The translations under genes and the position numbers were made by a program. A stretch of 64,000 bases of DNA, from positions 66,842-130,841 of the forward strand of contig JAFGSB010000158.1 of the NCBI GenBank assembly GCA_016934825.1, in the 5' to 3' direction. Source of the DNA: Candidatus Zhuqueibacterota bacterium. Its GTDB lineage: Bacteria; Zhuqueibacterota; Zhuqueibacteria; Residuimicrobiales; Krinioviventaceae. This document shows positions 1-64,000 of the stretch, in pieces; positions within the stretch are counted from its first letter, which is position 1, and every line of letters begins with the position of its first letter. Below the pieces are notes generated by a model, which saw nothing but the letters and a program-made list of their open reading frames with translations, made no database searches and was not told the DNA's origin.

Positions 1-10
1 AGAAAAAAGT

Positions 11-862
11 TTGAATCCTGATGTTCTCGTGATGACCGCGACGCCCATTCCCAGGACCCTGTCCATGACCGTATACGGCGACCTGGATGTGTCAATCCTG
101 AATGAAATGCCGACCGGCAGAAAGCCGATCATCACGCAATGGAGACCTAATCAATCCAGGGCTAAAATATACCGGTTTGTCCGGGATCATGTTGCAAAGG
201 GTGCCCAGACGTATATTGTTTTTCCGCTGGTGGAAGAAACGGAGAAATCGGATTTGAAAGCGGCGTCAGACAGTTATGAAAAGATGAAAGGCGGTTATTT
301 TTCTCAATTCAAACTCGGCCTGCTGCACGGTCGTATGAAAAGCGAGGAAAAAGAGTCCGTTATGGCGACGTTTAAGGCCGGAGATATACAGATACTCATC
401 AGTACCACGGTTATTGAAGTCGGTGTTGACGTACCCAACGCAACGATTATGGTTGTTGAACATGCGGAACGATTCGGGATCACCCAGTTACACCAGTTGC
501 GCGGTCGTGTCGGCCGCGGCGATTTGCAGTCCTATTGTATTTTGATCGGCTATGGAAGGTTGTCAGCCGAAGCGCGAAAAAGGCTGGATACAATGGCTTC
601 CACGAATGACGGTTTTAAACTGGCCGAGATTGATCTTGAATTAAGAGGTCCCGGCGAATTTTTCGGAACTAAACAACATGGATTGCCAGATTTGAAAATT
701 GCCAATGTGGTCAAAGATATTCAGTTGCTGCGCCAGGCCCGCAAGGAGGCTTTTACTCTTGTGGAGCATGATCCGCAATTATCGCATGAAGAAATGCTGG
801 GTACCCGCCATTATTTCTTAAGAAATTACCGGGATAAATACGACCTTGCCTGGGTCGGCTGA
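11..862 (+). CDS. recG: ATP-dependent DNA helicase RecG, C-terminal helicase domain (5' truncated by window edge)
   Basis: Helicase C-terminal motifs MTATPIPRTL, HQLRGRVGRG and the conserved RecG tail; ORF runs off the window start. Confidence 0.8.
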   Translation: MNPDVLVMTATPIPRTLSMTVYGDLDVSILNEMPTGRKPIITQWRPNQSRAKIYRFVRDHVAKGAQTYIVFPLVEETEKSDLKAASDSYEKMKGGYFSQFKLGLLHGRMKSEEKESVMATFKAGDIQILISTTVIEVGVDVPNATIMVVEHAERFGITQLHQLRGRVGRGDLQSYCILIGYGRLSAEARKRLDTMASTNDGFKLAEIDLELRGPGEFFGTKQHGLPDLKIANVVKDIQLLRQARKEAFTLVEHDPQLSHEEMLGTRHYFLRNYRDKYDLAWVG

Positions 863-889
863 TAAAAGTAAAATTGGAAAGGGAAAATA

Positions 890-1174
890 ATGTCTGAGAA
901 ACAAAATAAGGAACATAAAATAACGGTATTATTTTTAAATCTTGTGCTGAGTATGCAAACCGCCGCTTTACAGAATCTGGGCAAAGCGGAAAATCCCATG
1001 ACCGGCAAGGTGGAAGTTAATCCGGAACAGGCCCGGGCGTATATCGACATGCTGGATATGCTTGAAGCCAAAACACAAAACAATCTAAATGACGACGAAA
1101 AAAGATACCTGGGAAACGCGCTTACTGAATTAAAGACAATTTATGTTGAAGAGTTAAAAAAGAAAGATAAATAG
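890..1174 (+). CDS. DUF1844-like small conserved protein
   Basis: 94-aa ORF with a good RBS (GGAAAGGGAAAATAATG); charged helical protein resembling the DUF1844 family. Confidence 0.45.
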   Translation: MSEKQNKEHKITVLFLNLVLSMQTAALQNLGKAENPMTGKVEVNPEQARAYIDMLDMLEAKTQNNLNDDEKRYLGNALTELKTIYVEELKKKDK

Positions 1175-1222
1175 ATTTTTAATAACAAAAATTATGATTA
1201 CTTTTGGTACTGGAAAGATTGG

Positions 1223-2008
1223 ATGAGTAAAATTGCACAGCACAGCAGGCAGGTATGGGAGGATTTCTGGGTAGAAAAACAGGATATCGGACAGGTATAT
1301 TCCAATGCCGACCGGGTCATTAAACAGATAATTAAACTCGGCCCCTGTGAGAAAAAGTTTGTAATGGAAATCGGTGCGGGATCGGGCAGGGACGGTTTTA
1401 AATTAGTGGACCGGGGCGCAATCGTCATATTGCTGGATTACGCGGAGAGCTCATTATCTGTATTAAAAAAATTGTCCGCTGAATTGAACAAACCGGTGTT
1501 TTTGATCCGTGCTGATGCGTTTCATTTACCGTTCAAATCCGATGTATTAGATATCGTTTTTCATCAGGGTCTGTTGGAACATTTCACAAACCCACAGGAC
1601 CTGTTAAAAGAGAATTACCGGGTTTTGAAACCGGGAGGATTCGCGGTCGCCGACGTGCCACAGCGTTATCATTTCTATACAATTGTTAAACATGTATTGA
1701 TATGGTTGAACAGGTGGTTCGCCGGCTGGGAAACCGAATTCTCAATAAACCAGTTGAAAAGAATTTTTTCCGCAACCGGTTTTCTTGTTCATGATGTCTA
1801 TGGGGACTGGATGCGGCCCAGTTTTTTATATCGTGTTTGGCGGGAGGTCTTGAAAAAATTTAACATAAATATTGCTTTGTATCCCAAACCGGTGCCCGTT
1901 TTGTCGGGCATGTCGGACTTTATATTAAATCGTTTCAGAAATACAAAATTTGCATATTATACGTTTATGGATATTGGTGTCATTGGTATAAAGAAAAAGG
2001 TCAATTAG
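1223..2008 (+). CDS. Class I SAM-dependent methyltransferase
   Basis: Motif I VMEIGAGSGRDG and post-I LKPGG motif; 261 aa. Confidence 0.7.
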   Translation: MSKIAQHSRQVWEDFWVEKQDIGQVYSNADRVIKQIIKLGPCEKKFVMEIGAGSGRDGFKLVDRGAIVILLDYAESSLSVLKKLSAELNKPVFLIRADAFHLPFKSDVLDIVFHQGLLEHFTNPQDLLKENYRVLKPGGFAVADVPQRYHFYTIVKHVLIWLNRWFAGWETEFSINQLKRIFSATGFLVHDVYGDWMRPSFLYRVWREVLKKFNINIALYPKPVPVLSGMSDFILNRFRNTKFAYYTFMDIGVIGIKKKVN

Positions 2009-3148
2009 GTGGCGGATTTTCGTTCTTTGAATATTTTAGCGATAAACTGGCAGGATATAAAAAATCCGTTTGGCGGCGGCGCGGAAGTACATTTTCATGA
2101 AATTTTCAGGCGGGTAGCGGCTTCAGGGCACCATGTTACCTTATTATGCTGTGCTTTTCAAGGTGCAAAAACGGAGGAAATGGTTGACGGAATAAAGATT
2201 ATAAGACGCGGTTCGCGGAATTTTTTTAATTATTGCGTACCTGCTGAGTATAAAAAGTTAAGGAAAAACCGGCAGTTTGATATTGTTATTGACGATATCA
2301 ATAAAATTCCGTTTTATACGCCCCTGTATGTAAAAGAACCGGTACTGGCTATTCTGCACCATTTTTTCAGCAAAAGTATATACCTTGAAACATCCTTTAT
2401 TCCGGCAAGTTATGTGTATTTGAGCGAAAAACTGGTTCCCCGTATTTATCATAAAGTGCCGTTCGCTGTGGTGTCCGAAAGTACCCGTCAGGAACTGATA
2501 CGGGAGGGCGTCCGTTCTCCAATAGAACTTGTTCCCAATGCCGTTGATCCCGCATTATACGATTATTTACCGCAACTGAGGAGTGAAACACCGCTGATCG
2601 GATATTTGGGCAGGGTAAAAAAATATAAAAGTATAGACCATATATTGCGGGCCATGCCTGATGTTTTATCGGCGATCCCCGAAACCCGTCTCCTGATAAT
2701 TGGAGATGGTGATTACAGAAAAAATCTGGAGGAAATTGCATTTTCTTTAGGTATTCGTGACAAAGTCCGTTTTACAGGACATGTACCACAAGAGGAAAAG
2801 GTGAAATTATTAAATACTTTATGGCTGGCCGTTAATCCTTCTCCCAAAGAAGGGTGGGGATTAACTGTCATTGAAGCGAACGCGTGCGGCGTGCCGGTCA
2901 TAGCCGCTGATTCCCCGGGCTTGAGAGATTCTGTGGTCCATGAAGAAACCGGCCAACTGTATCCATACGGGAATATTCAGCAATTGGCAAATCAAATAAT
3001 AAAATTATTAAATACTCAGGAAAATATAAGTAAATTTTCAAAAAATTCATTAAATTGGGTCAATAATTTTAGTTGGAATGAATCAGCCACAAAAATAATT
3101 GACATTATTAAAGCGGCAATTGGACATAAGAGTCGGAGAGATTTATAA
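2009..3148 (+). CDS. Glycosyltransferase family 4 (GT-B)
   Basis: C-terminal EGWGLTVIEANACGVPVIAADSPGLRDSV motif (EX7E-type GT4 signature); GTG start abutting the upstream stop. Confidence 0.8.
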   Translation: MADFRSLNILAINWQDIKNPFGGGAEVHFHEIFRRVAASGHHVTLLCCAFQGAKTEEMVDGIKIIRRGSRNFFNYCVPAEYKKLRKNRQFDIVIDDINKIPFYTPLYVKEPVLAILHHFFSKSIYLETSFIPASYVYLSEKLVPRIYHKVPFAVVSESTRQELIREGVRSPIELVPNAVDPALYDYLPQLRSETPLIGYLGRVKKYKSIDHILRAMPDVLSAIPETRLLIIGDGDYRKNLEEIAFSLGIRDKVRFTGHVPQEEKVKLLNTLWLAVNPSPKEGWGLTVIEANACGVPVIAADSPGLRDSVVHEETGQLYPYGNIQQLANQIIKLLNTQENISKFSKNSLNWVNNFSWNESATKIIDIIKAAIGHKSRRDL

Positions 3149-5832
3149 TGCAAAATTACAAATTAATTAATCGTGTATTCGCGGGTGTCGCTTTTGTTTT
3201 CTCACTTTTTATTTATTTGAAAACAATAGCGCCAACGGTATCATTTTGGGATTGCGGAGAGTTTATTACCTGTTCCTATATTCTGGGAATACCCCATCCA
3301 CCGGGTGCACCGTTTTATTTATTGATCGGACGAATTTTTACAATGCTGCCGATTGCGGAAGATATTGCATTGCGTGTAAATATCATTTCCGCCCTGTCAT
3401 CGGCGGTCACCGTTATGCTGACATATTTGATTATTGTGCGTCTTGTCAGGCAGTGGCGCGGTGAACCCCGGAATTCCGAAGATATGTTTGTGCTCGTCGC
3501 CAGCGGATTGGTCGGCGCCCTTGCTTTTGCTTTTACCGACACATTCTGGTTCAACGCCGTAGAAGCGGAAGTATATGCCATCAGTATGTTCTTTACATCG
3601 ATCATTGTCTGGCTTATACTTGTCTGGCTTGAAAAAGCGGAAGAACCGGGTTCCGAAAGATATATACTCATCATAGCATACCTGGTCGGTCTGGCAATTG
3701 GCGTGCATTTGCTGATGATCCTTGCGCTCCCCGCCGTTTTTATGATCGTCTATTTTAAATATTTGGACCGGACCGGCCAAAAAATAAATATAACCAACCT
3801 GCTTGTCTTTGGCGGTATAACTCTGGTAATATTTGCGGTGATCTACCCGGGAGTTGTACAGTGGATCCCGAGAATGGCCGGGAAATTTACATTGTGGTCA
3901 TTGTTACTGCTGCTTTTCACCTTACTCATTAGTACGTTCTGGGTTATTTATTTTAAACAGCGGATCGCCAGTCTGGCGTTAATATCTTTACTGCTGGTTA
4001 TATTGGGTTATTCAACATATACAATGATCTATATCCGTTCGGGACTGGATCCGGAAATTGATGAAAATGATCCTGAAACCACCAAACAATTGGTCAGTTA
4101 TCTGAACCGTGAGCAGTACGGAACCTGGAGTACTTTTCCCCGGCGCTTTAAAGGAATGCCCCAGGAGTGGGAATTCAAACAGTTACAGGATTACGGCAGG
4201 GTTCCGAAAAGCCAGGGTTATGCCACTTACCAGTGGGATAAACAGATGGATTTTATGTGGAATTATCAAATTAAAAAGATGTACATTCGCTATTTTCTGT
4301 GGCAGTTTGCCGGCAAGGGTAAAACCATTGGTCAGGACGGATTTATTACGGAAACGATCTCCTTTAACGGGTTGCTGGGCCTGCCCCTGTTCCTTGGTCT
4401 CATTGGTATGGTACATCATTTTTACAGGCATTGGCGGCACGCTTTATCCATCACCGCATTATTGTTACTGACAGGTATAGCAATAGTCATTTATCTGAAT
4501 CAGGAGGATCCGCAGCCGCGGGAGCGTGACTATGTTTTTGTGGGGTCGTTTTTCGCGTTTGCCATCTGGATCGGTATGGGAGTGACGGCCGTGATTGAAA
4601 TGATACAGGAGGCCCTGCATAATAAATCAAAACTTAGGTATCTGCTTTCAGTTGCGGCAAGTGTTTTGTTATTGCTTGCGGTACCCGTGAATTTGCTGGC
4701 AACTAATTATACGGAACATAACAGAACCGGCAATTATGTCGCTTATGATTATTCTTATAATATTTTACAAACGTGTGATGAAAACGGTATATTATTTACA
4801 AACGGAGATAATGATACTTTTCCGTTATGGTTCCTTCAGTATGTTTACGGGGTGCGCAAAGATGTCAGGGTGGTAAACCTGAGTCTTTTGAACACCAACT
4901 GGTACATCAAACAACTTAAGAAAGAAGAACCCAAAGTACCTATATCACTGTCCGATTCAAAGATTGACGAACTGGAAGTAATGGGCTGGAAGGAGCAAAC
5001 GATCACCATTCCTGTTCCGAAGGACGTCAGGGAAAGAGTACTCACAGATCTGGGTGAAGTGAAGGAGTTGATTCCGGAAGAAAGTGACATCCCTGCGGAA
5101 ATCAGTTTTCAGGTCAAACCGACCGTGTATGGCCAGGGTATCCGCGTACAGGACTATATGATTTTGAATATATTGTACGCAAACCGCTGGCAAAAACCGA
5201 TCTATTTTGCCGTTACGGTTTCGAATCAGAACAAGCTGAACCTTGACGATTATCTCAGGATGGATGGTTTGTGTTTTGAAGTGACCCCGGCAGTGGATGA
5301 AGATTTAATGGCAAAAAAGTTACATGAACATTTGTTTGAAACCTTTCAGTTCCGCAGTCTGAATGATCCCGATGTTTATCTGAATGACAATATAAAAGGA
5401 TTATTACAGAATTACCGCGCCGCCTTTTTACGTCTGGCGGATTATTACCGGCGCAAGCAAAATATGCAAAGTATGTTAAGTGTTCTTGACAGGATGGAAA
5501 CGGTGATGCCGGACAGTGTTATCCCGCCGCCGGATATCCGTCTGCCGATTCAAATCGGTTCATTATATGATCTGGCGGGAGAGGCTGATAAATTCATTAA
5601 AAAAGTAGAGTGGGCAGTGAGTTCTGATCCCGACAATGCGTATGCTGTCGGTACCCTGGTCAGTCTTTACAGCAGGGAAGGGGACCATCAAAAAGCCGTC
5701 GCGTTGTTGGAAAAATGGATGCTGACGCATCCCGATGATCCGGAAGCTCGGAATAAACTGGAACAGGAAAAGGCTTTGATGAATGCTGTTCGTGACTCTG
5801 TAAAAGAAACCGATAATAATGTGAATCAGTAA
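3148..5832 (+). CDS. DUF2723/TMEM260-like GT-C fold membrane glycosyltransferase with C-terminal TPR region (candidate protein O-glycosyl/mannosyltransferase)
   Basis: N-terminal FWDCGEFITCSYILGIPHPPGAPFYLL motif typical of DUF2723; about 11 TM helices; soluble C-terminal half with TPR-like helices. Confidence 0.6.
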   Translation: MQNYKLINRVFAGVAFVFSLFIYLKTIAPTVSFWDCGEFITCSYILGIPHPPGAPFYLLIGRIFTMLPIAEDIALRVNIISALSSAVTVMLTYLIIVRLVRQWRGEPRNSEDMFVLVASGLVGALAFAFTDTFWFNAVEAEVYAISMFFTSIIVWLILVWLEKAEEPGSERYILIIAYLVGLAIGVHLLMILALPAVFMIVYFKYLDRTGQKINITNLLVFGGITLVIFAVIYPGVVQWIPRMAGKFTLWSLLLLLFTLLISTFWVIYFKQRIASLALISLLLVILGYSTYTMIYIRSGLDPEIDENDPETTKQLVSYLNREQYGTWSTFPRRFKGMPQEWEFKQLQDYGRVPKSQGYATYQWDKQMDFMWNYQIKKMYIRYFLWQFAGKGKTIGQDGFITETISFNGLLGLPLFLGLIGMVHHFYRHWRHALSITALLLLTGIAIVIYLNQEDPQPRERDYVFVGSFFAFAIWIGMGVTAVIEMIQEALHNKSKLRYLLSVAASVLLLLAVPVNLLATNYTEHNRTGNYVAYDYSYNILQTCDENGILFTNGDNDTFPLWFLQYVYGVRKDVRVVNLSLLNTNWYIKQLKKEEPKVPISLSDSKIDELEVMGWKEQTITIPVPKDVRERVLTDLGEVKELIPEESDIPAEISFQVKPTVYGQGIRVQDYMILNILYANRWQKPIYFAVTVSNQNKLNLDDYLRMDGLCFEVTPAVDEDLMAKKLHEHLFETFQFRSLNDPDVYLNDNIKGLLQNYRAAFLRLADYYRRKQNMQSMLSVLDRMETVMPDSVIPPPDIRLPIQIGSLYDLAGEADKFIKKVEWAVSSDPDNAYAVGTLVSLYSREGDHQKAVALLEKWMLTHPDDPEARNKLEQEKALMNAVRDSVKETDNNVNQ

Positions 5833-5859
5833 AATGGACTGTTTAAAGGAATTGTTTAT

Positions 5860-6840
5860 TTGGCGGAAAAACGTTTAGATAATACGACAAGTTTCAAACA
5901 GGTTTTATTTACATTTCTAAAAATATGTATTAGCGGTTTGTTGATCTGGTTTCTGTTGGCGCGAATCGGTGTGAACAAATTATTAGCTCAGCTAACCGCC
6001 GCTAATATTTACTGGATATTAGCAAGTATCTTTATATTTTCTCTGAGTAATATCCTGGGCGCTTTGCAATGGTACTTGTTATTAAAATCCAAAGCAATAA
6101 AGTTGTCCCTCTGGCGTGTGATCCAATTTTATCATGTCGGTTTATTTTTTAACAATTTTCTCATCGGTTACGTCGGAGGGGATGCTTTTAGAATTTATGA
6201 TATCAGAAAGAGTTCCGGTAATACGAACGGAGCGCTGACAACCGTATTTTTTGACCGGTTTATCGGGTTTTTTACATTGTCCACTCTTGCCGTGCTGGTT
6301 ACATTGATATGGATGAAACGGTTAACATCTCATGTTACAGTTTATACGATATTAATTGTGTTCGTAATATGGGTAATCGGATTTTATTTTCTGTTTCAGG
6401 AAAATGTCGCCAGAAAATTCTCATGGCTGTTTAGACTTTTTTTGCCCAAAATGATACATATCAAGTTAAAGGAGTTATATTACGAATTAAACAAATTCAG
6501 GCATAATAAAATTTTACTTTTACGTATCTTTGTTATCGCGTTCGGAGTGCAGACTTTGAGAATATTGACGCATCTATTCGCCGCGAGGGCGGTGGGTGTA
6601 AAACTGGAACTGTTATATTTCTTTATTTTTGTTCCCATTATCGCGCTGGCGGCCAGTTTGCCCATATCCCTGGGGGGGATCGGAGTTCGTGAACAAAGCG
6701 GCGTAACCTTGTTTACGCAGGTAGGGGTTTTGTCCGCAAAGGTTGTTGCGTTCGAATTTATTGCCTATCTGGTGGGGATTGTCGCGACAATTCCCGGCGG
6801 ATTGATTTTTGCGTTCCGAAAAAATCATAAAAAAATATGA
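5860..6840 (+). CDS. UPF0104 / lysylphosphatidylglycerol-synthase-TM-region-like flippase-domain membrane protein
   Basis: 326-aa polytopic protein (about 8 TM) with MprF-type flippase-like topology. Confidence 0.5.
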   Translation: MAEKRLDNTTSFKQVLFTFLKICISGLLIWFLLARIGVNKLLAQLTAANIYWILASIFIFSLSNILGALQWYLLLKSKAIKLSLWRVIQFYHVGLFFNNFLIGYVGGDAFRIYDIRKSSGNTNGALTTVFFDRFIGFFTLSTLAVLVTLIWMKRLTSHVTVYTILIVFVIWVIGFYFLFQENVARKFSWLFRLFLPKMIHIKLKELYYELNKFRHNKILLLRIFVIAFGVQTLRILTHLFAARAVGVKLELLYFFIFVPIIALAASLPISLGGIGVREQSGVTLFTQVGVLSAKVVAFEFIAYLVGIVATIPGGLIFAFRKNHKKI

Positions 6841-6880
6841 TCAGGAAAAATACTATTTAATAAAATTCAGGAACAGTGTT

Positions 6881-7939
6881 ATGATAAGAATAAAAAATTT
6901 TAAATTACTATTATCGGTTTTAATTGTTATAATGATCTTTGGAATGGAGTGTGCGCAAAAAGGCCAATCCATGGGATCGCTTCGGAATATTGTCGTGCTT
7001 GCCGATTCACTATTATGGGAACAGGTTGATGATTCCGTTACCCCGATTCTTTCCACAGAAAAATATACACCTCAACCTGAAAAGATTTTTGTGTTGAACA
7101 GAATCGATCCCGGAAGAATCGGAGAATTAAAAAAGTATTCACAAATTTTACTGATCGGTACATTAGACCAGCAGGGGGTCACAAAAAATCTGTTAGATCA
7201 GTTACTGCCGGCCGGTTCAAAAGGCAGGCAGTTGGTCGAAAACAATGAAAGATTCTTTTTCCAGGTAAAAGACCCATGGTCTCGTGAACAGTTGTTAGGT
7301 GTATTAGTGAGTAATGACCTGCCGACGCTTTTGGATAATTTGAAAACGGACAATAAAACGATTTTCGATGCCTTTGATCAACATGTCAATAGCAGGGTTT
7401 TTAACCAGGCTTATTACACATATGAACAAAAGAATATTGAAAAAAAACTGATGAATCAATATGGATGGAGCATCAGGGTGCCCCATGATTATGTAATGAC
7501 GATTGATTCCAGCGCGTCACGGTTTATTTGGCTTCGCCGGACGGGGCCAAACAGACTTATCAGGGATTTGTTTGTCTATTGGGAATCCGTTACTGATCCT
7601 TCATCATTGAGTAAGGAATGGATGCTTGAGAAAATGGCTAAAGTCGCAAAAGAATATTATAAAGGATATTATGTTTATTCAGACAGTTTAATCAAAGTGG
7701 AAGAAGAACTGGTCAACTTTTATGATAATTATTCGATAAAACTGGAGGGTATCTGGCAGGACGATTCCCTGAATGTAGGCGGTCCGTTCAGAAGCTATGC
7801 CTTTTATGATGAAACGGACGGACGTATATATTTACTGGATGGTTCCGTCTGGGCTCCCGAACAAAGAAAATGGCCATTTTTGCGTCAATTAGATATTATA
7901 ATGCAAACTTTTAAAACAAAAGCGCCGGAATCCCATTAA
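6881..7939 (+). CDS. Hypothetical lipoprotein
   Basis: Signal peptide plus lipobox (LIVIMIFGMEC); soluble domain with no recognised motifs. The ORF track starts at 6809 but the internal Met fits the signal peptide better. Confidence 0.45.
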   Translation: MIRIKNFKLLLSVLIVIMIFGMECAQKGQSMGSLRNIVVLADSLLWEQVDDSVTPILSTEKYTPQPEKIFVLNRIDPGRIGELKKYSQILLIGTLDQQGVTKNLLDQLLPAGSKGRQLVENNERFFFQVKDPWSREQLLGVLVSNDLPTLLDNLKTDNKTIFDAFDQHVNSRVFNQAYYTYEQKNIEKKLMNQYGWSIRVPHDYVMTIDSSASRFIWLRRTGPNRLIRDLFVYWESVTDPSSLSKEWMLEKMAKVAKEYYKGYYVYSDSLIKVEEELVNFYDNYSIKLEGIWQDDSLNVGGPFRSYAFYDETDGRIYLLDGSVWAPEQRKWPFLRQLDIIMQTFKTKAPESH

Positions 7940-7990
7940 ACCCAAACACCGGTGAATATAGGGGTGGATTTTTTAAAAAGGAGTAATCTC

Positions 7991-8452
7991 ATGCCAAAAG
8001 TTGCTATTGTAATGGGGAGCACTTCGGACGCGGACGTCATGGCTGTTTCCAGGACATATTTGCAGTTTTTTAATATTGACAGTGAAGTATTTACCCTTTC
8101 GGCTCACCGGACACCGGAACAAACAGCCGCTTTCGCAAAATCCGCTGAGGAAAAGGGTTTCTCGGCAATCATTGCGGGGGCGGGAATGGCCGCGCATTTA
8201 CCGGGAGTCATTGCCAGTTATACATCCCTGCCGGTTATTGGCGTTCCTTTGAGCGGTTCCGCCTTGAACGGTGTGGATGCCCTGTACGCAATCGTTCAGA
8301 TGCCCGCAGGTGTTCCGGTCGCTACCATGGCAATCGGTAAAGCGGGCGCGGCCAACGCGGCCGTATTTTGCGCAAGAATACTGGCCGCCCAATACAACGA
8401 TATTAAAGAAAAATTATTGCAGTTTGTTGAACAGGGGTGTAAACTTGGATAA
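7991..8452 (+). CDS. purE: N5-carboxyaminoimidazole ribonucleotide mutase PurE
   Basis: PKVAIVMGSTSD and AGMAAHLPGVIASYTSLPVIGVP motifs; strong RBS (AAGGAG) 8 nt upstream of the ATG at 7991. Confidence 0.9.
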   Translation: MPKVAIVMGSTSDADVMAVSRTYLQFFNIDSEVFTLSAHRTPEQTAAFAKSAEEKGFSAIIAGAGMAAHLPGVIASYTSLPVIGVPLSGSALNGVDALYAIVQMPAGVPVATMAIGKAGAANAAVFCARILAAQYNDIKEKLLQFVEQGCKLG

Positions 8453-8464
8453 TTGTTGGAGAAA

Positions 8465-9370
8465 ATGAAAATACTGGTTACAGGTTGTTACGGTTTATTG
8501 GGACAAACGGTTTGTGAACGTGCTCCAAAATCTTTTCTAGTTTACGGAGTTGATATACATGAGGGAAATATCGTTTTACCGGATGATAAATATTTTTCTC
8601 TTGATCTGACAGATCGAAAAAAAACTCTGGAATTATTGCAGGATTTAAAGCCGGATTATATTATCAATTCCGCCGCGTACACCGATGTTGACGGCGCGGA
8701 AACGGAACGGGAATTGTGTTGGAAAATCAATGTTGATCTTGTGGAAAATTTAATTTATGGCGCCCGTAAGATTAAAGCCGGAATCGGCCACATATCAACA
8801 GATTATATCTTTGATGGAAAATCAGGTCCTTATGCGGAAGACGCGCATCCCAATCCGATAGGATATTACGGGCGTTCCAAACTTGCCGCGGAGAATGCTT
8901 TGATTGGATCATCGGTGGATTATTTTATAGCCCGTACCATGGTCCTTTACGGAATGTCAAAGAACGGTAAAACCAATTTTGTCACCTGGCTCATCGCCCA
9001 GTTGACAAATCAACGACCGGTCAAGATAGTAAATGATCAATACGGAAATACGACCCTTGCGGATGAACTGGCCGAGGGTATTTGGACATTAATAAAAAGT
9101 GGTTATTCAGGAATTTTAAATATTGCCGGCCGGGAAATCATCAACCGTTATGAATTCGCCGTCAGAATTGCGGAGGTTTTTGGATTCGACAGGGATTTGA
9201 TAACAGCCGTAACCACCGCTGAATTCAACCAACCCGCACCAAGACCGTTAAATTCCGGCCTGATTGTTGACAAGGCTCTTAACGAGTTAAATATTGTGTT
9301 AAGCGATGTTGTTGAAGGATTACATAAATTTAAATCAATTTATTATTCGGGATCACTGGTGCCCGGTTGA
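8465..9370 (+). CDS. rfbD: dTDP-4-dehydrorhamnose reductase (RfbD family)
   Basis: MKILVTGCYGLLGQ Rossmann motif, SAAYTDVD and YGRSK catalytic region. Confidence 0.8.
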   Translation: MKILVTGCYGLLGQTVCERAPKSFLVYGVDIHEGNIVLPDDKYFSLDLTDRKKTLELLQDLKPDYIINSAAYTDVDGAETERELCWKINVDLVENLIYGARKIKAGIGHISTDYIFDGKSGPYAEDAHPNPIGYYGRSKLAAENALIGSSVDYFIARTMVLYGMSKNGKTNFVTWLIAQLTNQRPVKIVNDQYGNTTLADELAEGIWTLIKSGYSGILNIAGREIINRYEFAVRIAEVFGFDRDLITAVTTAEFNQPAPRPLNSGLIVDKALNELNIVLSDVVEGLHKFKSIYYSGSLVPG

Positions 9371-9602
9371 CGGAAACCTTAAGCAGAAATTAAGTTTTTT
9401 AAAAAATGAATCGATAAAATATAGGAGTTCATTTACTTAATAAGACAGGAAACAATATAATATCAGAAAATTTGAATAATTTGATGTTTAGGGTATTGTG
9501 TTCGGTATCAGCCGGCTACAAGTACTCCGATGAATAAAATTTTTTTCGTCCCGTAACGGTTAAAAGGAAAAACCTGTAAACACATAAATAGCGGAGCGGC
9601 CT

Positions 9603-10319
9603 TTGAAAATTTTAGTGATTATCCCTACCTTTAATGAAAGCCAAAATATTGAAAGATTGTTAAATGAGATAACCGGTCAGAATATCAACGGTCTCGATAT
9701 TCTTGTGGTTGATGATAATTCTCCGGACGGCACAGGTGAACTTGTGAAAAGATTTTCTGAAAAGAACTCCGCTGTTCATCTGTTAGAGAGGAATGAAAAG
9801 TTGGGACTTGGAACAGCTTATGTAACCGGTTTTAAATACGCTTTGGAGAAAAATTACGATCTGATCATTGAAATGGACGCCGATTTTTCACACGATCCGA
9901 AAGAACTTTTAAATTTAATCCAGGCCACAAGCCAGTATGATCTTGTTATGGGATCGAGATATGTAAAAGGCGTAAATGTAATTAACTGGCCTTTAAGCAG
10001 ACTGCTGCTCAGTATGGGCGCCAGTTTGTATACGCGTTTGATAACGGGTTTACCCTTGCATGATTGCACGAGCGGTTATAAATGCTTCAAGCGTAAAGTT
10101 CTGGAGAGTATAGACCTGGACAGGATACAGTCGGACGGATATTCTTTTCAAATCGAAATGAGTTTTAAAGCCTGGAAGAAAGGCTTTTCGCTTGGAGAAA
10201 TCCCGATCGTTTTTCTGGACCGTACTGCCGGTACTTCAAAAATGTCGAAAAAAATTCTCAGGGAAGCAATATGGATGGTTTGGAATTTAAAGTTACAAAG
10301 TATACTGGGCAAACTTTGA
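9603..10319 (+). CDS. GT2 polyprenol-monophosphate sugar synthase (Dpm1/dolichol-phosphate mannosyltransferase-like)
   Basis: IPTFNESQNI...VVDDNSPDGT and DADFSHDP motifs of the Dpm1-like GT2 family; TTG start. Confidence 0.8.
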   Translation: MKILVIIPTFNESQNIERLLNEITGQNINGLDILVVDDNSPDGTGELVKRFSEKNSAVHLLERNEKLGLGTAYVTGFKYALEKNYDLIIEMDADFSHDPKELLNLIQATSQYDLVMGSRYVKGVNVINWPLSRLLLSMGASLYTRLITGLPLHDCTSGYKCFKRKVLESIDLDRIQSDGYSFQIEMSFKAWKKGFSLGEIPIVFLDRTAGTSKMSKKILREAIWMVWNLKLQSILGKL

Positions 10320-10399
10320 TTTATAATATATCTTATTTTTCTCGCCGGCTTTTATATGTTGTTGAATATAAATCCTGTAATAAGAATTTTTGAAATGTA

Positions 10400-11779
10400 A
10401 TGCGTATGGCTAATATGGGATTGGTAAAACAATGTCGAAAGATTTGCGGTAAAAAGAATGTATTACACCGGCCAATAGATCTTTTGTTGTACGAATATGA
10501 CGCCAGTATGGAAAAAGGTCGTCCGGATGTCATCGTATTTCCTGAAAATACCGCACAAATACAAGAGATCGTTCGAATGGCTTCCGGTATGGGCGTGCCG
10601 GTCATTGCCCGGGGTTCCGCAACGAATTTATGCGGCGGCACAGTTGCATTCTCAGGCGGTATTATTATCGAATTTTCCAGGATGAAGAATATTTTAGAGA
10701 TAAATGTTGAAGACCAGCTTGCCATTGTTGAACCGGGTGTATATAATCTCGATCTTCAGAACGCCCTGGCGAAATACGGATACACTTTTGCCCCGGATCC
10801 TGCGAGCCAGAAAGTCTCAACTCTGGCAGGTAACGCGGCAATGAATGCGGGAGGGCCGCATTGCTTAAAATATGGCGTTACGGTAAATCATGTACTGGGT
10901 TTGGAAATGGTTTTGCCGAACGGGGAGTTGCTGACAATTGGGGGTCGTGTCTCCACCGCGCCCGGCTATGACCTGACCGGGATTATGAACGGCTCCGAAG
11001 GGACATTCGGTGTTATCACAAAATTATATTTAAAGATCATTCCCATCCCGGAAAGCCTTAAAACAATGCTGATTTCATTTACTGAAATTGAACATGCGGC
11101 AAATTCGGTTTCATCGATAATTGCCCGTGGAATTATTCCGGCCACACTTGAATATATGGATAACCTGTGTATCAGAACGGTTGTCAAATCTTTAAAAGTC
11201 GATTACCCGGTTGATGCCGCGGCCGTATTGATCATTGAAGTCGACGGCCCCGCGTTTACATTAGACGAACAGGTCAAAGAGATCGAATCGATCTGTAAAG
11301 AAAACGGCGCAACGGATATCCGGCTGGCAACGGATGATAATGAACGTAATACCTTATGGACGGGACGGCGTGGCGCATTGGGCGCCATGACACGCCTGAA
11401 ACCGTCAATTGTGGTTTTCGACGGCACGGTACCCAGGAACAGGCTGCCGGAGGCGCTGCAGAGGATCGATGAAATAAGTAAAAAATTCAACCTGCAATAC
11501 GGTACTCTTTTACATGCGGGGGACGGTAATATTCATCCTATCATAGTTTATGATGAACGCAACAGCGAGGAAACAAATCGGGTCAATATCGGTTGTCAGG
11601 AAATTATGAAATTGTGTGTGGAACTGGGTGGAACAATAACCGGCGAACATGGCGTCGGTCGGGAAAAAATACAGGCTATGAAGTATTTGTTCAATCCCGA
11701 GGACCTGCATGCCATGAAAAAATTAAAAACGGTTTTCGATCCCGGTAATATTTGTAATCCCGGGAAAATTTTTCCATGA
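10400..11779 (+). CDS. glcD: FAD-linked oxidase, GlcD-like (glycolate/D-lactate oxidase subunit)
   Basis: FAD-binding PCMH domain and C-terminal HAGDGN...GEHGVG motif. Confidence 0.8.
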   Translation: MRMANMGLVKQCRKICGKKNVLHRPIDLLLYEYDASMEKGRPDVIVFPENTAQIQEIVRMASGMGVPVIARGSATNLCGGTVAFSGGIIIEFSRMKNILEINVEDQLAIVEPGVYNLDLQNALAKYGYTFAPDPASQKVSTLAGNAAMNAGGPHCLKYGVTVNHVLGLEMVLPNGELLTIGGRVSTAPGYDLTGIMNGSEGTFGVITKLYLKIIPIPESLKTMLISFTEIEHAANSVSSIIARGIIPATLEYMDNLCIRTVVKSLKVDYPVDAAAVLIIEVDGPAFTLDEQVKEIESICKENGATDIRLATDDNERNTLWTGRRGALGAMTRLKPSIVVFDGTVPRNRLPEALQRIDEISKKFNLQYGTLLHAGDGNIHPIIVYDERNSEETNRVNIGCQEIMKLCVELGGTITGEHGVGREKIQAMKYLFNPEDLHAMKKLKTVFDPGNICNPGKIFP

Positions 11780-11817
11780 ATTTAAAAATTCGGGAGAACA
11801 TTCAATTGTAGAAAATT

Positions 11818-13122
11818 ATGGATAACTCGTTTACAAAATTGATCGATAAATTAAAGAACCGGAATATTTATCTGGATAAAAACACTTTATCCCGTTACAC
11901 AACCGGTAAGGTTGCGCCTTTTGCGGTCATAGAACCGGACTCACCTCAAATTATGAGTGAGGTGATGCGGGAATGTTATCATCATAAAACCGTGGTAAAT
12001 ATTTGGGGCGGCGGCTCGCATCAGAATTTAGGCGGACAACTACAGCCTTACGATATTACTCTATCGACAAAATGTTTGAATAAAGTCATCGATTATGAAC
12101 CGGATAATCTGACTTTAACAGTGGAAAGCGGCAACACCCTGACGGGTATTCAAAACAGGATCAAAGCGGACAACCTTTTTTTGCCGATGAATCCGCCGTT
12201 TTCTTTGTCCGCGACCGTTGGCGGGCTTGCGGCATCCAATAAGTTCGGTTCGTTTGCGCAATATTACGGTACATTTCGGGATTTTATGCTGGGCGGAAAG
12301 GCGGTCCTCGCGGACGGACAGCTCATCAGGTTCGGCGGTAAAACCGTAAAAAATGTTGCCGGTTATGATATGACCAAACTGTTTATCGGCTCGATGGGTA
12401 CGATTGGCCTGTTAACGGAACTGACGTTCAAACTCATACCGTTTCCCGAGAAAATATTATCCGTTCACTTACTGGCTGATAATCCTGATATACTCAGATC
12501 AGCTCTGGGCAAAATAAAACACACCGCTTATCCGGTTTTATCTTCCGTATTGTTTTTGGATTTAGAGGATGGAACTGTCCGAAATCCGGCATTGAATATT
12601 GATTTTCAGGTGCGGGAAAAGGATGTGAAAAATTATCAAACGGAGATAAACAGGATTTTTACTCAAGATATTACTATGAGCGAAAATGATTTTACAGAAT
12701 ATAATAAACGGGTCAAATCGTATGACGCCTTTTTTGATATTGATGATTCGGAAATATTATATGAATGGATCGTACCCAAATCACAAATTTTCGGGTTATT
12801 GTCCTATCTGCAAAAAGAATCGGAACAATTAAACAGGAATATTAAAGTATTAAGCTATCCCGGTATGGGCATTTTATACAGTAAATTAACGACAGATGAG
12901 AAAAATGATGTATCCGCGCTGGTCACTCTGCTCACCGCCAGGCGTCAATATGTAAAATCCCTTCGTGGTTTAATAAATATTAAGCAATGTCCGGGACAGT
13001 TGAAACAACACTTTGATATGTGGGATATGGCGGGAGACCAGTTCAAATGGCACAAAAGAATTAAACACGAATTCGATCCGACCGGTATTTTTGCAGCGGG
13101 ACGGTTTGTGGGCGGAATTTAA
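11818..13122 (+). CDS. glcE: FAD-binding oxidase subunit, GlcE-like
   Basis: FAD_binding_4-like N-terminus; sits between the GlcD-like and GlcF-like genes. Confidence 0.65.
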   Translation: MDNSFTKLIDKLKNRNIYLDKNTLSRYTTGKVAPFAVIEPDSPQIMSEVMRECYHHKTVVNIWGGGSHQNLGGQLQPYDITLSTKCLNKVIDYEPDNLTLTVESGNTLTGIQNRIKADNLFLPMNPPFSLSATVGGLAASNKFGSFAQYYGTFRDFMLGGKAVLADGQLIRFGGKTVKNVAGYDMTKLFIGSMGTIGLLTELTFKLIPFPEKILSVHLLADNPDILRSALGKIKHTAYPVLSSVLFLDLEDGTVRNPALNIDFQVREKDVKNYQTEINRIFTQDITMSENDFTEYNKRVKSYDAFFDIDDSEILYEWIVPKSQIFGLLSYLQKESEQLNRNIKVLSYPGMGILYSKLTTDEKNDVSALVTLLTARRQYVKSLRGLINIKQCPGQLKQHFDMWDMAGDQFKWHKRIKHEFDPTGIFAAGRFVGGI

Positions 13123-13154
13123 ATTGTTACAAGTCACGAAAGTGAAAAGGAAAA

Positions 13155-14420
13155 ATGGAACTGGATAATGTTTATGATAAAGTGATCTCATGCAGCAAGT
13201 GCGGTTTTTGTCAACCCACATGCCCGACTTATCTGGTATCCGGTCTGGAACACGAGGTTGCACGGGGCCGCCACCAGCTTGTCAGGAGCATTATTGAAGA
13301 AAAGCTGCCCATGAACAAAGACGTCAAAAACACGATTTTTCAATGCCTGATGTGTAACGCCTGTTACACAAATTGTTTTCCGAAAATCAAAACTGATCAA
13401 GTTATTGCCCGGGCCCGGTATGAGTACATTAAACGGTTCGGCCAGCCGCAATTACAGCGGTATATATTCAAATATCTGCTGCGGCATCCGGATACGCTGG
13501 GTCGTTTCCTCAAAATGGCTTCCGTCGGTAAACGAAGCGGGATTTCCGGTCTGGTGCAGGTGTTGAGGATCCTGGGCTGGTTCGGTAAAAATATTGCCAA
13601 TGCTGAAAAATTATTGGATAAAATCCCGTTTAAATCGCTGAGAGAGAGGGCTGATGAAATTTCCCCGGGACAGAAGACGGTTAGGGGAAAAGTCGCCTAT
13701 TTTGCCGGTTGTGGAATAAATTTTGCAAATCCGGATATCGGACTGGCAACTTTGCAGGTGTTAAAACAAAGAGGATTTCAGGTCGAGATATTACCTAATT
13801 ACTGCTGCGGTTTGCCGGCTTATGCCTATGGCGATCTGGATTCGGTCAAATGGTTTGCCGAACAGAATTTTGCCATATTGGAGCAAACCGACGCCGATTT
13901 CATTGTTACGGATTGCGGCAGTTGTACTTCTTTTCTGAAGGAATATCACCGGTTTGTAAATCCACCCGATAAGGGAGACCGTATTGAGCGTGTATTAAAC
14001 AGGGTCATTGATTTTACGCATTTACTCGCTGATACGGAAGAATTCGCTGAATACAAAACGAACGACGACAAACAAAAGATCACTTTTCACGATCCCTGCC
14101 ACCTGGCGCACCATTTGAATGAAAAACAATCTTCGCGGAAAGTGCTGTCCAATTTGCCCGGTTTGGACTTTGTTGAACTGAACGAATCCGATTTCTGCTG
14201 CGGCGGCGCCGGTTCGTATAACATTGCCCATTATGATATTTCCCGAAAAATACTGGAGAGGAAATTAAATAATGTGGAGTCGTCGGGCGCGGATATACTG
14301 GCAACGGCTTGTCCGGCGTGCATCATTCAGTTGGCCTGGGGCGTGCGAAACACCAGACTGCCGGTTGTCGTAAAACATATTAGTCAGGTCGTTCTGGAAA
14401 AAAGTATACAAGGAAAATAA
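13155..14420 (+). CDS. glcF: (Fe-S)-binding subunit, GlcF-like (two 4Fe-4S clusters plus CCG domains)
   Basis: CSKCGFCQPTCPTY and CLMCNACYTNC ferredoxin motifs, followed by Cys-rich CCG repeats. Confidence 0.8.
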   Translation: MELDNVYDKVISCSKCGFCQPTCPTYLVSGLEHEVARGRHQLVRSIIEEKLPMNKDVKNTIFQCLMCNACYTNCFPKIKTDQVIARARYEYIKRFGQPQLQRYIFKYLLRHPDTLGRFLKMASVGKRSGISGLVQVLRILGWFGKNIANAEKLLDKIPFKSLRERADEISPGQKTVRGKVAYFAGCGINFANPDIGLATLQVLKQRGFQVEILPNYCCGLPAYAYGDLDSVKWFAEQNFAILEQTDADFIVTDCGSCTSFLKEYHRFVNPPDKGDRIERVLNRVIDFTHLLADTEEFAEYKTNDDKQKITFHDPCHLAHHLNEKQSSRKVLSNLPGLDFVELNESDFCCGGAGSYNIAHYDISRKILERKLNNVESSGADILATACPACIIQLAWGVRNTRLPVVVKHISQVVLEKSIQGK

Positions 14421-14433
14421 GCAAAGGAAAATT

Positions 14434-15192
14434 ATGAGTAAAAAAGCAGTTGTGACCGAACAACCCGTCACATTTATCAGCAAAGACAGTCAACTTGTGG
14501 GAATACTGCATTCGAGTTCAAGCGACAAGATCATTATTATGTGTCATGGTTTTAAAGGTGATAAAATCGAGAATAAACGGTTGTTCGTGGAAGCCGCGCG
14601 CACCTTTACGCGGGAAAATTATGATGTGTTGAGGTTCGATTTTTACGGATCGGGTGACAGTGAGGGTGAATTTGAAGATACTCTAATATCCACGAATATC
14701 GCCAATTTAACGGACGCCGTTCAATTCGTAAAAGAGAAGGGATATAAGCATATTGCTGTTCTCGGTATCAGTATGGGGGCGGCCGCGGTCATTCTCACCG
14801 TGAATAAACTTGATGTCGAAGCGGTGATCTTATGGTCGGCCGTTCCGGATATGAAAACTGTTTTTGCCGCAAATATAAAAAGCATGGGAGATTTTGATCC
14901 CGATAAAATCGTATACGAGTATGAAGGATGGTCGATCAAACGATACTTTTGGGAAGACGCCGTTCAGTATAATATAAAAGAACAACTGGCCCGAATAAAA
15001 GTGCCGAAGCTTATCATTCAGGGCACTGCGGATGATCCGGTTTTTGTGCAGGGATTTTATGAATTTCGTGAGATCGTCCTGCCCCCGGCCGATTTTATGG
15101 AAATGCCGAACGCCGGGCATACGTATCAAACGCCGGGTCACCGGCTTAAAGTGATACGACAAACGCTTATCTGGTTAAACAGACATTTTTAA
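14434..15192 (+). CDS. Alpha/beta hydrolase (dienelactone-hydrolase-like)
   Basis: GISMGAA nucleophile elbow; His in the C-terminal MPNAGH. Confidence 0.7.
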   Translation: MSKKAVVTEQPVTFISKDSQLVGILHSSSSDKIIIMCHGFKGDKIENKRLFVEAARTFTRENYDVLRFDFYGSGDSEGEFEDTLISTNIANLTDAVQFVKEKGYKHIAVLGISMGAAAVILTVNKLDVEAVILWSAVPDMKTVFAANIKSMGDFDPDKIVYEYEGWSIKRYFWEDAVQYNIKEQLARIKVPKLIIQGTADDPVFVQGFYEFREIVLPPADFMEMPNAGHTYQTPGHRLKVIRQTLIWLNRHF

Positions 15193-15201
15193 TTTGCAGA
15201 G

Positions 15202-16125
15202 GTGGATAATATGGAACATGATGAATCAAGCAACAATCATAAATATTTACAGGCTGAGGACGAAAAGCTGCAGGAGTTGGAACCGGATAAATCGGCGGTG
15301 AAAGCATATCGCAATGTTAAATTTTTAAACAGCAGCGATGCCCGGACCATCAGAATCATGGCGGAATATCTTGAACCGGCAAGCCGGCTGCGTTTTTATA
15401 ATATTAAAGATACCGTTGTTTTTTACGGTTCTGCCCGAATACTTCCTGCCAATGAAACCGGTGAAGAACTGGAATGGTTAACCGAACAACTCAAAACAGC
15501 GGATAAAAATGCCGCTCCCGAGATCGAGCTGCAACTGAAAACGGCCGAACGTGATGTTAAAATGTCAAAATATTATGAGGAGGCGAGACAGCTTGCCTAT
15601 CAAATCACAAAATGGTCGCTGGACCTGGATGAAAACCAGCGATTTATGGTATGTTCAGGCGGCGGACCGGGTATCATGGAGGCGGCCAACAGGGGCGCTG
15701 CCGAAGCAGGCGGACGGACAATCGGTTTTAACATCAGCCTGCCGAGGGAGCAGCACCCCAATCCGTATATTACCCAAAATCTTTCTTTTGATTTCCATTA
15801 CTTTTTTATGCGGAAATTCTGGTTTGTATATACGGCAAAAGCTCTGGTCGTCTTTCCCGGCGGATTCGGCACCTTTGACGAACTTTTTGAACTGCTGACC
15901 CTTCGGCAGACAAAAAAAGTGGTCAAGCCGCTCAGCGTGATTATTTACGGCAAGGAATACTGGAACAGTATTATTGATTTTAACAAAATGGTGGAATGGG
16001 GTGTAATTAGTGAAAATGATTTGAACCTGTTTCACTTTGTCGATGATGTTGAAGACGCGTTTATCACAATACGAAATCATTTTGAAAAAGAATTTGTCGG
16101 TAAGCGAAAGTACTGGCACTGGTAG
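15202..16125 (+). CDS. LOG family / TIGR00730 Rossmann-fold nucleotide-binding protein
   Basis: GGGPGIMEA and PGGFGTFDELFE signature motifs. Confidence 0.8.
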   Translation: MDNMEHDESSNNHKYLQAEDEKLQELEPDKSAVKAYRNVKFLNSSDARTIRIMAEYLEPASRLRFYNIKDTVVFYGSARILPANETGEELEWLTEQLKTADKNAAPEIELQLKTAERDVKMSKYYEEARQLAYQITKWSLDLDENQRFMVCSGGGPGIMEAANRGAAEAGGRTIGFNISLPREQHPNPYITQNLSFDFHYFFMRKFWFVYTAKALVVFPGGFGTFDELFELLTLRQTKKVVKPLSVIIYGKEYWNSIIDFNKMVEWGVISENDLNLFHFVDDVEDAFITIRNHFEKEFVGKRKYWHW

Positions 16126-16210
16126 ACCGAGGGATTGTGATCTCTTGTTGCAGGTAAATTGCATAGGGGAAATGAATAATCCGTAGATACACGCGGATAG
16201 GGGATGTTTC

Positions 16211-16277
16211 ACGCAGATACCGCGGATGGAGCAGATACAAAAAAACACAACCTCTGTCATTTCGACCGCAGGGAGAA
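16211..16277. repeat. Partial copy (upstream module plus left arm) of a MITE-like inverted-repeat element
   Basis: CGCAGATACCGCGGAT...CTGTCATTTCGACCGCAGGGAGAA is shared with 16585-16652. Confidence 0.6.
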
Positions 16278-16329
16278 TTTTTGAGTATAATTAAGACACA
16301 TACGAATCACTTGCAATAGAACCGGCTAT

Positions 16330-16386
16330 GGAGTGCATCGCCTTTATGCGATGCGGATCAGCCGTCCATAAAAGGACGGCACTCCG
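16330..16386. repeat. Nested double-hairpin element; its first hairpin is repeated at 16414-16438
   Basis: GGAGTGC[GCATCGC-CTTTAT-GCGATGC]...[CCGTCC-ATAAAAGG-ACGG]GCACTCC. GGAGTGTATCGCCTTTATGCGATGC recurs 84 bp downstream. Confidence 0.55.
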
Positions 16387-16584
16387 TGTGTAAAAACTAA
16401 TTCAAGCATTTTTGGAGTGTATCGCCTTTATGCGATGCAGTTATTTGCCACGCAAAAAAACACCCCGGAGCGTGGTCTCAAACATCATTATCTGAATTAT
16501 TACATATCCGGTCGTCGAGTAAGGCTGTCGGGCACAGCGAGACAGCCTGTACCGGGACGTCCGCTGATGTTGGAAAATGTCTCT

Positions 16585-16730
16585 CGCAGATACCGCGGAT
16601 ATCGCAGATACAATAAAAAGACCACTACTGTCATTTCGACCGCAGGGAGAAATCTTAAAATGTTTTACATGAACTGATACCTCTTCAAGAAACAAGATTT
16701 CTCTTCGCTGCGCTCATCGAAATGACAGAG
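16585..16730. repeat. Full MITE-like element with about 35-bp imperfect terminal inverted repeats
   Basis: CTGTCATTTCGACCGCAGGGAGAAATCTT...AAGATTTCTCTTCGCTGCGCTCATCGAAATGACAG; the arms are reverse complements. Confidence 0.65.
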
Positions 16731-16827
16731 TGGGTTATTTGGATGAAATTTTACAAAATAATGGAAATTTATTATTAGGTTCAGATTGTCTAATTACTGT
16801 GCGTACAAACCAGACAAAACGCAAATT

Positions 16828-16930
16828 CTGTCATTTCGACCGCAGGGAGAAATCTTATTATGTTTTACATGAACTGATACCTCTTTAGGAAACAAGAATT
16901 TTCTTCGCTATGCTCATCGTAATGACGGAG
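16828..16930. repeat. Second full copy of the MITE-like inverted-repeat element
   Basis: About 90% identical to 16628-16730 across roughly 100 bp, including both arms. Confidence 0.65.
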
Positions 16931-17220
16931 CGCCGACGACGCCTTGGTCGTGAGTTATTAATAAAAATACCCGGTTCCGTATTTTCAGGAGGTTCAGCGG
17001 TTAAAGTATTTTCCCTGAAAGGGTTGCTCTATTTATACTCAGAACTTTATAATACTTATCACGTTTTATAATGCAAATACTCTACTGATAAATAAAGATG
17101 AAACTTGTATTAAATGCCCTCGTATTTTATTATTGATGTCGATTATATGTTCTTGCCGCATTATACACAAATCCTTATGAATATTAATTCTCTTTTTATC
17201 ATTAAAATGTCAGAGGATAA

Positions 17221-18105
17221 ATGCAAATTTCTATCAACGATTTAACACAGGTATATAAAAATGGCAATCGGGCCCTGCAAAAGATCAACCTGGAAATCAG
17301 CAGCGGGATGTTCGGACTGTTGGGACCGAACGGCGCGGGGAAAACAACATTGATGCGTATCCTGGTTACGCTGATGAAACCCACAGCCGGCGCCGTCAGT
17401 GTTAACGGTTATGATCTGCAAAGAAACCGGCGGGAGATCCGCTCAATGCTCGGGTATTTACCGCAGGATTTTCAAGTTTTATCCAAATTAAAGACCTGGG
17501 AATTTCTGGATTACGTCGCCAGGCTTGCCGGCCTGAGGAGTAAAAATGAACGAAGCGCGGCTGTTGACGAAATGCTGGAAAATGTGGGTCTTTTCGACGC
17601 GCGTGACCGCAGGGCGACAAAATTATCCGGCGGCATGAAAAGAAGACTAGGGATCGCGCAGGCGCTGATCGGTCATCCGCAAATTGTCATCGTGGATGAA
17701 CCGACAACCGGTCTTGACCCGGAAGAACGTATACGGTTCCGCAATCTGCTTGCCGAACTGAGCCGGAAGGACATTGTTATTATTCTGTCCACCCATATAG
17801 TCGGTGATATTTCCAGCACCTGCATGGATATGGCACTGTTGAATAAAGGCGAGGTCATTTTTAATGACGCTCCGGAAAAACTTGTACAGGAATGCAGGGG
17901 ACATGTATGGCAGATTAACGCCCTGGACAGCGAGTTGGAAGCCATCAAAGAGAAATATCCCGTTATTTCAACCATTCCATCGGAGAACGGCTGGGAAGTG
18001 CAGATCGTCGCCGATAAACTGGCGGACTTTAAAGGTGAACAGATTGAACCCAACCTTGAGCACGCCTATGTTTACCGTATGGAATATGGTTTAAATAACA
18101 AATGA
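17221..18105 (+). CDS. ABC transporter ATP-binding protein (ABC-2 subfamily) with a C-terminal accessory domain
   Basis: Walker A LLGPNGAGKTT, signature LSGGMKRRLGIAQAL, Walker B IVIVDEPTTGLD. Confidence 0.9.
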   Translation: MQISINDLTQVYKNGNRALQKINLEISSGMFGLLGPNGAGKTTLMRILVTLMKPTAGAVSVNGYDLQRNRREIRSMLGYLPQDFQVLSKLKTWEFLDYVARLAGLRSKNERSAAVDEMLENVGLFDARDRRATKLSGGMKRRLGIAQALIGHPQIVIVDEPTTGLDPEERIRFRNLLAELSRKDIVIILSTHIVGDISSTCMDMALLNKGEVIFNDAPEKLVQECRGHVWQINALDSELEAIKEKYPVISTIPSENGWEVQIVADKLADFKGEQIEPNLEHAYVYRMEYGLNNK

Positions 18106-18142
18106 TAAAATGTAATTGATTTTGTTTTGAAAGGTATAATTC

Positions 18143-21100
18143 ATGACATCATTATATAACATTTGGGTTGTTGCCCGTTATGAAACAAAAATATTATTCA
18201 GAAGCTGGTTTTTCAGGGTACTGGCATTGATCGCCATTGGTATTCTGACCTTTCTGAATATCATTTTTTTTTCCGGCGCCGTTAAAGATGTTCCCTGGGT
18301 TTTAAGAGGTGTTCCCTCATCCATTCCATATTTTAATTTGATGATGTTAAATACCGTTCAGGCCGTATTAACTGTATTTTTGGCCTCGGATTTTCTGAAA
18401 CGGGATGTGAAAACCAATACCACAGAAGTCATTTATATGCGTTCCATGTCCAACGCCGAATATGTGCTGGGTAAAACGGGCGGAATATTAAATATATTTA
18501 TTTTACTGAATTTGATCATTTTGTTTATCGGTGCGGTTATCAATATCGCTTTTTCCGATATCGGTTTTCATTTTATCAATTACATTGTCTATTTTCTGCT
18601 TATCAGTATACCCACAATTATTTTTATTACCGGATTTACATATTTAATCATGATAATCATCCGAAATCAGCCGGTTACGCTGGTTTTAATGGTTGGTTAC
18701 ATATCGCTCTCGTTAATCTATTTACAGCATAAAGCAAATTATATATTTGATATCGTTGCCTTTTATCTGCCGTTATCCTATTCCGATTTTGTCGGCTTTG
18801 ATCAAATTTCAATTATACTTTTACAGCGGGGAATGTACCTGTTTATCGGTCTGTCGTTTATATTTTTAACAATTTTGTTTCTGAAAAGACTGCCGCAGTC
18901 AAAAATTATGCTCAGGCTGGCGCCTGTTCTGTCGGTTATTTTTATGATTACGGCAATATACTTTTGTATAACCAGCCTCGGTGTTTACAGGTCCGGTCAA
19001 TCCCTGCGAACCAATATGACGGCATTAAATGACAGGTATATTAATGAGCCGGCGGTTTCGATAACAGATTGTACGCTTGATTTTGAGCATCTGGGCGATA
19101 CTTTTTCCTGCACGGCAAACCTGAAATTCACCAACCGGGATTCCGTTCCCATAAATTCATATATTTTCAGTCTCAATCCCGGGCTTCAACTGGACAAAGT
19201 TTTACAAAATCAGCAGCAAAAGGAATTTGAGCGGCAATATCATATTATTACCATAAAACCGGAAAGGCCTTTAAATCAGGGCGAGTCCGATTCCCTGATT
19301 TTTGTGTACCGGGGCGCTCCCGATGACAACGCCTGTTACCTTGATATTGATGAACAGAAACGAAGCCGGTCGAATTATATTGTCATGTATAAAGCAGGGA
19401 AAAAGTTCAGCTTTATAACTCCCCAATATGTGCTTCTAACCCGGGAAAATTTATGGTATCCGGTTCCCGGTGTTACACATGGTTCACATCTTTACACAAA
19501 TATTAAAAAGGATTTTATTCGTTTCAAATTAAACGTAAAATTAAAGAGTGATCTTCAACCGGTATCCCAGGGTTCAATGGATAAGATGAGTGACCGTGAA
19601 TTCCGGTTTGTGCCGGAAACCCCGCTGCCGCAAATATCATTAATTATTGGAAACTATAAAAAAATATTTACCACGGTTGACAGTATTGATTATAATCTGT
19701 ATACCCTGCCGAAGCATAATTTTTATTCGCCCTATTTCACGCAAATCGGCGATACGTTGAAATCAATCATCAGCGACGCGAAAAGGGAATATGAAACAAA
19801 ACTCAATCTTGATTATCCTTTTAAGCGGTTATCCATTATTGAGGTGCCCGTACATTATATTGCCTATGACCGTCTTGTTTCGTACCACCAGGAAAACGTA
19901 CAACCGGCGCTGGTATTATTCCCGGAGAATGGGGTCAGTGTTCAGCAAGTCGATTTCAGGGCACAAATACACCGATTCGAAAGAATGGAAAGGCGCATGA
20001 ACCAGACCATTGGTGAAAAGGAAATACAGGCCCGGTTGTTCAACATGTTCGTCAATGTTTTTACGGGCGGCGTTCCCATGTTCAATCCAAACAGGAATAT
20101 TTCTGTAAATTTAAATATATTCCCAAATTATTACACTTATAAAAATGTTGTATATTCCCGGGACTGGCCTGTTTTGAACGCATCCCTTGAAGCCTATCTC
20201 AATAGTAAACTGTCGGAATCCACACCCTTTTTCGCAAGAAACTGGCAGGGAATACTGAATGAAGAAAAAGCCAATCTTGCCTTAAAAACCAGCAGTTTGA
20301 ATGAAATACTCTCCAACCCGGACAACAGGGATATTGTTAATGATGTGCTGGAAAACAAAAGTGAAATGTTGTTCAAATTGCTGACATATGTACTGGGTGA
20401 TGAACAATTCAATACATATTTAACACAATATCTCGACCGGAATCGGTTCACTTCCGTGGATTTCCTGGATTTTGTATCCGGTGTGGAGAACAAATTAAAT
20501 TTTAATTTTTATGATTTTATGCAAAAGTGGTACGGTCAAATCCAAATGCCCGGCTATTATATAGCCAATATCCAGTCATATAAAGTTCTGGACGGCAATA
20601 GAACAAGATACCAGATTCGATTTGATGTATCGAATAATGAAGATATCGACGGGTTGATAACGGTCAATTTTCGTACCAGGGGAGGCGGTGTCCGGGGCCG
20701 GTTTATGGGCGGGGGAGGAGCACGCGGCGAATCGGAACCCGAGCGGATTTATTATATTCAAAAAATGCAGACAAAACAAATCGGCATCCTCTTGGATTCA
20801 CAACCGGGAGCCATAATGATCAATTCACTGGTTTCTTTGAACCTGCCATCCGCAATTGATCGTAGATTTGAAGAATTTGATTTAAATGAAAAAGCCGTTC
20901 CTTTTGAAGGGGAAAAAATTCTGGAAAAGCCCGTAATGCTTTCGCTGCCCAATGAAATTATTGTCGATAATGAAGATGAAGGTTTTACGGTACAGGCGCA
21001 GGATGAGACAAGTCTTTTGAAAAAAATATTCAAAATGAGCAACGGTGATAAAGAAGAATATGTCGGCTTGAATATGTGGCGCGTGCCGAACAACTGGAGC

Positions 21101-21496
21101 AAGACAATTCATTCCGATTTTTATGGGCGCTATGTCCATTCCGCATATTATGTAAAGTCCGGCAATGGTTCCAAAGTGGTAACATGGAATGCCAATATTC
21201 CGGAGAGCGGCCAATATGATGTTTATTGTTATGCAAACACGATTCAGTTCCGGGGAGGACCGGGAAGAGGACGAGGAAGGGGAAGAGAAAGACAACCCAT
21301 GGCGGGCGAAATGCATTATGACGTATATCATGATGACGGTCAGGAAGAAGTGACGCTGGATATCCAATCGGCGCAGGAAGGATGGAATTTTTTAGGAACC
21401 TACTATTTGTCGGCAGGCACTGCCCAGGTCCGGTTATCGGATAAATCAAACGCACGAATGGTCGTTGCCGACGCTGTCAAGTGGGTAAAGCATTAA
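18143..21496 (+). CDS. ABC-2 family permease fused to a large M1-aminopeptidase-like extracytoplasmic domain (no HEXXH zinc motif found)
   Basis: N-terminal 300-aa multi-TM ABC-2-like region, then about 800 aa containing the M1-like segment LTYVLGDEQFNTYLTQYLDRNRFTSVDFLDFV. Two Gly/Arg-rich low-complexity inserts (GGGVRGRFMGGGGARG and GGPGRGRGRGRER). Confidence 0.7.
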   Translation: MTSLYNIWVVARYETKILFRSWFFRVLALIAIGILTFLNIIFFSGAVKDVPWVLRGVPSSIPYFNLMMLNTVQAVLTVFLASDFLKRDVKTNTTEVIYMRSMSNAEYVLGKTGGILNIFILLNLIILFIGAVINIAFSDIGFHFINYIVYFLLISIPTIIFITGFTYLIMIIIRNQPVTLVLMVGYISLSLIYLQHKANYIFDIVAFYLPLSYSDFVGFDQISIILLQRGMYLFIGLSFIFLTILFLKRLPQSKIMLRLAPVLSVIFMITAIYFCITSLGVYRSGQSLRTNMTALNDRYINEPAVSITDCTLDFEHLGDTFSCTANLKFTNRDSVPINSYIFSLNPGLQLDKVLQNQQQKEFERQYHIITIKPERPLNQGESDSLIFVYRGAPDDNACYLDIDEQKRSRSNYIVMYKAGKKFSFITPQYVLLTRENLWYPVPGVTHGSHLYTNIKKDFIRFKLNVKLKSDLQPVSQGSMDKMSDREFRFVPETPLPQISLIIGNYKKIFTTVDSIDYNLYTLPKHNFYSPYFTQIGDTLKSIISDAKREYETKLNLDYPFKRLSIIEVPVHYIAYDRLVSYHQENVQPALVLFPENGVSVQQVDFRAQIHRFERMERRMNQTIGEKEIQARLFNMFVNVFTGGVPMFNPNRNISVNLNIFPNYYTYKNVVYSRDWPVLNASLEAYLNSKLSESTPFFARNWQGILNEEKANLALKTSSLNEILSNPDNRDIVNDVLENKSEMLFKLLTYVLGDEQFNTYLTQYLDRNRFTSVDFLDFVSGVENKLNFNFYDFMQKWYGQIQMPGYYIANIQSYKVLDGNRTRYQIRFDVSNNEDIDGLITVNFRTRGGGVRGRFMGGGGARGESEPERIYYIQKMQTKQIGILLDSQPGAIMINSLVSLNLPSAIDRRFEEFDLNEKAVPFEGEKILEKPVMLSLPNEIIVDNEDEGFTVQAQDETSLLKKIFKMSNGDKEEYVGLNMWRVPNNWSKTIHSDFYGRYVHSAYYVKSGNGSKVVTWNANIPESGQYDVYCYANTIQFRGGPGRGRGRGRERQPMAGEMHYDVYHDDGQEEVTLDIQSAQEGWNFLGTYYLSAGTAQVRLSDKSNARMVVADAVKWVKH

Positions 21497-21504
21497 AAAT
21501 ATGA

Positions 21505-22983
21505 GTGAATATTATGAACGTGAGAAAAACTTTAATTTTATTTTATCTTGTCGGGTTATTTGGTTTAAAATCTTTTGCACAGCAAACTTTGACTCTTGAA
21601 GATGCATTACGTATCGCGATGGAAAACAGCCCGGATATAAAACGTTCCATGTTAAACCTGGAAAGAAGCAGGCAATCATTGAGAGCCCAGCAGGCCGCCC
21701 TGAAATCGAAATTCAGTTTATCCGTAACGCCATTTGATTTCACGCGAATCCGTCAATTCAATACATTTTTCAACACATGGAACACGAACGATTCAAAATC
21801 ATCATCAGGCAATCTCAGCGTAACACAGCCCATCAAGTGGACCGACGGCACGCTGAGTCTGATCAATAGATTCGAATGGCAGGACGCGTACAGTGAATAC
21901 AGTAATGAGCGTAATAAAACTTTTAACAATAATTTATATCTGAGTTATAATCAACCTTTATTTACATATAATCAAACCAGGCTTGACCTGCGGGAACTGG
22001 AACTGGATTTTGAGAACACCTATCTGAGTTACGCTTTACAGAAATTGGGCCTTGAGTACCAGGTTTCCTTAAACTTTTATAATGTATATAAAAATAAAAT
22101 GAGTTATCAAATCGCCGTCGAGGAATTTAATAACCAGGACCAGAGTCTTCAGATTATAAAGAACAAGGTTGACGCCGGTTTATCGGCAAAAGAAGAATTG
22201 TACCAGGCGGAATTGAATCTCGCCACCAGTAAATCAACCGTCCAGAATTCTCAGGTCACCCTGGAAAATTCACTGGACGAATTCAAGCGTCTGACCGGTA
22301 TTTCCTTAATGGAGGACATTGATGTGATCGCCGATGTTTCGCATCAACCGGTTAACGTCGATATTCAAAAAGCTTTGGATACGGGACTGGGAAAAAGAAT
22401 GGAACTGCAGCAAAGGAATATTGACATAGAAAATTCGCTGGCAAATCTCACCCGGACAAAGGCATATAATGAATTCAAGGGTGATTTAACGTTAACCTAT
22501 GGTATTATCGGCACCAATGAAGAATATGAACATATATATGATGAGGCAACCAGAAATCAAAAAGTGTCGTTATCGTTTGAGATCCCTTTATTTGATTGGG
22601 GAGAACGGAATGCCCGGATCAAGGCGGCGGAGGCTACATTGAATAATCAGCATTTGTCGATGGAAAATCAAAAAAATGATATTATTATCGGTGTCAGGCA
22701 GGCGGTCCGGGACCTGCAAAACCTTGAAGTGCAGATTGAAATCGCACGCCAGAACGTTTCAAACGCGCAACTGACCTATGAGATTAAACTGGAACAATAT
22801 AAAAACGGTGATCTGACCAGTATGGACCTGAATTTGTATCAAATTCAGTTATCGGACAGGAAAACCGGTCTGGTTAATGCCCTGATAAATTATAAACTGG
22901 CTTTATTAAATTTGAAAATTGAATCCATGTGGGATTTTGTAAGAAACGAACCGGTCATCCCGGATGTGAAAAGTTTGGATTAA
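21505..22983 (+). CDS. tolC: TolC-family outer-membrane efflux protein
   Basis: Signal peptide; two tandem OEP repeats with typical coiled-coil and LxxALxNN motifs. Confidence 0.85.
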   Translation: MNIMNVRKTLILFYLVGLFGLKSFAQQTLTLEDALRIAMENSPDIKRSMLNLERSRQSLRAQQAALKSKFSLSVTPFDFTRIRQFNTFFNTWNTNDSKSSSGNLSVTQPIKWTDGTLSLINRFEWQDAYSEYSNERNKTFNNNLYLSYNQPLFTYNQTRLDLRELELDFENTYLSYALQKLGLEYQVSLNFYNVYKNKMSYQIAVEEFNNQDQSLQIIKNKVDAGLSAKEELYQAELNLATSKSTVQNSQVTLENSLDEFKRLTGISLMEDIDVIADVSHQPVNVDIQKALDTGLGKRMELQQRNIDIENSLANLTRTKAYNEFKGDLTLTYGIIGTNEEYEHIYDEATRNQKVSLSFEIPLFDWGERNARIKAAEATLNNQHLSMENQKNDIIIGVRQAVRDLQNLEVQIEIARQNVSNAQLTYEIKLEQYKNGDLTSMDLNLYQIQLSDRKTGLVNALINYKLALLNLKIESMWDFVRNEPVIPDVKSLD

Positions 22984-23005
22984 AACAGTATAGAGGTGGA
23001 ATAAC

Positions 23006-23383
23006 TTGTTCAAAGTGTTACTTGTCGGTGCGGGAGGTTTCGTCGGTTCGGTTCTGCGCTATTCCATGAGCGGACTGGTGCATCGGATGTTGAAAAATGC
23101 GTGGTTTCCCTATGGAACTTTAACGGTAAATTTACTGGGTTGTTTTTTAATCGGTTTTTTCAATGGCCTGGCAGAATCAAAACAAATTTTTTATGCGGAA
23201 ACAAGGCTTGTATTATTTATCGGAGTTTTAGGCGGATTTACGACCTTTTCAACTTTTAGTTACGAGTCATTCAGCTTTTTGCGGGATGGACAGCTTGTAC
23301 CCGCTTTTTGGAATGTAATAATTCATGTGGTTTTTGGTTTGAGTGCGGTTTATTTTGGCGATTTTGTGTCACGTTTATTTTAG
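23006..23383 (+). CDS. crcB: Fluoride ion channel CrcB/FluC
   Basis: GAGGFVGSVLRY and GFNGLA...GGFTTFSTFS motifs of CrcB; 125 aa. Confidence 0.9.
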   Translation: MFKVLLVGAGGFVGSVLRYSMSGLVHRMLKNAWFPYGTLTVNLLGCFLIGFFNGLAESKQIFYAETRLVLFIGVLGGFTTFSTFSYESFSFLRDGQLVPAFWNVIIHVVFGLSAVYFGDFVSRLF

Positions 23384-23392
23384 GAGAGAACG

Positions 23393-23734
23393 ATGAAGCT
23401 ACCCGACCAGGGACATTTGTTACGTATATTTATCGGTGAGAGCGATAAACATGAACACATGCCCCTGTATGAATGGATTGTCCGAAAGGCCCGGGAATGT
23501 GGTCTTGCCGGCGCTACGGTTATCAGGGGACTGCAGGGTTTCGGTCCCACCAGCCGGGTGTACACAACTAAAATTCTGCGTTTATCGGAAGATCTGCCGA
23601 TCATTATCGAAATTGTCGACACCATAGAAAAAATAGATAACTTTTGGCCCGTCATTCAGGATGTTATTCCTGAAGGGCTGGTCACCATCGAAAAAGTCCA
23701 GATTAAATTCTATCGAGGCGGCAAAATCTCCTGA
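23393..23734 (+). CDS. DUF190 domain protein (P-II-like fold, crcB-associated)
   Basis: HLLRIFIGESDKHEHMPLYEWIV...GATVIRGLQGFG is typical of DUF190, which is often adjacent to crcB. Confidence 0.75.
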   Translation: MKLPDQGHLLRIFIGESDKHEHMPLYEWIVRKARECGLAGATVIRGLQGFGPTSRVYTTKILRLSEDLPIIIEIVDTIEKIDNFWPVIQDVIPEGLVTIEKVQIKFYRGGKIS

Positions 23735-23778
23735 CAATGTCAATTCATTTAACTTATATAGCAATGAGGTAAAAACCT

Positions 23779-24827
23779 TGAAAAAATTAATTTTATTACT
23801 GATAATCCTGATATTCTTTTTGGCTTGCAACAGACAGGATTCCAATGTTGACCTTCAGATTGCTATTCCCGTTTCGGTCGAAGAAATAAAATATAAGCCG
23901 ATTGAGGAATTTGTAACGGCAACCGGAACCGTATATGCAATTCAGGAAGTTGACCTGAAAGCGGAAACCCCGGGATTTTATCGTCTGGCTGAAAATAAAA
24001 CAACCGGGAGACCTTTTACTCTTGGTGAACAGATCAAAAAAGGTGAGATCATCATATACCTTGATAACCCCGAGCTGGAAAACAGCATAAAAATTGAATC
24101 CCAGAAGCTGAACCTGGACATATCGGAACGGGAATTCGAAAAGCAAAAATCTTTATATGAAAAGGGCGGCGTGACGCTGCGGGAATTAAAAAATGCCGAG
24201 ATAAGCTTTATCGACGCACAATATAACTATGAAAGCGCATTGTTACAGCTTGCCAAAACAAAAGTTATTGCACCTTTTGACGGTATTATTATTGATTTGC
24301 CTTATCACACGGAAGGGACACGTGTAACGACGGATTCGCGAATGGTTCAGCTTATGAATTATAAAAGATTATATTCGGAATTCAACTTGCCGGGGAAAGA
24401 CCTGCCGCAAATCAAGGCCGATCAGCGGGTCAGGGTCATGAATTATTCCGTGCCGGATGATACGCTGTGGGGAAAGGTGACCCAGGTCGCGCCGGCCTTT
24501 GATCCGGACAGCCGGTCTTTTAAAACGTCGATCGAAGTGGATAATTCGCAAATGATTTTCCGTCCGGGTATGTTTATCAAGGCCGAAATTATCGTCGCGC
24601 ATGAAGACAGCGCTATTGTTATACCCAAAGATATTATACTGGCACAGGGTGATGAAAAATGGGTATATACCGTTGTAAAGGGCGCCGCCGACCGACGCAG
24701 GATAACTACCGGTATTGAAAATCCCCTTGAGGTACAGGTTCTGGAGGGATTAAAAGTAGAAGAACGACTGGTTGTGAAAGGTTTTGAAACCTTACAGCGT
24801 AATTCCAAAGTAAAAATAATTCGATAA
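23779..24827 (+). CDS. Efflux RND periplasmic adaptor subunit (HlyD/MFP family) lipoprotein
   Basis: Lipobox FLACN; coiled-coil, barrel-sandwich and beta-barrel regions. The ORF track start (23661) overlaps DUF190, so an internal TTG at 23779 is the likely start. Confidence 0.8.
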
Positions 24828-24854
24828 TCATTTGAGAATTAGAAATTTTATTAT

Positions 24855-27800
24855 ATGGAAAATATTACAAAATTTTCGGTAAAGTATCCGGTAACGATTT
24901 TAATGCTGATATTGGCTGTGTTGTTACTGGGTTACATTTCATTTAAAAAACTGGGGATAGACCTGTTCCCGGATTTAAACAATCCCCGGATATTTGTTGA
25001 AATAAAAGCCGGAGAACGCCCCCCGGAGGAGATTGAAAAACAGTTTGTTGAAAATATCGAATCCCTGGCAATCCGGCAGCGTAACGCGATACAGGTTTCG
25101 TCGATATCCCGGGTCGGCTCGGCGCAAATTACCGTTGAATATACCTGGGAAACCGACATGGACGAGGCGTTTCTGGATTTGCAAAAAGCCCTGACCGGAT
25201 ACAGCCAGAACAGCGATATTGACAATATAAGTATTTCGCGGCATGATCCCAATTCGGCGCCGGTTATGCTGGTTGGTTTTTCGAATCCGCAGATTACCGA
25301 TATGGATGAATTGCGCCGGGTCGCTGAAAATTATATACGAAATGAATTGATCCGTCTGGAGGGAGTTGCCGAGGTAGAATTGCTGGGTTATGAAGTCAAA
25401 GAGGCCGTCATCGAAACAAACAATTATCTGCTTGAGGCTTATGGTTTAACAACAGATGAAGTGACAAACCGGGTTATGAATTTTAACCGTAATATGTCGG
25501 GCGGTTCAATCGAGGAGATGGGGCGAAAGTATATCATCAAGGGGGTCGGAGAAATAAAATCCCTGCAGGACATAGAAAATGTTATCGTGACTTATAAAAA
25601 TGCGGAACAAAATGTTTCCGCAGGCAATGAAGCGATATCTAAACGAATTCCGGTATTTTTAAAAGATATCGCGACGGTCAGATTAATAAACAAGGATCCG
25701 GAAAATATCATACATGTAAACGGCAACAGGTGTATGGCGCTGGCAATTTACAAAGAAACAAAGTACAATACGGTTAAAGCGTCAACAACCCTCCTGGATA
25801 AGCTAAATGAACTGAGAAAAGCCCTGCCCGGCTACGAATTGTTTGTTATCAGCAACCAGGGAGAGTTTATCACCAAATCGATAAACGAAGTCAAGCAAAC
25901 AGCGTTGATCGGGATTCTGCTGGCCGTGCTGGTGCTGTTCGTATTTTTACGCCGTATCGGGGTTACGGTTATTATCAGTCTTGCGATCCCGATTTCCGTG
26001 GTAGCTACATTTAATCTCTTGTATTTCAAAGGATTAACATTGAATATTATGACCCTGGGCGGACTCGCGCTCGGAGCGGGTATGCTGGTTGATAATGCCA
26101 TAATCGTCATGGAAAATATTTACCGGAACCTGGAAGAAGGAATGTCCTTAAAAGAAGCCGCCATTACCGGAACGGCGCGGGTGGGAGGGGCCATAACGGC
26201 TTCGACTTTGACGACAATTGTCGTTTTTTTACCCATTGTCTATTTGCATGGAACCGCTGGAGAATTATTCAAGGACCAGGCCTGGACGGTCGCTTTTTCT
26301 TTGTTATCGTCGCTGGTCGTGGCGATTCTGGTTATTCCGATGTTGAGTGTCTGGTTGTTGAAAAGGGAAGAAAATTATAAATATCAAACCATTACATTTC
26401 CAAAATACAGAACCTTTCTGGACAGAATGCTGAATAAATCGGGAATGATCATTCTGGGCGCGATAGCGCTCGTTATTATTGCAGTACTGCTTGTGCCTAT
26501 TGTGGGCAGCGAGTTTATCCCCAAAACGGATTCCGATGAGTTCTCAATTAATCTAAAACTGCCGGAAGGGACCGAATTAAGGCGCACGGAAAGTACCGTC
26601 AGGAATATTGAGGATATGGTCAAACAATTGTTTGGCGATAATATTTTAACGGTTTACAGTAAAATAGGACCGTCTGCAAGTCTTACCGGCATCGACAATG
26701 AGGCTTATGAGGATGAAAATACGGCAACCGTATTGATCAAGCTGGATAAAAACCGGAAAATCGGCAGCGAGGAGATTATTAACCGGCTGTCTTTATCTAT
26801 CGGCGCCATTCCCGATATTGAGGCGGAATTTATTCAGGAACAAACCGAACTGCAAACCACATTAGGGACGGATGCGGCTCCAATTGTGCTGGAAATAAAG
26901 GGGAACGACCTAAAGGTGATCCAGAATTTGACCGAACAGGCCGCTGAAAAACTGGAAAATATGAATGATTTATTCAATATTGCTACCAGTTTCGACGAAG
27001 GCCGGCCGGAAGTCGATGTGGTGATTGACAGGGTCCGGGCTGGATTATTAAATGTAAGCATCAATACGATAAGCGATCAGCTTACAAGCCAATTGGCCGG
27101 TCAGGAAGCCGGGCAATGGCAAAACGATGGAGAATTGCAGGATATAATCGTTAAATTGCCCAAAGTTGATATTAAGCAGTTATCGGGTATTACCCTTCAA
27201 TCCGGTGATCAGAAAATCAGCCTGGACGACGTGACGGATATAAGAATAACCCAGACAACCAATGAAATATACCGCAGGAACCAGACCCGGATCGGGAAGA
27301 TAACCGCTCATATCAGGTCGGATAAACCATTTGATTCTATCGTTAAGCGTATAGATGATGAAATGAGCACTATTACCTATCCACCCGACTACAAGTATGA
27401 AATTACCGGCGAAGAACTGAAAAGGAGGGAAGCGTTCGATAATTTGAAATTCGCGCTTTTATTATCGATCATTCTTGTGTATATGGTTATGGCGTCGCAA
27501 TTCGAATCGCTTGTTCATCCCTTTATTATTTTATTTACCATACCGCTGGCCGGAGTCGGTTCCGTGTTTCTGTTTTTTATATTGGGAAAAAGTTTTAATG
27601 TAATGGCATATATCGGAATCATCATGCTTGCGGGTATAGCGGTGAATGATTCGATTATTCTGATCGATGCGATAAACCAGTTAAAGAGCCAGGGACGGAA
27701 ACAGCGGGACGCGATCCTGACCGCCGCGCAGTGGAGAATTCGTCCCATTATTATGACCAGTTTGACCACCATTCTCGCGCTTTTTCCTCTGACCATCGGT

Positions 27801-27944
27801 TTCGGTGAGGGCGCTTCTTTACGCGCGCCGCTGGCGATGGCTGTTATCGGAGGTTTGATCAGTTCGACAATTCTGACATTAATTGTTATACCCTGTGTGT
27901 ATTGGCTGGTTGACAGATTAACTCATCCTGCTTTTGTTGACTAA
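24855..27944 (+). CDS. Efflux RND transporter permease (AcrB/HAE family)
   Basis: 1029 aa, 12-TM topology with two large periplasmic loops; conserved TM4 and TM10 regions. Confidence 0.9.
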   Translation: MENITKFSVKYPVTILMLILAVLLLGYISFKKLGIDLFPDLNNPRIFVEIKAGERPPEEIEKQFVENIESLAIRQRNAIQVSSISRVGSAQITVEYTWETDMDEAFLDLQKALTGYSQNSDIDNISISRHDPNSAPVMLVGFSNPQITDMDELRRVAENYIRNELIRLEGVAEVELLGYEVKEAVIETNNYLLEAYGLTTDEVTNRVMNFNRNMSGGSIEEMGRKYIIKGVGEIKSLQDIENVIVTYKNAEQNVSAGNEAISKRIPVFLKDIATVRLINKDPENIIHVNGNRCMALAIYKETKYNTVKASTTLLDKLNELRKALPGYELFVISNQGEFITKSINEVKQTALIGILLAVLVLFVFLRRIGVTVIISLAIPISVVATFNLLYFKGLTLNIMTLGGLALGAGMLVDNAIIVMENIYRNLEEGMSLKEAAITGTARVGGAITASTLTTIVVFLPIVYLHGTAGELFKDQAWTVAFSLLSSLVVAILVIPMLSVWLLKREENYKYQTITFPKYRTFLDRMLNKSGMIILGAIALVIIAVLLVPIVGSEFIPKTDSDEFSINLKLPEGTELRRTESTVRNIEDMVKQLFGDNILTVYSKIGPSASLTGIDNEAYEDENTATVLIKLDKNRKIGSEEIINRLSLSIGAIPDIEAEFIQEQTELQTTLGTDAAPIVLEIKGNDLKVIQNLTEQAAEKLENMNDLFNIATSFDEGRPEVDVVIDRVRAGLLNVSINTISDQLTSQLAGQEAGQWQNDGELQDIIVKLPKVDIKQLSGITLQSGDQKISLDDVTDIRITQTTNEIYRRNQTRIGKITAHIRSDKPFDSIVKRIDDEMSTITYPPDYKYEITGEELKRREAFDNLKFALLLSIILVYMVMASQFESLVHPFIILFTIPLAGVGSVFLFFILGKSFNVMAYIGIIMLAGIAVNDSIILIDAINQLKSQGRKQRDAILTAAQWRIRPIIMTSLTTILALFPLTIGFGEGASLRAPLAMAVIGGLISSTILTLIVIPCVYWLVDRLTHPAFVD

Positions 27945-30900
27945 AATTAGCGGACATATGAATTTTTTCGGATCTTTAATAAAACGTAAAGTTTTTATCA
28001 GTATGCTTTTTGTGGGGCTGTGCCTTTTGGGTATTGTCTCCTATAAACAGCTTCCGGTTGAATTATTCCCCAACGCCGAACTCCCTTTTTTAATAGTTCA
28101 GGTCAGTTCCGTCCAGGAAATGGACCCGGAGTATCTTGAAAAACAGGCCATTGTGCCCGTCGAAGGAGTTATTACAACACTGGACGGGATTGAAAAGATT
28201 GAATCATACGTGGAAAGACGCCGGGGGATTGTTTTTGTATATTTCAATCAGAAAACCAAAATTAAATATGCCTATTTAAAGCTCGAAGAAAAAATAAATT
28301 CGATCAAAGCGTCGCTTGGCGATGAATTTTTTGTAACGGTTTTTAAGGTCGATACGGATCAGATTGCCAATATGTTCATGACCCTGCAGGTCCGCGGCAG
28401 CGGCGGTTTGAACAGGGTGAGGGAGGTTATCGATCAAAAAGTGACCCCGGAGTTACAAAATATCGACGGCATCGCCAATGTGGAGATCTTTGGCGGACAG
28501 CAAAAATCAATTGAGATCATTCTGGATGAACAGGCATGCCGCGCCCATGGAATTACCCCCGCGACAATCCGTTCCATAATTTCAGGTAATAATAAATATA
28601 AATCATTTGCCGGTAAAGTATACAGTGAAGATAAATATTATTTTGTCAATGTTACGGCCGATTATGGAAATGTCGAAGATATTGAAAATATTATTGTGGA
28701 CAGCAACGGCCCGGTTTTTCTAAAAGATATCGCGGATGTGTATTTTGGCGTTAAAGAACAGACAACCATCAGCCGCGTTAACGGCAAGGAAGCCATAACC
28801 ATTCAACTCATAAGAGATACGCAGGTAAATCTGATTGATCTATCGCATAAAACAAAAAGGATTATCAAACAGTTAAATGAAAATCTGGCGCCGGATGATG
28901 TAGAAGTTGTGATTCAAAGTGATTCCGCCGAAATTGTGGAAAAAAATATTCATCTCATCATACAGCTTGCTCTGGTCGGCGGGTTGCTGGCCGTCGTCAT
29001 CCTCTGGATATTTTTACGTAACATGCGGCTGGTTTTGATCATTGCATTATCCATGCCTGTTTCCATTTTCACCGCATTTAATTTTTTCTATGCGTTCGGT
29101 ATAACCATCAATAGTCTGACCCTTGTCGGAATGGCGCTGGCAATCGGTATGCTGCTGGATAACAGCGTGGTGGTATTGGAAAATATATACCGAATCTTTG
29201 CCAATTACAAGAATCCCGATCAGGCGGTTGTCCAGGGAACCGGTGAGGTATGGCGGTCCATACTGGCAGCCACATTGACCACAATTACGGTTTTTCTCCC
29301 GTTTGCCTTTGCGTCCAACTTTTTAATCAAATTGCTTGGCCGTCATATCGGCGTATCCATTATTTCAACCCTCGGAGTTTCGCTTGTTATTGCATTTTTA
29401 CTCATCCCTATGGCCGCATATATAATTTTAAAGAATTTAAAAAAGGATTCTCCCGTTAATTTTCAATTCGTTTCGCATAATAACAGGCTGTTGCAAATTT
29501 ATAATGTTGTGTTAAAATCGTGCCTTCGTTTTCCCGCCAGAACGATAATCGGTACAATTTTTTTATTTTTTGTAAGTTTGATGATCTGTCTTGCCCTCAG
29601 TATAAATATACCTCGGGAAACGGAAGTTAAGGAATTTAATCTGTACTTGACCATGCCGCGCGGTTCAACCCTGGAATCGACCGATGCGGCAACGGCCGAA
29701 CTCGAAAAACTGCTGGAGAATATAAAGGAAAAAGATGAGATCATCAGCAAAATATATGAAGAGGAATCAATTGTAACCATAAAATTAAAGGATAATTATT
29801 ATAATATTGATAACCGGTCTATACCGCAAATCAAGGAAAAGTTAGAAAAAACCATTAATGATTTTCGCGTGGCGGATGTCAGTTTTGACCAGCCCCAGTC
29901 GGGAGGACGTTTCAGGGGCGGGGCGGGACAAAACCCGGGCCTCGGTCTCGAAAATCTGCTGGGTATCGGCAGCCAGAACGAGCGGGTTGTGATTAAGGGC
30001 AATGATTTCGAAAAGATGCGAAATATCGCTGATGATATTCGAGATTATATTGCCGATCTGACAACCGTTAGTAATACGAATATCAATATGTCCGACGACC
30101 GCCCGGAAATTCAATTGTTATTAGATAAACAATTATTAAGTCAATTCAATGTTTCGTTGAATGCCATCGCCGGCGAGTTATCAACATTTGAAAATGAGTT
30201 CTCATCTAATATTAAATTCAAACAGAATACCGAAGAATATGATATTATCATTAAAACCAATAATGAAAAACAAAAGTCTTTCGATGATCTGCAAAATATT
30301 CGTATCCCGTCTGAAACCGGCGGAGAATACGAACTGGACAACCTCAGCCGTATTATTTACTCGCAGGGCATTTCCGGGATCAATCGTGTCAACCAGGAAA
30401 AACAAATAGAAATTACCTATAGATTTATCAGCGAGGTAACCGCGTCAAAGGAGTATCTGAATTCGGCGAGAAGCGAAATCGACCAGATTATCGCGAATCT
30501 GAACCTGCCGTCCGGAATAGCCGTCGAGGTCATTCATGACAGCAGTGAACTGCAGGAATTTTATTTTTTGATTGGCGCTACGTTTATATTAATTTTTATG
30601 ATCCTCGCATCCGTTTTCGAATCATTATCGACGCCGTTTGTAATTATGTTTACCATTCCGCTGGCGGCGATTGGCTCCCTGTGGGCGCTGATCCTGACCG
30701 GGAACTCTATACTGAATGCCAACACGTTGATCGGATTTATTATTTTGCTGGGGGTTGTCGTGAATAACGGTATTATTTATATCGACTATACGCGAATATT
30801 GATCCGCAAAAAATATAAAAGGTCCCGCGCGTTAATGATGGCAGGACGGGCGCGGGTCCGGCCGATTTTGATCACCGCTATTACGACCATCATTGCCATG

Positions 30901-32634
30901 CTGCCGCTGGCAATGGGAAAATCCGAATACGTCGCCCAAATCGGCGCTCCGTTTGCTATAACGGTGATTGGCGGCTTGTCGCTCAGCACATTGTTTACAC
31001 TTGTTTTTATACCGACGTTTTATTCCGGTCTTGATACGGCCCTGAGATGGTTATATCAATTGAACTGGAAAATCAAACTATTGCAGATAATCGCATTTGT
31101 AACAGGGTGCGTGCTTGTATATTATCATGTTGAAAGTTTCCTGTGGCGTTTTATCGATCTGCTTTTGTTATTGCTGGTTATACCTTCAATAACCCTGTTC
31201 ATTTTTAAGAGTCTGCGACGCGCCAGGGCCGATTATATAAAACCGGACCGGGAATTGAAAATCAAAGTCCGGCAGCTTGTAAAAATATACGATGATTACA
31301 GCCGATTTAGCCGGGAATGGAACAAGGGGAAAAAAATACGGGAAAGAGCGGAAATCAGCAAGGAATATAAAACCCGGAAAGATATTGAACATCTTTTATG
31401 GGAATTGCCGCTGCTTATTTTTCTTTTCTACTTTACCTATCTTTATTTGAGAAGCTATTTCTGGATGTTTGTTCTTTCTCATTTTGTTTATTTTTATGTC
31501 TTTTACCTGCTCGGACCGTTCCTCAGTCAATTAAGGAACGGGTTGCTGGCAAAAAGAATCTATTCGTTGGTTTATTGGGGTGTGCCGTTATTGAATTTGA
31601 TCTACTTCTACATTCGCTGGAAAAATATCCCGGCGTTGATTTTCATCGCCGTAATCTGGACGCTGGCCCTGGCAGTGTATATCACATCCAATAAACTTCA
31701 CCGGGAAAAGGTGGATATTGTACGTCTGGGTGGAAAGTTTAAAAAGATTCGGCAGAATTTTTATCGGCTGGTGCAAATAATACCCGTAATCGGACGTAAA
31801 AAGTCTCCGTTTAAAGCCCTGGACGGGATTTCACTGGAGATTGGCAGCGGTATGTTCGGTCTGCTAGGACCGAACGGCGCCGGTAAAACAACATTGATGA
31901 GAATAATATGCGGCATCCTTGAACAGAGCCGCGGCAAGATTTGGGTAAACGATATCGCTCTTGAAGAAAAACGCGAGGAATTACAGGGTTTGATCGGGTA
32001 CTTACCCCAGGAATTCGGCATGTACGAAAATATGACCGCATTCGAATTTCTGGATTACCAGGCATTATTAAAGGGTATCCTTGATAATGAGCAGCGGGAA
32101 AAACGTATAGACTATGTCCTGTCCGCCGTACACATGCAGGAAAGCCGGAACCAGAAAATCGAATCTTTTTCCGGGGGCATGAAACAGCGCATCGGTATCG
32201 CGCAGACATTGTTGCATTTACCGCGCATACTGGTCGTGGATGAACCCACTGCAGGTCTCGATCCGAGGGAACGGATCCGTTTTCGTAATTTGCTGGTCGA
32301 ACTCGGACGCGAGCGGATTGTCATTTTTTCGACACATATCATCGAAGATATTGCCAGTTCCTGCAACAAAGTTGCGGTTTTGAACCTGGGTAAACTCGTA
32401 TATCTTGGCACGCCGACACAAATGGTGAAAATTGCGCAAAATAATGTCTGGCATTTTTATTTAAGTGCGGATGAATTTAAAGAAAAAAGCGCTGATTTGA
32501 CAATTGTACACCATATGCGTATTAAAGACAGAATTCGAATCCGCTGCCTGGCAAATGAAAAACCGTATCCCGACGCGGTACAGGTGAAACCGACGCTTGA
32601 AGACGCCTATTTGTGGTTGTTACGTAATGAATAA
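27934..32634 (+). CDS. RND transporter permease fused in frame to four extra TM helices and a C-terminal ABC ATPase domain
   Basis: Residues 1 to about 1035 form a complete AcrB-like RND. A roughly 200-aa basic/amphipathic linker with about 4 TM helices follows. Residues from about 1290 form an ABC ATPase (GLLGPNGAGKTT, FSGGMKQRIGIAQTL, ILVVDEPTAGLD) about 50% identical to ORF 17221. Single uninterrupted ORF; its start overlaps the upstream RND stop. Confidence 0.85.
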   Translation: MLTKISGHMNFFGSLIKRKVFISMLFVGLCLLGIVSYKQLPVELFPNAELPFLIVQVSSVQEMDPEYLEKQAIVPVEGVITTLDGIEKIESYVERRRGIVFVYFNQKTKIKYAYLKLEEKINSIKASLGDEFFVTVFKVDTDQIANMFMTLQVRGSGGLNRVREVIDQKVTPELQNIDGIANVEIFGGQQKSIEIILDEQACRAHGITPATIRSIISGNNKYKSFAGKVYSEDKYYFVNVTADYGNVEDIENIIVDSNGPVFLKDIADVYFGVKEQTTISRVNGKEAITIQLIRDTQVNLIDLSHKTKRIIKQLNENLAPDDVEVVIQSDSAEIVEKNIHLIIQLALVGGLLAVVILWIFLRNMRLVLIIALSMPVSIFTAFNFFYAFGITINSLTLVGMALAIGMLLDNSVVVLENIYRIFANYKNPDQAVVQGTGEVWRSILAATLTTITVFLPFAFASNFLIKLLGRHIGVSIISTLGVSLVIAFLLIPMAAYIILKNLKKDSPVNFQFVSHNNRLLQIYNVVLKSCLRFPARTIIGTIFLFFVSLMICLALSINIPRETEVKEFNLYLTMPRGSTLESTDAATAELEKLLENIKEKDEIISKIYEEESIVTIKLKDNYYNIDNRSIPQIKEKLEKTINDFRVADVSFDQPQSGGRFRGGAGQNPGLGLENLLGIGSQNERVVIKGNDFEKMRNIADDIRDYIADLTTVSNTNINMSDDRPEIQLLLDKQLLSQFNVSLNAIAGELSTFENEFSSNIKFKQNTEEYDIIIKTNNEKQKSFDDLQNIRIPSETGGEYELDNLSRIIYSQGISGINRVNQEKQIEITYRFISEVTASKEYLNSARSEIDQIIANLNLPSGIAVEVIHDSSELQEFYFLIGATFILIFMILASVFESLSTPFVIMFTIPLAAIGSLWALILTGNSILNANTLIGFIILLGVVVNNGIIYIDYTRILIRKKYKRSRALMMAGRARVRPILITAITTIIAMLPLAMGKSEYVAQIGAPFAITVIGGLSLSTLFTLVFIPTFYSGLDTALRWLYQLNWKIKLLQIIAFVTGCVLVYYHVESFLWRFIDLLLLLLVIPSITLFIFKSLRRARADYIKPDRELKIKVRQLVKIYDDYSRFSREWNKGKKIRERAEISKEYKTRKDIEHLLWELPLLIFLFYFTYLYLRSYFWMFVLSHFVYFYVFYLLGPFLSQLRNGLLAKRIYSLVYWGVPLLNLIYFYIRWKNIPALIFIAVIWTLALAVYITSNKLHREKVDIVRLGGKFKKIRQNFYRLVQIIPVIGRKKSPFKALDGISLEIGSGMFGLLGPNGAGKTTLMRIICGILEQSRGKIWVNDIALEEKREELQGLIGYLPQEFGMYENMTAFEFLDYQALLKGILDNEQREKRIDYVLSAVHMQESRNQKIESFSGGMKQRIGIAQTLLHLPRILVVDEPTAGLDPRERIRFRNLLVELGRERIVIFSTHIIEDIASSCNKVAVLNLGKLVYLGTPTQMVKIAQNNVWHFYLSADEFKEKSADLTIVHHMRIKDRIRIRCLANEKPYPDAVQVKPTLEDAYLWLLRNE

Positions 32635-32658
32635 TTTATTATTTTGACGGATTAAAAT

Positions 32659-33384
32659 ATGAAACCGGACACATTATCAGTCAGAAAAATTTTATCTATT
32701 ATTATAAAATTAACAAGATATAATTTAAAAATTATCTTTGGCAACATATTTATATATTTTTTACTTGGCTCAATCGGCTTTTACCTGTTAATTTCGGTCA
32801 TTACTTTTTTCGATTCAAGCATTACCCCCACTGCTGCAATCGTATACTACCTGCTGTTGTTTCCGGGATTATTATTAATTTTTTACCCCACGACCTTTGG
32901 TATCCAGTATGACAGCGACACCAGGATGCTGGAAGTACTTTTTGGTATACCGGATTATCGTTACAAAGTGTGGCTGGTGCGATTGGCAATTATTTATGTT
33001 CTTGTTTTTTGTATATTGATTGTGCTTGCCTTTTTCGGATTGATCGCATTTACACGATTTTCAATCCTGAACATGGTCTTTCAACTCATGTTCCCGATAT
33101 TTTTTATCGGCAGTCTTGCCTTTATGACGTCAACTCTGGTCAGAAACGGGTACGGAGCAATGGTAATTTTAATTATAGTCGGAATGGTTTTCTGGGTATT
33201 GAGCGGCATCCTGGTTGAAAGCCAGTGGAATTTATTTCTCAATCCGTTTCGTGTACCCGAAAATGTAAATGAAATAATCTGGGCGGATATTAAAGTCAAA
33301 AACCGGCTTTACATTCTTTCGGGTACAATCCTGATGCTTTTATTCGGACTTTTTAATATGCAAAAACGGGAAAAATTTGTCTGA
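32659..33384 (+). CDS. Small 6-TM ABC-2-like permease (putative partner of the fused ABC domain)
   Basis: 241-aa polytopic protein; N-terminus resembles the ABC-2 permease N-terminus of ORF 18143. Confidence 0.5.
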   Translation: MKPDTLSVRKILSIIIKLTRYNLKIIFGNIFIYFLLGSIGFYLLISVITFFDSSITPTAAIVYYLLLFPGLLLIFYPTTFGIQYDSDTRMLEVLFGIPDYRYKVWLVRLAIIYVLVFCILIVLAFFGLIAFTRFSILNMVFQLMFPIFFIGSLAFMTSTLVRNGYGAMVILIIVGMVFWVLSGILVESQWNLFLNPFRVPENVNEIIWADIKVKNRLYILSGTILMLLFGLFNMQKREKFV

Positions 33385-33386
33385 GT

Positions 33387-33584
33387 TTATTTAAGATTGA
33401 TTTTAATGGAATTTCCCGATTTTTGAAAATCCAGTTTATCTTCCCGCGCCAGCCAGCCGATCGCGGCGTGTAATGTAAAATCATTCGAATTGACTAATTT
33501 TTTTAATTGCGTCAAGGTCATCGGTCCTTTTTTATTTAATAATTCCCACACATTCCCGGCCAATACACCAATTTCATTTTTCAT
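33387..33584 (-). CDS. Winged-helix DNA-binding protein (DUF2582-like)
   Basis: 65-aa ORF; ELLNKKGPMTLTQLKK wHTH-like; convergent with the efflux locus. Confidence 0.55.
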   Translation of the reverse strand: MKNEIGVLAGNVWELLNKKGPMTLTQLKKLVNSNDFTLHAAIGWLAREDKLDFQKSGNSIKINLK

Positions 33585-33765
33585 TGTTTTTCTCCAAATG
33601 TCTTAATAATGTAATCTTTGTTCTTTAATAAATTTTTTACTGCTTTTTTGTTTTTTGGAAATCAATTTTTCATTTAAACCATTTATTTCAATATTTTATT
33701 TCAAAAATAATATAAACTGTTTGCAAAATTAAGAAAAAATGACTATAATATCCTGAATATAGTTG

Positions 33766-33940
33766 AATAGAGGCGCCTTTTGCAAGAGTAAACACATCAA
33801 AGGATAAGCGTATCTGTTAAAGATGTGTTAAAAGGGCAACAGGCCGAAATAGTTCCGATACGCTTTAAGGAGCTATTGGGACGGTATGTGAACAACTACC
33901 GTACTGTCACGGAAAAAAATCCGTGGAGCGCTATTTATTA
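33766..33940 (+). ncRNA. Lysine riboswitch (L-box) aptamer
   Basis: Starts with AGAGGCGCC (P1 5' strand). Conserved AAAGGGCAACAGGCCGAA core and 3' ACUGUCACGGAAAAAAAUCCGUGGAGCGCUAU, paralleling the B. subtilis lysC leader (GCUGUCAAGAAA...UUGGAGGGCUAU). A T-run follows at 34003-34012; lysine genes lie downstream. Confidence 0.7.
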
Positions 33941-34031
33941 AACATGCTGATTAATAGAAAAACAGTAGGTTGATTGAAAAGGGCGCCCCGATTCTTTCGA
34001 CCTTTTTTTTTGTTTATTTCGTTTGTTAATT

Positions 34032-35027
34032 ATGATTGAATTGCTGAATAAATTGATCGGAATTCCGTCCGTAACGGGTGATGAATATCATATCGGACAA
34101 TTTCTGGAAGAACTGCTGAAAAATAAAGGTTATACGGTAAAAACACAGGCAGTCGATCAAAACCGGTTTAATATTATTGCTTTAACGGACAATGATCCCT
34201 TTGTTCTGTTTAACACACATATTGATACGGTCCCGCCCTTTATTCCCCCCGGCAGGGATGGTAACAGGATTTATGGTCGCGGCGCCTGCGACGCGAAAGG
34301 GCAGATTGTAACCATCATCGATGCGGCAGACCGCCTGCTGAAAGAAAATATAAAGTCTTTCGGTTTGCTGTTTGTTGTCGGCGAGGAAGTTGAATCCGAC
34401 GGCGCTAAAAAGGCCGCCCGTTTGAATTTAAATTCACGCTATCTTGTGATTTGCGAACCAACGGAAAACAAGTTGGTGGTCGGACAGAAAGGGACAATTG
34501 TATTTCGAGTCAAAGCAAAAGGATCGGGCGGACATTCCTGTAATCCGGAAAAAGGTGAATCTGCAATACATAAAATCATATCCTATTTGTCCAAATGGCA
34601 GGATTATGATTGGGGAACAGATCCCTTTTTCGGTCAATCAACCGTAAATATCGGCAAAATATCCGGGGGATCGGGAATAAATATTTTGGCCGAGTATGCG
34701 GAAGCTGAAGGTATTTTCAGAGTGACGACTTTTGTGAAACAATTGAAACAAAAAATGGAACAATTGAATAATAAACTGGTTGATATTGAAATACTCAGCG
34801 AATCCGATCCGCAGAGACTGTTTAAACTGGACGGATTCGAAACGACAATCGTTGGCTTTGGAACGGATGCGTCTTATTTAAAACCCCTGGGCGATATATT
34901 AGTACTGGGCCCGGGCTCGATTGAATTCGCGCATTGTGATAATGAACATATTGTTATTGAGGATTTGAAGACAGGTTCGGATTTACTGGTCAAGATTGTA
35001 AAACAATTAATAAAGGGAAATGAGTAA
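34032..35027 (+). CDS. M20 family metallopeptidase (ArgE/DapE/LysK-type N-acyl-amino-acid deacylase)
   Basis: HIDTVPP and GRGACDAKG metal-binding motifs plus GEEVES; first gene after the lysine riboswitch. Confidence 0.75.
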   Translation: MIELLNKLIGIPSVTGDEYHIGQFLEELLKNKGYTVKTQAVDQNRFNIIALTDNDPFVLFNTHIDTVPPFIPPGRDGNRIYGRGACDAKGQIVTIIDAADRLLKENIKSFGLLFVVGEEVESDGAKKAARLNLNSRYLVICEPTENKLVVGQKGTIVFRVKAKGSGGHSCNPEKGESAIHKIISYLSKWQDYDWGTDPFFGQSTVNIGKISGGSGINILAEYAEAEGIFRVTTFVKQLKQKMEQLNNKLVDIEILSESDPQRLFKLDGFETTIVGFGTDASYLKPLGDILVLGPGSIEFAHCDNEHIVIEDLKTGSDLLVKIVKQLIKGNE

Positions 35028-36419
35028 ATGGTAGTAATGAAATTTGGCGGTACTTCGGTAGCGGACGCCGCGGCCATGCGCAGAGTGGCGGAAATTGTGA
35101 AAACAAGAATAGATAAAAAACCCATAGTCGTTGTATCCGCGGTTGGCGGCCTGACTGATAATCTGGTTGCATTGAGCAAAGAAGCTAAAAACCGGAATAT
35201 GACAAAGGTTCAGGAAGTTGTAAATGTTGTTACGGAAAGGCATTTAAAAATAGTAAGGGACCTTGGTCTGGATAAAAATGGTTCACTGGTAAATGTTGTC
35301 ACCGAAACCGCCGAACAACTAAAAAAGGTATGTACAACAATCTCTGAGGCGGAGTCGATGCAAAAAGCCCTGGTGGATGAACTTTTAAGCACCGGGGAGT
35401 ATCTCTCTTCCCATATTATGGCTGCTTACCTTGATTCTGTCGGTATGAACGGTGTGTGGGCGGACGCGCGGGAGATACTGGTGACGGATTCCGTTTACGG
35501 CAGCGCCAAACCCAATATCGGAGAATCAACTGAAAAGGCAAAAGCGAAATTACTGCCGCTGGTTTCCGATAATAAAGTACCGGTTATTCAGGGATTTATC
35601 GGCCGGGACAAAAACGGGAAAATTACCACCCTCGGCCGGGGCGGTTCCGATTATACCGCTTCACTGATCGGCGCCATGCTTGATATGGAAGCGGTGGAAA
35701 TCTGGTCCGATGTCAGCGGGGTATTAACGGCCGATCCGTCTCTGGTGCCGGAAGCAAAGAGAATTCTGCTCATGAGTTTTCAGGAAGCGGCCGAACTGGC
35801 ATATTTTGGCGCCAAAGTTCTGCACCCGGCAACGATGCATCCGGCTGTTGACAAAGGTATTCCCATTTACGTATTAAATTCGATTTATCCGGAACAGGGG
35901 GGGACAAAGATCGCTCTGTCTTCCGATATTGCGGAAGACAAAATTTGCGTTGTGAAATCAATTGCCTATAAAGAAGGATTGACAGTTGTTACCGTTAACA
36001 GTACCAGAATGTTGATGGCGCATGGTTTTATGGCATCGATATTTCAGATTTTTGAAAAGTACAATACTTCCGTCGACCTTGTGGCCACATCGGAGGTGAG
36101 CGTATCGGTCACGATTGATAATACGGAACATCTTGAAGAGATCAAAAAGGAAATCAGCGCTTTTGCCACCGTAGGCGTTGTGAGTAACAAGGCGATTGTC
36201 TGTCTGGTCGGCCAGCACCTGAAACGCACCAGCGGTATGCCGGCAAGGATTTTTGGCCTGCTCGGCGATGTGCGCATCCATTTGATCTCACAGGGCGCTT
36301 CTGAAATTAATATCAGTTTTGTGATTGACGAAGTGGACTTGAAACGTGTCATTCAGCGGTTGCACGATCATTTTTTCGGCAACTCTTATGACGTGGAAAT
36401 TTTTGCTGAAAATAATTAA
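35028..36419 (+). CDS. lysC: Aspartate kinase
   Basis: VVMKFGGTSVADA N-terminal kinase motif; two C-terminal ACT domains. Confidence 0.9.
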   Translation: MVVMKFGGTSVADAAAMRRVAEIVKTRIDKKPIVVVSAVGGLTDNLVALSKEAKNRNMTKVQEVVNVVTERHLKIVRDLGLDKNGSLVNVVTETAEQLKKVCTTISEAESMQKALVDELLSTGEYLSSHIMAAYLDSVGMNGVWADAREILVTDSVYGSAKPNIGESTEKAKAKLLPLVSDNKVPVIQGFIGRDKNGKITTLGRGGSDYTASLIGAMLDMEAVEIWSDVSGVLTADPSLVPEAKRILLMSFQEAAELAYFGAKVLHPATMHPAVDKGIPIYVLNSIYPEQGGTKIALSSDIAEDKICVVKSIAYKEGLTVVTVNSTRMLMAHGFMASIFQIFEKYNTSVDLVATSEVSVSVTIDNTEHLEEIKKEISAFATVGVVSNKAIVCLVGQHLKRTSGMPARIFGLLGDVRIHLISQGASEINISFVIDEVDLKRVIQRLHDHFFGNSYDVEIFAENN

Positions 36420-36424
36420 TTTAT

Positions 36425-36608
36425 AACGCCAGTGTTCGGTTAAATCCGAACACGCCACTCTAAACATATTATATTATTAAAATTATCAGATATGAAATCA
36501 TTATTTGACTTTTATGTAAAATTTGAATTGTTTTAATTACATTAATTGATTTTATTAAACTAATAAACCGGATCAGGCAGCGGTGTCCGGTTAACGGACA
36601 CCGCTGAA
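36425..36608 (+). repeat. About 190-bp hairpin-terminated intergenic repeat, copy A
   Basis: 5' CGCCAGTGTTCGGTTAAATCCGAACACGCCACTCTAAACATATTA ... 3' CCGGATCAGGCAGCGGTGTCCGGTTAACGGACACCGCTG. Homologous along its length to copies at 41836 and 49876. Confidence 0.7.
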
Positions 36609-36625
36609 TTTATAAGGATATTTTT

Positions 36626-37357
36626 ATGAAAATTGGTATTTTAGGATATGGCAGGATGGGGCACGAAACTGAAAAAATCGCCGCATATTCCGGTCATTCT
36701 GTCGCGGCAATTTTTGATATCGATAAACCGTTTGAAAAAACTTCGGATATTAACGGTTCGGAAGTGATAATTGATTTTACCCTGGCGGGAGCGGTAATCG
36801 ATAATTTAGAAACGGCGGCGTTTTTGGGAGTGCCAATCGTCGAAGGGACTACCGGCTGGCTTGACGGTTTTGATAAAGTAAAACAAATAAAAAATCTGAC
36901 CATGATTTACAGTCCCAATTTTTCTATTGGGGTATACCAGTATACCAAAATAGTCGAATACGCGGCAAAAATAATGGGTACCCTGGATAGTTACGATTGT
37001 TATTTACACGAGTGGCATCATACCGGCAAAGCCGACAGCCCCAGTGGAACGGCAAAAAAATTGTCGGATATACTATTGAATAATTTACAACATAAAGATA
37101 AAGCCCTGTTCGATACAAGCCATGGAGTTATTGATAAAAAAGCGCTGCATGTAACATCCACAAGGGTTGGCAGGGTTCCCGGAACACATGAGATCGGTTT
37201 TGATTCCTTATATGATAGTATTCTGTTGAAACACCAGGCCCACGGCCGGGAAGGATTAGCTTCCGGCGCGGTAAAAGCCGCCGAATGGATTATTGGTAAA
37301 AAAGGAATATTTACAATGGACGATTTCATGAATGATTTAAACAGGCAAAGCAGTTAA
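36626..37357 (+). CDS. dapB: 4-hydroxy-tetrahydrodipicolinate reductase
   Basis: MKIGILGYGRMG Rossmann motif; DapB C-domain with EWHHTGKADSPSGTA. Confidence 0.9.
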   Translation: MKIGILGYGRMGHETEKIAAYSGHSVAAIFDIDKPFEKTSDINGSEVIIDFTLAGAVIDNLETAAFLGVPIVEGTTGWLDGFDKVKQIKNLTMIYSPNFSIGVYQYTKIVEYAAKIMGTLDSYDCYLHEWHHTGKADSPSGTAKKLSDILLNNLQHKDKALFDTSHGVIDKKALHVTSTRVGRVPGTHEIGFDSLYDSILLKHQAHGREGLASGAVKAAEWIIGKKGIFTMDDFMNDLNRQSS

Positions 37358-37385
37358 AATTTTCTCATAAAAGTGAAAGGACGCA

Positions 37386-38276
37386 ATGATGGATTCTTCC
37401 AGATTTCGCGGTACCACCGTGGCATTGATTACGCCGTTTTTAAGTAACGGAAACGTGGATGAAACGGCTTATAAAAATTTACTGGACTGGCAAATAGAAC
37501 AGGGAACAGACGTTATATTGACATGCGGTACAACGGGCGAAAGCGCCACTCTTTCTCATGAAGAACACGAAAAAGTGATCGAAATAACCATTCAACACGT
37601 TAACGGCCGGGTACCCGTATTGTGCGGAACCGGCAGCAATTCGACCAGTGAAGCGATATCGTTAACTCAATTCGCGGAAAAAGCCGGCGCCGACGGTATT
37701 CTTTCAGTCGGGCCCTATTATAATAAACCTCCCCAGGAGGGATTTTACCAGCATTTTAAAGCCATTGCCGAATCCGTCAGTCTGCCGGTTATTATTTATA
37801 ACGTGCCGGGCAGAACCGGCAGCAATATCGCCGCGCAAACCACACTCCGCCTTGCAGATATTCCGAATATTATCGGTATTAAAGAGGCCAGTGGAAACTT
37901 GTCACAGATCATGGCAATTATTAAAGACCGTCCGAAGGGTTTTCTTGTGCTGTCGGGAGACGATTCAATTACACTGCCTATTTTATCATTCGGCGGGGAC
38001 GGCGTCATATCCGTTGTTGCCAACGAAGTTCCCGCCATGCTGCACGAAATGGTTCACAGTACATTTGCCGGTAACTGGGACAGGGCGCGCGAATTACACA
38101 ATAAATTACTGCCGCTTATGGAATTTAATTTTGTCGAGAGTAATCCGATCCCCGTTAAAACGGCGGTCGCTTTAATGGGTAAAGTTGAAGATCATTTCAG
38201 GCTGCCGCTGGTTAATATGACGGAAGCGAACAAACAAAAAATGAAAGATATTTTAAAAGAATTGGGATTGATTTAA
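37386..38276 (+). CDS. dapA: 4-hydroxy-tetrahydrodipicolinate synthase
   Basis: GTTGES, Schiff-base lysine region and YNVPGRTG motif. Confidence 0.9.
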   Translation: MMDSSRFRGTTVALITPFLSNGNVDETAYKNLLDWQIEQGTDVILTCGTTGESATLSHEEHEKVIEITIQHVNGRVPVLCGTGSNSTSEAISLTQFAEKAGADGILSVGPYYNKPPQEGFYQHFKAIAESVSLPVIIYNVPGRTGSNIAAQTTLRLADIPNIIGIKEASGNLSQIMAIIKDRPKGFLVLSGDDSITLPILSFGGDGVISVVANEVPAMLHEMVHSTFAGNWDRARELHNKLLPLMEFNFVESNPIPVKTAVALMGKVEDHFRLPLVNMTEANKQKMKDILKELGLI

Positions 38277-38290
38277 TAATCGGATAGAAT

Positions 38291-39145
38291 ATGGACAATT
38301 TTAAATTTTATAAATACCACGCTTTGGGAAATGATTATATCGTCATAGACCCTAAGGATACAACCCTGGATATGACGGTGGAAAATATCAGGTTAATATG
38401 CCATAGAAATTTTGGCATCGGCTCGGACGGAATTTTATACGGTCCGCTTGAGACCGAAAAGGGCGATTTCGGCCTGCGGATTTTCAATCCCGACGGCAGC
38501 GAAGCCGAAAAGAGCGGAAACGGGCTGCGCATTTTTTCCAGGTATCTGTGGGACAAAAAGTTGGTGCGGGATGAACCCTTCACGGTCGATACTCCCGGCG
38601 GACTGGTTAACTCTGTTATATTGCGAAACGGTGAACTGGTCGATGTGGAAATGGGCCGCATCAGTTTTAACAGTACAAAAATACCTGTTACGGGCGGCGA
38701 GCGCGAGGTCATAAATGAAAAGATAACCGTAAATGAAAAGACTTTTCAATTTTGCGCAGCGTCCATCGGTAATCCGCATTGTATTATCCCGTGTGAAGAG
38801 ATATCCAGGGAACTGGCGACTTTATATGGTCCTCACATCGAGACACATTCCATATTCCCGAAAAGGATCAACGTCCAGTTTTTAAAAGTGCTTGACAGAA
38901 ATAATATAAAAATTGAAATATGGGAACGCGGCGCCGGGTACACGCTGGCATCCGGCAGCAGCAGCAGCGCAGCAGCCGCGGTCGCCCGTAAACTGGGTTT
39001 GTGTGATAATCATATTACGGTTCATATGCCCGGGGGCGAGTTGAAAATTTCAATTTCCGACAATTATGATATTACCATGACGGGACCCGTCACACGCATT
39101 GGCGATGGTGTTTTAGTAAAAGAAGCTTTTACGACCAAAGTATAA
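38291..39145 (+). CDS. dapF: Diaminopimelate epimerase
   Basis: YHALGNDYIV N-terminus; catalytic Cys pair (GNPHCI and ERGAGYTLASGS). Confidence 0.85.
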   Translation: MDNFKFYKYHALGNDYIVIDPKDTTLDMTVENIRLICHRNFGIGSDGILYGPLETEKGDFGLRIFNPDGSEAEKSGNGLRIFSRYLWDKKLVRDEPFTVDTPGGLVNSVILRNGELVDVEMGRISFNSTKIPVTGGEREVINEKITVNEKTFQFCAASIGNPHCIIPCEEISRELATLYGPHIETHSIFPKRINVQFLKVLDRNNIKIEIWERGAGYTLASGSSSSAAAAVARKLGLCDNHITVHMPGGELKISISDNYDITMTGPVTRIGDGVLVKEAFTTKV

Positions 39146-39174
39146 GGTCAACAATATAAACGGAAAGGTCACGA

Positions 39175-40404
39175 ATGGCAACGATTAATTCGAATTATAA
39201 TAAACTTGCGGCCGGGTATCTGTTTCCTGAAATTGCGAGAAGGACCCGGGCATTCCTGGAAAAGAATCCGGGGGTTAAAGTCATGCGCCTGGGTATCGGC
39301 AATACAACCGAACCCCTGACGCCCTCCGTCATTAAGGGATTGTTTTCGGGGGTCGAAAAATTAGCTTCCGTCGATACGTATACGGGATATGGGGACGAAC
39401 AGGGAGACGCCCGTTTAAGGGAGGCATTGAAGAAACAATACGCCGGACTGGGTGTAAACCTGGATATCGGCGAAATATTCGTCAGCGACGGCGCCAAGCC
39501 GGACTCCGGTAATATACAATCCATATTCGGGCAGGACAATATCATCGCGGTGCAGGATCCGGCCTACCCGGTTTACGTGGATACCAACGTTATCGCAGGC
39601 CGCACCGGTTTTTTTAATAAACAGAGAGGATTGTATGACGGAATCGTCTATATGCCCTGCACTGAAGCGAACGGATTTTTTTCGCCGGTTCCGGATCAAA
39701 AAGTGGACTTGATTTATATTTGCAGCCCCAACAACCCGACGGGTACCGTGGCAACAAAAGAGCAGTTAAAAACATTTGTCGATTACGCCCGGCGGAATAA
39801 AGCGGTCATTATTTTCGACGCGGCTTATTCCGCGTTTATCAAGGATGATTCTCTTCCCAAAAGTATATTTCAAATTGACGGGGCGGCGGAATGCGCCCTG
39901 GAGATAAACAGTTTTTCCAAAATTGCCGGTTTTACTGGCGTCCGGCTCGGCTGGGCCGTGGTGCCGAAAGCGCTGACGGTTGAAAACAGCGAACCGGGAA
40001 AAATAAATGCCCTGTGGAACAGAAGACAAAGCACTTTTTTTAACGGCGCTTCCAATATCGTGCAGGAGGGCGGTCTGGCCGCTCTTTCCGAACAGGGTGC
40101 AAAAGAGTGCCGTGGATTGATAGATTATTATATGGATAATGCCCTAATTATCAAAAACGGATTGACGGAAATCGGTATCAGGGTTTTCGGCGGAGATAAC
40201 GGCCCGTATATCTGGATGCAAACTCTTAACGGAATGAACTCGTGGGACTTTTTCGATAAATTAATAACCGAGACACATGTTGTCGGCACCCCCGGTTCCG
40301 GTTTCGGACCGAGCGGCGAGGGATATTTTCGTCTCAGTTCTTTTGGTCATAAACAGGATATTATCAACGCGGTTGACAGTATAAAACAGAATCTGGTGAT
40401 ATAA
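39175..40404 (+). CDS. dapL: LL-diaminopimelate aminotransferase (DapL type)
   Basis: N-terminal INSNYNKLAAGYLFPEIARR is characteristic of DapL; class I aminotransferase with the PLP-lysine SFSK motif. Confidence 0.85.
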   Translation: MATINSNYNKLAAGYLFPEIARRTRAFLEKNPGVKVMRLGIGNTTEPLTPSVIKGLFSGVEKLASVDTYTGYGDEQGDARLREALKKQYAGLGVNLDIGEIFVSDGAKPDSGNIQSIFGQDNIIAVQDPAYPVYVDTNVIAGRTGFFNKQRGLYDGIVYMPCTEANGFFSPVPDQKVDLIYICSPNNPTGTVATKEQLKTFVDYARRNKAVIIFDAAYSAFIKDDSLPKSIFQIDGAAECALEINSFSKIAGFTGVRLGWAVVPKALTVENSEPGKINALWNRRQSTFFNGASNIVQEGGLAALSEQGAKECRGLIDYYMDNALIIKNGLTEIGIRVFGGDNGPYIWMQTLNGMNSWDFFDKLITETHVVGTPGSGFGPSGEGYFRLSSFGHKQDIINAVDSIKQNLVI

Positions 40405-40422
40405 TCTATAAAGGAAATTTTT

Positions 40423-41739
40423 ATGTTATTGTCCGGCTACGGAAAGGTAACCGATATAATTATTATTGATGCGGCGAAACGGTACGGAACACCTTTTTAC
40501 TTATATGATGAGAGTTTGATCGTGGAAAAAGGCAATACGGTGCTATCCATGCCGAACGCTTATGGTTTAAATGTCAGCTATGCCATGAAGGCAAATTCCA
40601 ATAAAGCCATATTACAGCTTTTACATAAACTGGGCTTCAGGATTGACGCGAGCTCTTTGAATGAAGCGCGGCGCGCCCACTTTGCCGGCTTTCCATTGAA
40701 CAGGATCATGCTAACGACCCAGGAAATTCCATTAAATAAAGACCGCCGGGATCTTGAACAGATGATGCTGCAGGGACTGAAATATAATGTTTGTTCCCTG
40801 CGGCAGCTGCATCTGATCGCAGAGTTTGCCTCGAAACATCATATCAATCTGGCCATGCGCGTGCACCCGGGTGTAGGGACCGGGGAATCCGTCACAAGAA
40901 ACACCGGCGATAAATATTCCTGTTTTGGCGTGCATCTGACGGATATCGAAAAAGCCCTGCAATATGCTTCAACTATGGGTTTGAAATTTGATCTTGTACA
41001 TACACATATCGGGTCCGGTGGCAGTCCGGTTGAATGGCGTAATAATATTGAAAGGGAATTGAGTTTTGTGGAAAAATATTTCCCCGACGCGACAACCGTC
41101 AATTTCGGCGGCGGCTTTAAAGAAGCCCGTATGCCGGATGAAACGGCGTCGGATATTCATGATCTGGGTTTATACGCCAAACAACGGTTTGAGGATTTTT
41201 ATAAAAGGACCGGGCGCAAACTGACAATGGAAGTGGAACCCGGTACATTTATCGTCGCCAATGCGGGCTATATTGTATCGACGGTGCTTGACATCAAACA
41301 AACCGGTCCGGACGGGTTTGAATTTTTAATTCTCGATGGCGGGATGGAAGCCAACGTCAGGCCCCTGTTGTACGGGTCCAGGCATCCGTTTTATATCGTA
41401 TCCAAACAGGGGCAATTGCTGTCATCCGAATTTGATTTGAACGGCTTTGATTCGGAAAAAGATTTGCGCGTTATTGTGGGGCGCTGCTGTGAAAGCGGGG
41501 ACTCGCAGTGTCTCGACGCAAATGGTAACATTGTACCACGTGTGATGGCCAAACCGGAAACCGGTGATTATGTTGTAATTGGCGGGACCGGCGCCTACTG
41601 TTCATCCATGTCGCCATATAATTATAATTCCTATATTCAGGCCCCGGAAATATTATTGCGGACAAACGGGGAGTTGCAGATCATCAGGAAACCGCAGACC
41701 CTGGAACAAATGATCAAAAATGAAATGTCCCTGGATTAA
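40423..41739 (+). CDS. lysA: Diaminopimelate decarboxylase
   Basis: Fold-III PLP decarboxylase with YAMKAN PLP-lysine motif, GGG and CESGD motifs. Confidence 0.85.
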   Translation: MLLSGYGKVTDIIIIDAAKRYGTPFYLYDESLIVEKGNTVLSMPNAYGLNVSYAMKANSNKAILQLLHKLGFRIDASSLNEARRAHFAGFPLNRIMLTTQEIPLNKDRRDLEQMMLQGLKYNVCSLRQLHLIAEFASKHHINLAMRVHPGVGTGESVTRNTGDKYSCFGVHLTDIEKALQYASTMGLKFDLVHTHIGSGGSPVEWRNNIERELSFVEKYFPDATTVNFGGGFKEARMPDETASDIHDLGLYAKQRFEDFYKRTGRKLTMEVEPGTFIVANAGYIVSTVLDIKQTGPDGFEFLILDGGMEANVRPLLYGSRHPFYIVSKQGQLLSSEFDLNGFDSEKDLRVIVGRCCESGDSQCLDANGNIVPRVMAKPETGDYVVIGGTGAYCSSMSPYNYNSYIQAPEILLRTNGELQIIRKPQTLEQMIKNEMSLD

Positions 41740-41754
41740 TATTGAACTGATCTT

Positions 41755-41783
41755 GGAAAAGCCCTTTTAAAGGGCTTTTTTAC
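41755..41783 (+). terminator. Rho-independent terminator of the lysine operon
   Basis: GAAAAGCCCTTTTAAAGGGCTTTTTTAC: perfect 7-bp GC-containing stem, 5-nt loop, then a U-run. Confidence 0.8.
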
Positions 41784-41835
41784 TTTATGATCCTTTATAA
41801 AAGGTTTGACATGAGAGTTTGAATTAATTATATTT

Positions 41836-42033
41836 AGCCTGACACCAGTGTCCGGTAAACCCCGGACGCGACACTCTTAACATATTTATATATTAACGTA
41901 TTCTGATATAATATCATTTATTGATTTGTTTGAGAAAAATAAATTTTTATAATTATTTAACCTGATTTTATTTAAATTGTAAGCCGTATCAGGGAGCAGT
42001 GTCCGTGAACCGGACACCAGTGTTAGCCTGAGT
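41836..42033 (+). repeat. About 190-bp hairpin-terminated intergenic repeat, copy B
   Basis: 5' AGCCTGACACCAGTGTCCGGTAAACCCCGGACGCGACACTCTTAACATATT ... 3' CCGTATCAGGGAGCAGTGTCCGTGAACCGGACACCAGTGTTAGCCTGA. Confidence 0.7.
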
Positions 42034-42053
42034 AAAATAAAAAAAAGAGAATT

Positions 42054-43112
42054 ATGAAAGTTAAAGATTATCAACGCGCCCCGCTCTTCAATGATATACG
42101 GCTTGGAATAGTATTGATTATTATTCTTGTCTTTAGTTTTACTTTTTATCTTATCCGTGTTCCTTCCGGTATCGGATTTGCCATATCGGCTTTTTTGGCC
42201 CTCATTTTATTTATTTCCCCGTTTATTTTATTGGCCAATCCAACCCTAATTAAAATTCTGCGTAAAGATATTGAAACCCATCCGATACATGTATGGATTC
42301 TGCCGTCATTTTTGTTCGTTGTTTTATTAATCTACGCATTCATAACAGGACATGCTGACGGTCCGGGTATTTTAAAAGGTTTCCTTTATTGTTTCGTTCC
42401 TTTTTTACTGTTTATGCTTTTGAAAAACAGTTCGCCGGTATTGACAATTCCTGATGTTATCCTTGTCCTGGTTTTGTGGCTTCCGGTTGAATTCGGATTC
42501 GTACCCGACCTTGGTATCCCGCACGTGCAATCCGTTATCAACGTGTATTTATTGATCGGTTTGAATATTATATTATATGTTTACCTGGTTATGCGTCAAT
42601 TACCCGATATGGGTTATACTTTCAGATTAAAGGATCATGAATGGCGGACCGCTGTCATGAATTTTTTAATCCTATTGGTGATAGCAATACCGGTCGGGCT
42701 GCTCACTCATTTTATCGTTTTTTCCCGGACTATGCCCTCTTTTGGGGAAATGATACAAAAATTACTGTTTATTTGTTTTTTTGTCGCCCTGCCGGAGGAA
42801 ATATTGTTCCGCGGGGTCATCCTCAATTTAATTGAAAAACAATTGGGCGGGGTAAAAAAAGCGGGTACGATCGCCATGTTGATATCATCCGTTTTATACG
42901 GACTGGCGCACGGTAACAATTCAAGTCCTCCTTTTATCGATTTATCGCCTGGATCGTTGGGAACCTGGCATGTACCATGGGCTTTTATGCTGCTGGCAAC
43001 GATAGCCGGTGTCTTTTACGGTTTGACCTATATAAAGACCCGTAAGATTTTTGCCGCTGTAATAGTCCATTTGTTCATTAACTGGAGCTGGTTTGTTTTT
43101 TTCAGCGGTTAA
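42054..43112 (+). CDS. CPBP-family (CAAX/Abi) intramembrane metalloprotease
   Basis: EEILFRG motif 1, LYGLAH motif 2 and a C-terminal His motif; 8 to 9 TM helices. Confidence 0.7.
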   Translation: MKVKDYQRAPLFNDIRLGIVLIIILVFSFTFYLIRVPSGIGFAISAFLALILFISPFILLANPTLIKILRKDIETHPIHVWILPSFLFVVLLIYAFITGHADGPGILKGFLYCFVPFLLFMLLKNSSPVLTIPDVILVLVLWLPVEFGFVPDLGIPHVQSVINVYLLIGLNIILYVYLVMRQLPDMGYTFRLKDHEWRTAVMNFLILLVIAIPVGLLTHFIVFSRTMPSFGEMIQKLLFICFFVALPEEILFRGVILNLIEKQLGGVKKAGTIAMLISSVLYGLAHGNNSSPPFIDLSPGSLGTWHVPWAFMLLATIAGVFYGLTYIKTRKIFAAVIVHLFINWSWFVFFSG

Positions 43113-43270
43113 AACCGGTTCAACTCATAATTACAAACTAAATTGATCCATTTTATCTTTCAGCACAAAAGCAAAGTGGATGATACGACTGTTGATATGA
43201 AAATAAAATTGTTACAGGTATAATAAACGATATAAAATATTACATACAGGAAAAAGTTCGGGACAGCAAT

Positions 43271-44533
43271 ATGAAAAAAGATAAACCCAGGATCATGGTA
43301 TTCGGAATCGGCTCGTTTGCCGCTTCCGCCATGCGGGTGTTCGCGGAAGACGGCGCCGAGGTTTTTTGTTATTTGACCCGCGAATACGGCCATTATGGTC
43401 CATCACAGGAAGGTAAGACCTTTTATTATAAAGACATACCCAATCCCTGTGACATATTAAAAAAATTAAAAATCGATATGGTGTTTCCGATGTCCATCAA
43501 CTGGCACCAGGAAGAATGGACGGAGGAATTTTTACAAACGGGTATCCCGGTGTTTTCCCCGGTTCATGACGCCATGCTGTTGGAACGGGACAGGGATTTT
43601 GCCAGAAAACTATGTAAAAAGTACGGTATACCGTTTCCCCAGTCCCACGTCGCCAAAAATCGGCTTGAAGCGCTGGCTTATGTGAACGCGCATCCCAAAC
43701 CCTATGTCATTAAAAATCCGTTGTGTCGGCCCGGCAGTCCCGTGCATACAATCGTTACGGAAACCGTTCAGGACACAAAAAGCTGGCTGGAAAATGTGAA
43801 TTACGCCGAAGGTGTTTTTTTACAGGAATATATGGGCCGCAGGGAAGCGGGCCATATTGCTTTCATCAGCAACGGTGAAATATATTCGGTGGTGACCAAC
43901 CAGGAATATAAATGGTCCTTTGACGGCAACATGGGCCCGGTTGCCGGAGCGCCTTTGGGCGGACTGGTGGAAGTAGATCCCGGAGATAAATACGGGCTTG
44001 CCAGGGAACTCATTCACCCATTGCTGCCCTGGTTCAGGGAAACGAATTTTAACGGCCCTGTACAGGTTACCGCGGCCAAACGTGACAGCAAATGGTATGT
44101 GCTGGAATACAATGTGCGCACCGGTGTTACGGCCGGTCTGCCGTTGTTACGTATGCTGAAAAATCCGGTCAAAACGATTATGGATACGGCTGTGAACAAA
44201 AAAATCAATATAGATTATGTAAAAAGGAATGAATATGCCTGCGTGTTGACATTGGCTGGCTGGGGGTACCCCTATACCAAAATCACAGGTCCGTATTTGA
44301 CGGTACAGGTAAACGGTAAAACGGATTGTGATATCTGGTGGAATGAAGTGGAAGGCGGAGGGGGCGGACAAATGTTCATGTCCGGACACCGGATAGCGGA
44401 CGTTGCCGCCGTTTCGGATTCAATGGAAAAAGCCGTTCAGATCGCTTACAAAAATATAAAAAAGATATACTGCCTGAGCAGTTATTTTCGTCTTGATGTC
44501 GGTAAAAGTTTGTGGCCGCCCGGAAGTGATTAA
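43271..44533 (+). CDS. PurD-like ATP-grasp ligase (phosphoribosylamine-glycine-ligase homolog lacking the N-domain GGREHA motif)
   Basis: Collinear similarity to PurD N, ATP-grasp and C domains (e.g. VLEYNVRTG vs PurD VIEFNCRFGDPE). The invariant PurD GxGGREHA is replaced by GIGSFAASAM. Confidence 0.65.
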   Translation: MKKDKPRIMVFGIGSFAASAMRVFAEDGAEVFCYLTREYGHYGPSQEGKTFYYKDIPNPCDILKKLKIDMVFPMSINWHQEEWTEEFLQTGIPVFSPVHDAMLLERDRDFARKLCKKYGIPFPQSHVAKNRLEALAYVNAHPKPYVIKNPLCRPGSPVHTIVTETVQDTKSWLENVNYAEGVFLQEYMGRREAGHIAFISNGEIYSVVTNQEYKWSFDGNMGPVAGAPLGGLVEVDPGDKYGLARELIHPLLPWFRETNFNGPVQVTAAKRDSKWYVLEYNVRTGVTAGLPLLRMLKNPVKTIMDTAVNKKINIDYVKRNEYACVLTLAGWGYPYTKITGPYLTVQVNGKTDCDIWWNEVEGGGGGQMFMSGHRIADVAAVSDSMEKAVQIAYKNIKKIYCLSSYFRLDVGKSLWPPGSD

Positions 44534-44559
44534 ATAGAGAAAGAATTTAAACATACACA

Positions 44560-45351
44560 ATGAAAATCGTATTTTCGGAATATAAATCGGATTACGCAAA
44601 TTATATCTTCCCATATTCCATCTGGGCTTACCCGGAGGAGCATGAGACGCCTGCGGATTTATTTGACCGGGGCTTTTTACCCAATTCGCCCAACCTGGAC
44701 CGTTTTTACCTGTGCAGAAATGTTCGTGTTGATTTGGATCGATATGAACCTTCATCAGAGAACCGAAGGATTTTACGGAAAGGGGAGGGCATAGAACCGG
44801 GACTGGTGGAACGGCAGAATTTTGACTTTTCTCCGTCGTGGCGCGAGTTTTGTAAAAAGTACGCCGATGAAAAATTCGGCAAGGACGTGATGAGTTATGA
44901 CAGGCTCGACCGTATCATGAGCGCCCCAATCATTTCGCATGTGATGATATTTAAAGACCTAAAATCTCAAAAGGATATCGGTCTGGTGTTTTTATATATT
45001 GAAAAACCCCATGTTGCTTTTTATTATTATTCGTTCTATGATCTCAACTTTTTTCGGAACAGTCTTGGAATGTTTATGATGACGTCGGCAGTTGGAGAAA
45101 TGAAGAATAATGGTGTTCGGCATATTTATCTCGGATCGTGTTACAGCCGGAATGCCCTTTACAAAACCCAGTTCGAAGGCGTGGAATTTTTTAACGGGTT
45201 CAGATGGTCCGATAATATCAATGAATTAAAATACCTGATCGCCAGGGACTCCGATAAGGTGGACCATCATTTGCTTGAGTCCGACGATTTTACAAGCCGG
45301 TTTTATCCTGATGGAATTAATCCCGGAATACAGACCCGGCAAAACGATTAA
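44560..45351 (+). CDS. ATE/Bpt-family aminoacyl-tRNA-protein transferase-like protein
   Basis: VRVDLDRYEPSSENRRILRK matches the Bpt IRISVPDIELSRSQKRLLAK region; FYYYSFYD and HIYLGSCYSRNALYKTQF match the Bpt/ATE_C core. Confidence 0.6.
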   Translation: MKIVFSEYKSDYANYIFPYSIWAYPEEHETPADLFDRGFLPNSPNLDRFYLCRNVRVDLDRYEPSSENRRILRKGEGIEPGLVERQNFDFSPSWREFCKKYADEKFGKDVMSYDRLDRIMSAPIISHVMIFKDLKSQKDIGLVFLYIEKPHVAFYYYSFYDLNFFRNSLGMFMMTSAVGEMKNNGVRHIYLGSCYSRNALYKTQFEGVEFFNGFRWSDNINELKYLIARDSDKVDHHLLESDDFTSRFYPDGINPGIQTRQND

Positions 45352-45743
45352 ATTACCGGCAGGACAGGAAAACTGTTTTTTATATTACTCCTTCCACGGG
45401 TAAGAATATTAGTTAATTATTCACCATTCTCGTGAAGATATTTTATTTTATGTATTAGATTAAATTTTTATAAAATATATAGTATTTTTTTATACTTGAT
45501 TTTTTAATAAATCAGGATTATTTTATAAAGATTTATTATATATTATACAAATTTGATAAATTATATAAGTAAGGTTTTAACCGGCAATATCGTTAAAATT
45601 TTATTATAAAAGAAGCTGCTTAGGAACACACGAACCTCCCGCACAGGATTTTTATTCATCGACTTTAGGAACTCTGGAAAAAGACAGCTCACTCATTCAG
45701 GCTTTAAGTTCTTATTTGTTCATAAACAAATGGAATAAAAAAA

Positions 45744-47786
45744 TTGTTACCCGTAGTAACAACAATTGAAACAAAGTGTAAACGCTGTTATTCCTGTATA
45801 CGGAATTGTCCGGCAAAGGCGATAAAAGTCGAAAAAGGCCAGGCAATGGTCATAACCGAACGATGTATTGCCTGCGGTTATTGCGTCAAAGTGTGCCCGC
45901 AGAACGCCAAAAAAATACGTGATGATATTTTTCCCACCCTGAATTTATTATCTTCTAAAAGTCGAACAGTCGCCGTATTGGCGCCGTCTTTCCCGGCAGC
46001 TTTCCCGGATCTGGAACCCGGGAAAATTTTAACCGCGATACGGAAACTTGGATTCAGCCGCGTATATGACGTGGCGTATGGCGCTGATTTGATCAGTAAA
46101 GAATACAGGGAGTTATTGGACTCCAATATTATGCCGTTTATTATTTCCTCCCCCTGTCCCGCAGTTGTTAATTATATTGAAAAATACTATCCCATTTTGA
46201 CAATGTGTCTGGCCCCGATTGTATCTCCCATGATCGCTATCGGCAGGTACATCAGCAAATATATTAATCCTGATGCGTTTATTGTTTTTATCGGTCCCTG
46301 CATTGCAAAAAAGAAAGAAATGGGCGACCCGAAAGTCACAGATGTAATAAATCAGGTTTTGACTTTTGATGAATTGAAAGAGCTGTTTACGAAAAAAAAT
46401 ATACAACCCGGCAACGAATTACCGGGTGAATTTGACGGTCCGAATGCCCACCGCGGAAAACTGTTCCCGGTTTCCGGGGGATTGTTAAAAAGCGCCGAAT
46501 TAAATTATGATATTACGGATAATGATATCATTGTCACCGAGGGTAGGGATCGCGTTCTGGAGATTTTACAGAAAGCTTCCGAAGGTCAAATTGAGGCTAA
46601 GTTTTTGGACCTGCTTTTTTGTGAAGGATGTATCAACGGCCCGAAAATTGACAATAACCTTTCGGTGTTTGTAAAAAAAGACAAGGTGATTAATTATATT
46701 AACAGCCGGGTTGAAGAGGAAAAAGAATTTACCCTGGAAAATTTCGATTTAAGCGGGCTGGATCTTGGACGTAAATTTACCAATGAATATAAGGACGAGA
46801 AAATTCCGGATGAAAACGAAATAAAAGCAATACTGCAACTTACCGGAAAAAGTAATCCTGAAGATGAACTGAATTGCGGGGCCTGTGGTTATATATCCTG
46901 CCGTGAGAAAGCGATTGCCGTTTACCAGGGACTGGCCGAGGCTGAAATGTGCCTGCCCTATATGCTGGACAGACTGGAAAAAGTCCAAAATGAGCTGCAA
47001 AAGTCCAATATAGAACTAAAAGAATCCCTGGATACCCTGAAAAAGACCCAACAACAGCTTATTCAATCGGAAAGGCTGGCTTCAATTGGAGAATTGGCCG
47101 CGGGAGTGGCTCATGAATTGAACAATCCGTTAGGGGGAGTGCTAATTTTCAGCAGTCTGTTACTAGAACGAAAAAACATCAGCGATCCGGAATACAGGGA
47201 TTTGAAAAAAATTATTGAAGAGACCGAGCGCTGCAGGAAAATTGTGCACGGATTGTTGGACTTTTCCCGACAGTCCCGTTTGCAGGCCGCTATCGCCGAT
47301 CTAAACAAGATATTAATCAGCACCCTGACCCTGATTGAAAATCAGGTCCTGTTCCAAAATATAAAAATTGTCAGGGAACTGAATCCGGATATCCACAAAG
47401 TATTTGTTGATGTCGGCCAGATTCAGCAGATAGTATTAAATATTATTTTCAACGCGGCTGAAGCGATGGACGGAAAAGGTACGCTAATTGTAAAAACCGG
47501 TTTTTCCCCGGACAAAAAATTTGTACTTGCCAGCTTTAAAGATACCGGAACCGGAATATCGGCGGAACTGCTAAATAAAATTTTTGATCCTTTTTTTACG
47601 ACCAAACCCCCCGGCAAAGGTACAGGATTGGGCCTGTCAATATCTTACGGTATCATAAAAAAACACAAAGGCGATATTATTGTTGACAGCAAGCCGGGGA
47701 AAGGGACCACATTCACAATCAAATTGCCTTCCGCCCTGGTCATGCAGGATACATACCAATTGAATAATAAAATTGTACAAAAATAA
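45744..47786 (+). CDS. Sensory [FeFe]-hydrogenase-like (HydS-type H-cluster domain with two N-terminal 4Fe-4S clusters) fused to a histidine kinase
   Basis: 2x CxxCxxCxxxCP ferredoxin motifs; H-cluster motifs SSPCPAV (L1 variant), [10 protein letters not shown] (L2) and FCEGCINGP (L3). A coiled-coil is followed by the HisKA H-box [12 protein letters not shown] and HATPase_c N/G boxes (GTGLGLSI). TTG start. Confidence 0.8.
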
Positions 47787-47903
47787 AGTTCAATTTGTCA
47801 GTCATGTTTATGGATAAAAAATGGAATAGTTTATAACAGGATTCAATATCACATGCGTCCGGATAACGGACATCAAATATCCTGTATTCATAAAAGGATG
47901 ACA

Positions 47904-48245
47904 TCGATGGTATTGGAAACAATAGCAAAAAAGCTGTCATTAAAACCATTATATGAAAATATGAAAATCGATATCGAGATAAATGGTATTATTGCATCGG
48001 ATATTTTAAGCGATGTTATGGCAAGAGCGCAAAAAGGTGACTTGTGGATAACAAACCAAACCCATGTTAACGTTATTGCGATTATTTTTTTCAAAGGATT
48101 ATGCGGCGCCATTTTACCGGGCGGCCGGGAACTCGACAATGACGCTGCTGAAAAGGCCATTGAAAAAGGAATACCTGTTTTTATGTCCGACTTGTCCGCA
48201 TTCGATCTGGCGGGTCAGATCTACGGTATGGGTATCAGAGAATAA
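47904..48245 (+). CDS. DRTGG-domain-like small protein
   Basis: About 113 aa from the internal Met; fold-family similarity to DRTGG proteins that accompany sensory hydrogenases. Weak call. Confidence 0.4.
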   Translation, partial: SMVLETIAKKLSLKPLYENMKIDIEINGIIASDILSDVMARAQKGDLWITNQTHVNVIAIIFFKGLCGAILPGGRELDNDAAEKAIEKGIPVFMSDLSAFDLAGQIYGMGIRE

Positions 48246-48832
48246 AAAAAAATGAAAAAAATTTCACTTTTTTGAAAAAAAGACTTGCACATTTTATTTC
48301 GTTTGTTTATAATTAAATAAAGTTGTGAAAAAAAGTACAGCTTTTGTTTATTATCATACGGAACCGATTTTCTATACATCTACAGTGAGGGTCCTGACCT
48401 GCCTCCCCGATATTACGGCCCACTACTCTTGAGACGATACCAGGATATTGAATTAAACAATACCTTTGAGTTGTCTTTATTATGCTACGAGGATTGGGAC
48501 GGTGTTTACGTATATGAGTACGATCCGGAAAATGGTAAAGGAATGTTTTTCTATTTATTGTGATATTATAGCCGCTAATCACCGACTTTTTTTGAATAGG
48601 GATTACAAGTTATAACTTCAACAAGCAGAATAAAACCGGATTGATCGATTTCATTGTAAAATCCACAAGATTGCCCAATCAAATTTACTAAAATTTTTTT
48701 CAATCAGAAAATTTTTTGACATTGTTTTTGTTGATTTTGAAAATTTTAATGATGCATTAATTCATCATGTGTCCATGTTGAAGCGATTGTCATATTTAAG
48801 ATTTTGTATTGAAATTCGATGGAGGTGAAGTA

Positions 48833-49861
48833 ATGATTATCAAAGTGGACGAATTTATTGCGTTTTTATATAAATGTCAGGATAAGGGATTTTCCGGTTT
48901 TGATCAAATTATTTTACCCGTCAGGTCCGGGAATAAAGATTCGGATTCGTTTTATTTTGCGCAATTATCAAAATCAAAAGAATTTGATATAGACTCCTAC
49001 CGGACCGTCGATCCATTAAAAATGTTTTTCTTTCTTCCCCGTGAAAAAATTCTGCCGCAAACATTTGATAATACAAAACGCTTGATCGTCGGCGCAAAAG
49101 GTTGTGATATCAGGGCGCTGAAAGTGCTTGACAAGGCCATGATTAATGAAGATTTTGTCGATCCCGCTTATTTTTATTGGCGGCAAAATACCACAATCAT
49201 TAGCGCGGATTGTACCGACATTGCCCCGACCTGTCATTGTAATCTGGTAGACGGACATCCTTATGCCGAAGCTAATTTTGATCTGAATCTTTCCCGCTAT
49301 AAAGATGTTTATGTCGTCACATCGGGAAGTGAAAAGGGCGAGGAATTGCTGGAATTATTAAAAAAGGAATGTAAAGTTGAACCCGGGTCCCCAGAAATTT
49401 CTGCCAATATTCAGGAGCAAAGAAATAAAATAATCCGGTTATTGGAAAAACAAAATGAACAATACGAGAGAAATAATGAATTTGAAAAATTAAAACAAAA
49501 CCCGATGGATAATTGGTCAGATGAATCCAAAACATGTATCGGGTGCGGCGCCTGTACGAATATCTGCCCGACCTGTTATTGTCTTATTTTAAATGATGAA
49601 ACAAAAGCGGAAGAATTTGTCAAGGTCAGGAGCATGGATTCCTGCCAGTTAAACGGATATGCCCGCGTTGCCGGCGGAAGCACGCCCCGGCCTAAAATGT
49701 TCCAGAGATTTCGTAATCGTTATTTATGTAAATTTCTATTTATGAAAAGTAATTTTGATATGTTGGGCTGCACGGGGTGCGGAAGGTGTACGGAAGCATG
49801 CGCGGCCCAAATTGATTTTCGTCAGGTAGTCAATTCTGTTTTGAACGCGGTTGTCGATTGA
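48833..49861 (+). CDS. AsrA/HydB-like iron-sulfur subunit (anaerobic sulfite reductase A / sulfhydrogenase beta family)
   Basis: C-terminal CIGCGACTNICPTCYC and CTGCGRCTEAC clusters; typical length. Confidence 0.65.
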   Translation: MIIKVDEFIAFLYKCQDKGFSGFDQIILPVRSGNKDSDSFYFAQLSKSKEFDIDSYRTVDPLKMFFFLPREKILPQTFDNTKRLIVGAKGCDIRALKVLDKAMINEDFVDPAYFYWRQNTTIISADCTDIAPTCHCNLVDGHPYAEANFDLNLSRYKDVYVVTSGSEKGEELLELLKKECKVEPGSPEISANIQEQRNKIIRLLEKQNEQYERNNEFEKLKQNPMDNWSDESKTCIGCGACTNICPTCYCLILNDETKAEEFVKVRSMDSCQLNGYARVAGGSTPRPKMFQRFRNRYLCKFLFMKSNFDMLGCTGCGRCTEACAAQIDFRQVVNSVLNAVVD

Positions 49862-49875
49862 AAATAGATATGTAT

Positions 49876-50062
49876 AGCACTAGTGTCCGGTTAAACCCGG
49901 ACACGACATTCGTAACATATTATTTTATTAACGTTTTTGGATATGATTTCATTAATTGATATGGTTGAATAAAATTAAATTTTTCCAATTTTTAGCTTGA
50001 TTTTATTGAACTTGTAAACCGGATCAGGCAGCGGTGTCCGTTAACCGGACATCAGTGATGTT
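49876..50062 (+). repeat. About 190-bp hairpin-terminated intergenic repeat, copy C (inside the hydrogenase operon)
   Basis: 5' GCACTAGTGTCCGGTTAAACCCGGACACGACATTCGTAACATATTA ... 3' CCGGATCAGGCAGCGGTGTCCGTTAACCGGACATCAGTGATGTT. Confidence 0.7.
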
Positions 50063-50095
50063 ATAGTAGAATTTTTGAGGTAACAGGAGAAGATT

Positions 50096-50917
50096 ATGAA
50101 TAACCCGTATGAGGTCGTACCTGCCACGATATATGAAATTATTCAGGAATCTCCGTTAATTCGCACGTTACGTGTTCAACCGGAGAAACCCATACCGTTT
50201 AAAACCGGACAATTTATTGAACTGACCATACCCGGCATTGGCGAGGGTCCGTTTACTCCTTCATCATCACATTTCATCAGCGAAAATATGGATATTACCA
50301 TCATGAAAACCGGTTTTGTGACGGAATATGTTCACAGAGCTAAAGTCGGCGACAAAGTGGGTTTGAGGGGACCCTACGGTTCGCATTATCCGCTCGAAAA
50401 ATTCAAGGGTAAGGACCTTTTGATACTTGGCGGCGGCTGCGGACTCGCGCCGTTACGATCACTTTTTACGACCCTGCTGCATGAAGTGGAAGATTATAAC
50501 AGCATTACATTTTTCGCGGGAGCTAAAACGCCAAAGGATTGTATCTACAAGGATTCGGTGACGGATTGGAGAAAATATGACAATGTCACGTTTATGCGCA
50601 GTGTCGATGTTGTTCCCGATGGCGAAGAGTGGGACGAGGAAGTTGGGCTGGTTACTTCGCTGTTATCCAAACTGGATATTGATACGGCTGTAAATCCGGC
50701 GGTGGTTTGCGGACCGCCTGTTATGATGAAGTTTGGTACAATGGATTTGATCAAATGCGGTTTCCGGGAAGAAAATATATATCTGTCGATGGAAAAGAAA
50801 ATGTACTGCGGTTTCGGCCAATGCCGGCATTGCGTGATGGGCGAGTTTTATGCCTGCAAAGACGGCCCCGTGTTTACTTATGCCCGGATAAAGAATGAGG
50901 AGGATATTTGGGAATGA
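50096..50917 (+). CDS. AsrB/HydG-like FAD/NAD(P)-binding oxidoreductase subunit with C-terminal [2Fe-2S]
   Basis: FNR-like fold (GQFIEL, LILGGGCGLAPLRS) and CGFGQCRHCVMGEFYAC cluster as in PyrK/AsrB/sulfhydrogenase gamma. Confidence 0.8.
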   Translation: MNNPYEVVPATIYEIIQESPLIRTLRVQPEKPIPFKTGQFIELTIPGIGEGPFTPSSSHFISENMDITIMKTGFVTEYVHRAKVGDKVGLRGPYGSHYPLEKFKGKDLLILGGGCGLAPLRSLFTTLLHEVEDYNSITFFAGAKTPKDCIYKDSVTDWRKYDNVTFMRSVDVVPDGEEWDEEVGLVTSLLSKLDIDTAVNPAVVCGPPVMMKFGTMDLIKCGFREENIYLSMEKKMYCGFGQCRHCVMGEFYACKDGPVFTYARIKNEEDIWE

Positions 50918-51417
50918 AAAAACTTTTTATTGATGTTCCGGCCCTGATCAATTCCGGCGCAGCAGTCGATCAAATTAAATGCGAATATCTTTTTCACAGA
51001 AAAAATAACGGCGCTTTTTCCCTGCTGGAGGTGGCGCAATTTGCTTCATATTGCCGGCAGTGTACGGAATCGTTCTGCGTCTCGGCATGCCCGGTGGAAG
51101 CCCTGGAACGGCAGGAAACCGGAACCATCAAACGGCATAATATGCGATGTGTGGGGTGCAAAAGTTGTGTACTGGCCTGCCCGTTCGGAACGATTTTCCC
51201 CGAGGTCATTAATTATGTGACCTGTCAGTGCGATTTGTGTTTGAATCAGTTGGAGCAGGATCCTGACTATGTTCCGCTGTGTGTGAAAACCGCACCCGCT
51301 CAAACCTTTGCGATGAAAGAGTTAACGGAAGAAGACCCGCAGCAGCATATCTATTTTTCGGGTAAGCATCTGGCAATTAAAAGTCCGAACTGGCGGCACA
51401 AGGAGGGCAAGTCATGA
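50908..51417 (+). CDS. 4Fe-4S dicluster electron-transfer subunit (HycB/HyfA-like)
   Basis: CRQCTESFCVSACP and CVGCKSCVLACP plus a CDLC motif. Confidence 0.7.
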   Translation: MGMKKLFIDVPALINSGAAVDQIKCEYLFHRKNNGAFSLLEVAQFASYCRQCTESFCVSACPVEALERQETGTIKRHNMRCVGCKSCVLACPFGTIFPEVINYVTCQCDLCLNQLEQDPDYVPLCVKTAPAQTFAMKELTEEDPQQHIYFSGKHLAIKSPNWRHKEGKS

Positions 51418-52343
51418 ACATAGAATATGTGTTTTTCCTGCTCATTTTTCCCGGTCTGTTATTTACCGGTATTTTGGGACTGACCGTCGGCTGGGTTGAC
51501 CGGAAGGTCTCCGCGCGGTTCCAGTTTCGTGTCGGTCCGCCCTTTTTACAGAATTTTAATGATTTTTTCAAATTGCTTGGCAAAGAAACGATCATCGTCA
51601 AAGAAGGAGTACATTCATTATTTATTGCGGCTCCTTTTATCGCTTTTGCCGTGATCGTTCTGATTTCAACCATGATCGGCGTCGCTTTGTTCTTCAATAA
51701 AGGCTTCGGCGGCGACCTGTTTGTGATCATGTATTTGTTAATGGTTTATTCCGTTATGATCATATTAGGCGGATCGTCTACAGGAAACGTTTATTCCAGC
51801 ATTGGCGCCGCAAGAGAAATGAAACTGTTGCTGGCCGATGAACTGGCTTTTATATTTGTGTGTATGGTGCCCGTCGTTAAAGCGGATTACCAGTTGAGTC
51901 TTGAACAGATTTTGAACTGGCAAAGTATTGAAGGCGCTTTTATAGGTTCCGTATCCGGTGTGATCGCCTTTATTGTCGGTATCCTGTGTATCCAGGCAAA
52001 AATGACGCTGCCGCCGTTCCATATCCCGGAAGCGGAAACGGAACTCGTAGAGGGGCCATTTATGGAATACAGCGGGCCGCCGCTGGCTTTCTGGAAATTA
52101 AACCATTTTATGCTGTATGTTGTCCTGCCCTTTTTACTGGTGCTGTTATTTCTGGGCGGTTTCAATCTGCACGGTCTGGGTATACTTTGGGCCGTTTTAA
52201 AATATTTTTTGATTGTCGTGGTTATGATCATTATAAAAAATACCAATCCGAGGATCAGGATTGATACGGCATTAAATTTTTTCTGGAAATACGCCGCGCT
52301 GTTGGGTTTTATAGCTTTAATCTTAGCCGTGTTAGGAGTTTAA
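51414..52343 (+). CDS. Group 4 hydrogenase membrane subunit (NuoH/HycD/EchB family)
   Basis: 309-aa 8-TM protein with complex-I subunit-1 family signature regions. Confidence 0.75.
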   Translation: MNIEYVFFLLIFPGLLFTGILGLTVGWVDRKVSARFQFRVGPPFLQNFNDFFKLLGKETIIVKEGVHSLFIAAPFIAFAVIVLISTMIGVALFFNKGFGGDLFVIMYLLMVYSVMIILGGSSTGNVYSSIGAAREMKLLLADELAFIFVCMVPVVKADYQLSLEQILNWQSIEGAFIGSVSGVIAFIVGILCIQAKMTLPPFHIPEAETELVEGPFMEYSGPPLAFWKLNHFMLYVVLPFLLVLLFLGGFNLHGLGILWAVLKYFLIVVVMIIIKNTNPRIRIDTALNFFWKYAALLGFIALILAVLGV

Positions 52344-52344
52344 T

Positions 52345-52764
52345 ATGGGATGGTATAATAAAAGACTGGCAAAATCAATATGGGTGTTTCATCTAAGTGC
52401 GTCCCCGTGTAATAATTGTGATATCGAAATACTGGACCTGCTCACACCAAAATATGATCTGGAACGGTTCGGGATCAAGCTCGTGGGTTCTGTCAGGCAC
52501 GCGGATGTGATCCTGTTGAGCGGTATCATCAATCAAAAAGTCGCCCCCAAAGTTACACATTTATATTCGCAGGCGCCGAAACCTGTTTTTGTCGTCGGCG
52601 TGGGAACATGTCCTGCCGGCGGCTGTTGCTTTAACGACAGCTACAATAAAGTGCCCTGCCGAGAGGACGTCATTCCCATTGATATGTATATACCCGGTTG
52701 TCCGCCCAAACCGGAAGCCATGATCGAGGGCGTTGTAAAACTTGTGGAGGTTCTGAATGGATAA
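52345..52764 (+). CDS. [NiFe] hydrogenase small subunit (NuoB/HycG/EchC family)
   Basis: Cys ligands for the proximal cluster: CNNCD, GTCPAGGCCF and GCPPKPEA. Confidence 0.85.
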   Translation: MGWYNKRLAKSIWVFHLSASPCNNCDIEILDLLTPKYDLERFGIKLVGSVRHADVILLSGIINQKVAPKVTHLYSQAPKPVFVVGVGTCPAGGCCFNDSYNKVPCREDVIPIDMYIPGCPPKPEAMIEGVVKLVEVLNG

Positions 52765-53188
52765 AACCAAAGAATTCATCGAGGCTATGGGTGATAAAAT
52801 ATATAAAAAGATCGAGAAAAAAGGCCGCCTTTATTTCGAGGTGGATAATGAAAATTTACATACCGTGGTAGAGTATTTATTTCATAAAATGGGGTGCCGG
52901 TTATCCACGGCAACGGCGATGGAAATGTATCACGGCATAGAGGTGCTGTATCATTTTTCACACGACGAATCCGGCCAGTACTTTTGTCCGCGTATGGTCA
53001 TGACCGATCTGAAAAATCCGAAAATGAAATCGATTACGCCCATCATCAAAGGCGCGGAGTGGATTGAAAGGGAAATGTGTGAATTTTGGGGCATCGAATT
53101 TGAGGGCCATCCGCGTCCGGAACGGCTGCTGTCCAGAGAGCACCCCCAACAACTTGACAAACCATTACGATTCAGGAGGAATTCATGA
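52757..53188 (+). CDS. NuoC/EchD-like 30-kDa subunit
   Basis: NuoC-family fold; positioned between the NuoB-like and NuoD-like genes. Confidence 0.7.
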   Translation: MDKTKEFIEAMGDKIYKKIEKKGRLYFEVDNENLHTVVEYLFHKMGCRLSTATAMEMYHGIEVLYHFSHDESGQYFCPRMVMTDLKNPKMKSITPIIKGAEWIEREMCEFWGIEFEGHPRPERLLSREHPQQLDKPLRFRRNS

Positions 53189-54372
53189 ACAAGAATACCA
53201 TACCGGTTGGCCCATTCCATCCGTTGCTCGAAGAAGCCGAATATTTTAACCTGGTCGTTGATGGCGAAACCGTCGTTGATATTGATATTGATATCGGCTG
53301 GATGCACAGAGGGCACGAGTTTATCTCGGAACAAAAAACGTTTACCCAGTCCATTTATCTGGTGGAACGGATCTGCGGTATCTGTTCCACGTCACACCCG
53401 CTGGCATGCGTGCACGCGATAGAGGATGTCGATAATACCGAAATCCCATTGCGGGCGCGATATATCCGCACACTGATCGGAGAACTGGAACGCATTCACA
53501 GTCATCTGCTCTGGCTTGGCCTGGCAGGGCATTTTATCGGTTACGATACCCTGTGGATGTGGTCCTGGAAATACAGGGAGCCGGTTCTGCAAATGTTTGA
53601 GCTCATTTCCGGCAACCGCAATCATTACAACATGTTGAGAGTCGGGGGCGTCTCGAGGGATGTGGATCCAGAAAAAATTCCCGGCCTGACAGATGTATTG
53701 GATATGCTCGACAAAAAACTGATCATGATCGCCAAGGCCGCCAATGATGACCCGGTCCTCAGATCGCGATTGAAAGGAGTCGGCGTTTTAACCCATAAAG
53801 ACGCCCTCGATTATTGCGCTGTGGGTCCGACTTCCCGGGCATCCGGAGTCCCGGCGGATGTGCGCAAGTCCGAGGATATAGACGCATACAGCTTGGTCGA
53901 TTTTGATGTCATTGTGCTGGAAAACGGCGATGTCTATGATAAACTAATTGTCCGCGTGCTGGAAATGCTGGAATCCACAAAAATTTGCCGTCAATGTCTG
54001 GAAAAATTAAAAAAGGTAAAAGGTCCGATATTAAACAATGTGAAGAATATATCTGCAGGAGAAGGCATCGGCCGGTATGAAGCGCCGCGCGGCGAAGTGT
54101 TTCATTATGTACGGACCGACGGCACAAACAGGCCAATCCGGCACAAGGTTCGGGCCCCCAGCTATGTCAATATTCCCACTTACGCGGCGTCATGTGTGGG
54201 TCTGCCGATTGCCGATGTGCTCATCACAACTGCATCGGTCGATCCATGTTATTGTTGTACCGAACGCTCCCTGAAGGTCGTCAATAAAAATAAACAACCG
54301 TATCAAATAGACTTATTAAAGTTGTCCCGCGAAAAGACCGAACGGATCAGGAGGGAAACATATGGAGGTTAA
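53185..54372 (+). CDS. Group 4 [NiFe] hydrogenase large (catalytic) subunit (NuoD/EchE/MbhL-like)
   Basis: N-terminal RICGICSTSH (L1 CxxC) and C-terminal DPCYCCTER (L2 DPCxxCxxR) Ni-Fe ligand motifs. Confidence 0.85.
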   Translation: MNKNTIPVGPFHPLLEEAEYFNLVVDGETVVDIDIDIGWMHRGHEFISEQKTFTQSIYLVERICGICSTSHPLACVHAIEDVDNTEIPLRARYIRTLIGELERIHSHLLWLGLAGHFIGYDTLWMWSWKYREPVLQMFELISGNRNHYNMLRVGGVSRDVDPEKIPGLTDVLDMLDKKLIMIAKAANDDPVLRSRLKGVGVLTHKDALDYCAVGPTSRASGVPADVRKSEDIDAYSLVDFDVIVLENGDVYDKLIVRVLEMLESTKICRQCLEKLKKVKGPILNNVKNISAGEGIGRYEAPRGEVFHYVRTDGTNRPIRHKVRAPSYVNIPTYAASCVGLPIADVLITTASVDPCYCCTERSLKVVNKNKQPYQIDLLKLSREKTERIRRETYGG

Positions 54373-56182
54373 TGTTGTGCTGATTTATCTGGCCGCAATC
54401 CCCTTTGTGATTGCATTGTTGAATATTTTATTGCCGCCCGTTATGCAAAAAATTCTTACCCTGTTGGGTTTAATATATCTACTGCGGCTAACGGTACTCC
54501 TGTATTCCGGCGTGGCGGAAAATTTTATTTTGTTCGGGGAGACAGTATTTTCTGTTGACCGGTTGGGTCTGTTTGTGTTTACTTTTATCCAGGTTTTGAG
54601 TTTTATTATTTTCATATTTTCACTGCAGGGTCTGGATAAAAGAATCGAAAAAAAGTTTCTTATATTATATCCCATGACCGTTTCATTTTGCAACGGCGTC
54701 GTTTTGAGCGAACACGTCTTTAGTTTTTTGATTTTTTGGGGATTGTCGGGTCTGGCGCTGTATTTATTTTGCATGCTTGGGCTGACAAAAGGAACGCCGC
54801 AAACGGCAAAGAAAACTTTTATTTTAATCGGCGGGAGCGATGCTTTTTTAATTTTAGGAATGGTCAGTATCTGGTTTTTGAAACCGGGATCAAGCTGGTC
54901 GTTAATCGATCTGCACATACCGTTAACCGGTGAACTTTCTGTTGTCGCGTTTATCTGCCTGGTAATCGCTGCGTTTGCCAAAGCCGGGGGATTTCCGTTC
55001 CATACATGGGTTCCCGATTTCAGCCAGGACGCGCCCATTGAAAGTGCGGCATTCCTGCCGGCATCTTTGGATAAATTACTCGGCATTTATCTTTTGGCCC
55101 GGATAATGACGCAATTATTTGAGGTAACGGTCACCGTGAACCTTGTCATCATTACTCTTGGCGCGATGACGGTTATTTTTGCCGTCATGATGGCCATGAT
55201 ACAACACAGCGGCAGAAAACTGTTAGGGTACCACGCGGTCAGCCAGGTGGGGTATATGATCATGGGCGTCGGCAGCGGCGGCGCACTGGCGTTCGCGGGC
55301 GGGTTGTTCCATATGATCAATCATACAATTTATAAATCCAATCTGTTTTTAACGCTCGGCTCCGTGGAAAAACAGACCGGCACAAGCGACCTGGAGAACC
55401 TGGGCGGTCTGGGTAAAAAAATGCCGGTCACATTTATAATGGCCATGATCGGCGCGTTCGCCATATCCGGTATTCCACCGTTTAACGGATTTTTCTCCAA
55501 GTGGATGATTTATCAGGGTTTGCTTGAACTGGCCGGAAGTATGAGCAAGGTCCAGCAGGTATGGCTGCTTGTCTGTTTGATCCTGGCGGTTTTCGGCAGC
55601 GCGCTTACCCTGGCAAGTTTTTTGAAATTTTTACATTCGATCTATCTGGGAAAACGGCCTGCAAAGTATGATCATATAAAAGAAACAAAGCCCAATCAGT
55701 GGCTCTCAACCGGTTTGCTTTCCGCGCTATGTGTTGTATTTGGTTTGTTTGCGGTCAGTATTCCGTTAAAACGACTGATTTATCCCGTTACCATGGAATT
55801 GGGATATCCTTTACCCGACTTTTTGGGTGATTATAATCCGCAGTTGTTATTCCTGATGTTTGCCCTTGCATTTATTGCGGGATTCATTATTTACCTGTTT
55901 ACTAAAAATGTTCGTTACGACCAGAATTATCTCGGAGGTATGCCGGCCCTGGAAAAGTACAGGGTTGCCGGTACCGAATTTTATAATGAGATCCGCAACA
56001 TGAAACCTTTAAAAGCGATTTTCGACGCCGCCGGGAAAAAATATTTTGATATATATGATCTGGGAACCCGGTTTACTTTTTCGGTTTCCGGGCTCTTTCA
56101 ACGCGGCCATCCGGGACAGTTGCAGTTATATCTTTTATATATAATGGCGGGCGTTTTAATATTTATTTTGCTTGTTCATTAA
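54362..56182 (+). CDS. Antiporter-like membrane subunit (NuoL/MrpA/HyfB family)
   Basis: 606 aa, about 16 TM, proton-pumping complex-I ND5-family core. Confidence 0.8.
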   Translation: MEVNVVLIYLAAIPFVIALLNILLPPVMQKILTLLGLIYLLRLTVLLYSGVAENFILFGETVFSVDRLGLFVFTFIQVLSFIIFIFSLQGLDKRIEKKFLILYPMTVSFCNGVVLSEHVFSFLIFWGLSGLALYLFCMLGLTKGTPQTAKKTFILIGGSDAFLILGMVSIWFLKPGSSWSLIDLHIPLTGELSVVAFICLVIAAFAKAGGFPFHTWVPDFSQDAPIESAAFLPASLDKLLGIYLLARIMTQLFEVTVTVNLVIITLGAMTVIFAVMMAMIQHSGRKLLGYHAVSQVGYMIMGVGSGGALAFAGGLFHMINHTIYKSNLFLTLGSVEKQTGTSDLENLGGLGKKMPVTFIMAMIGAFAISGIPPFNGFFSKWMIYQGLLELAGSMSKVQQVWLLVCLILAVFGSALTLASFLKFLHSIYLGKRPAKYDHIKETKPNQWLSTGLLSALCVVFGLFAVSIPLKRLIYPVTMELGYPLPDFLGDYNPQLLFLMFALAFIAGFIIYLFTKNVRYDQNYLGGMPALEKYRVAGTEFYNEIRNMKPLKAIFDAAGKKYFDIYDLGTRFTFSVSGLFQRGHPGQLQLYLLYIMAGVLIFILLVH

Positions 56183-56216
56183 TTATAGATTCAATACGAA
56201 TAGAGCGGAGGAAATA

Positions 56217-56759
56217 ATGCCAATAGAAACCTGGTTAACGTTTGTTCTCGGGTTTATGATAATCGGATCGATCGTCGCGCTGGAATTGAAGGATATTTTG
56301 TCTTCGATCATCTCAATCGGGGTTGTCGGACTTGGGGTATCGGTCGCTTTTCTTTTTCTTCAGGCCCCGGATTTGGCGATTGTACAGTTCTTATTTGAGA
56401 TATTTGCGATTATCATTCTGGTCAAAGTCTTTATTAAAAAAGATTATCACTATGAAGAACCGTCAAGAATAAACAAAATGCTAATCGGTGTGACCGTTAT
56501 TACACTTGCCGTCATATTTATTTTCAGTATATCCGTGTTTAAAAATATACCGCCTTTTGGCGAGCCTTTACTGCATACGTCGAAATATTATCTTGAAAAT
56601 GGCGCCGGTGATACGGGAGCGGCAAACCTGGTCAGTTCCATTATTCTTGATTACAGGGCTTATGATACACTTGGAGAAGTAACGGTGTTATTTACCGCTA
56701 TTCTGGGTTCTGTAACGGTTCTACGATTGAGTATCCGAAAAAATAAAAATAAGGAATAA
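56217..56759 (+). CDS. MrpB/MnhB-like antiporter subunit
   Basis: VSSIILDYRAYDTLGE matches the MnhB motif. Confidence 0.7.
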   Translation: MPIETWLTFVLGFMIIGSIVALELKDILSSIISIGVVGLGVSVAFLFLQAPDLAIVQFLFEIFAIIILVKVFIKKDYHYEEPSRINKMLIGVTVITLAVIFIFSISVFKNIPPFGEPLLHTSKYYLENGAGDTGAANLVSSIILDYRAYDTLGEVTVLFTAILGSVTVLRLSIRKNKNKE

Positions 56760-56761
56760 AA

Positions 56762-57211
56762 ATGAAACGGCAGACAGGTATGACTTTGATTGTCAAAACC
56801 ATAACGCGGCTAACGGTATGGTTAATTATTCTTTACGGTTTTTATATTATCTTGCACGGCCATTTAACCCCCGGCGGCGGATTTGGCGGCGGCGTTATCA
56901 TTGCGCTGGCTTTTCTGAATGTATTGCTGGCATACGGACGTGAATTTACAGACAAATGGTTAAAGATTTCATTCCTGGAAAAGCTCGAGTCTTTAAGTAT
57001 TATCCTCTTTTTACTATTAGGGATAACGGCGCTATTGGCCGGTAAATTGTTCCTGGAAAATTTTATCGGTAAAGGGCATTTATATCATTTGTTGAGCGCC
57101 GGCACGATACCCGTTTTTAATATAATTATCGGAATTAAAGTGGCCATGTCTTTATTTCTGGTTATCTGGATTCTGTCCGGTTTGAAATTGGAGGAAGGAG
57201 AGGAGGCATGA
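56762..57211 (+). CDS. MnhB-domain membrane subunit (MbhE-like)
   Basis: HLTPGGGFGGGVIIA motif typical of MnhB-domain proteins. Confidence 0.6.
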   Translation: MKRQTGMTLIVKTITRLTVWLIILYGFYIILHGHLTPGGGFGGGVIIALAFLNVLLAYGREFTDKWLKISFLEKLESLSIILFLLLGITALLAGKLFLENFIGKGHLYHLLSAGTIPVFNIIIGIKVAMSLFLVIWILSGLKLEEGEEA

Positions 57212-57543
57212 TTATTTATCTTTTGTGTTTTGTACTTTTTCTGGTCGGGATTTATGGCGTTATAACCAAAAGGGACCTGGTCAAGATCATCCTTTCGCTC
57301 GCCATTATGGGATATTCGGCCAATCTTTTTTTAATTTTGTTCGCCTATAAAAAATCGGCGTTATATCCCATTTTGGAAAAAGGGGTGGACGTCCCGATGG
57401 TCGATCCGCTGCCGCAGGCCCTTGTTCTGACTTCGATTGTTATTGAATTGGGTACTACAGCCCTGCTTGTTTCCCTTGTTGCTAAGTTGTTTCAAAAATA
57501 CAGGACATTTGACATTACTAAAATAAGGAGGCTGTTAGGATGA
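57208..57543 (+). CDS. MrpC/NuoK-like subunit
   Basis: 111 aa, 3 TM, NuoK-like. Confidence 0.7.
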   Translation: MIIYLLCFVLFLVGIYGVITKRDLVKIILSLAIMGYSANLFLILFAYKKSALYPILEKGVDVPMVDPLPQALVLTSIVIELGTTALLVSLVAKLFQKYRTFDITKIRRLLG

Positions 57544-59015
57544 TCCTCCCATTTTATATCATTATACCTTTATTTACGGCATTTCTCATTTCGTTGATCG
57601 GCGGTAAAAAAGATTATGCGGCTGTGATTTTTTCCGTAATATCTGTTTTTTCGCTGGTTTGTCTGTCATTATATGGTTTTTTTATCGGCGGCCGGCAAAT
57701 CCTGGTGTACAGGATGAGCGCATGGGATATCCCTGTCGGCATAAATCTGGTTCAGGACTCTTTGTCATCATTTGTACTGGTTATGATCAGCATCATTTCA
57801 TTAACCTCGGTCCTGTTTTCAATCCAGTATATCCGGCATTTATCCCAAGATTGGAAATACTATGCTCTATTTATGCTGTTGTTGTCCGGTATGAACGGTG
57901 TCGTGCTGACCGGCGACCTGTTCAATCTGTTTGTTTTTATGGAGATCGCCCTGATAGCGGCTTTTTCCCTTGTCGCTTATGGCGGCAGGGCGGAGGAGTA
58001 TGAAGCGGCTTTTAAATATGCCGTGATGGGTTCCGTCTCATCAACGTTGATACTGGTCGGAATTGCGGTAACTTATTGCTCGACATCGACATTAACGCTG
58101 GCGCTCATCGCCGAACGATTACCCGCGCTAAATACCAAAGTCGTTTACTGGATCGGCGGTCTTTTTATGGCAGGTTTCGGACTTAAAACCGCGGCCATGC
58201 CGTTTCACGCCTGGCTCCCGGACGCGCATTCTTCCGCACCGGCTCCGATATCTTCCATGCTTTCCGGTGTGCTGATTAAGGCGCTTGGAATTTATGTTTT
58301 GATACGAATTTTCTTTAACGTGTTGGGCGCGCCGGAATTATTTATGCGTATTTTTATGGTGCTCGGGACTGTTTCCATCATAATCGGCGTTTTCCTGGCC
58401 ATCGGTCAATGGGATATGAAAAGACTGCTGGCGTATCACAGTATCAGCCAGATCGGTTATATATTACTGGGCCTGGGACTGGCAACGCCGCTTGGCATAT
58501 TGGGCGCAATATTTCATATGTTCAATCACGCTATATTTAAAGGATTATTGTTTTATAATGCCGGCGCTGTTGAAATGGCCCTCGGAACGCGTAATTTAAA
58601 GAACCTGGGAAATATTTCAAAATTACTGCCGGTCACATCCGGCACGTCAATGATCGCGTCATTGTCCATTTCCGGGATTCCGCCTTTTAACGGATTTTTC
58701 AGTAAACTTATTATTATCATTGCTGCGATTAAATCCGGGCATCCTGTATACGCATTTCTGGCCGTTGTGGGAAGTATTCTGACACTGGCTTCATTTATGA
58801 AGGTGCAAAGATACGGCTTTCATGGCGACAGGGTGATTGAAACAAAGCAAACCAATGTTGGCCTGGCCATGAATGGGGCAATGATCACGCTTGCCGTATT
58901 ATGTCTGGTAACCAGTTTGATGATCGTGCCCGGTATAAAGGAGAGTATTTTAGACCCGGTCATTGCGGTCATTTTGAATAAAACCCAATACATTCAAATG
59001 GTTATGGGGAGGTGA
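57540..59015 (+). CDS. MrpD/NuoM-N-like antiporter subunit
   Basis: 491-aa ND2/4 family core, including the WLPDAH motif. Confidence 0.8.
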   Translation: MILPFYIIIPLFTAFLISLIGGKKDYAAVIFSVISVFSLVCLSLYGFFIGGRQILVYRMSAWDIPVGINLVQDSLSSFVLVMISIISLTSVLFSIQYIRHLSQDWKYYALFMLLLSGMNGVVLTGDLFNLFVFMEIALIAAFSLVAYGGRAEEYEAAFKYAVMGSVSSTLILVGIAVTYCSTSTLTLALIAERLPALNTKVVYWIGGLFMAGFGLKTAAMPFHAWLPDAHSSAPAPISSMLSGVLIKALGIYVLIRIFFNVLGAPELFMRIFMVLGTVSIIIGVFLAIGQWDMKRLLAYHSISQIGYILLGLGLATPLGILGAIFHMFNHAIFKGLLFYNAGAVEMALGTRNLKNLGNISKLLPVTSGTSMIASLSISGIPPFNGFFSKLIIIIAAIKSGHPVYAFLAVVGSILTLASFMKVQRYGFHGDRVIETKQTNVGLAMNGAMITLAVLCLVTSLMIVPGIKESILDPVIAVILNKTQYIQMVMGR

Positions 59016-59524
59016 CGATGAAAATAGAAATGAAAAGCAGGATCGTCGTTTTTGTTTTGGCTTATTTGGTCTGGCTGGCTCTGACACATATCGGGGATAT
59101 CCAGGAAGTCATTGCGGGATTTATCATCTCGATTGTGGTTGCCCTGATTGCCGGTAAATTTTTTATTACCACAAAAAAACAAAAAGGGACCGTACGCCGG
59201 ATTATTGCGGCCGTAATATATATATTCAAATTCCTCTGGGAAATGATCAAAGCCAATTTTCACGTTGCCTATATTGTGATACACCCGATGTTACCGATTA
59301 AACCCGGGATCGTCAAGATCAGGACTAGATTAAGTAAAGACTCCGCGATCACTATACTGACAAATTCAATCACCCTGACGCCCGGCACATTAACCGTTGA
59401 TTTAAATCCTGATAAAAAAGAGATATACGTTCACTGTATAGATGTTATATCTGCCGATGTGGAAGAAAATACACGGAATATCGGTAACAGGTTTGAAAGT
59501 ATTTTAACGGAGGTTTTCGAATGA
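59012..59524 (+). CDS. MrpE/MnhE-like subunit
   Basis: Size, topology and position in the Mrp module. Confidence 0.65.
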   Translation: MTMKIEMKSRIVVFVLAYLVWLALTHIGDIQEVIAGFIISIVVALIAGKFFITTKKQKGTVRRIIAAVIYIFKFLWEMIKANFHVAYIVIHPMLPIKPGIVKIRTRLSKDSAITILTNSITLTPGTLTVDLNPDKKEIYVHCIDVISADVEENTRNIGNRFESILTEVFE

Positions 59525-59859
59525 AACTGTTAAAATGGTTTTTAGGATTCATTTTTATAGCCGCATTTATATATTACAATTTTTTTATATATGATGGAAA
59601 ATTACTTTTCAGGCTCATAAATATAAGTCTTTTTTGTTCGTTGTTTGTACTGTTCAGGGTCATATTCGGCCCGACAGCGGCCGACAGAATCGTTGCGGTT
59701 GATATTTTGGGTATATTGATTGTGGGTTTGCTGGCGTTATTGGGCTTGTATTACAAACAGGGATTTTTTATGGATGTCGCTTTAATCTGGGCGTTGTTAA
59801 GCTTTGTCGCATCACTTGCCTTTTCAAAGATTCTGGAAGGGAGGCAGTTAGATGATTAA
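59521..59859 (+). CDS. MrpF/MnhF-like subunit
   Basis: 112 aa, 3 TM. Confidence 0.6.
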   Translation: MKLLKWFLGFIFIAAFIYYNFFIYDGKLLFRLINISLFCSLFVLFRVIFGPTAADRIVAVDILGILIVGLLALLGLYYKQGFFMDVALIWALLSFVASLAFSKILEGRQLDD

Positions 59860-60193
59860 GGAAACGATTGGTATGATATTTATATATATCGGCATCGGGT
59901 TTGATTTTTTCGGTGTCCTGGGCCTGGTGCGTTTACCGGATGTGTATAACCGGCTGCAGGCGGCGACGAAATGCGTAACGTTCGGTTCCGCCGGTATTAT
60001 GTTCGGCGTTTTTATTTTAAACGGATTTAACAGTTTTGGATTTAAAGCGTTGCTGGGTATCGCTTTTATATTTCTGACGTCCCCGGTCGCGGCGCATGTC
60101 ATTGCCCGGGCCGCGCATCGCAGCGGCGTACCGCTGGCAAAACAAACGGTCGTCGATGATTATGCTAAAGATAACGATTTAAAAGATTTATAA
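59852..60193 (+). CDS. MrpG/MnhG-like subunit
   Basis: GIGFDFFGVLGLVRLPDVYNRLQAATK is the canonical MnhG motif. Confidence 0.8.
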   Translation: MIKETIGMIFIYIGIGFDFFGVLGLVRLPDVYNRLQAATKCVTFGSAGIMFGVFILNGFNSFGFKALLGIAFIFLTSPVAAHVIARAAHRSGVPLAKQTVVDDYAKDNDLKDL

Positions 60194-60254
60194 TTATCTG
60201 CCGGAATTCAGTACATATGTACTGCCAAAGACAGAGAATTTATGGAGGCTTGTT

Positions 60255-60857
60255 ATGTATCTGCCGAAGATACGGGAAATAAAAGAAGCATTGACATCAT
60301 TTTTTACACCGCCTTATACAACCGGATTTCCGGCCGAGCCTTATACGGCGCCGGAACAATACCGGGGCAGGCCGAAATACGATCAGGAGTTTTGCATCGG
60401 CTGCGGAACCTGCGCGCAGGTGTGTCCCACTCAGGCTATCACTATAACTGATAACCCGGAGAAAAAAACTCGTACATTGACTGTCGATTATTGTTTATGC
60501 ATGAATTGCGGACAATGTGAAGAAAAATGTATTACCCAAAAGGGGATTCATTTAACGAATGATTATTCTTTGGCAATTATGGACAAAAATGATCCGAATG
60601 TGTATGAATCGATTGAACGTGAACTGGTTTTATGTGAAAGCTGCGGCGGGGTTATCGCATGCAGACCGCATCTTTTGTGGATCAAGGAGCGGCTTGGCGC
60701 CAAAGCTTACGCTCATCCGAATTTACTGCTGGAAACTCAAAAGCAGTTTTTTCAGGTCGAGGATTCCAAAGTTAAAGCCAGAATACGGCGCGAGGATCAA
60801 ATAAAACAAGTCTGTCCCAAATGCCGGAATTTAATTGTAGTGGCCGATGAATTTTAA
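60255..60857 (+). CDS. 2x[4Fe-4S] ferredoxin subunit (NuoI/MbhN-like)
   Basis: CIGCGTCAQVCP and CMNCGQCEEKC motifs. Confidence 0.7.
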   Translation: MYLPKIREIKEALTSFFTPPYTTGFPAEPYTAPEQYRGRPKYDQEFCIGCGTCAQVCPTQAITITDNPEKKTRTLTVDYCLCMNCGQCEEKCITQKGIHLTNDYSLAIMDKNDPNVYESIERELVLCESCGGVIACRPHLLWIKERLGAKAYAHPNLLLETQKQFFQVEDSKVKARIRREDQIKQVCPKCRNLIVVADEF

Positions 60858-61326
60858 ACAGTTTTCACAAGAGTTGGCGTGCTATAAACCCGAAGAAATT
60901 ATATTTGTCGGACTGGGTAACGAACTGTGCGGCGATGATGCGGCCGGCCTTATATTTATTGATAAACTCAAAGATGTACCGGATTTTACCGGTTCCATTT
61001 TTATCACCGCCCGGACAAATCCGGAAAATTTTTTACAAAAGATACTCGACTCAACCGGTAAAGTTATTGTTTTTATAGATGCCGCCCAATTTAACGGAAA
61101 ACGCGGAGAAATATCTTGGATCGATGCCGATAATCTGGAACTATTGAGTATCAGTACACATGCATATTCATTGAGAATGGTGGAGCAGTATTTATTAAAC
61201 TACCGTCACTTTGATTTTAAATACCTGGGGATCGATTCGCTGCACATGAATTTGGGTGATCAGTTATCTTCACAAGTATTAACCAAAATAGCCGTTTTTT
61301 TTGCTCATGTCAGGAACTGCAATTAA
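60847..61326 (+). CDS. hycI: [NiFe] hydrogenase maturation endopeptidase (HycI/HyaD family)
   Basis: FVGLGNELCGDDAAGL N-terminal metal-binding motif of hydrogenase maturation proteases. Confidence 0.7.
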   Translation: MNFKQFSQELACYKPEEIIFVGLGNELCGDDAAGLIFIDKLKDVPDFTGSIFITARTNPENFLQKILDSTGKVIVFIDAAQFNGKRGEISWIDADNLELLSISTHAYSLRMVEQYLLNYRHFDFKYLGIDSLHMNLGDQLSSQVLTKIAVFFAHVRNCN

Positions 61327-61340
61327 AATAGAGAAAAACA

Positions 61341-61745
61341 TCATATTTTTCTGAACATTGTGGTTTCCGTAATCTGTGTGTATAATTCTGAGAAAAATTC
61401 ATTTGGATCAACTGTTTTTACATCTATTTTATCCAGTAGTTCCAGGTTCTTTAAACAACAGCACATTAAATTTGCATTTAATCTAATGAGCAATTCACTG
61501 TCCTTTTTAGAAAGTTTTTCTATTTGTTTTTCAACTTCAGAATAATCCGCATTGGGGAACCTTGCCTTGACGACGGCCAACTGGTGTAAAACACTGTTTC
61601 TTACACCGATATTGTCTGATTTTAATCCATGTAAATAATTTTTAATAGCCAATTGTAGTTTGTCTTTCGGGTAATCATCGCTTTTGGCATATGTTGTTGT
61701 AATGCCAGCCGTTAGGATGACCAAAATAATTATTATTTTTTTCAT
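61341..61745 (-). CDS. Small secreted HEAT-repeat-like protein, paralog 1
   Basis: Signal peptide MKKIIIILVILTAGITTTYA; GLKSDNIGVRNSVLHQ HEAT/PBS-like unit; RBS AGGAGAT. Confidence 0.6.
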   Translation of the reverse strand: MKKIIIILVILTAGITTTYAKSDDYPKDKLQLAIKNYLHGLKSDNIGVRNSVLHQLAVVKARFPNADYSEVEKQIEKLSKKDSELLIRLNANLMCCCLKNLELLDKIDVKTVDPNEFFSELYTQITETTMFRKI

Positions 61746-61985
61746 GATTAAATCTCCTGAAAAATAACACCTGGAAATTTTAAACAAGGAATTATTAATT
61801 ATTTAGATTCTTCCGTAAGGCCTTACCGAATATCATTCATTTTTTTCATTCCGCATTTATTATACGTGGTAGTGATTATTTGGTTACAAATTTTATTGCC
61901 ATCATCCCAATAGGAAAAAATTTTTTATCCTGTCTACAGCGGTATATTCCGGATTTTCAGTAGTTTATTGTACTTTTGTCGATGT

Positions 61986-62023
61986 TGAAAAAAAAGCCGG
62001 AACCTGTACAGGTTCCGGCTTTG
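61986..62023 (-). terminator. Rho-independent terminator downstream of the minus-strand gene 62055-62453
   Basis: Plus strand AAAAAAAAGCCGGAACCTGTACAGGTTCCGGCTTT: perfect 10-bp GC-rich stem; on the minus strand it is followed by a U8 run. Confidence 0.8.
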
Positions 62024-62054
62024 TGATATGTTACGGATATGATGTAAATATCGT

Positions 62055-62453
62055 TTAATATACTTTTTCAATTTCCCCGACCTGGTTGTATAACTCTGTG
62101 AAAAATTCTCTCGGATCCACCGTTTCGGTATTCACTTTACCGGTAAGCTCACTGTTTTTCAAATATTTGTAGGCTATACTTGCATTAACTCTGATCAGAA
62201 CCTCTTTATCACTCCTTGATAATTTTTCTATCTGTCTCTCAATCCGGCTTAAATTAATGTTGGGATATCTAGCCTTTAAAACGGTTATTTGATGCAACGC
62301 ACTGTTTCGAATCCCGGGATTATCGGATTTTAAGGCCTTTAAATATCCTTCGGTTGCAAATTTTATTCTGTTTTCAATGGTATTCAGGTTACCGGCAAAT
62401 GTTGTCACTGAGAAAATAATCAGTAACGCGAAAACAATATATAACTTTTTCAT
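62055..62453 (-). CDS. Small secreted HEAT-repeat-like protein, paralog 2
   Basis: About 50% identical to 61341-61745 (ALKSDNPGIRNSALHQ, VDPREFFTELY); signal peptide; RBS AAAAGGAGAT. Confidence 0.6.
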   Translation of the reverse strand: MKKLYIVFALLIIFSVTTFAGNLNTIENRIKFATEGYLKALKSDNPGIRNSALHQITVLKARYPNINLSRIERQIEKLSRSDKEVLIRVNASIAYKYLKNSELTGKVNTETVDPREFFTELYNQVGEIEKVY

Positions 62454-62815
62454 GGCCCAATCTCCTTTTTAAACAAAAATTTTAAATAAATATTAAATTT
62501 TAAATATATTTAAAATATTAAATTGAATTTCTATATTTATTAATTTTCTATATTATTTTGTTGTCTACAGTATATCATACGTAACAAAAATAAATAAGTT
62601 ACATCGTTTTATATTTTTTTTTCATCACGATAGCGGCTAACCGCATGACGCCGTAAAATATTGAGTACAAGAATTTCATGACGGCGAACGGAAGTTGTAC
62701 CGATCATGAGTGGTTTTGAAAATTTAATGTTGTTTAAATCTTGGGAATTTTTAATATTTTTGTATCACATTTCAGGACATTAAAACGATTTTAATTAAAA
62801 ATGATGTGATATTTT

Positions 62816-63745
62816 ATGGATACACATATACGGAACTGGCTGCTTGAAGGTGACCCGGCAATACGCTGGCAGACATTACGTGATTTAATGGGTACGGAAC
62901 CTGAGACGGTACGGAACGAACGGCATAAAGTTGCCGATCGTGGCTGGGGCGCGAAATTACTGGCCCTGCAGGACGATTCAGGAATGTGGGGCGGGGGTAT
63001 TTATTCCCCAAAGTGGATATCGACAACATACACAATGTTACTGCTGCGGCGGCTTGGTCTTGAGCCGAAACATCCGCGGGCGCTCAGGGCCTGTCAACTT
63101 TTACTGGATAAAGGCTTTTACCGGGACGGCGGTATTAATTATTTTGCGGTGCTGGATCATAGCGAAACCTGTGTCACGGGTATGGTGCTTTCCATTGTGG
63201 CGTATTTTCAGTATGAGGATAAAAGGATCAACTCTTTGGTTGAACATCTTTTGAGCCAGCAAATGCCCGACGGTGGATGGAACTGTCAGTCTTATTATGG
63301 CGCGGTGCACGGTTCGTTTCATACGACCATAAATGTTCTGGAAGGATTATATGAATTCGAAAGATATTCCGGCCTGGAAAAGACCGGTGTACAATCCGCA
63401 ATCAATCATGCCGTGGAATTTTTACTCCGACATAAACTGTATAAATCGGACCGGACGGGAAAGATCATCAATCCGAATATGACCCGCTTTTCATTCCCTC
63501 CGCGCTGGTATTATGATGTTTTACGCGCTCTCGATTATTTCCAGGCAAGCAAAAGGCCGTACGATCCGAGATTATCGGACGCTCTTGAACTGGTCCATAA
63601 AAAACGGTTAAAAGACGGCGCCTGGCCGCTGCAAAACCGGCACCCCGGAAGAACCTTTTTCGAAATGGAAGAACCGGGAAAACCGAGCCGCTGGAATACT
63701 TTAAGAGCATTAAGGATTTTAAAATGGGCGGAAGAGAAATTTTGA
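62816..63745 (+). CDS. Prenyltransferase/squalene-cyclase-repeat (alpha-alpha toroid) protein
   Basis: Two QW-like motifs (QDDSGMWGGG and QQMPDGGWN). Confidence 0.5.
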   Translation: MDTHIRNWLLEGDPAIRWQTLRDLMGTEPETVRNERHKVADRGWGAKLLALQDDSGMWGGGIYSPKWISTTYTMLLLRRLGLEPKHPRALRACQLLLDKGFYRDGGINYFAVLDHSETCVTGMVLSIVAYFQYEDKRINSLVEHLLSQQMPDGGWNCQSYYGAVHGSFHTTINVLEGLYEFERYSGLEKTGVQSAINHAVEFLLRHKLYKSDRTGKIINPNMTRFSFPPRWYYDVLRALDYFQASKRPYDPRLSDALELVHKKRLKDGAWPLQNRHPGRTFFEMEEPGKPSRWNTLRALRILKWAEEKF

Positions 63746-63802
63746 ACTGAAAAAAGATGCCGCTGTCCTGCCGGCCAGGCTTAATGATTTATTTTGAGGG
63801 AG

Positions 63803-64000
63803 ATGATGAAACCAATTATCAGTGTACATGAATATGTATTGAAATCCGGCGTTACCGGAAAAGATTTTGAACGGGCGGTCAAAATTGCGAAATCGGAAAG
63901 CCTGTTCGACCTACCGGGACTCGAAAACCATTATTTTCTGAAAGGAGTCAAGGGCAAGCGCAGGGAACAATACACGGCGGTGTGGATATACCGCGACAGG
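63803..64000 (+). CDS. Hypothetical protein, 3' truncated by window edge
   Basis: RBS GAGGGAG 6 nt upstream of ATGATG; open to the window end. Confidence 0.4.
   Translation, partial: MMKPIISVHEYVLKSGVTGKDFERAVKIAKSESLFDLPGLENHYFLKGVKGKRREQYTAVWIYRDR

Follow-up and report, generated by a model that had tools for sequence, protein, structure and literature searches.

The DNA analysed here is a 64,000-nucleotide stretch from a Candidatus Zhuqueibacterota bacterium (the window). Two of its genes encode a PurD-fold ATP-grasp ligase (LIG) and an Ate1/Bpt-fold protein resembling aminoacyl-tRNA transferases (BPT). We hold with moderate confidence that LIG and BPT are a module of two enzymes that make peptides of peptidoglycan precursors; in most related genomes it is organised as a LIG-ALR-BPT unit with an alanine racemase (ALR). 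Cell-wall precursor synthesis is indicated because the dominant gene partners are alr and, in distant relatives, other peptidoglycan genes. Few bacterial pathways are held to be as well understood and as conserved as the synthesis of peptidoglycan precursors, a prime target of antibiotics. The present data tie an unnamed Ate1/Bpt-fold family to this pathway, through murE/murC in CPR bacteria and through alanine racemase in three other phyla. If this is true, stem peptides in these lineages would be built or tailored by tRNA-dependent chemistry previously unrecognised outside the cross-bridges of Gram-positive bacteria.

The features of the locus, which also encodes a membrane protease (CPBP), are as follows:

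41754..41782, + strand: intrinsic-terminator-like hairpin directly 3′ of lysA, an inverted repeat with a 13-bp stem and then a T run
41806..41834, + strand: sigma-70-like promoter candidate 5′ of the CPBP gene, TTGACA-17-TATATT with 11/12 matches, a consensus match only
41838..41855, no strand: palindromic motif CCGGACACYRGTGT, copy 1, from motif counts versus chance
42010..42023, no strand: palindromic motif CCGGACACYRGTGT, copy 2, 172 bp 3′ of copy 1 and 31 bp 5′ of the CPBP start codon
42054..43112, + strand: CPBP, Rce1-like intramembrane glutamic protease, 352 aa (Pfam, motifs, hydrophobic segments)
43271..44533, + strand: LIG, PurD-fold ATP-grasp amide ligase, 420 aa (Pfam, NCBIfam, AlphaFold, motifs)
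44560..45351, + strand: BPT, Ate1/Bpt-fold (GNAT-type) aminoacyl-tRNA-transferase-like protein, 263 aa (Pfam, NCBIfam, fold, motifs)

The three ORFs lie on one strand at the coordinates given for them beforehand, separated by spacers of 158 bp (CPBP-LIG) and 26 bp (LIG-BPT). They are a single transcription unit, distinct from the lysine operon 5′ of it, the end of which is marked by the hairpin. The palindromic motif is possibly an operator or a REP-like element; the window has four matches to it where chance predicts 0.02. Rfam revealed no RNA elements at the three genes; it returned only a lysine riboswitch 8 kb 5′ and a sub-threshold chance match. The lysine operon was considered as a functional partner of the trio and rejected. 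It is treated as synteny because a strong terminator lies between and the linkage is kept only in the closest relatives (5 loci). A tRNA dihydrouridine synthase gene, located 3′ on the opposite strand in ~19 Verrucomicrobiota loci, was also judged to reflect lineage synteny.

The evidence supports LIG being a PurD-fold ligase that acts on a substrate other than that of PurD. Pfam detects GARS_A (E 4e-9) and GARS_C (E 3e-8) and leaves GARS_N unmatched, and the score against the NCBIfam purD equivalog TIGR00877 is 120 bits, less than half of the cut-off of 288. The AlphaFold model (pLDDT 87) superposes full-length on Aquifex PurD (2yw2, TM 0.83), and the best 15 PDB matches turned out to be PurD in every case. 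The model keeps the four-domain fold with its N-A-B-C ATP-grasp architecture. Residue roles were transferred from work on PurD and GARS (PMC2978367, PMC8880213). The core for ATP, Mg and acyl-phosphate is retained (K148, E186, E192, K214, E279, N281, R283 and R374), as are the C-domain motifs GYP, GxR and YRxDxG. In the window's LIG, W215 occupies a position that is R in 108 of 120 relatives and whose counterpart contacts the ATP phosphate in human GARS.

LIG differs from PurD in all known PRA- and glycine-binding residues and in the B-loop. The GxGGREHA loop, whose R13 and E14 contact the acyl-phosphate and the PRA ribose in human GARS (PMC2978367), reads G(I/V)G(S/A)F(A/T) in LIG and ~98 of 120 relatives, the pattern search having failed on the other 22. 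In the LIG family the B-loop GLAAGK is changed to PLC(S/R)P(T/G)SP(I/V)HT, and RFGDPE, which holds the glycine/PRA acids D295 and E297, to R-x-G(V/I)T(S/T/A). The acidic residues that hold the free ammonium of glycine in PurD are absent. The PRA, glycine and B-loop motifs are replaced by the family-specific PMSI(D/N)W, NPLCxPxSPxHT, NQEYK, GxVAGAPLGG, R-x-GVT, WWNE and SLWPPG. Since the PRA- and glycine-binding residues are all lost, LIG is, by its motifs, unlikely to be the only purD of the genome. No canonical purD or ddl was found by tblastn in the window and 86 loci, a sample far too small to inform on whole genomes. The Ddl family model is absent among the Pfam/NCBIfam matches of LIG. The protein is soluble, with no membrane segment, and in place of pur genes its operon partners are alr and BPT.

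For BPT, Pfam ATE_C gives an E-value of 2.5e-4 and 22.1 bits, under the cut-off of 25. The NCBIfam arginyltransferase models give at most 47 bits against cut-offs of at least 170 (47 vs. 267 for the best model). PDB searches with the single sequence and with a profile returned nothing, and only fold comparison gave matches. By Foldseek, the AlphaFold model (pLDDT 86) is closest to human and yeast ATE1 (human 8tzv, E 7e-9, TM 0.60), then to A-PGS, FemX and MprF. The top of this list contains aminoacyl-tRNA transferases only, and the lipid aminoacyl transferases A-PGS, L-PGS and MprF are among the fold neighbours. The FemAB family PF02388 does not match BPT, for which only a weak Acetyltransf_6 hit (E 0.04) was obtained. 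A basic helix, SSENRRILRK (65-74), and Y201-K202 of the LGxCY...YK motif are invariant in the BPT family, and the Y-K pair is invariant in distant BPT-like members too. Y201/K202 were aligned to the catalytic Y303/K304 of klAte1, an enzyme family in which the basic helix binds tRNA, by manual extension of an hhalign alignment. The mapping of YK and of the donor pocket onto Ate1 is tentative because that alignment has a low hhalign probability.

BPT is similar to the Bpt/Ate1 N-degron transferases in the GNAT-type ATE_C fold, with ATE1 8tzv as the best structural match, in the weak ATE_C and arginyltransferase hits and, tentatively, in the basic helix and YK motif. It differs from them in falling under every curated cut-off and in lacking both the C4 zinc/Fe-S cysteines and an R80-type basic pocket. 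Only C52 can be aligned to one of the four ATE_N cluster positions, and C194, the other invariant cysteine, sits in the GNAT core. R80 of the Ate1 motif GFRRSG contributes to a basic pocket for the acidic N-terminal residue (PMC9351520); at this position BPT has G38-F39-L40-P41, as judged by a manual alignment in which the ScAte1 sequence was checked against PDB 8e3s. The N-degron enzymes belong to a clpS/aat context, whereas that of BPT is alr or mur genes. A protein substrate of BPT is not indicated; BPT itself is soluble and has no membrane segment. The sequence-only reading had assigned the three proteins to the CPBP, PurD and Ate/Bpt families, and these assignments agree with PF02517, the PurD fold at TM 0.83 and ATE1 as best fold match. 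Its proposal of a ligase without GGREHA that has a different substrate is borne out by the replacement of all PurD substrate motifs. Likewise, BPT does lie outside an N-degron setting, no ClpS or Aat families being present among the ~40 window ORFs scanned.

Homologues of LIG and BPT are 51-91% identical across phyla, and a relative of BPT is encoded by the genomes of at least 398 GTDB species. We examined 80 genome loci, namely the best-matching BPT loci, from Verrucomicrobiota, Calditrichota and KSB1. The gene sets are LIG+ALR+BPT in 41 loci, ALR+BPT in 14, CPBP+LIG+BPT in 13, BPT alone in 11 and LIG+BPT in one. Of the 72 loci that could be tested, 50 have ALR directly 5′ of BPT; the gap has a median of 104 bp, and in some loci the two genes overlap. 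ALR is a genuine alr (TIGR00492, 368 bits vs. a cut-off of 168). BPT has no partners in 5 loci having at least 8 kb of upstream sequence, and in 5 further loci ALR-BPT has no LIG nearby. LIG and BPT are single-copy genes in syntenic housekeeping contexts, and pur, clpS or aat genes were never seen next to the pair in the loci examined. No mur ligase gene is adjacent to the window-family loci, and MurA appears within a few kb in only 2 of them. The sharing of an operon by alr and BPT could have unrelated reasons. For the window's family, the peptidoglycan link is drawn from alr and extrapolated from relatives that are only 29-42% identical.

These distant BPT-like proteins comprise 703 clusters at 50% identity. 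In a CPR subfamily, MurE is directly 5′ of the BPT-like gene in 29 of 40 loci, and a MurC/Mpl-like ligase is directly 3′ in 28 of the 31 loci that have a downstream gene. The gene order in CPR bacteria is mraZ-mraW-ftsL-ftsI-murE-BPT-murC-murB-murA-ddl/murF-mraY, with the BPT-like gene translationally coupled to murE and murC. A second subfamily has the order ATP-grasp, P60-like, MraY, BPT, MurC-like. Other neighbours are MurA, an M23 peptidase and a MurL-like epimerase (E 3e-72), the gene of which overlaps the BPT-like gene in loci L087 and L088. No murD was found in the peptidoglycan/dcw clusters with BPT-like genes, and no MurD2 next to BPT. ATP-grasp partners are recurrent, and they belong to four families that are not related to one another (PurD-like, BC-like, RimK-like, fused PPDK_N domain). 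The CPR ATP-grasp protein was considered as a member of the LIG family and rejected; with an hhalign probability of 1.2%, the two are taken as unrelated beyond the core. One BPT-like member carries a PPDK_N/PEP-utilizer kinase module as a fusion. A glycosyltransferase or Wzi-like capsule gene is located near some BPT-like loci. In the literature we came across neither the LIG-BPT pair nor an Ate/Bpt-like protein encoded within dcw clusters.

The data show the protein folds, the catalytic motifs that are kept, the specificity residues of PurD and of N-degron enzymes that are lost, the layout of the operon and the conserved linkage to alr and mur/dcw genes. That tRNA is used, what serves as donor and acceptor, in which order the steps run and what they yield are inferred as follows. 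BPT would take the aminoacyl group of an aminoacyl-tRNA and place it on a free amine of either a UDP-MurNAc-peptide or a building block of the stem peptide, by the chemistry of Fem transferases and Ate1/Bpt. Its donor may be a small or apolar residue, e.g., L-Ala, as a hydrophobic donor pocket hints. LIG would use ATP to convert a carboxylate to an acyl-phosphate, which is then joined to an amine. The carboxylate would most plausibly be that of D-Ala from the co-operonic racemase, either free or C-terminal in a short peptide. The product may be a non-canonical stem-peptide element, a branch or a pre-assembled piece. The suggestion of the sequence-only reading that ATP-grasp and tRNA-dependent amide formation are joined is supported as plausible for the conserved pair.

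In a bolder reading, which we regard as unlikely, the Ate/Bpt-like protein would perform a core step in assembling the stem peptide rather than decorate it, by extending a free amino acid or peptide N-terminally from aminoacyl-tRNA. An example would be L-Ala-tRNA plus Glu to give L-Ala-Glu; in the window's family the acceptor could be D-Ala or D-Ala-D-Ala, formed through Alr and LIG. Attachment of the pre-assembled peptide to UDP-MurNAc would follow, catalysed by a divergent MurC/Mpl-type ligase, and MurD or another Mur ligase would be bypassed. Such a route to the peptidoglycan precursor would be tRNA-dependent and partly reverse in direction, and would extend across CPR, Verrucomicrobiota, Calditrichota and KSB1.

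The two-enzyme module that we favour can be compared with several known systems. BPT shares with the Fem transferases (FemX, FemA/B, MurM/N) a GNAT-type fold (FemX, E ~2e-6 by Foldseek), and its proposed chemistry, from aminoacyl-tRNA to an amine of a peptidoglycan precursor, would be identical. It is likewise associated with peptidoglycan precursor genes: alr in the 50 of 72 loci, and murE, murC-like and mraY in distant subfamilies. However, BPT is a single unit of ~260 aa from the Ate/Bpt lineage (TM 0.60 to ATE1 vs. ~0.42 to FemX), LIG has the PurD fold instead of that of D-Asp-ligase/Ddl-type ATP-grasp partners, and the hosts of the module are diderm phyla and CPR. The D-aspartate ligase of Enterococcus is an ATP-grasp side-chain ligase encoded beside its racemase. 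The synthesis of side chains from L- plus D-residues (PMC2922099) is mirrored here by a tRNA-dependent step, an ATP-grasp step and a racemase. In the favoured reading LIG would probably resemble Ddl in being an ATP-grasp ligase that works with alanine racemase in peptidoglycan precursor synthesis, and GARS binds glycine at a site that overlaps the one for alanine in Ddl (PMC2978367); still, LIG has no Ddl family match. The module is not simply a Ddl replacement in CPR, since canonical Ddl co-occurs with a BPT-like gene in CPR dcw clusters (L101, 354 bits). The MurL/MurD2 system shows that an early step of peptidoglycan synthesis can be non-canonical and restricted to a lineage (PMC8788868), but its enzymes and chemistry are unlike LIG-BPT, and the window's family has no MurL neighbour.

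CPBP matches the Rce1-like family PF02517 with an E-value of 2.4e-20 (73 bits vs. a cut-off of 22). It has ~10 hydrophobic segments and is a polytopic membrane protein. The family motifs EExxxR, FxxxH and HxxxN are all present (EEILFR at 248, YGLAH at 282, HLFIN at 339), and with all its catalytic motifs kept CPBP appears to be a catalytically intact membrane protease. It is 5′ of LIG in 13 of the 80 loci, all of one clade, with 32-47% identity, and a SpeG/PseH-like GNAT acetyltransferase gene lies between the two in 5 of these 13. CPBP would be an accessory that accompanies the pair in the window's clade only. Of the unit of three genes proposed earlier, the part that stands is the conserved core of LIG and BPT; the trio as such is confined to that clade.

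CPBP proteins are frequently associated with bacteriocin immunity, and the sequence-only reading had linked the trio to the maturation of a bacteriocin or precursor peptide. In such a scheme a ribosomal peptide, a bacteriocin or a small metabolite would be cleaved or protected by CPBP and receive amino acids from LIG with ATP and from BPT with tRNA. The three genes do form one unit in the window and 13 related loci, 5 of which have the acetyltransferase. Yet the gene strand contains no credible precursor: there is no small ORF in 41740-42053, one 26-codon TTG ORF in 43113-43270, and one 42-codon TTG ORF overlapping the 3′ end of BPT in 45352-45743. The related loci likewise share no conserved small precursor gene. 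With credible precursor ORFs missing from these spacers and flanks, the RiPP idea was abandoned. Transporter, leader-peptidase and other RiPP-type genes are absent as well, and CPBP is missing from 67 of the 80 loci. The cross-phylum identity of 51-60%, single copy and syntenic housekeeping contexts of LIG and BPT are untypical of specialised metabolism, the dominant partners are alr and peptidoglycan genes, and distant BPT relatives are located in dcw clusters. We consider this scheme very unlikely. Action of the pair on another envelope component or a protein instead of peptidoglycan is still unlikely, though less so. The target could be a lipid, a polysaccharide, a teichoic-like polymer (aminoacylation/D-alanylation) or a protein terminus exposed by CPBP cleavage. 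The A-PGS, L-PGS and MprF fold neighbours of BPT are consistent with this, and so are CPBP and the GNAT protein as clade partners, the glycosyltransferase or Wzi-like gene near some loci and the kinase-module fusion of one member. Against it, both enzymes are soluble, no lipid-synthesis or polymer-export gene is consistently linked, and the strongest and commonest neighbours across subfamilies are murE, murC/mpl-like, mraY, murA/B and alr.

Public annotations name LIG “phosphoribosylamine--glycine ligase” or “purD” and BPT “arginyltransferase”, or call them “hypothetical”. Taken at face value, the enzyme names would mean that LIG is a genuine, if divergent, GAR synthetase, that BPT is a leucyl/arginyl transferase of the N-degron kind, also divergent, and that their adjacency is functionally meaningless. 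The full PurD fold of LIG fits this, as does the failure to see a canonical purD in the window or sampled loci, with the reservation already given on sample size. We nevertheless find it extremely improbable. GGREHA (R13/E14), the GLAAGK B-loop and D295/E297 are all substituted in LIG, which reaches 120 against 288 with the purD HMM. BPT has neither the C4 cysteines nor the GFRRSG arginine needed for acidic N-termini, and its HMM scores are far under the cut-offs. The sequence-only reading had named an absence of conserved linkage of BPT as a point against itself; instead, most loci keep the two genes linked, and pur, clpS or aat genes never adjoin them. The present analysis corrects a systematic misannotation as phosphoribosylamine--glycine ligase and arginyltransferase, which distorts how the metabolism of metagenome-assembled genomes is reconstructed with respect to purine synthesis and N-degron pathways.

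The conserved unit to which the window's genes belong consists of the PurD-like ATP-grasp ligase (LIG) and the Ate1/Bpt-fold protein (BPT), usually with an alanine racemase (ALR, gene alr). The sequence-only reading had combined LIG and BPT with a CPBP protease into a peptide- or small-molecule-modification trio, and its three same-strand open reading frames were recovered with exactly the same boundaries. The genes and the elements preceding them are as follows:

33760-33941, lysine riboswitch RF00168 (114 bits), heading the upstream lysine operon
34023-41739, seven-gene lysine operon: M20 peptidase, lysC, dapB, dapA, dapF, DapL-type aminotransferase, lysA(-like decarboxylase)
41754-41782, terminator with a 13-bp stem, 3′ of lysA
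41806-41834, near-consensus promoter candidate upstream of CPBP
42054-43112, + strand, CPBP, 352 aa, Pfam Rce1-like PF02517 (E 2.4e-20)
43271-44533, + strand, LIG, 420 aa, GARS_A and GARS_C matches
44560-45351, + strand, BPT, 263 aa, sub-threshold ATE_C and weak arginyltransferase matches

The terminator after lysA and the promoter candidate indicate that CPBP, LIG and BPT form a transcription unit of their own, in which LIG and BPT are 26 bp apart. CPBP keeps all three catalytic motifs (EEILFR 248, YGLAH 282, HLFIN 339) and has about ten hydrophobic segments; a hydrophobicity check found no membrane segments in LIG or BPT.

LIG had been described as collinear with PurD but devoid of the GGREHA motif, and this proved correct. 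Its AlphaFold model (pLDDT 87.3) superposes along the whole chain on Aquifex PurD with a TM of 0.83, and the top 15 fold matches in the PDB are all PurD, followed by biotin carboxylases. The Pfam scan that found GARS_A and GARS_C gave no GARS_N match, and the purD equivalog model scores 120 bits vs. a cut-off of 288. The LIG family profile was aligned to solved PurD sequences, with residue roles taken from human GARS (PMC2978367) and QM/MM work on PurD (PMC8880213). The ATP-grasp core is kept (K148, E186, E192, K214, E279, N281, R283, the position of the acyl-phosphate arginine, and R374), whereas the GGREHA pair R13/E14 is F/A, the GPE helix is PMSI(D/N)W, the B-loop GLAAGK is PLC(S/R)P(T/G)SP(I/V)HT, D217 is E212, and FHAGT is WWNE. 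The RFGDPE acids D295/E297, which bind the ammonium of glycine and act on the PRA amine, are replaced by V286 and S/T/A288. The replacing motifs are nearly invariant across the family. Judged by these residues, no known mechanism would let LIG act as a GAR synthetase, in agreement with the earlier proposal of a different substrate. With the ammonium-binding acids lost, LIG may activate the carboxylate of something other than a free alpha-amino acid. The window's LIG carries W215-S216 (TGG TCC, 43913-43918) vs. R-A in 105 of 120 relatives. The arginine usual at position 215 is the counterpart of human GARS R220, an ATP-phosphate contact; the 120 relatives have R in 108 cases, Y in seven and W in one, so the position tolerates aromatic residues.

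The best fold matches of the AlphaFold model of BPT (pLDDT 86.2) are ATE1 from human and yeast, followed by A-PGS, FemX and MprF, all GNAT-superfamily aminoacyl-tRNA transferases. Invariant in BPT are a basic helix (S65-S-E-N-R-R-x-x-R-K74) and L191-G-x-C-Y...Y201-K202; both are kept even in relatives only 30–40% identical. In Ate1, a basic helix binds the tRNA and Y303/K304 lie at the active site, K304 corresponding to FemX K305 (PMC9351520). With the ScAte1 sequence (identical to PDB 8e3s/7tif) as query, hhalign paired BPT 153-193 with ScAte1 254-293 at low probability, and Y201-K202 falls on Y303-K304 after this alignment is extended with a two-residue gap. In the same low-probability alignment, the Arg-pocket residues S255, S273, E277 and Y289 become F154, M173, A177 and I189, as compared to A, A, Q and L in Bpt. 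All four BPT residues are apolar and the pocket would be crowded, which may point to a donor residue that is small or apolar, the residue mapping being tentative. BPT lacks the four metal-binding cysteines of ATE_N, and manual alignment places GFLP at the Ate1 motif GFRRSG, whose R80 is essential for acidic N-termini (PMC9351520). On this evidence, BPT is predicted not to be an N-degron transferase.

LIG has more than 2000 database relatives, canonical PurDs included; the best 120 are 57–90% identical and come from Calditrichota, KSB1 and Verrucomicrobiota, among others. BPT relatives show a similar pattern, the closest (91% identity) being from a candidate division KSB1 MAG. In GTDB, sampled at one genome per species, at least 398 genomes encode a BPT relative. 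In a tblastn census of the best 80 loci, LIG, ALR and BPT occur together in 41, ALR and BPT in 14, CPBP, LIG and BPT in 13, BPT alone in 11, and LIG and BPT in one. The order LIG, alanine racemase, BPT is found in Pedosphaera-type Verrucomicrobiota and on one 1.27-Mb metagenome contig. ALR directly precedes BPT in 50 of the 72 loci with enough upstream sequence, with a median gap of 104 bp and overlapping stop and start codons in some, and it is a genuine alr (TIGR00492, 368 bits vs. 168). The proposed trio forms a unit in the window, but CPBP is confined to the window's clade (the 13 loci), where its identity is 32–47% vs. 64–82% for LIG and 59–68% for BPT. CPBP may have a part in controlling the cell wall, as staphylococcal SpdC/LyrA does. 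In five loci of this clade a SpeG/PseH-like GNAT lies 3′ of CPBP.

A BPT profile search over 1.84 billion cluster representatives yielded 703 BPT-like clusters at E ≤ 1e-3 and 142 at E ≤ 1e-30. Several of the loci place BPT-like genes among peptidoglycan genes. MurE, BPT-like and MurC/Mpl-like genes all overlap in locus L096; L089 has MurA, BPT-like and Mpl/MurC-like genes; L092 has ATP-grasp, NlpC/P60-like, MraY, BPT-like and MurC/Mpl-like genes with a divergent MurB adjoining. The BPT-like gene overlaps a MurL-like epimerase (E 3e-72) in L088, follows an M23 peptidase by 3 bp in L098, and is preceded by a GT2 glycosyltransferase and a RimK-like ATP-grasp gene in L097. The contigs with MurL-like and BPT-like genes (L088 2076-3320, L087 3672-4019) are outside the taxa with reported MurL. 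In L086 (8001-10430), 4.4 kb from MurE, the 809-aa protein P0339 is a fusion of a BPT-like domain, the ATP-grasp domain PPDK_N and a phosphohistidine swivel domain of the PEP-utilizer type, which suggests that some BPT-like domains have a phosphotransfer or kinase partner in cis.

With the L096-type subfamily as seed, a metagenome scan added 80 further loci. Half of them (40) belong to a CPR subfamily, with source names Microgenomates and Shapirobacteria. Here the gene immediately before BPT is MurE in 29 of 40 loci, and of the 31 loci with a gene after BPT, 28 have a MurC/Mpl-like ligase there. The setting is mraZ-mraW-ftsL-ftsI-murE-BPT-murC-murB-murA. Then follows ddl, or murF-mraY-(P60-like)-(ThrC-like PLP enzyme)-(BC-like ATP-grasp)-ftsW; several clusters contain a canonical Ddl, and the hit (354 bits) also validates the E. 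coli DdlB probe. Family comparison ruled out that the CPR ATP-grasp enzyme is of the LIG family. In a second subfamily of 21 loci, the BPT-like gene immediately follows MraY in 13, and in 13 the next gene is a MurC-like ligase. The 66 Mur-ligase ORFs of the scan loci (NCBIfam, E ≤ 1e-45) comprise 32 MurC/Mpl, 25 MurE, 9 MurF and no MurD. In CPR dcw clusters, the mraY-ftsW interval is normally the place of murD; in L128 (12814-16772), L123 (13657-16576) and L168 (9431-13871) it holds NlpC/P60-like, threonine-synthase-like PLP and biotin-carboxylase-like ATP-grasp genes.

Across the superfamily, tight linkage to alr, murE, murC/mpl-like, mraY, murA/B and MurL-like genes recurs, as do ATP-grasp partners of at least four unrelated families (PurD-like LIG, BC-like, RimK-like and fused PPDK_N). 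Because both recur, we assume, with slightly more belief than doubt, that BPT and its ATP-grasp ligase act as one module in cell-wall precursor synthesis and form a peptide in two steps, which is the most economical reading. The first amide would come from BPT, which would transfer the acyl group of an aminoacyl-tRNA to an amine, and the second from the ATP-grasp enzyme, whose substrate in the window family is most plausibly D-Ala from Alr. Two models can be considered. The module may attach a Fem-like branch to the diamino acid at position 3, LIG contributing a D-residue. Alternatively, it may have a core role, BPT extending a free amino acid or peptide and the neighbouring, divergent MurC/Mpl-type ligase loading the product onto UDP-MurNAc. 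What speaks for the core role is that BPT and MurC are persistently coupled, that MurL occurs as a neighbour and that murD is missing from near-complete mur clusters, although murD may simply sit elsewhere in the genome; one Microgenomates genome paper describes an "essentially complete" pathway and gives no detail (PMC7143001). For the window family, the putative peptidoglycan link rests on alr adjacency and extrapolation from relatives 29–42% identical. Only two of its loci have murA within a few kb, and at some loci BPT has neither LIG nor ALR nearby.

NCBI labels the proteins "hypothetical protein", "phosphoribosylamine--glycine ligase" or "GARS C domain-containing protein", and JGI labels BPT "arginyltransferase"; the CPR-subfamily products are all "hypothetical protein". 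No NCBIfam model (June 2026) names LIG or BPT, and a full-text literature search found no published description of either. Peptide formation in the cell wall by tRNA-dependent and ATP-grasp chemistry is of a known kind; the enzyme lineages and hosts are new, and possibly the pathway position too.

Some further observations concern the surroundings. The following features lie around and beyond the operon:

41838-41855 and 42010-42023, palindromic motif CCGGACACYRGTGT, two copies 172 bp apart in the CPBP upstream region, by the promoter candidate
45744-47786, sensor histidine kinase downstream of BPT, with N-terminal [FeFe]-hydrogenase-like H-cluster domain and ferredoxin domains
48809-59524, Fe-S proteins and membrane-bound hydrogenase/complex-I-like cluster (NuoH, NuoB, NuoD/NiFe-like, antiporter-like subunits)
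49877-49890, further copy of the palindrome, 3′ of the ORF ending at 49861

The palindrome, with 4 matches in the window vs. 0.02 expected, may serve as an operator or belong to the REP-like elements. The window's lysA-like decarboxylase scores 240 bits, under the lysA cut-off of 298, and the closest relatives (loci L001 and L006) have a second lysA-like decarboxylase just 3′ of BPT. BPT is followed by a convergent gene for a DusB-like tRNA dihydrouridine synthase at about 19 of the 80 census loci (L029 10811-11899, L064 13073-14122 and about 17 more from Verrucomicrobiota); this is judged to be lineage synteny, though the enzyme is tRNA-related. The 373-aa protein P0283, in which the first 243 residues of a LIG homologue run straight into the last 130 of a BPT homologue, is probably a deletion or assembly chimera spanning a LIG-alr-BPT operon. 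Finally, a 1566-aa ORF at 27934-32634 is an unusual fusion, in which a complete RND transporter (ACR_tran) carries an ABC ATPase domain at its C-terminus; next to it are another RND pump, a membrane-fusion protein and an outer-membrane factor.

Follow-up and report, generated by a model that had tools for sequence, protein, structure and literature searches.

A putative sensory [FeFe]-hydrogenase domain fused to a histidine kinase and encoded next to a group 4 [NiFe] hydrogenase operon in a KSB1 bacterium

How anaerobes sense H2 is still an open question, and the locus described here poses it in a specific form: does a histidine kinase that carries an [FeFe]-hydrogenase-like domain respond to H2, and does it act on the [NiFe] hydrogenase encoded next to it? 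The kinase is found in the window, i.e. the whole stretch of 64 kb that was analysed, and its identical NCBI entry is from candidate division KSB1 bacterium. A preliminary description of this DNA implied that the fusion is unusual. It is less unusual than that: group C [FeFe] hydrogenases described as ‘putative sensory’ are on record, some of them fused to a kinase (HydDB; Elusimicrobia; "BfuT"), and both HydDB and later genome papers list kinase-linked and kinase-fused enzymes of group C. Subgroup C1 bears the name ‘histidine kinase-linked’ in HydDB, and a kinase-containing Caldithrix-type protein has been counted as C3 (PMC11406978). The protein class itself is thus known from genome surveys as a putative H2 sensor, and the contribution of the present analysis is the genomic context. 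The features of the sensor kinase gene are the following.

45744..47786, + strand: sensor kinase gene, 680 aa, TTG start (ORF, Pfam)
45768..45908, + strand: N-terminal ferredoxin-like domain with two CxxCxxCxxxC sites (Pfam Fer4/Fer4_10)
45963..46643, + strand: H-domain (Fe_hyd_lg_C), aa 74-300 (Pfam; alignment to solved [FeFe] hydrogenases; structural match)
46146..46160, + strand: L1 variant S135-S-P-C138-P, aa 135-139 (translation; alignment to solved enzymes)
46290..46319, + strand: L2, I183-G-P-C186-I-A-K189-K-K-E192, aa 183-192 (translation; alignment)
46617..46643, + strand: L3, F292-C293-E-G-C296-I-N-G-P300, aa 292-300 (translation; HMMER alignments)
46875..46952, + strand: C-terminal cluster site, C378-x2-C381-x4-C386-x16-C403 (sequence; Pfam PF04060)
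46953..47171, + strand: one uninterrupted helix, aa 404-476 (AF2 model, DSSP)
47088..47732, + strand: kinase core, HisKA and HATPase_c, with N/G1/F/G2 boxes (Pfam)

The domains follow one another in the order two [4Fe-4S] ferredoxin-like sites, H-domain, Cx2Cx4Cx16C site, long signalling helix, HisKA and HATPase_c. Pfam places two Fer4 matches at residues 9-55, PF04060 ‘FeS’ at 376-405, HisKA at 449-510 and HATPase_c at 557-663; the Fe_hyd_lg_C match has an E value of 2.5e-50 and a score of 171.9 bits against a cut-off of 22.1. The ferredoxin-type cysteines are C12, C15, C18 and C22 together with C41, C44, C47 and C51, and all eight are kept in 116-117 of 117 relatives. There is no Pfam match to a PAS domain over the 680 residues, as had been stated before. 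The protein is soluble, with no membrane segment. Pfam, motifs and alignments agree on the arrangement originally proposed, a HydS-type [FeFe] domain fused straight to a HisKA/HATPase_c kinase.

The H-cluster motifs merit a closer look. SSPCP aligns on the TSCCP of solved enzymes, so that Pro137 stands in place of the proton-relay Cys while the cluster ligand Cys138 is retained; replacement of the relay Cys had been correctly recognized from the letters. At position 137 the 117 relatives have Pro (112), Ala (3) or Ser (2), never Cys, and Cys138 is present in 117/117. In L2, GPCIAKKKE aligns on MPCxAKKxE of solved [FeFe] hydrogenases, with Gly184 at the M353 position, the ligand Cys186, Lys189 and Glu192; G184, C186, K189, K190 and E192 are invariant among the 117. 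The preliminary description rightly saw L2 and L3, but missed a contraction in L3: HMMER aligns FC.EGC on xCPEGC/ACPGGC with a one-residue gap, and the ligands Cys293 and Cys296 are consequently spaced CxxC, one residue short of the canonical CxxxC (C-P-G-G-C). Relatives have FCxGC or CCEGC in L3, and the PAS-type HydS relatives examined have CEGGC, the canonical C-x-x-x-C. The L3 ligand cysteines are invariant across the 117 relatives. We know of no enzyme with a contracted C-x-x-C L3 that has been shown to bind an H-cluster.

All four H-cluster ligands (C138, C186, C293 and C296) were nevertheless recovered in the alignment to solved [FeFe] hydrogenases, a check of the kind that the preliminary description had proposed. 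Residues of the 2Fe subcluster (K189, E192, A80-P81-S82 and F241, the Phe before GG) are present and 99-100% conserved, their equivalence in CpI numbering resting on published motifs. An AF2 model of the sensor kinase (pLDDT 82) is consistent with these assignments: with Foldseek the H-domain matches DdH, CpI, CbA5H and TmHydA at E values of 1e-19 to 1e-22, over ~360-400 columns with an rmsd of ~3.5 Å and a TM score of up to 0.69 (target-normalised). By domain, ligands, 2Fe pocket and predicted fold, the sensor kinase is thus assigned as an [FeFe]-hydrogenase H-domain protein.

The C-terminal cluster site (C378, C381, C386, C403) is an exact Cx2Cx4Cx16C and is invariant in the 117 relatives. 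This motif was defined for groups C and D (PMC8163306). The preliminary description does not mention the site. In the AF2 model, DSSP shows one 73-residue helix that joins the last cluster ligand, C403, to the phospho-accepting His457 (codon 47112-47114), which is invariant in relatives. H457 lies in the H box AHELNNPL, and the N box (N566, N570), D600xGxG604, FDPFFTTK and G626-630 complete the set; N566, N570, D600, G602, G604 and G626-630 are invariant in relatives as well. The nearest named kinases to the core are AtoS, ZraS and CckA, and Foldseek gives a TM score of 0.82 against ZraS. Judged by its boxes, the protein is predicted to be a complete HisKA-class kinase, with a competent core and an intact ATP-binding domain. 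In sets of 32 and of 117 relatives there is little or no variation at any cluster ligand, at A-P-S, K189, K190, E192 and F241 or in the kinase boxes, an argument that the H-cluster pocket has been maintained and that the kinase is active.

Sensory enzymes are marked by absence of the relay Cys, Gly at M353 and a C-terminal cluster (PMC8163306; PMC10055695), and of the group C sequences in HydDB about 10% have Pro in place of the relay Cys (PMC10055695). The window protein has the two-cluster ferredoxin domain, Cx2Cx4Cx16C, Pro137, Gly184, a fused kinase and a hydrogenase neighbour, and it departs from the catalytic group A signature in SSPCP, in Gly184 at Met353 and in Leu291 at Met497. These properties support its assignment as a putative sensory [FeFe] hydrogenase of HydS type, like groups C/D. 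Since there is no PAS match and one helix spans residues 404-476, the sensor kinase does not belong to the TmHydS sub-type.

Downstream of the sensor gene are a small gene, a long spacer and the hydrogenase operon:

47907..48245, + strand: DRTGG-like small protein, 112 aa from ATG 47907 (weak Pfam DRTGG match)
48246..48832, + strand: spacer before the hydrogenase operon, 587 bp
48833..61326, + strand: group 4 [NiFe] hydrogenase operon, Mbh/Mrp-type (Pfam, NCBIfam)
53185-54372, + strand: [NiFe] large subunit, with RICGICSTSH and DPCYCCTER, both CxxC pairs

The operon encodes a sulfhydrogenase beta/gamma-like pair, a Fer4_11 protein, NuoH-, NuoB- and NuoC-like subunits, the [NiFe] large subunit, Mrp-type membrane subunits, a ferredoxin and a HycI-like protease. 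The large subunit has both group 4 signatures, RxCGxCxxxH and DPCxxCxxR, and Pfam matches were found for all of the NuoB/C/H-like and antiporter-like subunits. The large-subunit CxxC motifs and the NuoB/C/H-like and Mrp subunits bear out the earlier assignment of a group 4 [NiFe] operon. In the related loci L001, L002, L087 and P0054, too, this operon comes after the sensor gene.

Is this adjacency peculiar to one genome? A hydrogenase gene cluster lies beside the sensor gene in 30/30 relatives examined. In 20 of these it is an [FeFe] enzyme, the sensor gene coming directly after a TSCCP-type HydA with NuoE and NuoF, or the locus being cut off upstream. Most neighbours are group A3 [FeFe] hydrogenases, often with hydEFG; hydE, F or G are found within 10 kb at half of the [FeFe]-linked loci (10/20). 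Nine of the 30 loci, the window not counted, adjoin group 4 [NiFe] operons, which fall into two types, and one adjoins a group 3b-like [NiFe] enzyme. Among relatives with as little as 40% identity, the adjacency thus holds for hydrogenases of three classes and for both types of group 4 operon. It is not a coincidence of one locus, and would be difficult to account for if sensor and hydrogenase had no functional connection. Kinase-fused relatives with 40-49% identity are found in Ignavibacteria, Bacteroidota, Elusimicrobiota, Planctomycetota and Desulfobacterota. In the phylogeny, group-4-linked sensors are monophyletic (support 100/100) and nested in the kinase-fused clade (support 87/100): the clade to which the window's sensor belongs switched from [FeFe] to group 4 [NiFe] neighbours. 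Elsewhere the fusion partner of this input module is a sigma-54 activator, GGDEF-HD or PAS, and such varied outputs are the behaviour of a sensor module.

In close relatives, genes for a response regulator, an RR-PAS-kinase hybrid, a DRTGG protein and Rex lie between the sensor and the operon, and the window locus is a reduced version of this layout. What is left is the DRTGG-like gene, for which ATG 47907 is a likelier start than the 47853 of the listed ORF. Its own DRTGG match is weak (E about 1e-3, under the Pfam cut-off), but orthologues at the same position in relatives do match DRTGG, and in this respect the earlier call stands. Orthologues are found at L001, L003/4, L086, L087, L091 and the P0054 locus; that of the KSB1 locus L087, a 125-aa gene in the same position, is 53% identical. 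Nothing useful was found in the literature that connects DRTGG with hydrogenase, or KSB1 with HydG.

The long spacer that had been described as a 560-bp leader exists, but its length is 587 bp since ATG 48833 is the likelier start of the first gene in the operon. It contains a conserved promoter-like block, TTGCAC-17-TATAAT, at about 48285-48313 and, after this block, an imperfect inverted repeat, AAAGTTGTG-N8-TACAGCTTT; another promoter-like site is at 48716-48744. Several candidates for a regulatory role of the spacer were rejected. The sole sigma-54 promoter candidate in the spacer, at 48495, has two mismatches and is without the -12 GC, and sigma-54-like matches are fewer window-wide than in shuffles. 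A structured leader RNA or riboswitch in 48246-48832 found no Rfam match at gathering, nor any beyond noise at E<=10; the folding z-score of the spacer is +0.89, no better than shuffles, and a short stem shows one apparent compensatory change over three sequences, too little to count. The spacer does not appear to be a decayed Rex, RR or hybrid-kinase gene, as tblastn with the L087 proteins found nothing.

Receivers adjoin the sensor genes of most relatives. These partners are mostly receiver-only proteins together with the RR-PAS-kinase hybrid, and a DNA-binding NtrC-type regulator is found in one locus only, L085, where it follows a sensor paralogue. The earlier statement that no response regulator is adjacent can be extended: no receiver domain or sigma-54 AAA+ motif was found among all ORFs of at least 80 aa in the 64-kb window. 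Since neither a response regulator in the 64 kb nor a sigma-54 promoter in the spacer was found, the transcriptional control that had been suggested for the operon is not established.

The reading we favour, with a probability of roughly 0.6, is that of a cytoplasmic kinase with a non-catalytic, HydS-type group C input domain, which tunes the neighbouring [NiFe] hydrogenase in response to H2. H2 would bind at a 2Fe subcluster made by HydEFG and be turned over only slowly, and binding would change the metal domain in its redox state or its conformation. This change would pass through the helix and shift the kinase/phosphatase balance. The phosphoryl group would go to partner receivers, which in relatives are a small response regulator and an RR-PAS-kinase hybrid, once an NtrC-type regulator, and which would have to lie elsewhere in this genome. 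The output may adjust how much of the H2-evolving Mbh/Mrp-type [NiFe] hydrogenase next door is made, product feedback being the simplest form, with the DRTGG-like protein as a conserved accessory. The lineage derives from sensors beside bifurcating [FeFe] hydrogenases and was re-wired to [NiFe] operons, a change of partner that the gene neighbourhoods and the phylogeny show. H2 as the signal is plausible but unproven, and is an extrapolation from TmHydS and TamHydS because the kinase-fused members are known from genomes alone. More tentative, and on the doubtful side, is the suggestion that in this KSB1-type clade an H-cluster protein serves as a sensor only, giving product feedback on an energy-conserving Mbh/Mrp-type [NiFe] enzyme, with HydEFG kept for a regulator alone and the C-x-x-C form of L3 tolerated.

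A different explanation is that the metal domain resembles Nar1/NARF and carries [4Fe-4S] clusters only, the kinase reading the ferredoxin/NAD(P)H pool, or damage by O2 or CO, and not H2. The hydrogenase encoded next to it is ferredoxin/NAD(P)H-linked, so the kinase would be reading the substrate side of that enzyme. No hydE, F or G gene was found in the 64-kb window or within 10 kb of any of the 10 [NiFe]-linked loci, which counts against the favoured reading and is in line with a protein that needs no H-cluster, although absence of maturases within 10 kb says little on the whole genome. The contracted L3 and the lost proton relay point the same way, the N-terminal ferredoxin-like domain would suit electron exchange with ferredoxin, the NADH sensor Rex is often nearby in relatives, and H-cluster motifs are scarcely found in some HydDB ‘C1’ proteins (PMC11406978). 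However, the residues that serve the 2Fe subsite alone (the L2 Lys and Glu, A-P-S, the Phe before GG) do not vary among the 117 relatives, and the clade branches from within sensors whose genes lie between hydA and hydE/G/F. We consider a Nar1-like kinase unlikely. Still less probable is an orphan kinase whose position has no regulatory meaning, the operon having its own promoter and Rex-type or other control. The conserved promoter-like block 3′ of the DRTGG-like gene fits such an arrangement, as does the window's want of any response regulator. A Rex gene lies immediately before the operon at L087 and the P0054 locus, and the corresponding spacer of L002 has two Rex-like boxes with two mismatches each; NADH/NAD control may accordingly dominate, given the operon's own promoter-like block and the Rex gene before it in relatives. 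Yet the window's spacer, 48246-48832, has no Rex box at <=3 mismatches, and the constant company of sensor and hydrogenase genes argues against chance. That the protein is a working hydrogenase that slowly evolves or consumes H2, its kinase part being secondary, seems hardly credible. TmHydS and TamHydS do keep low catalytic activity (PMC8163306; PMC10055695) and one paper has raised a metabolic role for group C1 (PMC8542988), but the relay Cys is missing throughout the relatives, other residues take the place of Met353 and Met497, the kinase core is complete and does not vary, and the module is fused to different signalling outputs.

With the metal domain fused via a single helix to a standard kinase, the sensing hypothesis is directly testable, and the simplest readout is autophosphorylation with and without H2. 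The group-4-[NiFe]-linked clade would show one sensor type serving hydrogenases of another metal class, which matters when H2 metabolism is interpreted in KSB1 and other uncultured fermenters. Should the 2Fe subcluster be missing from the domain, the protein would instead be the defining case of a Nar1-like redox sensor in bacteria.

How does the window protein compare with known systems? It shares domain order and motifs with kinase-fused group C relatives. The genes of these relatives have been described beside trimeric group A3 [FeFe] hydrogenases, with RR and RR-(PAS)-kinase genes after them, whereas the window has a group 4 [NiFe] Mbh/Mrp-type operon and no RR genes; L3 reads FCEGC in the window and CCEGC in these relatives. 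To our knowledge, work on the [FeFe] sensory hydrogenases has been confined to the metal domain in isolation (TmHydS, TamHydS) and has shown no signalling output for them. TmHydS of Thermotoga maritima (group C, M2f) likewise has two N-terminal [4Fe-4S] clusters, no relay Cys, Gly at M353 and the C-terminal Cx2Cx4Cx16C cluster. It ends in a PAS domain and signals via separate proteins, in contrast to the fused, PAS-less kinase of the window, and has Ala where the window protein has Pro at the relay position. TamHydS of Thermoanaerobacter mathranii (group D, M2e) shares the absence of PAS, Leu at M497 and the C-terminal cluster motif, and comparable gene clusters also hold DRTGG and HATPase-type genes; it has no fused output domain and Ser at M353, where the window protein has a kinase and Gly. 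The redox state of the TamHydS C-terminal cluster is unchanged by H2 (PMC13104023), so that a relay by way of this cluster, as proposed here, may not be correct in every detail. The same logic, i.e. a crippled hydrogenase that senses H2 and acts through a histidine kinase on hydrogenase genes, is found in HoxBC/HupUV with HoxJ/HupT and HoxA/HupR (HydDB group 2b). There the sensor is a non-homologous [NiFe] protein apart from its kinase, whereas in the window an [FeFe]-type domain and the kinase are fused in a single polypeptide.

ORF 45744-47786 (+) encodes a protein of 680 amino acids, the sensor kinase. NCBI holds an identical protein, listed as "4Fe-4S binding protein" from a candidate division KSB1 bacterium. 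A Pfam search finds no PAS domain, and the domains detected bear out the direct fusion of hydrogenase domain and kinase that had been proposed:

Pfam domains of the sensor kinase
aa 9-55, two ferredoxin-type cluster sites
aa 74-300, [FeFe]-hydrogenase H-domain (E 2.5e-50)
aa 376-405, small "FeS" domain, PF04060
aa 449-510, HisKA
aa 557-663, HATPase_c

The protein is soluble, as its 19-residue hydropathy maximum is 1.67 and lies within the H-domain.

The three H-cluster motifs (L1, L2 and L3) are present in the translation as quoted in the preliminary description, and the H-cluster cysteines align with those of solved enzymes. In L1, SSPCP aligns on TSCCP; Pro137 replaces the proton-relay cysteine, as had been stated, and the cluster ligand Cys138 is retained. 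L2 aligns on MPCxAKKxE. L3 (FC-EGC) aligns on CPEGC/CPGGC with a one-residue gap, and is therefore C-x-x-C rather than the canonical C-x-x-x-C. An exact Cx2Cx4Cx16C motif (C378, C381, C386, C403), overlooked in the preliminary description, is a mark of the putative sensory groups C and D (PMC8163306).

Conservation was assessed in 32 relatives at 48-71% identity and then in 117 full-length cluster representatives. Invariant or nearly so in both sets are the eight ferredoxin cysteines, the four H-cluster cysteines, A80-P81-S82, G184, K189, K190, E192, L291 and F292, the four C-terminal cluster cysteines, and His457 with the N, G1 and G2 boxes. The relay position is Pro in 112 of the 117 representatives. 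An AlphaFold2 model (pLDDT 82.3, pTM 0.59) matches the solved [FeFe] hydrogenases DdH, CbA5H, CpI and TmHydA over about 360-400 columns (E 1e-19 to 1e-22), and the kinase core of ZraS with TM 0.82. AtoS and ZraS are the nearest to the kinase core. In the model, a single unbroken helix begins at residue 404, immediately after the last cluster ligand, and passes through His457 to residue 476.

The location of the sensor kinase beside a group 4 [NiFe] hydrogenase operon is confirmed. The large subunit carries RICGICSTSH and DPCYCCTER, and the operon also encodes NuoH/B/C-like and Mrp-type subunits and a HycI-like protease. The gene that intervenes had been described as DRTGG-like; its position is as described and a homologue occupies the same place in a KSB1 relative, but the Pfam match is weak. 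Its start is set at ATG 47907 because of 53% identity with that homologue. The mechanical ORF starts at 47853 and 48809 are probably too early, as homologues favour ATG 47907 and, for the first operon gene, ATG 48833, which begins MIIKVDEF and is preceded by GGAGGT. The operon (48833-51417 with 51414-61326) is of the Mbh/Mrp type and is headed by a sulfhydrogenase beta/gamma-like pair, a ShyB/HydB-like Fer4_22 protein and an AsrB/HydG-like FAD/NAD protein. The pair suggests NAD(P)H coupling of the membrane-bound hydrogenase.

The leader of 560 bp reported previously is indeed a spacer, of 563-587 bp, and has counterparts in two contigs with homologues, L001 and L002:

Spacer before the [NiFe] operon
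Window 48246-48832
L002 12044-12569
L001 12470-12999

It starts with a promoter-like block, TTGCAC-17-TATAAT, followed by an imperfect inverted repeat, AAAGTTGTG-N8-TACAGCTTT, both kept in the two relatives. The window spacer has no credible sigma-54 site, Rfam match or folding signal; a short GGGNC...GNCCC stem about 150 nt downstream shows one apparent compensatory change. In L002, two Rex-box-like sites (12096 and 12168, two mismatches each) flank the promoter-like block, and these are degenerate in the window.

Other features of the window are as follows:

24855-27944, normal RND pump gene
27934-32634 (+), single ORF of 1566 aa, full AcrB/RND transporter (aa 15-1031) with C-terminal ABC-type ATPase domain (aa 1297-1440); an unusual fusion, or possibly a sequencing read-through
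33760-33941 (+), lysine riboswitch, Rfam RF00168, 114 bits
34023-41739, lysine biosynthesis operon behind this riboswitch: M20 peptidase, aspartokinase with ACT, DapB, DapA, DapF, aminotransferase, LysA-like decarboxylase
42054-45351, directly upstream of the sensor gene: Rce1-like CAAX protease, PurD-like ATP-grasp protein (its score far under the purD cut-off), arginyltransferase-like protein; syntenic in L001 5947-9755, with no evident link to hydrogenase genes

Hydrogenase genes adjoin the sensor gene in all 30 loci with full-length fused homologues, the window not counted. Twenty of these, at 40-51% identity, show the order NuoE-NuoF-HydA-sensor kinase-RR-RR(PAS)kinase (RR, response regulator) or are interrupted by a contig end. 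Their sources are Ignavibacteria, Bacteroidota, Planctomycetota (Ca. Kuenenia among them), Desulfobacterota, Elusimicrobiota and Bdellovibrionota. Canonical motifs, TSCCPGW, MPCTxKKFE and ACPGGC, are found in the HydA encoded upstream. In Ca. Kuenenia the order is Rex-hydC-hydB-hydA-sensor-RR-RR/kinase-hydE-hydG-aspartase-like-hydF; an aspartate ammonia-lyase/fumarase-like gene separates hydG from hydF in two [FeFe] clusters that are distant from each other (L021 11159-12583, from Ca. Kuenenia, and L090 15973-17394).

The closest relatives (56-71% identity) adjoin group 4 [NiFe] operons. The sensor is upstream of the same operon type as in the window in L001, L002, L087 and the P0054 locus, and downstream of a second group 4 type in L003/4, L085, L086 and L091. 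In L089 it precedes a group 3b-like [NiFe] enzyme, whose cluster is headed by the same beta/gamma-like pair. Tandem paralogous sensor kinases with receiver genes between them follow the group 4 operon in L085 (6340-12049), L086 (7612-11986) and L091 (about 7410-11980); in L085 an NtrC-type sigma-54 activator follows the second paralogue. Neighbour-joining analysis of the sensor module (31 sequences, 408 columns) places the group-4-linked sensors in a single clade (100/100), nested in the kinase-fused clade (87/100), the remaining branches of which are [FeFe]-linked.

The full arrangement of sensor kinase, RR, RR-PAS-kinase, DRTGG-like gene, Rex and operon, in that order, is seen in L087 and the P0054 locus. 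The window, L001 and L002 are without RR, hybrid kinase and Rex, and no remnants of these are detectable. In agreement with the earlier remark that no response regulator is adjacent, no ORF of the 64-kb window has a receiver domain or sigma-54 AAA+ motif.

The same input module (Fer4x2, H-domain and Cx2Cx4Cx16C) is found with other outputs. In L024 9974-12208 (Peptococcaceae bacterium CEB3), which also has the contracted L3, the fusion partner is a sigma-54 activator carrying HTH_8, a one-component form; in L026 9971-12385 (Desulforadius tongensis) it is GGDEF and HD, a c-di-GMP output, and in L025 and L042 it is PAS.

The sensor kinase is most likely an H2-responsive kinase. The metal domain would be coupled to His457 via the 404-476 helix, and the kinase would feed a phosphorelay that tunes hydrogenase production. 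It should be pointed out that hydE/G/F lie within 10 kb of the sensor in 10 of the 20 [FeFe]-linked loci vs none of the 10 [NiFe]-linked loci, a caveat to the H2 reading; none are present in the 64-kb window. An H-cluster at the contracted L3 is putative, and the C-terminal cluster of TamHydS, a characterised putative sensory enzyme, gave no response to H2 (PMC13104023). The chief alternative, a redox sensor with [4Fe-4S] clusters only, is disfavoured by strict conservation, in the 117 representatives, of residues whose sole role is at the 2Fe subsite. The observation in the preliminary description is confirmed, and its interpretation, a sensor that may exert H2-dependent transcriptional control over the hydrogenase, is partly supported.

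Neither the conserved link to [NiFe] operons of groups 4 and 3b nor the contracted L3 loop was found described in the searchable literature. The protein class itself has been described. HydDB defines [FeFe] group C1 as "histidine kinase-linked (putative)... may sense H2" (PMC5037454), and a 2024 paper labels a kinase-containing protein downstream of bfuA "BfuT", C3 (PMC11406978); either label might apply here. A published genome description has the kinase-fused protein adjoining trimeric group A enzymes, Rex being close by. Among HydDB group C sequences, only 17% have Cys at the relay position and about 10% have Pro, and about 51% carry Gly at M353 (PMC10055695). On the basis of HydDB C1, "BfuT" and these residue frequencies, the sensor kinase is a new addition to a putative class that is already known, and its change of genomic partner is informative.

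Follow-up and report, generated by a model that had tools for sequence, protein, structure and literature searches.

The operon described here raises the question of which electron donor serves a membrane-bound [NiFe]-hydrogenase whose structural genes are preceded by a flavoprotein pair of the sulfhydrogenase type. By ORF listing and Pfam, it is an intact array of 17 genes on one strand of the window (the whole 64,000-nt stretch of DNA analysed), running from 48809 or 48833 to 61326 (Table 1). An earlier note made from the sequence alone had counted 16 genes; each of the gene families named there was matched by Pfam in this array. Its end coordinate also holds, but the start more likely lies at ATG 48833, which is preceded by the ribosome binding site GGAGGTG and is most likely the start of the beta-like gene, TTG 48809 being only the start of the longest ORF. 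Overlaps of 4–11 nt had been described for most junctions, and this is the case for 12 of the 16 (two of these only if the longest-ORF TTG is the true start), but the beta and gamma genes are separated by 234 nt. The MrpG/NuoI-like junction is a 61-nt gap, and the gamma, HycB-like and NuoH-like genes overlap by 4–10 nt, which fits co-assembly of their products. The array is far beyond chance, and an equal gene order is present in 40 or more other genomes. AsrC, NfnB/GltD-like, formate dehydrogenase, CODH and ferredoxin genes, as well as a second flavin-binding protein, were not detected by Pfam within the operon.

Table 1. Features of the hydrogenase operon and its upstream neighbourhood, in window coordinates.
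Feature	Coordinates	Strand	Support
Sensory [FeFe]-hydrogenase-like histidine kinase, 680 aa	45744..47786	+	Pfam Fe_hyd_lg_C 2.5e-50, HisKA 9e-14, HATPase_c 6e-23
130-aa ORF, weak DRTGG-like match	47853..48245	+	Pfam DRTGG E 0.0013, 19 bits, under 25.2 cutoff
Beta-like subunit (SHI-beta / AsrA-like polyferredoxin)	48833..49861	+	Pfam Fer4_22 6e-28
AT-rich intergenic insert, 234 nt, between beta and gamma genes	49862..50095	.	sequence
Gamma-like subunit (SHI-gamma / AsrB-like), FAD + NAD(P)-binding domain + C-terminal [2Fe-2S]	50096..50917	+	Pfam NAD_binding_1 9e-13, DHODB_Fe-S_bind 3e-8, FAD_binding_6 3e-5
HycB/CooF-like polyferredoxin	50908..51417	+	Pfam Fer4_11 5e-11
NuoH / MbhM / HycD-like membrane anchor	51414..52343	+	Pfam NADHdh 1.6e-63
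Hydrogenase small subunit (NuoB/MbhJ/HycG-like), one [4Fe-4S]	52345..52764	+	Pfam Oxidored_q6 1.5e-25
NuoC / MbhK-like subunit	52757..53188	+	Pfam Complex1_30kDa 1.9e-20
[NiFe] large subunit (NuoD/MbhL/HycE-like)	53185..54372	+	Pfam Complex1_49kDa 2e-66, NiFeSe_Hases 2e-17
606-aa antiporter-like subunit (MbsH'/HycC/NuoL-like)	54362..56182	+	Pfam Proton_antipo_M 2.6e-47; NCBIfam PRK08668 261 bits
MbhD+MbhE fusion (MrpA C-terminal-like)	56172..56759	+	Pfam MbhD 5e-14, MbhE 1e-8
MrpB / MbhG-like subunit	56762..57211	+	Pfam MnhB 4e-29
MrpC / NuoK / MbhF-like subunit	57208..57543	+	Pfam Oxidored_q2 1.9e-25
MrpD / MbhH-like antiporter subunit (491 aa)	57540..59015	+	Pfam Proton_antipo_M 1.8e-63; NCBIfam PRK08376 363 bits
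MrpE / MbhA-like subunit	59012..59524	+	Pfam MNHE 1.3e-43
MrpF / MbhB-like subunit	59521..59859	+	Pfam MrpF_PhaF 2.8e-18
MrpG / MbhC-like subunit	59852..60193	+	Pfam PhaG_MnhG_YufB 4e-26
NuoI / HycF-like 2x[4Fe-4S] subunit	60255..60857	+	Pfam Fer4_7 and related families
HycI-type hydrogenase maturation endopeptidase	60847..61326	+	Pfam HycI 1e-5

The 234-nt insert is flanked by two REP-like hairpins (49883–49904 and about 50034–50053), and hairpins akin to these lie at 36432 and 41848, against a chance expectation of 0. In locus L001 the beta and gamma genes are spaced by about 20 nt; the insert is specific to the source genome and lies outside the enzyme. The 680-aa kinase upstream of the operon is laid out as 2x[4Fe-4S], H-domain, FeS domain, HisKA and HATPase_c, with the motifs SSPCP, GPCIAKKKE and FCEGCINGP in its translation. 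Orthologues with 50–63% identity lie upstream of the corresponding operon in four loci (L003, L020, L054 and L055), and the kinase is a candidate regulator of the operon, outside the structure of the complex. A homologue of the 130-aa ORF (50% identity) precedes the corresponding operon in L006, although association of this ORF with the operon is uncertain.

Hydrogenase core, electron wire and flavoprotein pair

The large subunit carries the motifs RICGICSTSH and DPCYCCTER reported in the earlier note, and these agree with the Pfam families in identifying a group-4, Mrp-linked [NiFe]-hydrogenase operon. This protein is 100% identical to an NCBI entry from "candidate division KSB1 bacterium", and its top PDB match is Pyrococcus furiosus MbhL (6cfw_L, 4e-86, 43% identity). 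The small subunit scores 131.8 bits against the NCBIfam NuoB subfamily, over the cutoff of 116, and the HycI-type protein exceeds the cutoff for the hydrogenase maturation protease superfamily (TIGR00072; 67 bits against 47.45) but not that of the hycI equivalog (69.8 against 119 bits). Because the four Ni/Fe cysteines of the large subunit and Cys22/25/89/119 of the small subunit are 100% conserved among orthologues, and because the C-terminal extension of the large subunit (34 aa here, 28–44 aa in 54/54 orthologues) and the HycI gene are conserved with them, the operon encodes a real hydrogenase. In the membrane arm, the alignment of the 606-aa antiporter-like protein with MbsH' (6u8y_X; 104–596) covers almost the entire protein, and that with HycC (7z0s_C) spans 137–515. 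Its gene is followed by seven Mrp-like genes, encoding the MbhD/E fusion and the MnhB, NuoK/MrpC-like, MrpD, MrpE, MrpF and MrpG proteins. The operon thus contains two antiporter-like subunits, where some relatives have three.

The first two genes had been described as sulfhydrogenase beta/gamma-like, which is borne out by their matches to the beta and gamma subunits of P. furiosus sulfhydrogenase I, or SHI (9nez_B, E 1.2e-37; 9nez_C, E 2.2e-49). The NCBIfam scores of the beta-like protein (ShyB 158 bits, HydB 142, AsrA 113) all fall under the equivalog cutoffs. The shortfall is large for HydB and HydG (142 vs 750 and 177 vs 650 bits) and extends to AsrA (TIGR02910, 113 vs 323 bits) and AsrB (TIGR02911, 214 vs 288.6 bits), so function cannot be transferred to the pair by family membership. 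The 15 cysteines of the beta-like subunit that are invariant in 44 orthologues would suffice for about three [4Fe-4S] clusters. Loss of the NAD(P)-binding site from the AsrB-like protein had been named as something that would speak against NAD(P)H coupling, but the nucleotide-binding motif GGGxGxAPxR is intact and, like the FAD motif PFTPSS and the [2Fe-2S] ligands Cys238/243/246/254, is 98–100% conserved in 47 orthologues. The gamma-like subunit is the putative NAD(P)(H) site. Its residue 144 is invariably Lys or Arg; since Arg also occurs in the NADH-specific NqrF, this residue does not separate NADH from NADPH.

Between this pair and the core lies the HycB-like protein, whose PDB matches include the HycB-type chains 9mqx_E (3e-11), 7qv7_B and 7z0s_B (4e-7). 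Its 12 conserved cysteines predict about three [4Fe-4S] clusters, and it is a putative connector from beta-gamma to the NuoI-like subunit. Taken together, the cofactor motifs and cysteines of the gamma, beta and HycB-like subunits are at least 93% conserved in 43–47 orthologues. The NuoI/HycF-like subunit has four extra cysteines (127, 130, 187 and 190) invariant in 39 orthologues; its top NCBIfam match is PRK12387, an iron-sulfur subunit of FHL (95 bits), and it is closer to HycF (7z0s_F, 1e-18) than to MbhN (6cfw_N, 5e-13). In FHL-type complexes (PDB 7z0s), the physiological partner in electron transfer is the dehydrogenase that the operon itself encodes, and the resemblance of the HycB-like and HycF-like subunits to such complexes therefore supports an operon-encoded module as the electron partner here.

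Relation to known systems and distribution

With P. furiosus MBH (PDB 6CFW; HydDB group 4d) the operon shares the NuoB/C/D/H/I-like core and the full MbhA-H/Mrp-type module. MBH differs in that free ferredoxin feeds MbhN, in lacking HycB-like, beta and gamma subunits, in having one antiporter-like subunit rather than two, and in that the solved MbhL chain stops at CTDR, whereas the large subunit here is extended and accompanied by a HycI gene. Escherichia coli FHL-1 (PDB 7Z0S; group 4a) has the HycB-like connector, a HycC-like antiporter, a C-terminally extended large subunit, HycI and the nearer HycF-like relative, but the window operon has an SHI-type beta-gamma pair instead of FdhF, and a complete Mrp module that is absent from FHL-1. 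SHI (PDB 9NEZ; group 3b) provides the nearest solved relatives of beta and gamma, with the FeS cysteines and the FAD and nucleotide-binding motifs kept; there the pair serves a soluble group-3 alpha-delta dimer, whereas here it precedes a membrane-bound group-4 core. AsrA and AsrB of the Salmonella-type AsrABC are homologous to the first two proteins, but the catalytic subunit AsrC has no counterpart here. P. furiosus MBS (PDB 6U8Y) also has two antiporter-like subunits. Its catalytic subunit lacks a NiFe site, whereas the large subunit here retains all four invariant NiFe cysteines and scores 158 bits against MbsL and 293 against MbhL.

The electron-input arrangement had been taken to be uncommon, but it is the rule in the large-subunit clade and is already in print. 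Among the 43 loci whose upstream DNA reaches far enough, 42 have the beta-gamma-HycB trio immediately upstream and in the same orientation; the single exception is cut within gamma by a contig end. These loci span many named bacterial lineages, from Ignavibacteria to Saganbacteria. Genes for asrA/asrB or SHI-beta/gamma have been reported beside related clusters in Saganbacteria (PMC6349859), Elusimicrobia ("Mbh-Mrp-oxidoreductase type"; bioRxiv 10.1101/765248) and "group 4b" (PMC13582414), the last of which takes the SHI-beta/gamma homologues that adjoin such group-4 clusters to be a site for NADP(H). These clusters, which are known from in silico descriptions and in addition to asrA/asrB carry cooF and a gene of the molybdopterin or Cys-less Fdh-like kind, fall within the large-subunit clade of the window operon (54–57% identity) and have the order beta-gamma-...-HycB-core-Mrp (L040-L042, L045-L049, L056). 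They differ in a 500–600-aa molybdopterin-like ORF between gamma and HycB (L041, L045-L049, L056), which neither the window operon nor its relatives in the FCB group possess. Judged by its sequence, the window operon is a further member of this published arrangement.

The earlier note also considered that the large subunit might fall in a well-characterised subgroup with routine HydBG-like partners. The partners are indeed routine, but the subgroup is HydDB group 4g, under which clade members are filed as "unknown function / presumably ferredoxin-dependent" (PMC9324843, PMC11257099, PMC5037454). Candidatus Tritonobacter lacicola (L036, 59% identity), with beta-gamma-HycB upstream, was put there by its authors (PMC9324843), as was an Endomicrobium clade member (PMC11257099), although 4g is a loose bin without a defined partner (PMC5037454, PMC13582414). 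Both assigning papers assume ferredoxin and leave the beta-gamma genes unmentioned. These annotations, and separately the 234-nt beta/gamma insert, count against NAD(P)H as the donor.

The electron donor

Gene content, homologies and the conservation of both cofactor motifs and synteny are established, and on this basis the operon may be read as encoding an enzyme that reversibly transfers electrons between NAD(P)H and H+, is coupled to the translocation of Na+/H+ and is workable only at low H2; we place even confidence in this reading. Rather doubtful, but the most serious alternative, is that ferredoxin is the main donor at the NuoI-like/HycB-like clusters, with beta-gamma as an outlet from reduced ferredoxin or H2 to NADP+; the jobs of Pyrococcus Mbh and soluble SHI, H2 evolution with ion pumping and NADPH supply, would then be merged in one complex. 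The role usually proposed for SHI, recycling of H2 into NADPH, is in keeping with such an outlet, and the top solved relative of the large subunit is the ferredoxin-dependent MbhL. Ferredoxin, as assumed in the published annotations, could dock at the NuoI-like or HycB-like subunit. The two antiporter-like subunits (three in some relatives) suggest an energy span greater than that of NAD(P)H/H+, and match better the larger span from ferredoxin to H+ at low H2. However, Mbh needs no HycB-like connector, and a strictly syntenic HycB-like protein with a dedicated flavoprotein is the FHL pattern with an operon-encoded partner; moreover, the operon has no ferredoxin gene, and NADP+ reduction by ferredoxin through the peripheral wire would skip the coupling site.

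It is improbable that the complex is a confurcating or bifurcating enzyme, in which protons are reduced by NAD(P)H acting jointly with another donor of low potential, either ferredoxin or some other substrate. The gamma subunit is homologous to the NfnA/PyrK flavoprotein type, which is non-bifurcating, the operon has no second flavin-binding protein, and it is not obvious why an enzyme coupled to the membrane should need bifurcation. Such a mechanism was proposed for relatives with a Cys-less Fdh-like subunit, from AlphaFold models of a branched FeS network ending at NiFe, SHI-gamma and the Fdh-like protein (PMC13582414), and would suit those relatives in which a molybdopterin-like ORF is present; the Fdh-like subunit, and with it a third terminus, is missing from the window operon and from most of its clade.

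We regard it as similarly improbable that beta-gamma-HycB works on its own as a soluble enzyme of the NAD(P)H:ferredoxin oxidoreductase type and shares only a transcript with an ordinary Mbh-Mrp that depends on ferredoxin. Such independence would fit the insert that parts beta from gamma in the source genome, but gene order is strictly kept across many lineages, the gamma, HycB and NuoH genes overlap, the HycB-like gene is placed between gamma and the membrane anchor genes, and HycB homologues are integral FHL subunits (7z0s_B). Least probable is that beta-gamma serve to reduce sulfur, polysulfide or a sulfite-related substrate, so that the complex would be a sulfur reductase driven by H2 or ferredoxin. 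Despite homology to AsrA/AsrB and to sulfhydrogenase subunits historically tied to S0 reduction, there is no AsrC or siroheme subunit in the operon, the AsrA/AsrB cutoffs are unmet, S0 reduction by SHI is mostly held to be non-physiological, and the intact NiFe site and HycI indicate H+/H2 chemistry.

With NAD(P)H as donor, the whole operon would encode one modular energy-converting [NiFe]-hydrogenase complex, catalysing NAD(P)H + H+ <-> NAD(P)+ + H2; we infer the physical attachment of beta-gamma, the substrate, the direction, the ion coupling and the type of ion. The peripheral arm would be FHL-like, leading from the HycB-like through the HycF-like and small subunits to the C-terminally extended large subunit with its own HycI protease, and the sulfhydrogenase-type pair would occupy the place of formate dehydrogenase in FHL. 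Electrons would pass from FAD through [2Fe-2S] and about 9–10 [4Fe-4S] clusters to NiFe. The membrane arm would combine the NuoH-like anchor, the MbsH'/HycC-like antiporter subunit and the complete Mbh/Mrp-type module, with H+/Na+ translocation coupled at the NuoH/NuoD/NuoB interface and the Mrp module. Since NAD(P)H-driven H2 formation is endergonic at standard potentials (−320 vs −414 mV), outward pumping would require very low H2, which speaks against this reading. By homology with Mbh, ions would be exported when electrons flow to the NiFe site, so that NAD(P)H-driven H2 evolution would need H2 at or below about 10 Pa and a reduced NAD(P)H pool; at such low H2, the driving force would be of about the same order as that of ferredoxin-driven Mbh at high H2.

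Gene content, junctions and flanking genes of the operon

ORF listing and Pfam searches divide the operon into 17 consecutive genes (see the table), where the earlier note had counted 16. The first three products are beta and gamma, which resemble the beta and gamma subunits of Pyrococcus furiosus soluble sulfhydrogenase I (SHI, group 3b) and AsrA and AsrB, and a HycB-like polyferredoxin. The same note had most junctions overlapping by 4-11 nt; this holds for 12 of the 16 junctions, a count that includes two whose overlap requires translation to begin at the TTG heading the longest ORF, but it fails at the beta/gamma junction, where the genes are 234 nt apart. The beta gene very probably starts at the ATG at 48833, with GGAGGTG just before it, the TTG at 48809 being simply where its longest ORF begins. 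The beta/gamma gap is AT-rich and contains a palindromic hairpin, GTGTCCGGTTAAACCCGGACAC, and a degenerate second copy. Because two further intergenic regions of the window hold related hairpins, against a chance expectation of none, and because the beta-gamma spacing is only ~20 nt in orthologous loci, the gap is ascribed to a genome-specific REP-like insertion and not to a feature of the system. These REP-like palindromes are confined to intergenic regions in the window, and two copies flank the 234-nt insert, which separates the beta and gamma genes in the window genome only.

Features of the window and gene order of the operon
Feature	Position	Strand	Description
FAD-linked oxidase/CCG-domain trio	10400-14420	+	two FAD-linked oxidase-type proteins, then CCG-domain/4Fe-4S protein; GlcDEF- or lactate-dehydrogenase-like
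Second AcrB-type gene	24855-27944		upstream of 1566-aa ORF, as are membrane-fusion protein and outer-membrane factor
1566-aa ORF	27934-32634	+	AcrB-type RND transporter domain (residues 15-1031), ABC-transporter ATPase domain (1297-1440)
Lysine riboswitch	33760-33941	+	Rfam RF00168, 114 bits
Lysine/diaminopimelate operon	34023-41739	+	M20 peptidase, aspartokinase with ACT domain, DapB, DapA, DapF, aminotransferase, LysA-like decarboxylase
REP-like hairpin	36432-36453		intergenic
REP-like hairpin	41848-41869		intergenic
[FeFe]-hydrogenase-like kinase	45744-47786	+	680 aa
130-aa ORF	47853-48245	+	between kinase and operon
Operon	48809-61326	+	17 consecutive ORFs
Gene 1		+	Fer4_22; beta-like
Beta/gamma gap	49862-50095		234 nt
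REP-like hairpin	49883-49904		intergenic
REP-like hairpin	~50034-50053		intergenic
Gene 2		+	FAD_binding_6/NAD_binding_1/DHODB_Fe-S_bind; gamma-like
Gene 3		+	Fer4_11 polyferredoxin; HycB-like
Gene 4		+	NADHdh; NuoH-like
Gene 5		+	Oxidored_q6; NuoB-like
Gene 6		+	Complex1_30kDa; NuoC-like
Gene 7		+	Complex1_49kDa + NiFeSe_Hases; NuoD-like large subunit
Gene 8		+	Proton_antipo_M; 606 aa
Gene 9		+	MbhD+MbhE fusion
Gene 10		+	MnhB
Gene 11		+	Oxidored_q2; NuoK/MrpC-like
Gene 12		+	Proton_antipo_M; 491 aa, MrpD-like
Gene 13		+	MNHE
Gene 14		+	MrpF (MrpF_PhaF)
Gene 15		+	MrpG (PhaG_MnhG_YufB)
Gene 16	60255-60857	+	HycF/NuoI-like; 200 aa, two [4Fe-4S]
Gene 17	3' end 61326	+	HycI

The protein encoded just upstream of the operon combines two ferredoxin-type clusters, an Fe_hyd_lg_C H-domain (2.5e-50), a PF04060 FeS domain, HisKA and HATPase_c (Pfam). 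It carries the motifs SSPCP, GPCIAKKKE and FCEGCINGP, a pattern which we take to be that of the sensory (group C) hydrogenases; catalytic [FeFe]-hydrogenases have TSCCP at the position of SSPCP. Orthologues of this kinase with 50-63% identity occupy the same position at loci L003, L020, L054 and L055 of other genomes and are absent from most other loci, and no response regulator gene is adjacent to the kinase gene. It is reasonable to infer that the operon may be under H2-responsive control in the window lineage. The 130-aa ORF has a weak DRTGG match under cutoff (E 0.0013) and one conserved counterpart, 50% identical, upstream of the orthologous operon in L006; a 54-aa ORF that precedes beta in L003 has no conserved counterpart in the window. 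An Rfam scan of the operon upstream region and the beta/gamma gap returned no regulatory RNA at gathering score, and the counts from a promoter and terminator scan of 47700-50200 were near shuffle expectation and uninformative. The sole Rfam match in the window is the lysine riboswitch, which precedes the lysine/diaminopimelate operon. Elsewhere in the window, the 1566-aa RND/ABC ORF is either an unusual fusion or the product of an undetected frameshift, and the FAD-linked oxidase/CCG-domain trio appears unrelated to the hydrogenase. No hyp genes are located within the 64-kb window.

Hydrogenase core, membrane arm and flavoprotein pair

The translated large subunit contains both RICGICSTSH and DPCYCCTER, as reported earlier, and the cysteines of its N- and C-terminal CxxC Ni/Fe motifs (Cys64/67/355/358) are 100% conserved in 54 orthologues; being NuoD-like and carrying both motifs, it is of the group 4 (energy-converting, complex-I-related) type. 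The group-4 set of NuoB-, NuoC-, NuoI- and NuoH-like subunits is encoded alongside it (Pfam), and the small subunit falls in NuoB subfamily NF005012 (131.8 bits, cutoff 116), with four invariant Cys of the single [4Fe-4S] type. The group-4 maturation signature is also present, as the large subunit extends 34 aa beyond CTER (28-44 aa in all orthologues of the clade, i.e., the related large subunits) and the HycI product matches the maturation protease family TIGR00072 at 67 bits (cutoff 47.45). Homologues of MrpA(C-terminal)/B/C/D/E/F/G are all encoded in the operon, an Mrp-linked architecture as in groups 4b and 4d. Among solved structures the large subunit is closest to MbhL of the P. furiosus membrane-bound hydrogenase, Mbh (group 4d; 293 bits, 43% identity), with Nqo4 (213 bits), HycE (212 bits) and MbsL of the sulfane reductase MBS (158 bits) well behind.

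Several features of the complex point to formate hydrogenlyase (FHL) instead of Mbh. The operon encodes a HycB-type polyferredoxin with 12 conserved Cys, the NuoI-like subunit matches HycF (1e-18) better than MbhN (5e-13) in the PDB, and the 606-aa antiporter-like subunit matches HycC and aligns almost end to end with MbsH' of MBS. The solved MbhL chain stops at CTDR, whereas the large subunits of the window clade carry their C-terminal extension and are accompanied by a HycI gene. In contrast to FHL and to the formate- or CO-respiring 4a/4b enzymes, no molybdopterin, formate dehydrogenase or CODH protein is encoded in the window operon. Beyond its two [4Fe-4S] motifs, the NuoI-like subunit has four extra cysteines, 127, 130, 187 and 190 (CxxC ... 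CxxC), with 100% conservation among 39 orthologues; they suggest a further metal or FeS site. The predicted architecture joins a peripheral arm like that of FHL to a membrane arm of Mbh/Mbs/Mrp type, with an SHI-type flavoprotein pair in the place of the formate dehydrogenase of FHL; the predicted cofactors are FAD, one [2Fe-2S], ~9-10 [4Fe-4S] and NiFe.

In PDB searches, gamma matched SHI gamma (9nez_C) over residues 12-265 with an E value of 2.2e-49 (171 bits), the next matches being NqrF and PyrK at about 1e-14, and beta matched SHI beta (9nez_B) at 1.2e-37; the Cys motifs are retained in alignments of the two proteins to these chains. The best NCBIfam families are AsrA/AsrB, HydB/HydG and ShyB/ShyC, and all scores fall under the equivalog cutoffs, both for beta (HydB 142 vs 750 bits, ShyB 158 vs 690, AsrA 113 vs 323) and for gamma (HydG 177 vs 650, ShyC 156 vs 600, AsrB 214 vs 288.6). 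Beta and gamma therefore represent a distinct branch of the superfamily, homologous to the SHI and Asr proteins and neither orthologues nor equivalogs of them. Alignments of 44-47 orthologues show 15 invariant Cys in beta, and in gamma 98-100% conservation of the nucleotide-binding motif GGGxGxAPxR, the FAD motif (G)E-x-PFTPSS and the [2Fe-2S] cysteines Cys238/243/246/254. The earlier note named the lack of an NAD(P)-binding site in the AsrB-like protein as a refutation; as gamma keeps GGGxGxAPxR, the putative nucleotide-binding role, which could involve NADH or NADPH, is not refuted in this way. Position 144 of gamma is always K or R, aligned with an Arg of SHI gamma, but NADH-specific NqrF likewise has Arg here, so that this residue does not discriminate between NADH and NADPH.

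Whereas the beta-gamma pair of SHI partners a soluble group-3b alpha-delta dimer, the hydrogenase subunits of the window operon are all of group-4 type. Two other systems with related flavoproteins were rejected, because their partner proteins are missing and the scores are under cutoff. Anaerobic sulfite reductase AsrABC requires the siroheme catalytic subunit AsrC, which the operon lacks, and the AsrA and AsrB scores are under cutoff. In the NfnAB transhydrogenase, a PyrK-like subunit is partnered by NfnB, which is GltD-like and holds two [4Fe-4S] and the bifurcating FAD; the operon encodes no GltD/NfnB-like protein, and gamma scores 45 bits against NfnA (4ylf_A), compared to 171 bits against SHI gamma.

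Distribution and published classification

The large subunit is 100% identical to an NCBI protein of "candidate division KSB1 bacterium", and hundreds of homologues with ~80% identity occur in Ignavibacterium, Ignavibacteriaceae, Marinimicrobia, Fidelibacterota and KSB1, including one of 82% identity assigned by UniRef name to the cultured Ignavibacterium album. The contigs encoding two of the ~80% homologues have an identical 17-gene order. Scanning a single genome for each GTDB species yielded 60 loci. By tblastn with all 17 window proteins, the large subunit reaches 50% identity or more at 55 of them, and 43 of these have at least 4.4 kb of upstream DNA. The beta-, gamma- and HycB-like genes lie directly upstream on the same strand in 42 of the 43, the sole exception being L040, where the contig ends inside gamma. 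The arrangement, earlier thought to be uncommon, is instead conserved throughout a widespread clade, and has in part already been described in silico. By their names on record, the loci belong to Ignavibacteria, KSB1, Calditrichota, Neomarinimicrobiota, Aminicenantes, Kosmotogaceae/Petrotogales, Aerophobetes, Planctomycetota, Endomicrobia/Elusimicrobia, Fermentibacteria, Krumholzibacteriota, Margulisiibacteriota, WOR-1 (Saganbacteria), Verrucomicrobia, Latescibacteria and Ca. Tritonobacter (Auribacterota). Seven loci (L041, L045-L049 and L056) carry a degenerate molybdopterin-like (Fdh/NuoG-like) ORF of 500-600 aa between gamma and HycB, with a TPR protein also present in L041, and some (L024, L028 and L035) have a third antiporter-like subunit 3' of the large subunit. 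In a neighbour-joining tree with P. furiosus MbhL as root, the window sequence falls among those of the FCB group and the molybdopterin-containing variants in two separate subclades; the window operon is a further example, from KSB1, of the variant without the Fdh-like subunit.

In many phyla, the clade is annotated as "group 4g, presumably ferredoxin-dependent" (PMC9324843, PMC11257099), and HydDB treats group 4g as a loose cluster whose role is undetermined, "ferredoxin-coupled (putative)" (PMC5037454). The MAG Ca. Tritonobacter lacicola 3300035698_867 is said to encode a group 4g Mbh with Mrp, ferredoxin being assumed (PMC9324843); the same MAG holds locus L036, with beta-gamma-HycB upstream of a large subunit 59% identical to that of the window, and this is taken to be the published cluster, although the MAG may hold other such clusters. 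The Endomicrobium enzyme is group 4g, "uncharacterized, presumably ferredoxin-dependent" (PMC11257099), and the same terms are used for Cloacimonadota and Omnitrophota group 4g enzymes with Mrp (PMC8542988), which are compared here by annotation. Three publications have noted the accessory genes. In Saganbacteria, cooF, asrA, asrB and an unclassifiable molybdopterin oxidoreductase were noted beside an "enigmatic" group-4/Mrp cluster (PMC6349859), and a "Mbh-Mrp-oxidoreductase type" has been named, its function unknown to its authors (bioRxiv 10.1101/765248). Clusters classed as "group 4b", which the relatives with the Fdh-like gene resemble, contain SHI-gamma/beta homologues and Cys-less Fdh proteins, and bifurcation has been suggested for them (PMC13582414). 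Of hydrogenases, the 2012 genome paper on Ignavibacterium album covers the [FeFe] type alone, with no mention of Mbh, Mrp or an antiporter, and our literature search found no biochemical work on any clade member.

Proposed electron flow and energetics

The structural part of the earlier interpretation stands, apart from the supposed rarity of the arrangement; the NAD(P)H coupling attached to it, which contradicts the default "ferredoxin-dependent" annotation in the literature, is plausible. In FHL-type complexes (PDB 7z0s) the operon-encoded dehydrogenase is the physiological partner and is wired via a HycB/CooF-type protein. By analogy, the invariant beta-gamma-HycB trio would most simply be the electron entry/exit module, and the enzyme would couple the reaction NAD(P)H + H+ <-> NAD(P)+ + H2 to the movement of ions across the membrane. 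Our own calculation from standard potentials indicates that NAD(P)H (-320 mV) would be unable to reduce protons (-414 mV) under standard conditions. At ~1-10 Pa H2, the H+/H2 couple would lie at ~-270 to -300 mV and a reduced NADPH pool near -350 to -370 mV, giving a span of ~50-100 mV, or ~10-20 kJ per H2, of the same order as that of ferredoxin-driven Mbh against 1 bar H2. H2 production from NAD(P)H would thus be feasible in low-H2 niches only.

Ferredoxin could instead be the donor, with beta-gamma as an NADP+-reducing outlet; we consider this rather unlikely and still give it substantial weight, because ferredoxin would more readily power two antiporter-like subunits, or three as at other loci. 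Confurcation, proposed for relatives with the Fdh-like subunit (PMC13582414), is less likely here, since the window operon lacks that third terminus. H2 production from NAD(P)H driven by ion influx, i.e., reverse electron transport in one complex, is rejected on mechanistic grounds, since by homology to Mbh and complex I electron flow to the catalytic site should couple to ion export and an uphill reaction would run backwards.

A more far-reaching reading, to which we give less than even chances, is that the clade may comprise ion-translocating NAD(P)H:proton oxidoreductases, in which a complex-I-like pump would have gained a module for NAD(P)H dehydrogenation (the SHI beta-gamma pair of FAD type, in some cases joined by a degenerate Fdh-like subunit recalling NuoG) independently of the NuoEFG N-module. 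Fermenters of low-H2 habitats would thereby conserve energy as they shed the electrons of pyridine nucleotides as H2, and in some lineages an [FeFe]-hydrogenase-like H2 sensor kinase would be in control. The question of the electron partner is testable, because Ignavibacterium album, with its closely similar large subunit, is in culture. Metagenomic studies routinely model the hydrogenase of this clade as ferredoxin-dependent; if the SHI-type flavoprotein pair is the real point of electron entry or exit, models of redox balance and energy yield would need revision for Ignavibacteria, KSB1, Calditrichota, Marinimicrobia, Aminicenantes, Elusimicrobia, Saganbacteria and others. No earlier membrane-bound, ion-coupled hydrogenase would then have been linked to pyridine nucleotides, and the enzyme would parallel, by an independent evolutionary route, the way in which complex I came by its NADH module.

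Follow-up and report, generated by a model that had tools for sequence, protein, structure and literature searches.

A 180-bp inverted-repeat insertion, very likely a MITE, between the asrA-like and asrB-like genes of a KSB1 hydrogenase operon

Introduction

Among the closest described systems, the Correia elements (CREE/NEMIS) of Neisseria are ~100 to 155 bp long and are flanked by a TA duplication. They have a characteristic 26-bp terminal inverted repeat and a binding site for IHF, and some give rise to promoters. The ERIC/IRU and REP/BIME repeats of enterobacteria are structured intergenic sequences that, as transcribed parts of operons, can affect how stable the adjoining mRNA is; ERIC is 127 bp long, and REP acts as an mRNA stabilizer. 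HUH transposases recognize hairpin termini on single-stranded DNA, and to our knowledge REP/REPIN and IS200/IS605-type elements insert without target-site duplications. Among the insertion sequences that duplicate 9 bp of target (the IS4 family, e.g., IS10 and IS50, and the IS903 group of IS5), some IS4 subgroups have termini that begin with CA, and the ends of IS10 and IS50 carry a subterminal GATC. Within the MITEs proper, QMITE2 of Coxiella combines 7- to 9-bp direct repeats and 23- to 29-bp terminal inverted repeats (TIRs) with a core of 113 to 145 bp (PMC10969869). In Neisseria transcripts, the paired ends of Correia elements are cut by RNase III and mRNA levels are altered, while ERIC elements expose RNase E sites, with effects on mRNA (PMC10969869).

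Here, we describe a repeat that interrupts a hydrogenase operon in the window, the whole stretch of 64,000 nucleotides analyzed, from an uncultured KSB1 lineage. Like QMITE2 and other bacterial MITEs, it is small (180 bp), has TIRs of ~25 bp, 9-bp duplications, and an AT-rich, non-coding core, lies between genes in several dispersed copies, and differs in presence and absence among relatives. Unlike other MITEs, each of its ends is a self-complementary hairpin, its host is an uncultured KSB1 lineage, and it lacks an Rfam match. We consider it very likely that the copy in the hydrogenase operon (copy C) arose by a single insertion of a MITE 180 bp long, itself a shortened, non-autonomous derivative of a DDE-type insertion sequence. 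The MITE itself is previously uncatalogued, and the kind of insertion is ordinary. Coordinates are collected in Table 1.

Table 1 Features of the insertion site and members of the repeat family (window positions unless a contig is named)
Feature	Position	Strand	Description
AsrA-like 4Fe-4S subunit	48809..49861	+	Pfam Fer4_22
AsrB-like FAD/NAD(P)-binding subunit with 2Fe-2S domain	50096..50917	+	Pfam FAD_binding_6, NAD_binding_1, DHODB-type Fe-S domain
Proposed MITE, copy C	49878..50057	+	180 nt, 34% GC, non-coding; edges from copy alignment and termini CACTAGTG...CATCAGTG; nhmmer E = 9.6e-50
Copy C, left TIR	49878..49905	+	Local hairpin GTGTCCGG-TTAAAC-CCGGACAC at 49883-49904
Copy C, right TIR	50030..50057	+	Local hairpin GGTGTCCG-TTAAC-CGGACATC at 50033-50053
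Copy C, target-site duplication, left	49869..49877		TATGTATAG
Copy C, target-site duplication, right	50058..50066		ATGTTATAG
Proposed MITE, copy A	36427..36606	+	Between lysC (end 36419) and dapB (start 36626)
Copy A, target-site duplication	36418-36426 and 36607-36615		AATTTATAA / AATTTATAA, 9/9
Proposed MITE, copy B	41843..42022	+	Between sigma-70-like promoter (41806-41834) and CAAX-protease gene (42054)
Copy B, target-site duplication	41834-41842 and 42023-42031		TTAGCCTGA / TTAGCCTGA, 9/9
Proposed MITE, copy D, decayed	9354..9524	-	Profile match, nhmmer E = 1.1e-14; flanking duplication decayed
L044 copy	994-1172		Reversed relative to flanking genes; duplication 9/9, ATTAAAATT
L045 copy	929-1106		JGI metagenome contig; duplication 8/9

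Results and Discussion

A lineage-specific gap in the hydrogenase operon

A gap of 234 nt (49862 to 50095) separates the end of the AsrA-like open reading frame (ORF) at 49861 from the start of the AsrB-like ORF at 50096. The AsrB-like protein matches, at 100% identity, one that NCBI lists for a candidate division KSB1 bacterium. Downstream of the AsrB-like gene lie genes with Pfam matches to NADHdh, Oxidored_q6, Complex1_30kDa, Complex1_49kDa/NiFeSe_Hases, and Proton_antipo_M, the subunits of a complex-I-like membrane [NiFe] hydrogenase, and by its Pfam content the operon is of the type that encodes a membrane-bound [NiFe] hydrogenase together with Mrp-type antiporter subunits. The true start of the AsrA-like gene is likely the ATG at 48834, which follows a GGAGG and would give a protein of 342 amino acids, the same as in the closest relatives. 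AsrA-like and AsrB-like proteins are probably paired subunits of the same NAD(P)H module. The insert would thus part two members of a single module and would not, as the first-pass annotation had proposed, set a sensory/NAD(P)H module apart from the remainder of the complex.

That annotation had also described a structured repeat copy splitting the two genes, in an operon whose other junctions all overlap by 4 to 11 nt. The split and the repeat itself, with further copies A and B in the window, are borne out. The statement on junctions holds for most of those downstream of asrB, the exceptions there being small gaps at 52343/52345, 56759/56762, and 60193/60255; upstream of the asrA-like gene, two junctions are gaps, one of 66 nt (47786/47853) and one of ~560 to 590 nt (48245/48809 or 48834). 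Nor does the repeat fill the whole gap or span 49876 to 50062, as had been thought: together with one 9-nt duplication, the element accounts for 189 of the 234 nt and the other 45 nt lie outside it.

Comparison with homologous operons confirmed that the asrA-asrB junction is the odd one out, since all three relatives lack the insert in an operon that otherwise matches that of the window. In L038-L040 (92% AsrB identity), a gap of 45 nt separates the two genes, and in L041/L042 (85%), the gap is 35 nt; in L043, a 6.5-Mb contig (82%), the genes overlap by 4 nt. The length of the gap in the window is the sum of the element (180 nt), one duplication (9 nt), and the spacer length of the closest relative (45 nt). 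When the window is aligned to L038 with blastn (84 to 88% nucleotide identity), the alignment is broken at ~49864 and ~50069, near the edges of the element. The right junction of copy C was also found in L001, from an independent Logan assembly (SRR13394437), where the element's final 36 nt are joined to asrB; this junction is therefore not an assembly artifact. The ribosome-binding site of asrB, AGGAG (50085 to 50089), is intact and lies 28 nt downstream of the element.

Two features upstream of the interrupted junction are described here in their own right. One is a 680-amino-acid protein (45744 to 47786) in which HisKA and HATPase_c domains are joined to a catalytic domain of the [FeFe]-hydrogenase type (Fe_hyd_lg_C, Fer4, FeS); it looks like a putative H2-sensing histidine kinase. 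Its gene lies just upstream of the [NiFe] hydrogenase operon, a placement kept in L041 and L043. The other is a gene-free leader of ~590 nt (48246 to 48833) in front of asrA that has no Rfam match and contains a promoter-like TTGACA-17-GAAAAT at 48716 to 48744. It shares 72% identity with the closest relative (L038/L039), compared with 84 to 88% for the adjacent genes.

Inverted-repeat ends with hairpins of their own

Copies A, B, and C are each exactly 180 nt long, have a GC content of 32 to 34%, and lie on the plus strand. A 22-nt hairpin motif marks them, with 3 matches in the window against 0 expected from shuffles. At the left end, each of the three copies reads C(A/G)C(C/T)AGTG-GTGTCCGG-loop-CCGGACAC, and at the right end each reads GGTGTCCG-loop-CGGACACCAGTG. 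The ends of the family, written as an outer pair, are CACYAGTGTCCGG...CCGGACACCAGTG. In copy C, the left TIR matches the reverse complement of the right end at 23 of 30 aligned columns, and across copies A, B, C, and L045 the TIRs match at 20 to 23 of 30. A conserved GATCAGG motif (50022 to 50028) lies just upstream of the right TIR of copy C. Each end also carries a hairpin of its own, with 8 bp in general and 12 self-complementary bp in copy A; the left hairpin of copy C folds as DNA at -8.8 kcal/mol (z = -4.1). The 8-bp stem is kept in five copies, with one compensatory change, from C-G to T-A, in copy A.

Between these ends, the sequence is AT rich and without coding capacity. The longest stop-free stretch in copy C is 26 to 27 amino acids, and stop-free stretches in the intact copies reach at most 49 codons on either strand. 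Ends are better kept than interiors, as in the comparison of copy C with L045, where identity is 97% at the left end, 62% in the interior, and 88% at the right end; such a pattern is expected if a transposase recognizes the ends. In another departure from other MITEs, the intact copies (A, B, C, L044, and L045) keep a nearly constant length of 178 to 180 nt while their interiors are only 49 to 76% identical. This constancy suggests either that the spacing of the two ends is constrained or that divergence has proceeded almost wholly by substitution.

Hairpin termini would also be expected of a repeat moved by a tyrosine (HUH) transposase, that is, a RAYT-mobilized REP/REPIN or a palindrome-associated derivative of IS200/IS605, and the self-complementarity of each terminus agrees with that origin. 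However, the inverted repetition between the two ends spans ~25 nt and reaches past the hairpins, and 9-bp duplications flank five of six copies, and for these reasons we rejected membership in the REP/REPIN or IS200/IS605 groups and regard an HUH origin as extremely unlikely. REP sequences differ further in lacking an inverted-repeat end pair combined with target duplications, and ERIC differs in both length and sequence. With the 9-bp-duplicating insertion sequence groups, the element would share the 9-bp duplication, the CA termini, and the subterminal GATC; the first two are reminiscent of the IS4 family or the IS903 group. No autonomous element or transposase with the same ends was found in the window or the fetched loci by profile search, nor in two end-motif scans of viral collections. 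In Rfam, the only match at gathering score in the window was a lysine riboswitch, and a search of 49700 to 50250 against Rfam 15 at E values up to 10 returned best matches with E of at least 3.5, to eukaryotic microRNA and snoRNA models.

Six family members and their target sites

The only two matches in a metagenome scan for both hairpins at a distance of 116 to 146 nt were L044 and L045, which lie in contigs of one JGI metagenome. With these, the family comprises six known members (A, B, C, D, L044, and L045). The 9-bp duplications occupy the same positions relative to the termini in copies A, B, and L044; the background frequency of a 9/9 match at such spacing across the window is 8e-5, with the real copies counted in. 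The duplication at copy C is imperfect, with (T)ATGTATAG on the left and ATGTTATAG on the right matching once one single-base indel is allowed, and it scores 5/9 when compared position by position.

Other candidates did not extend the family. No further copies were present in ~21 kb of Logan contigs from SRR13394437 (L046, L047, and L048), in which a match at 9573 to 9662 of L048 (nhmmer E = 0.02) was not family-like on inspection; the same was true of window positions 19454 to 19619 (nhmmer E = 0.22), which lie inside an ORF of 1,117 amino acids. The 3' motif CCGKATCAGGSAGCRGTGTCCG gave 36 matches in a collection of genomes from 185,579 species, all of them in high-GC Streptomyces, other Actinomycetes, and Chloroflexota. 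With nhmmer E values of ~0.03 to 0.3 confined to the pattern region, they were treated as chance, and the source species seems to be absent from this collection. A longer 3' motif had 0 matches in the metagenome scan.

Empty sites were found for other members as well. Site B is empty in L041, where a single copy of the target remains and the promoter-like TTGACA-17-TATATT is kept. The protein encoded beside the L044 copy is 81% identical to the KSB1 protein P0122, encoded in the source sample SRR13394437, and the L044 insertion site is empty in L048, a contig of that sample, which has a 38-nt gap there. This comparison indicates independent insertions in two KSB1 lineages, each site being empty in the other. 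Since the duplications are near perfect while the copies differ by 20 to 40%, the insertions probably took place fairly recently and drew on source copies that differed from one another beforehand.

The identification as a MITE follows from this combination of TIRs, duplications of constant length, small size (178 to 180 nt), lack of an ORF or transposase gene, and several dispersed copies, together with sites that are occupied in one genome but empty in a related one, namely C (empty in three relatives), B (empty in L041), and the L044 site (empty in L048). A mobile element explains why the repeat is present, and no function is needed to do so. That the repeat is instead a shared, immobile cis-regulatory leader or small-RNA gene of three operons, for instance a riboswitch-like 5' element or an operator, might be read from the placement of all three intact window copies on the coding strand and ending just upstream of a start codon, but we give this reading almost no credence, given the lack of an Rfam match even at E values up to 10, the empty sites in relatives, the flanking duplications, the unrelated functions of the downstream genes (dapB, CAAX protease, and asrB), the reversed copies D and L044, and the low interior identity between copies.

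At two sites, an insertion seems to have touched a neighboring gene. The ORF at 8453 to 9370 runs 14 nt into copy D and ends at a TGA within the MITE terminus, and the insertion probably changed the C terminus of the encoded protein. In L044 (1165 to 1185), the terminus CACCAG has become CCCTCG. On the gene strand this is GAGGG, and it precedes the ATG (1183) of the downstream gene by 10 nt; the element may supply the Shine-Dalgarno sequence of that gene.

Transcription through the element and folding of its RNA

We asked whether copy C carries signals that would stop or start transcription within the operon. Scans of 49600 to 50300 found no sigma-70-like promoter, and neither that region nor 36300 to 36700, around copy A, contains a terminator-like site (hairpin plus T-run). 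Both hairpins of copy C lack a following T-run, the sequences after them being GACATTCG and AGTGATGT. The same scan in the vicinity of copy B found a good terminator after lysA (41754 to 41782) and an 11/12 match to a promoter, TTGACA-17-TATATT (41806 to 41834). The organism thus uses canonical signals, and the scan is informative for copy C. An IHF site, WATCAANNNNTTR, had no match on either strand of any copy, and within the copies we found neither the Bacteroidota-type -7 motif (TAnnTTTG) nor the -33/-7 pair. An extended -10, TGATATAAT, occurs in copy B only and is not kept in C. Copy B lies directly downstream of the -10 box and is probably in the 5' untranslated region of the CAAX-protease gene.

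Copy A offers a view of a second operon. A lysine riboswitch (Rfam RF00168, 114 bits) at 33760 to 33941 heads an operon (within 33760 to 42031 of the window) with genes for an M20 peptidase, lysC, dapB, dapA, dapF, an aminotransferase, and lysA, and copy A lies between lysC and dapB in the same orientation. If this operon is a single riboswitch-controlled unit, the genes downstream of copy A need read-through, and we infer that the element lets transcription pass. The 9-bp duplication of copy A overlaps the lysC stop codon and re-creates an AAGGA before dapB. Action of copy C as an attenuator, as the first-pass annotation had suggested, is not upheld: a GC-rich hairpin followed by a T-run is lacking in both scanned regions, so that membership among intrinsic terminators or attenuators was rejected, and copy A argues for read-through.

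As RNA, copy C has a predicted minimum-free-energy fold in which the two ends pair over ~24 bp, at -54 kcal/mol for the spacer and -50 kcal/mol for the element by itself. Compared with shuffled sequences, the spacer as a whole folds only modestly better (z = -2.1). A consensus fold of the five intact copies contains two local hairpins only, with the one compensatory pair in copy A. Conservation of the hairpins is equally explained by recognition at the DNA level or by palindrome correction. Like Correia elements, copy C is short, lies between presumably co-transcribed genes, and has ends that are predicted to pair. Unlike them, the KSB1 element has a 9-bp duplication, no IHF consensus, and, in copy C, no sigma-70-like promoter. 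Membership in the Correia family was rejected on the 9-bp rather than TA duplication, the lack of an IHF match in any copy, and the lack of any sequence relationship. By analogy with the behavior of Correia ends and from the predicted fold, processing of the copy C transcript by RNase III is possible.

Regulatory role or tolerated insertion

The alternative that survives best holds that the insert has been exapted, as an attenuator or as a determinant of processing or stability that sets the level of AsrA against those of AsrB and the membrane hydrogenase, and that it is kept by selection. Consistent with such a role, copies A, B, and C share one orientation and lie on the coding strand, 19 to 38 nt upstream of a start codon, the hairpins of the various copies are conserved and include one compensatory pair, and the predicted long-range duplex resembles the RNase III substrates in Correia elements (PMC10969869). 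However, three copies would fall in one orientation by chance with a probability of 1/4, and D and L044 are reversed relative to their flanking genes. Similarly, the hairpins lie inside the TIRs, where recognition by a transposase explains their conservation. No T-run or terminator-like site accompanies the insert, though the genome uses canonical terminators, and three relatives with otherwise the same operons do without the insert. Furthermore, if AsrA-like and AsrB-like proteins are partner subunits, their unequal expression would bring no obvious benefit. We therefore regard exaptation as highly improbable, and an adaptive regulatory role of copy C in any form as very unlikely at best.

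In the MITE reading, a transposase encoded elsewhere would recognize the ~25-bp TIRs, and insertion at an AT-rich target through a 9-bp staggered cut would leave the 9-bp duplication. The element would have entered the 45-nt asrA-asrB spacer of a KSB1 bacterium after its split from the sampled relatives. Its position, downstream of the stop codon of asrA and upstream of the ribosome-binding site of asrB, presumably made it tolerable. The element would then be transcribed as part of the polycistronic mRNA, and it appears to neither terminate nor initiate transcription. The likeliest side effect would be at the RNA level, where the ~24-bp duplex of the ends might serve as an RNase III-type substrate and modestly shift the balance between asrA and downstream message. 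We consider any measurable effect conceivable but rather doubtful. Considerably less likely is a broader proposal, which we offer as speculation, that this is an undescribed and still active KSB1 MITE family whose ends double as transposase-binding repeats and as self-folding hairpins 180 nt apart, and whose transcribed ends form an RNase III-type site that uncouples asrA and lysC from the genes downstream of them.

If copy C is a MITE, then the unusual 234-nt gap in this compact operon was not designed for regulation but is the trace of a recent insertion confined to one lineage, and those who annotate or model this hydrogenase operon need assume no extra control point. The family is defined for an uncultured phylum by its consensus ends, 9-bp duplication, and length of 180 nt. 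It may be used for finding the transposase, for flagging assembly break points, and as a presence/absence marker among close KSB1 populations. Should the paired ends prove to be processed in mRNA, this would be a further case, beyond those in Neisseria and enterobacteria, of MITEs altering expression within operons, and if the family is indeed active, transposition would be a source of such operon-internal expression changes in the KSB1 lineage.

The window also holds another small repeat family. A 1.1-kb region without a convincing gene (16126 to 17220) contains repeats at 16204 to 16282, 16577 to 16730, and 16816 to 16930. These have inverted ends, CTGTCATTTCGACCGCAGGGAGAAATCTT ... AAGATTTCTCTTCGC...TCGAAATGACAG, and are arranged as two units of ~100 nt, 200 nt apart, and a partial third.
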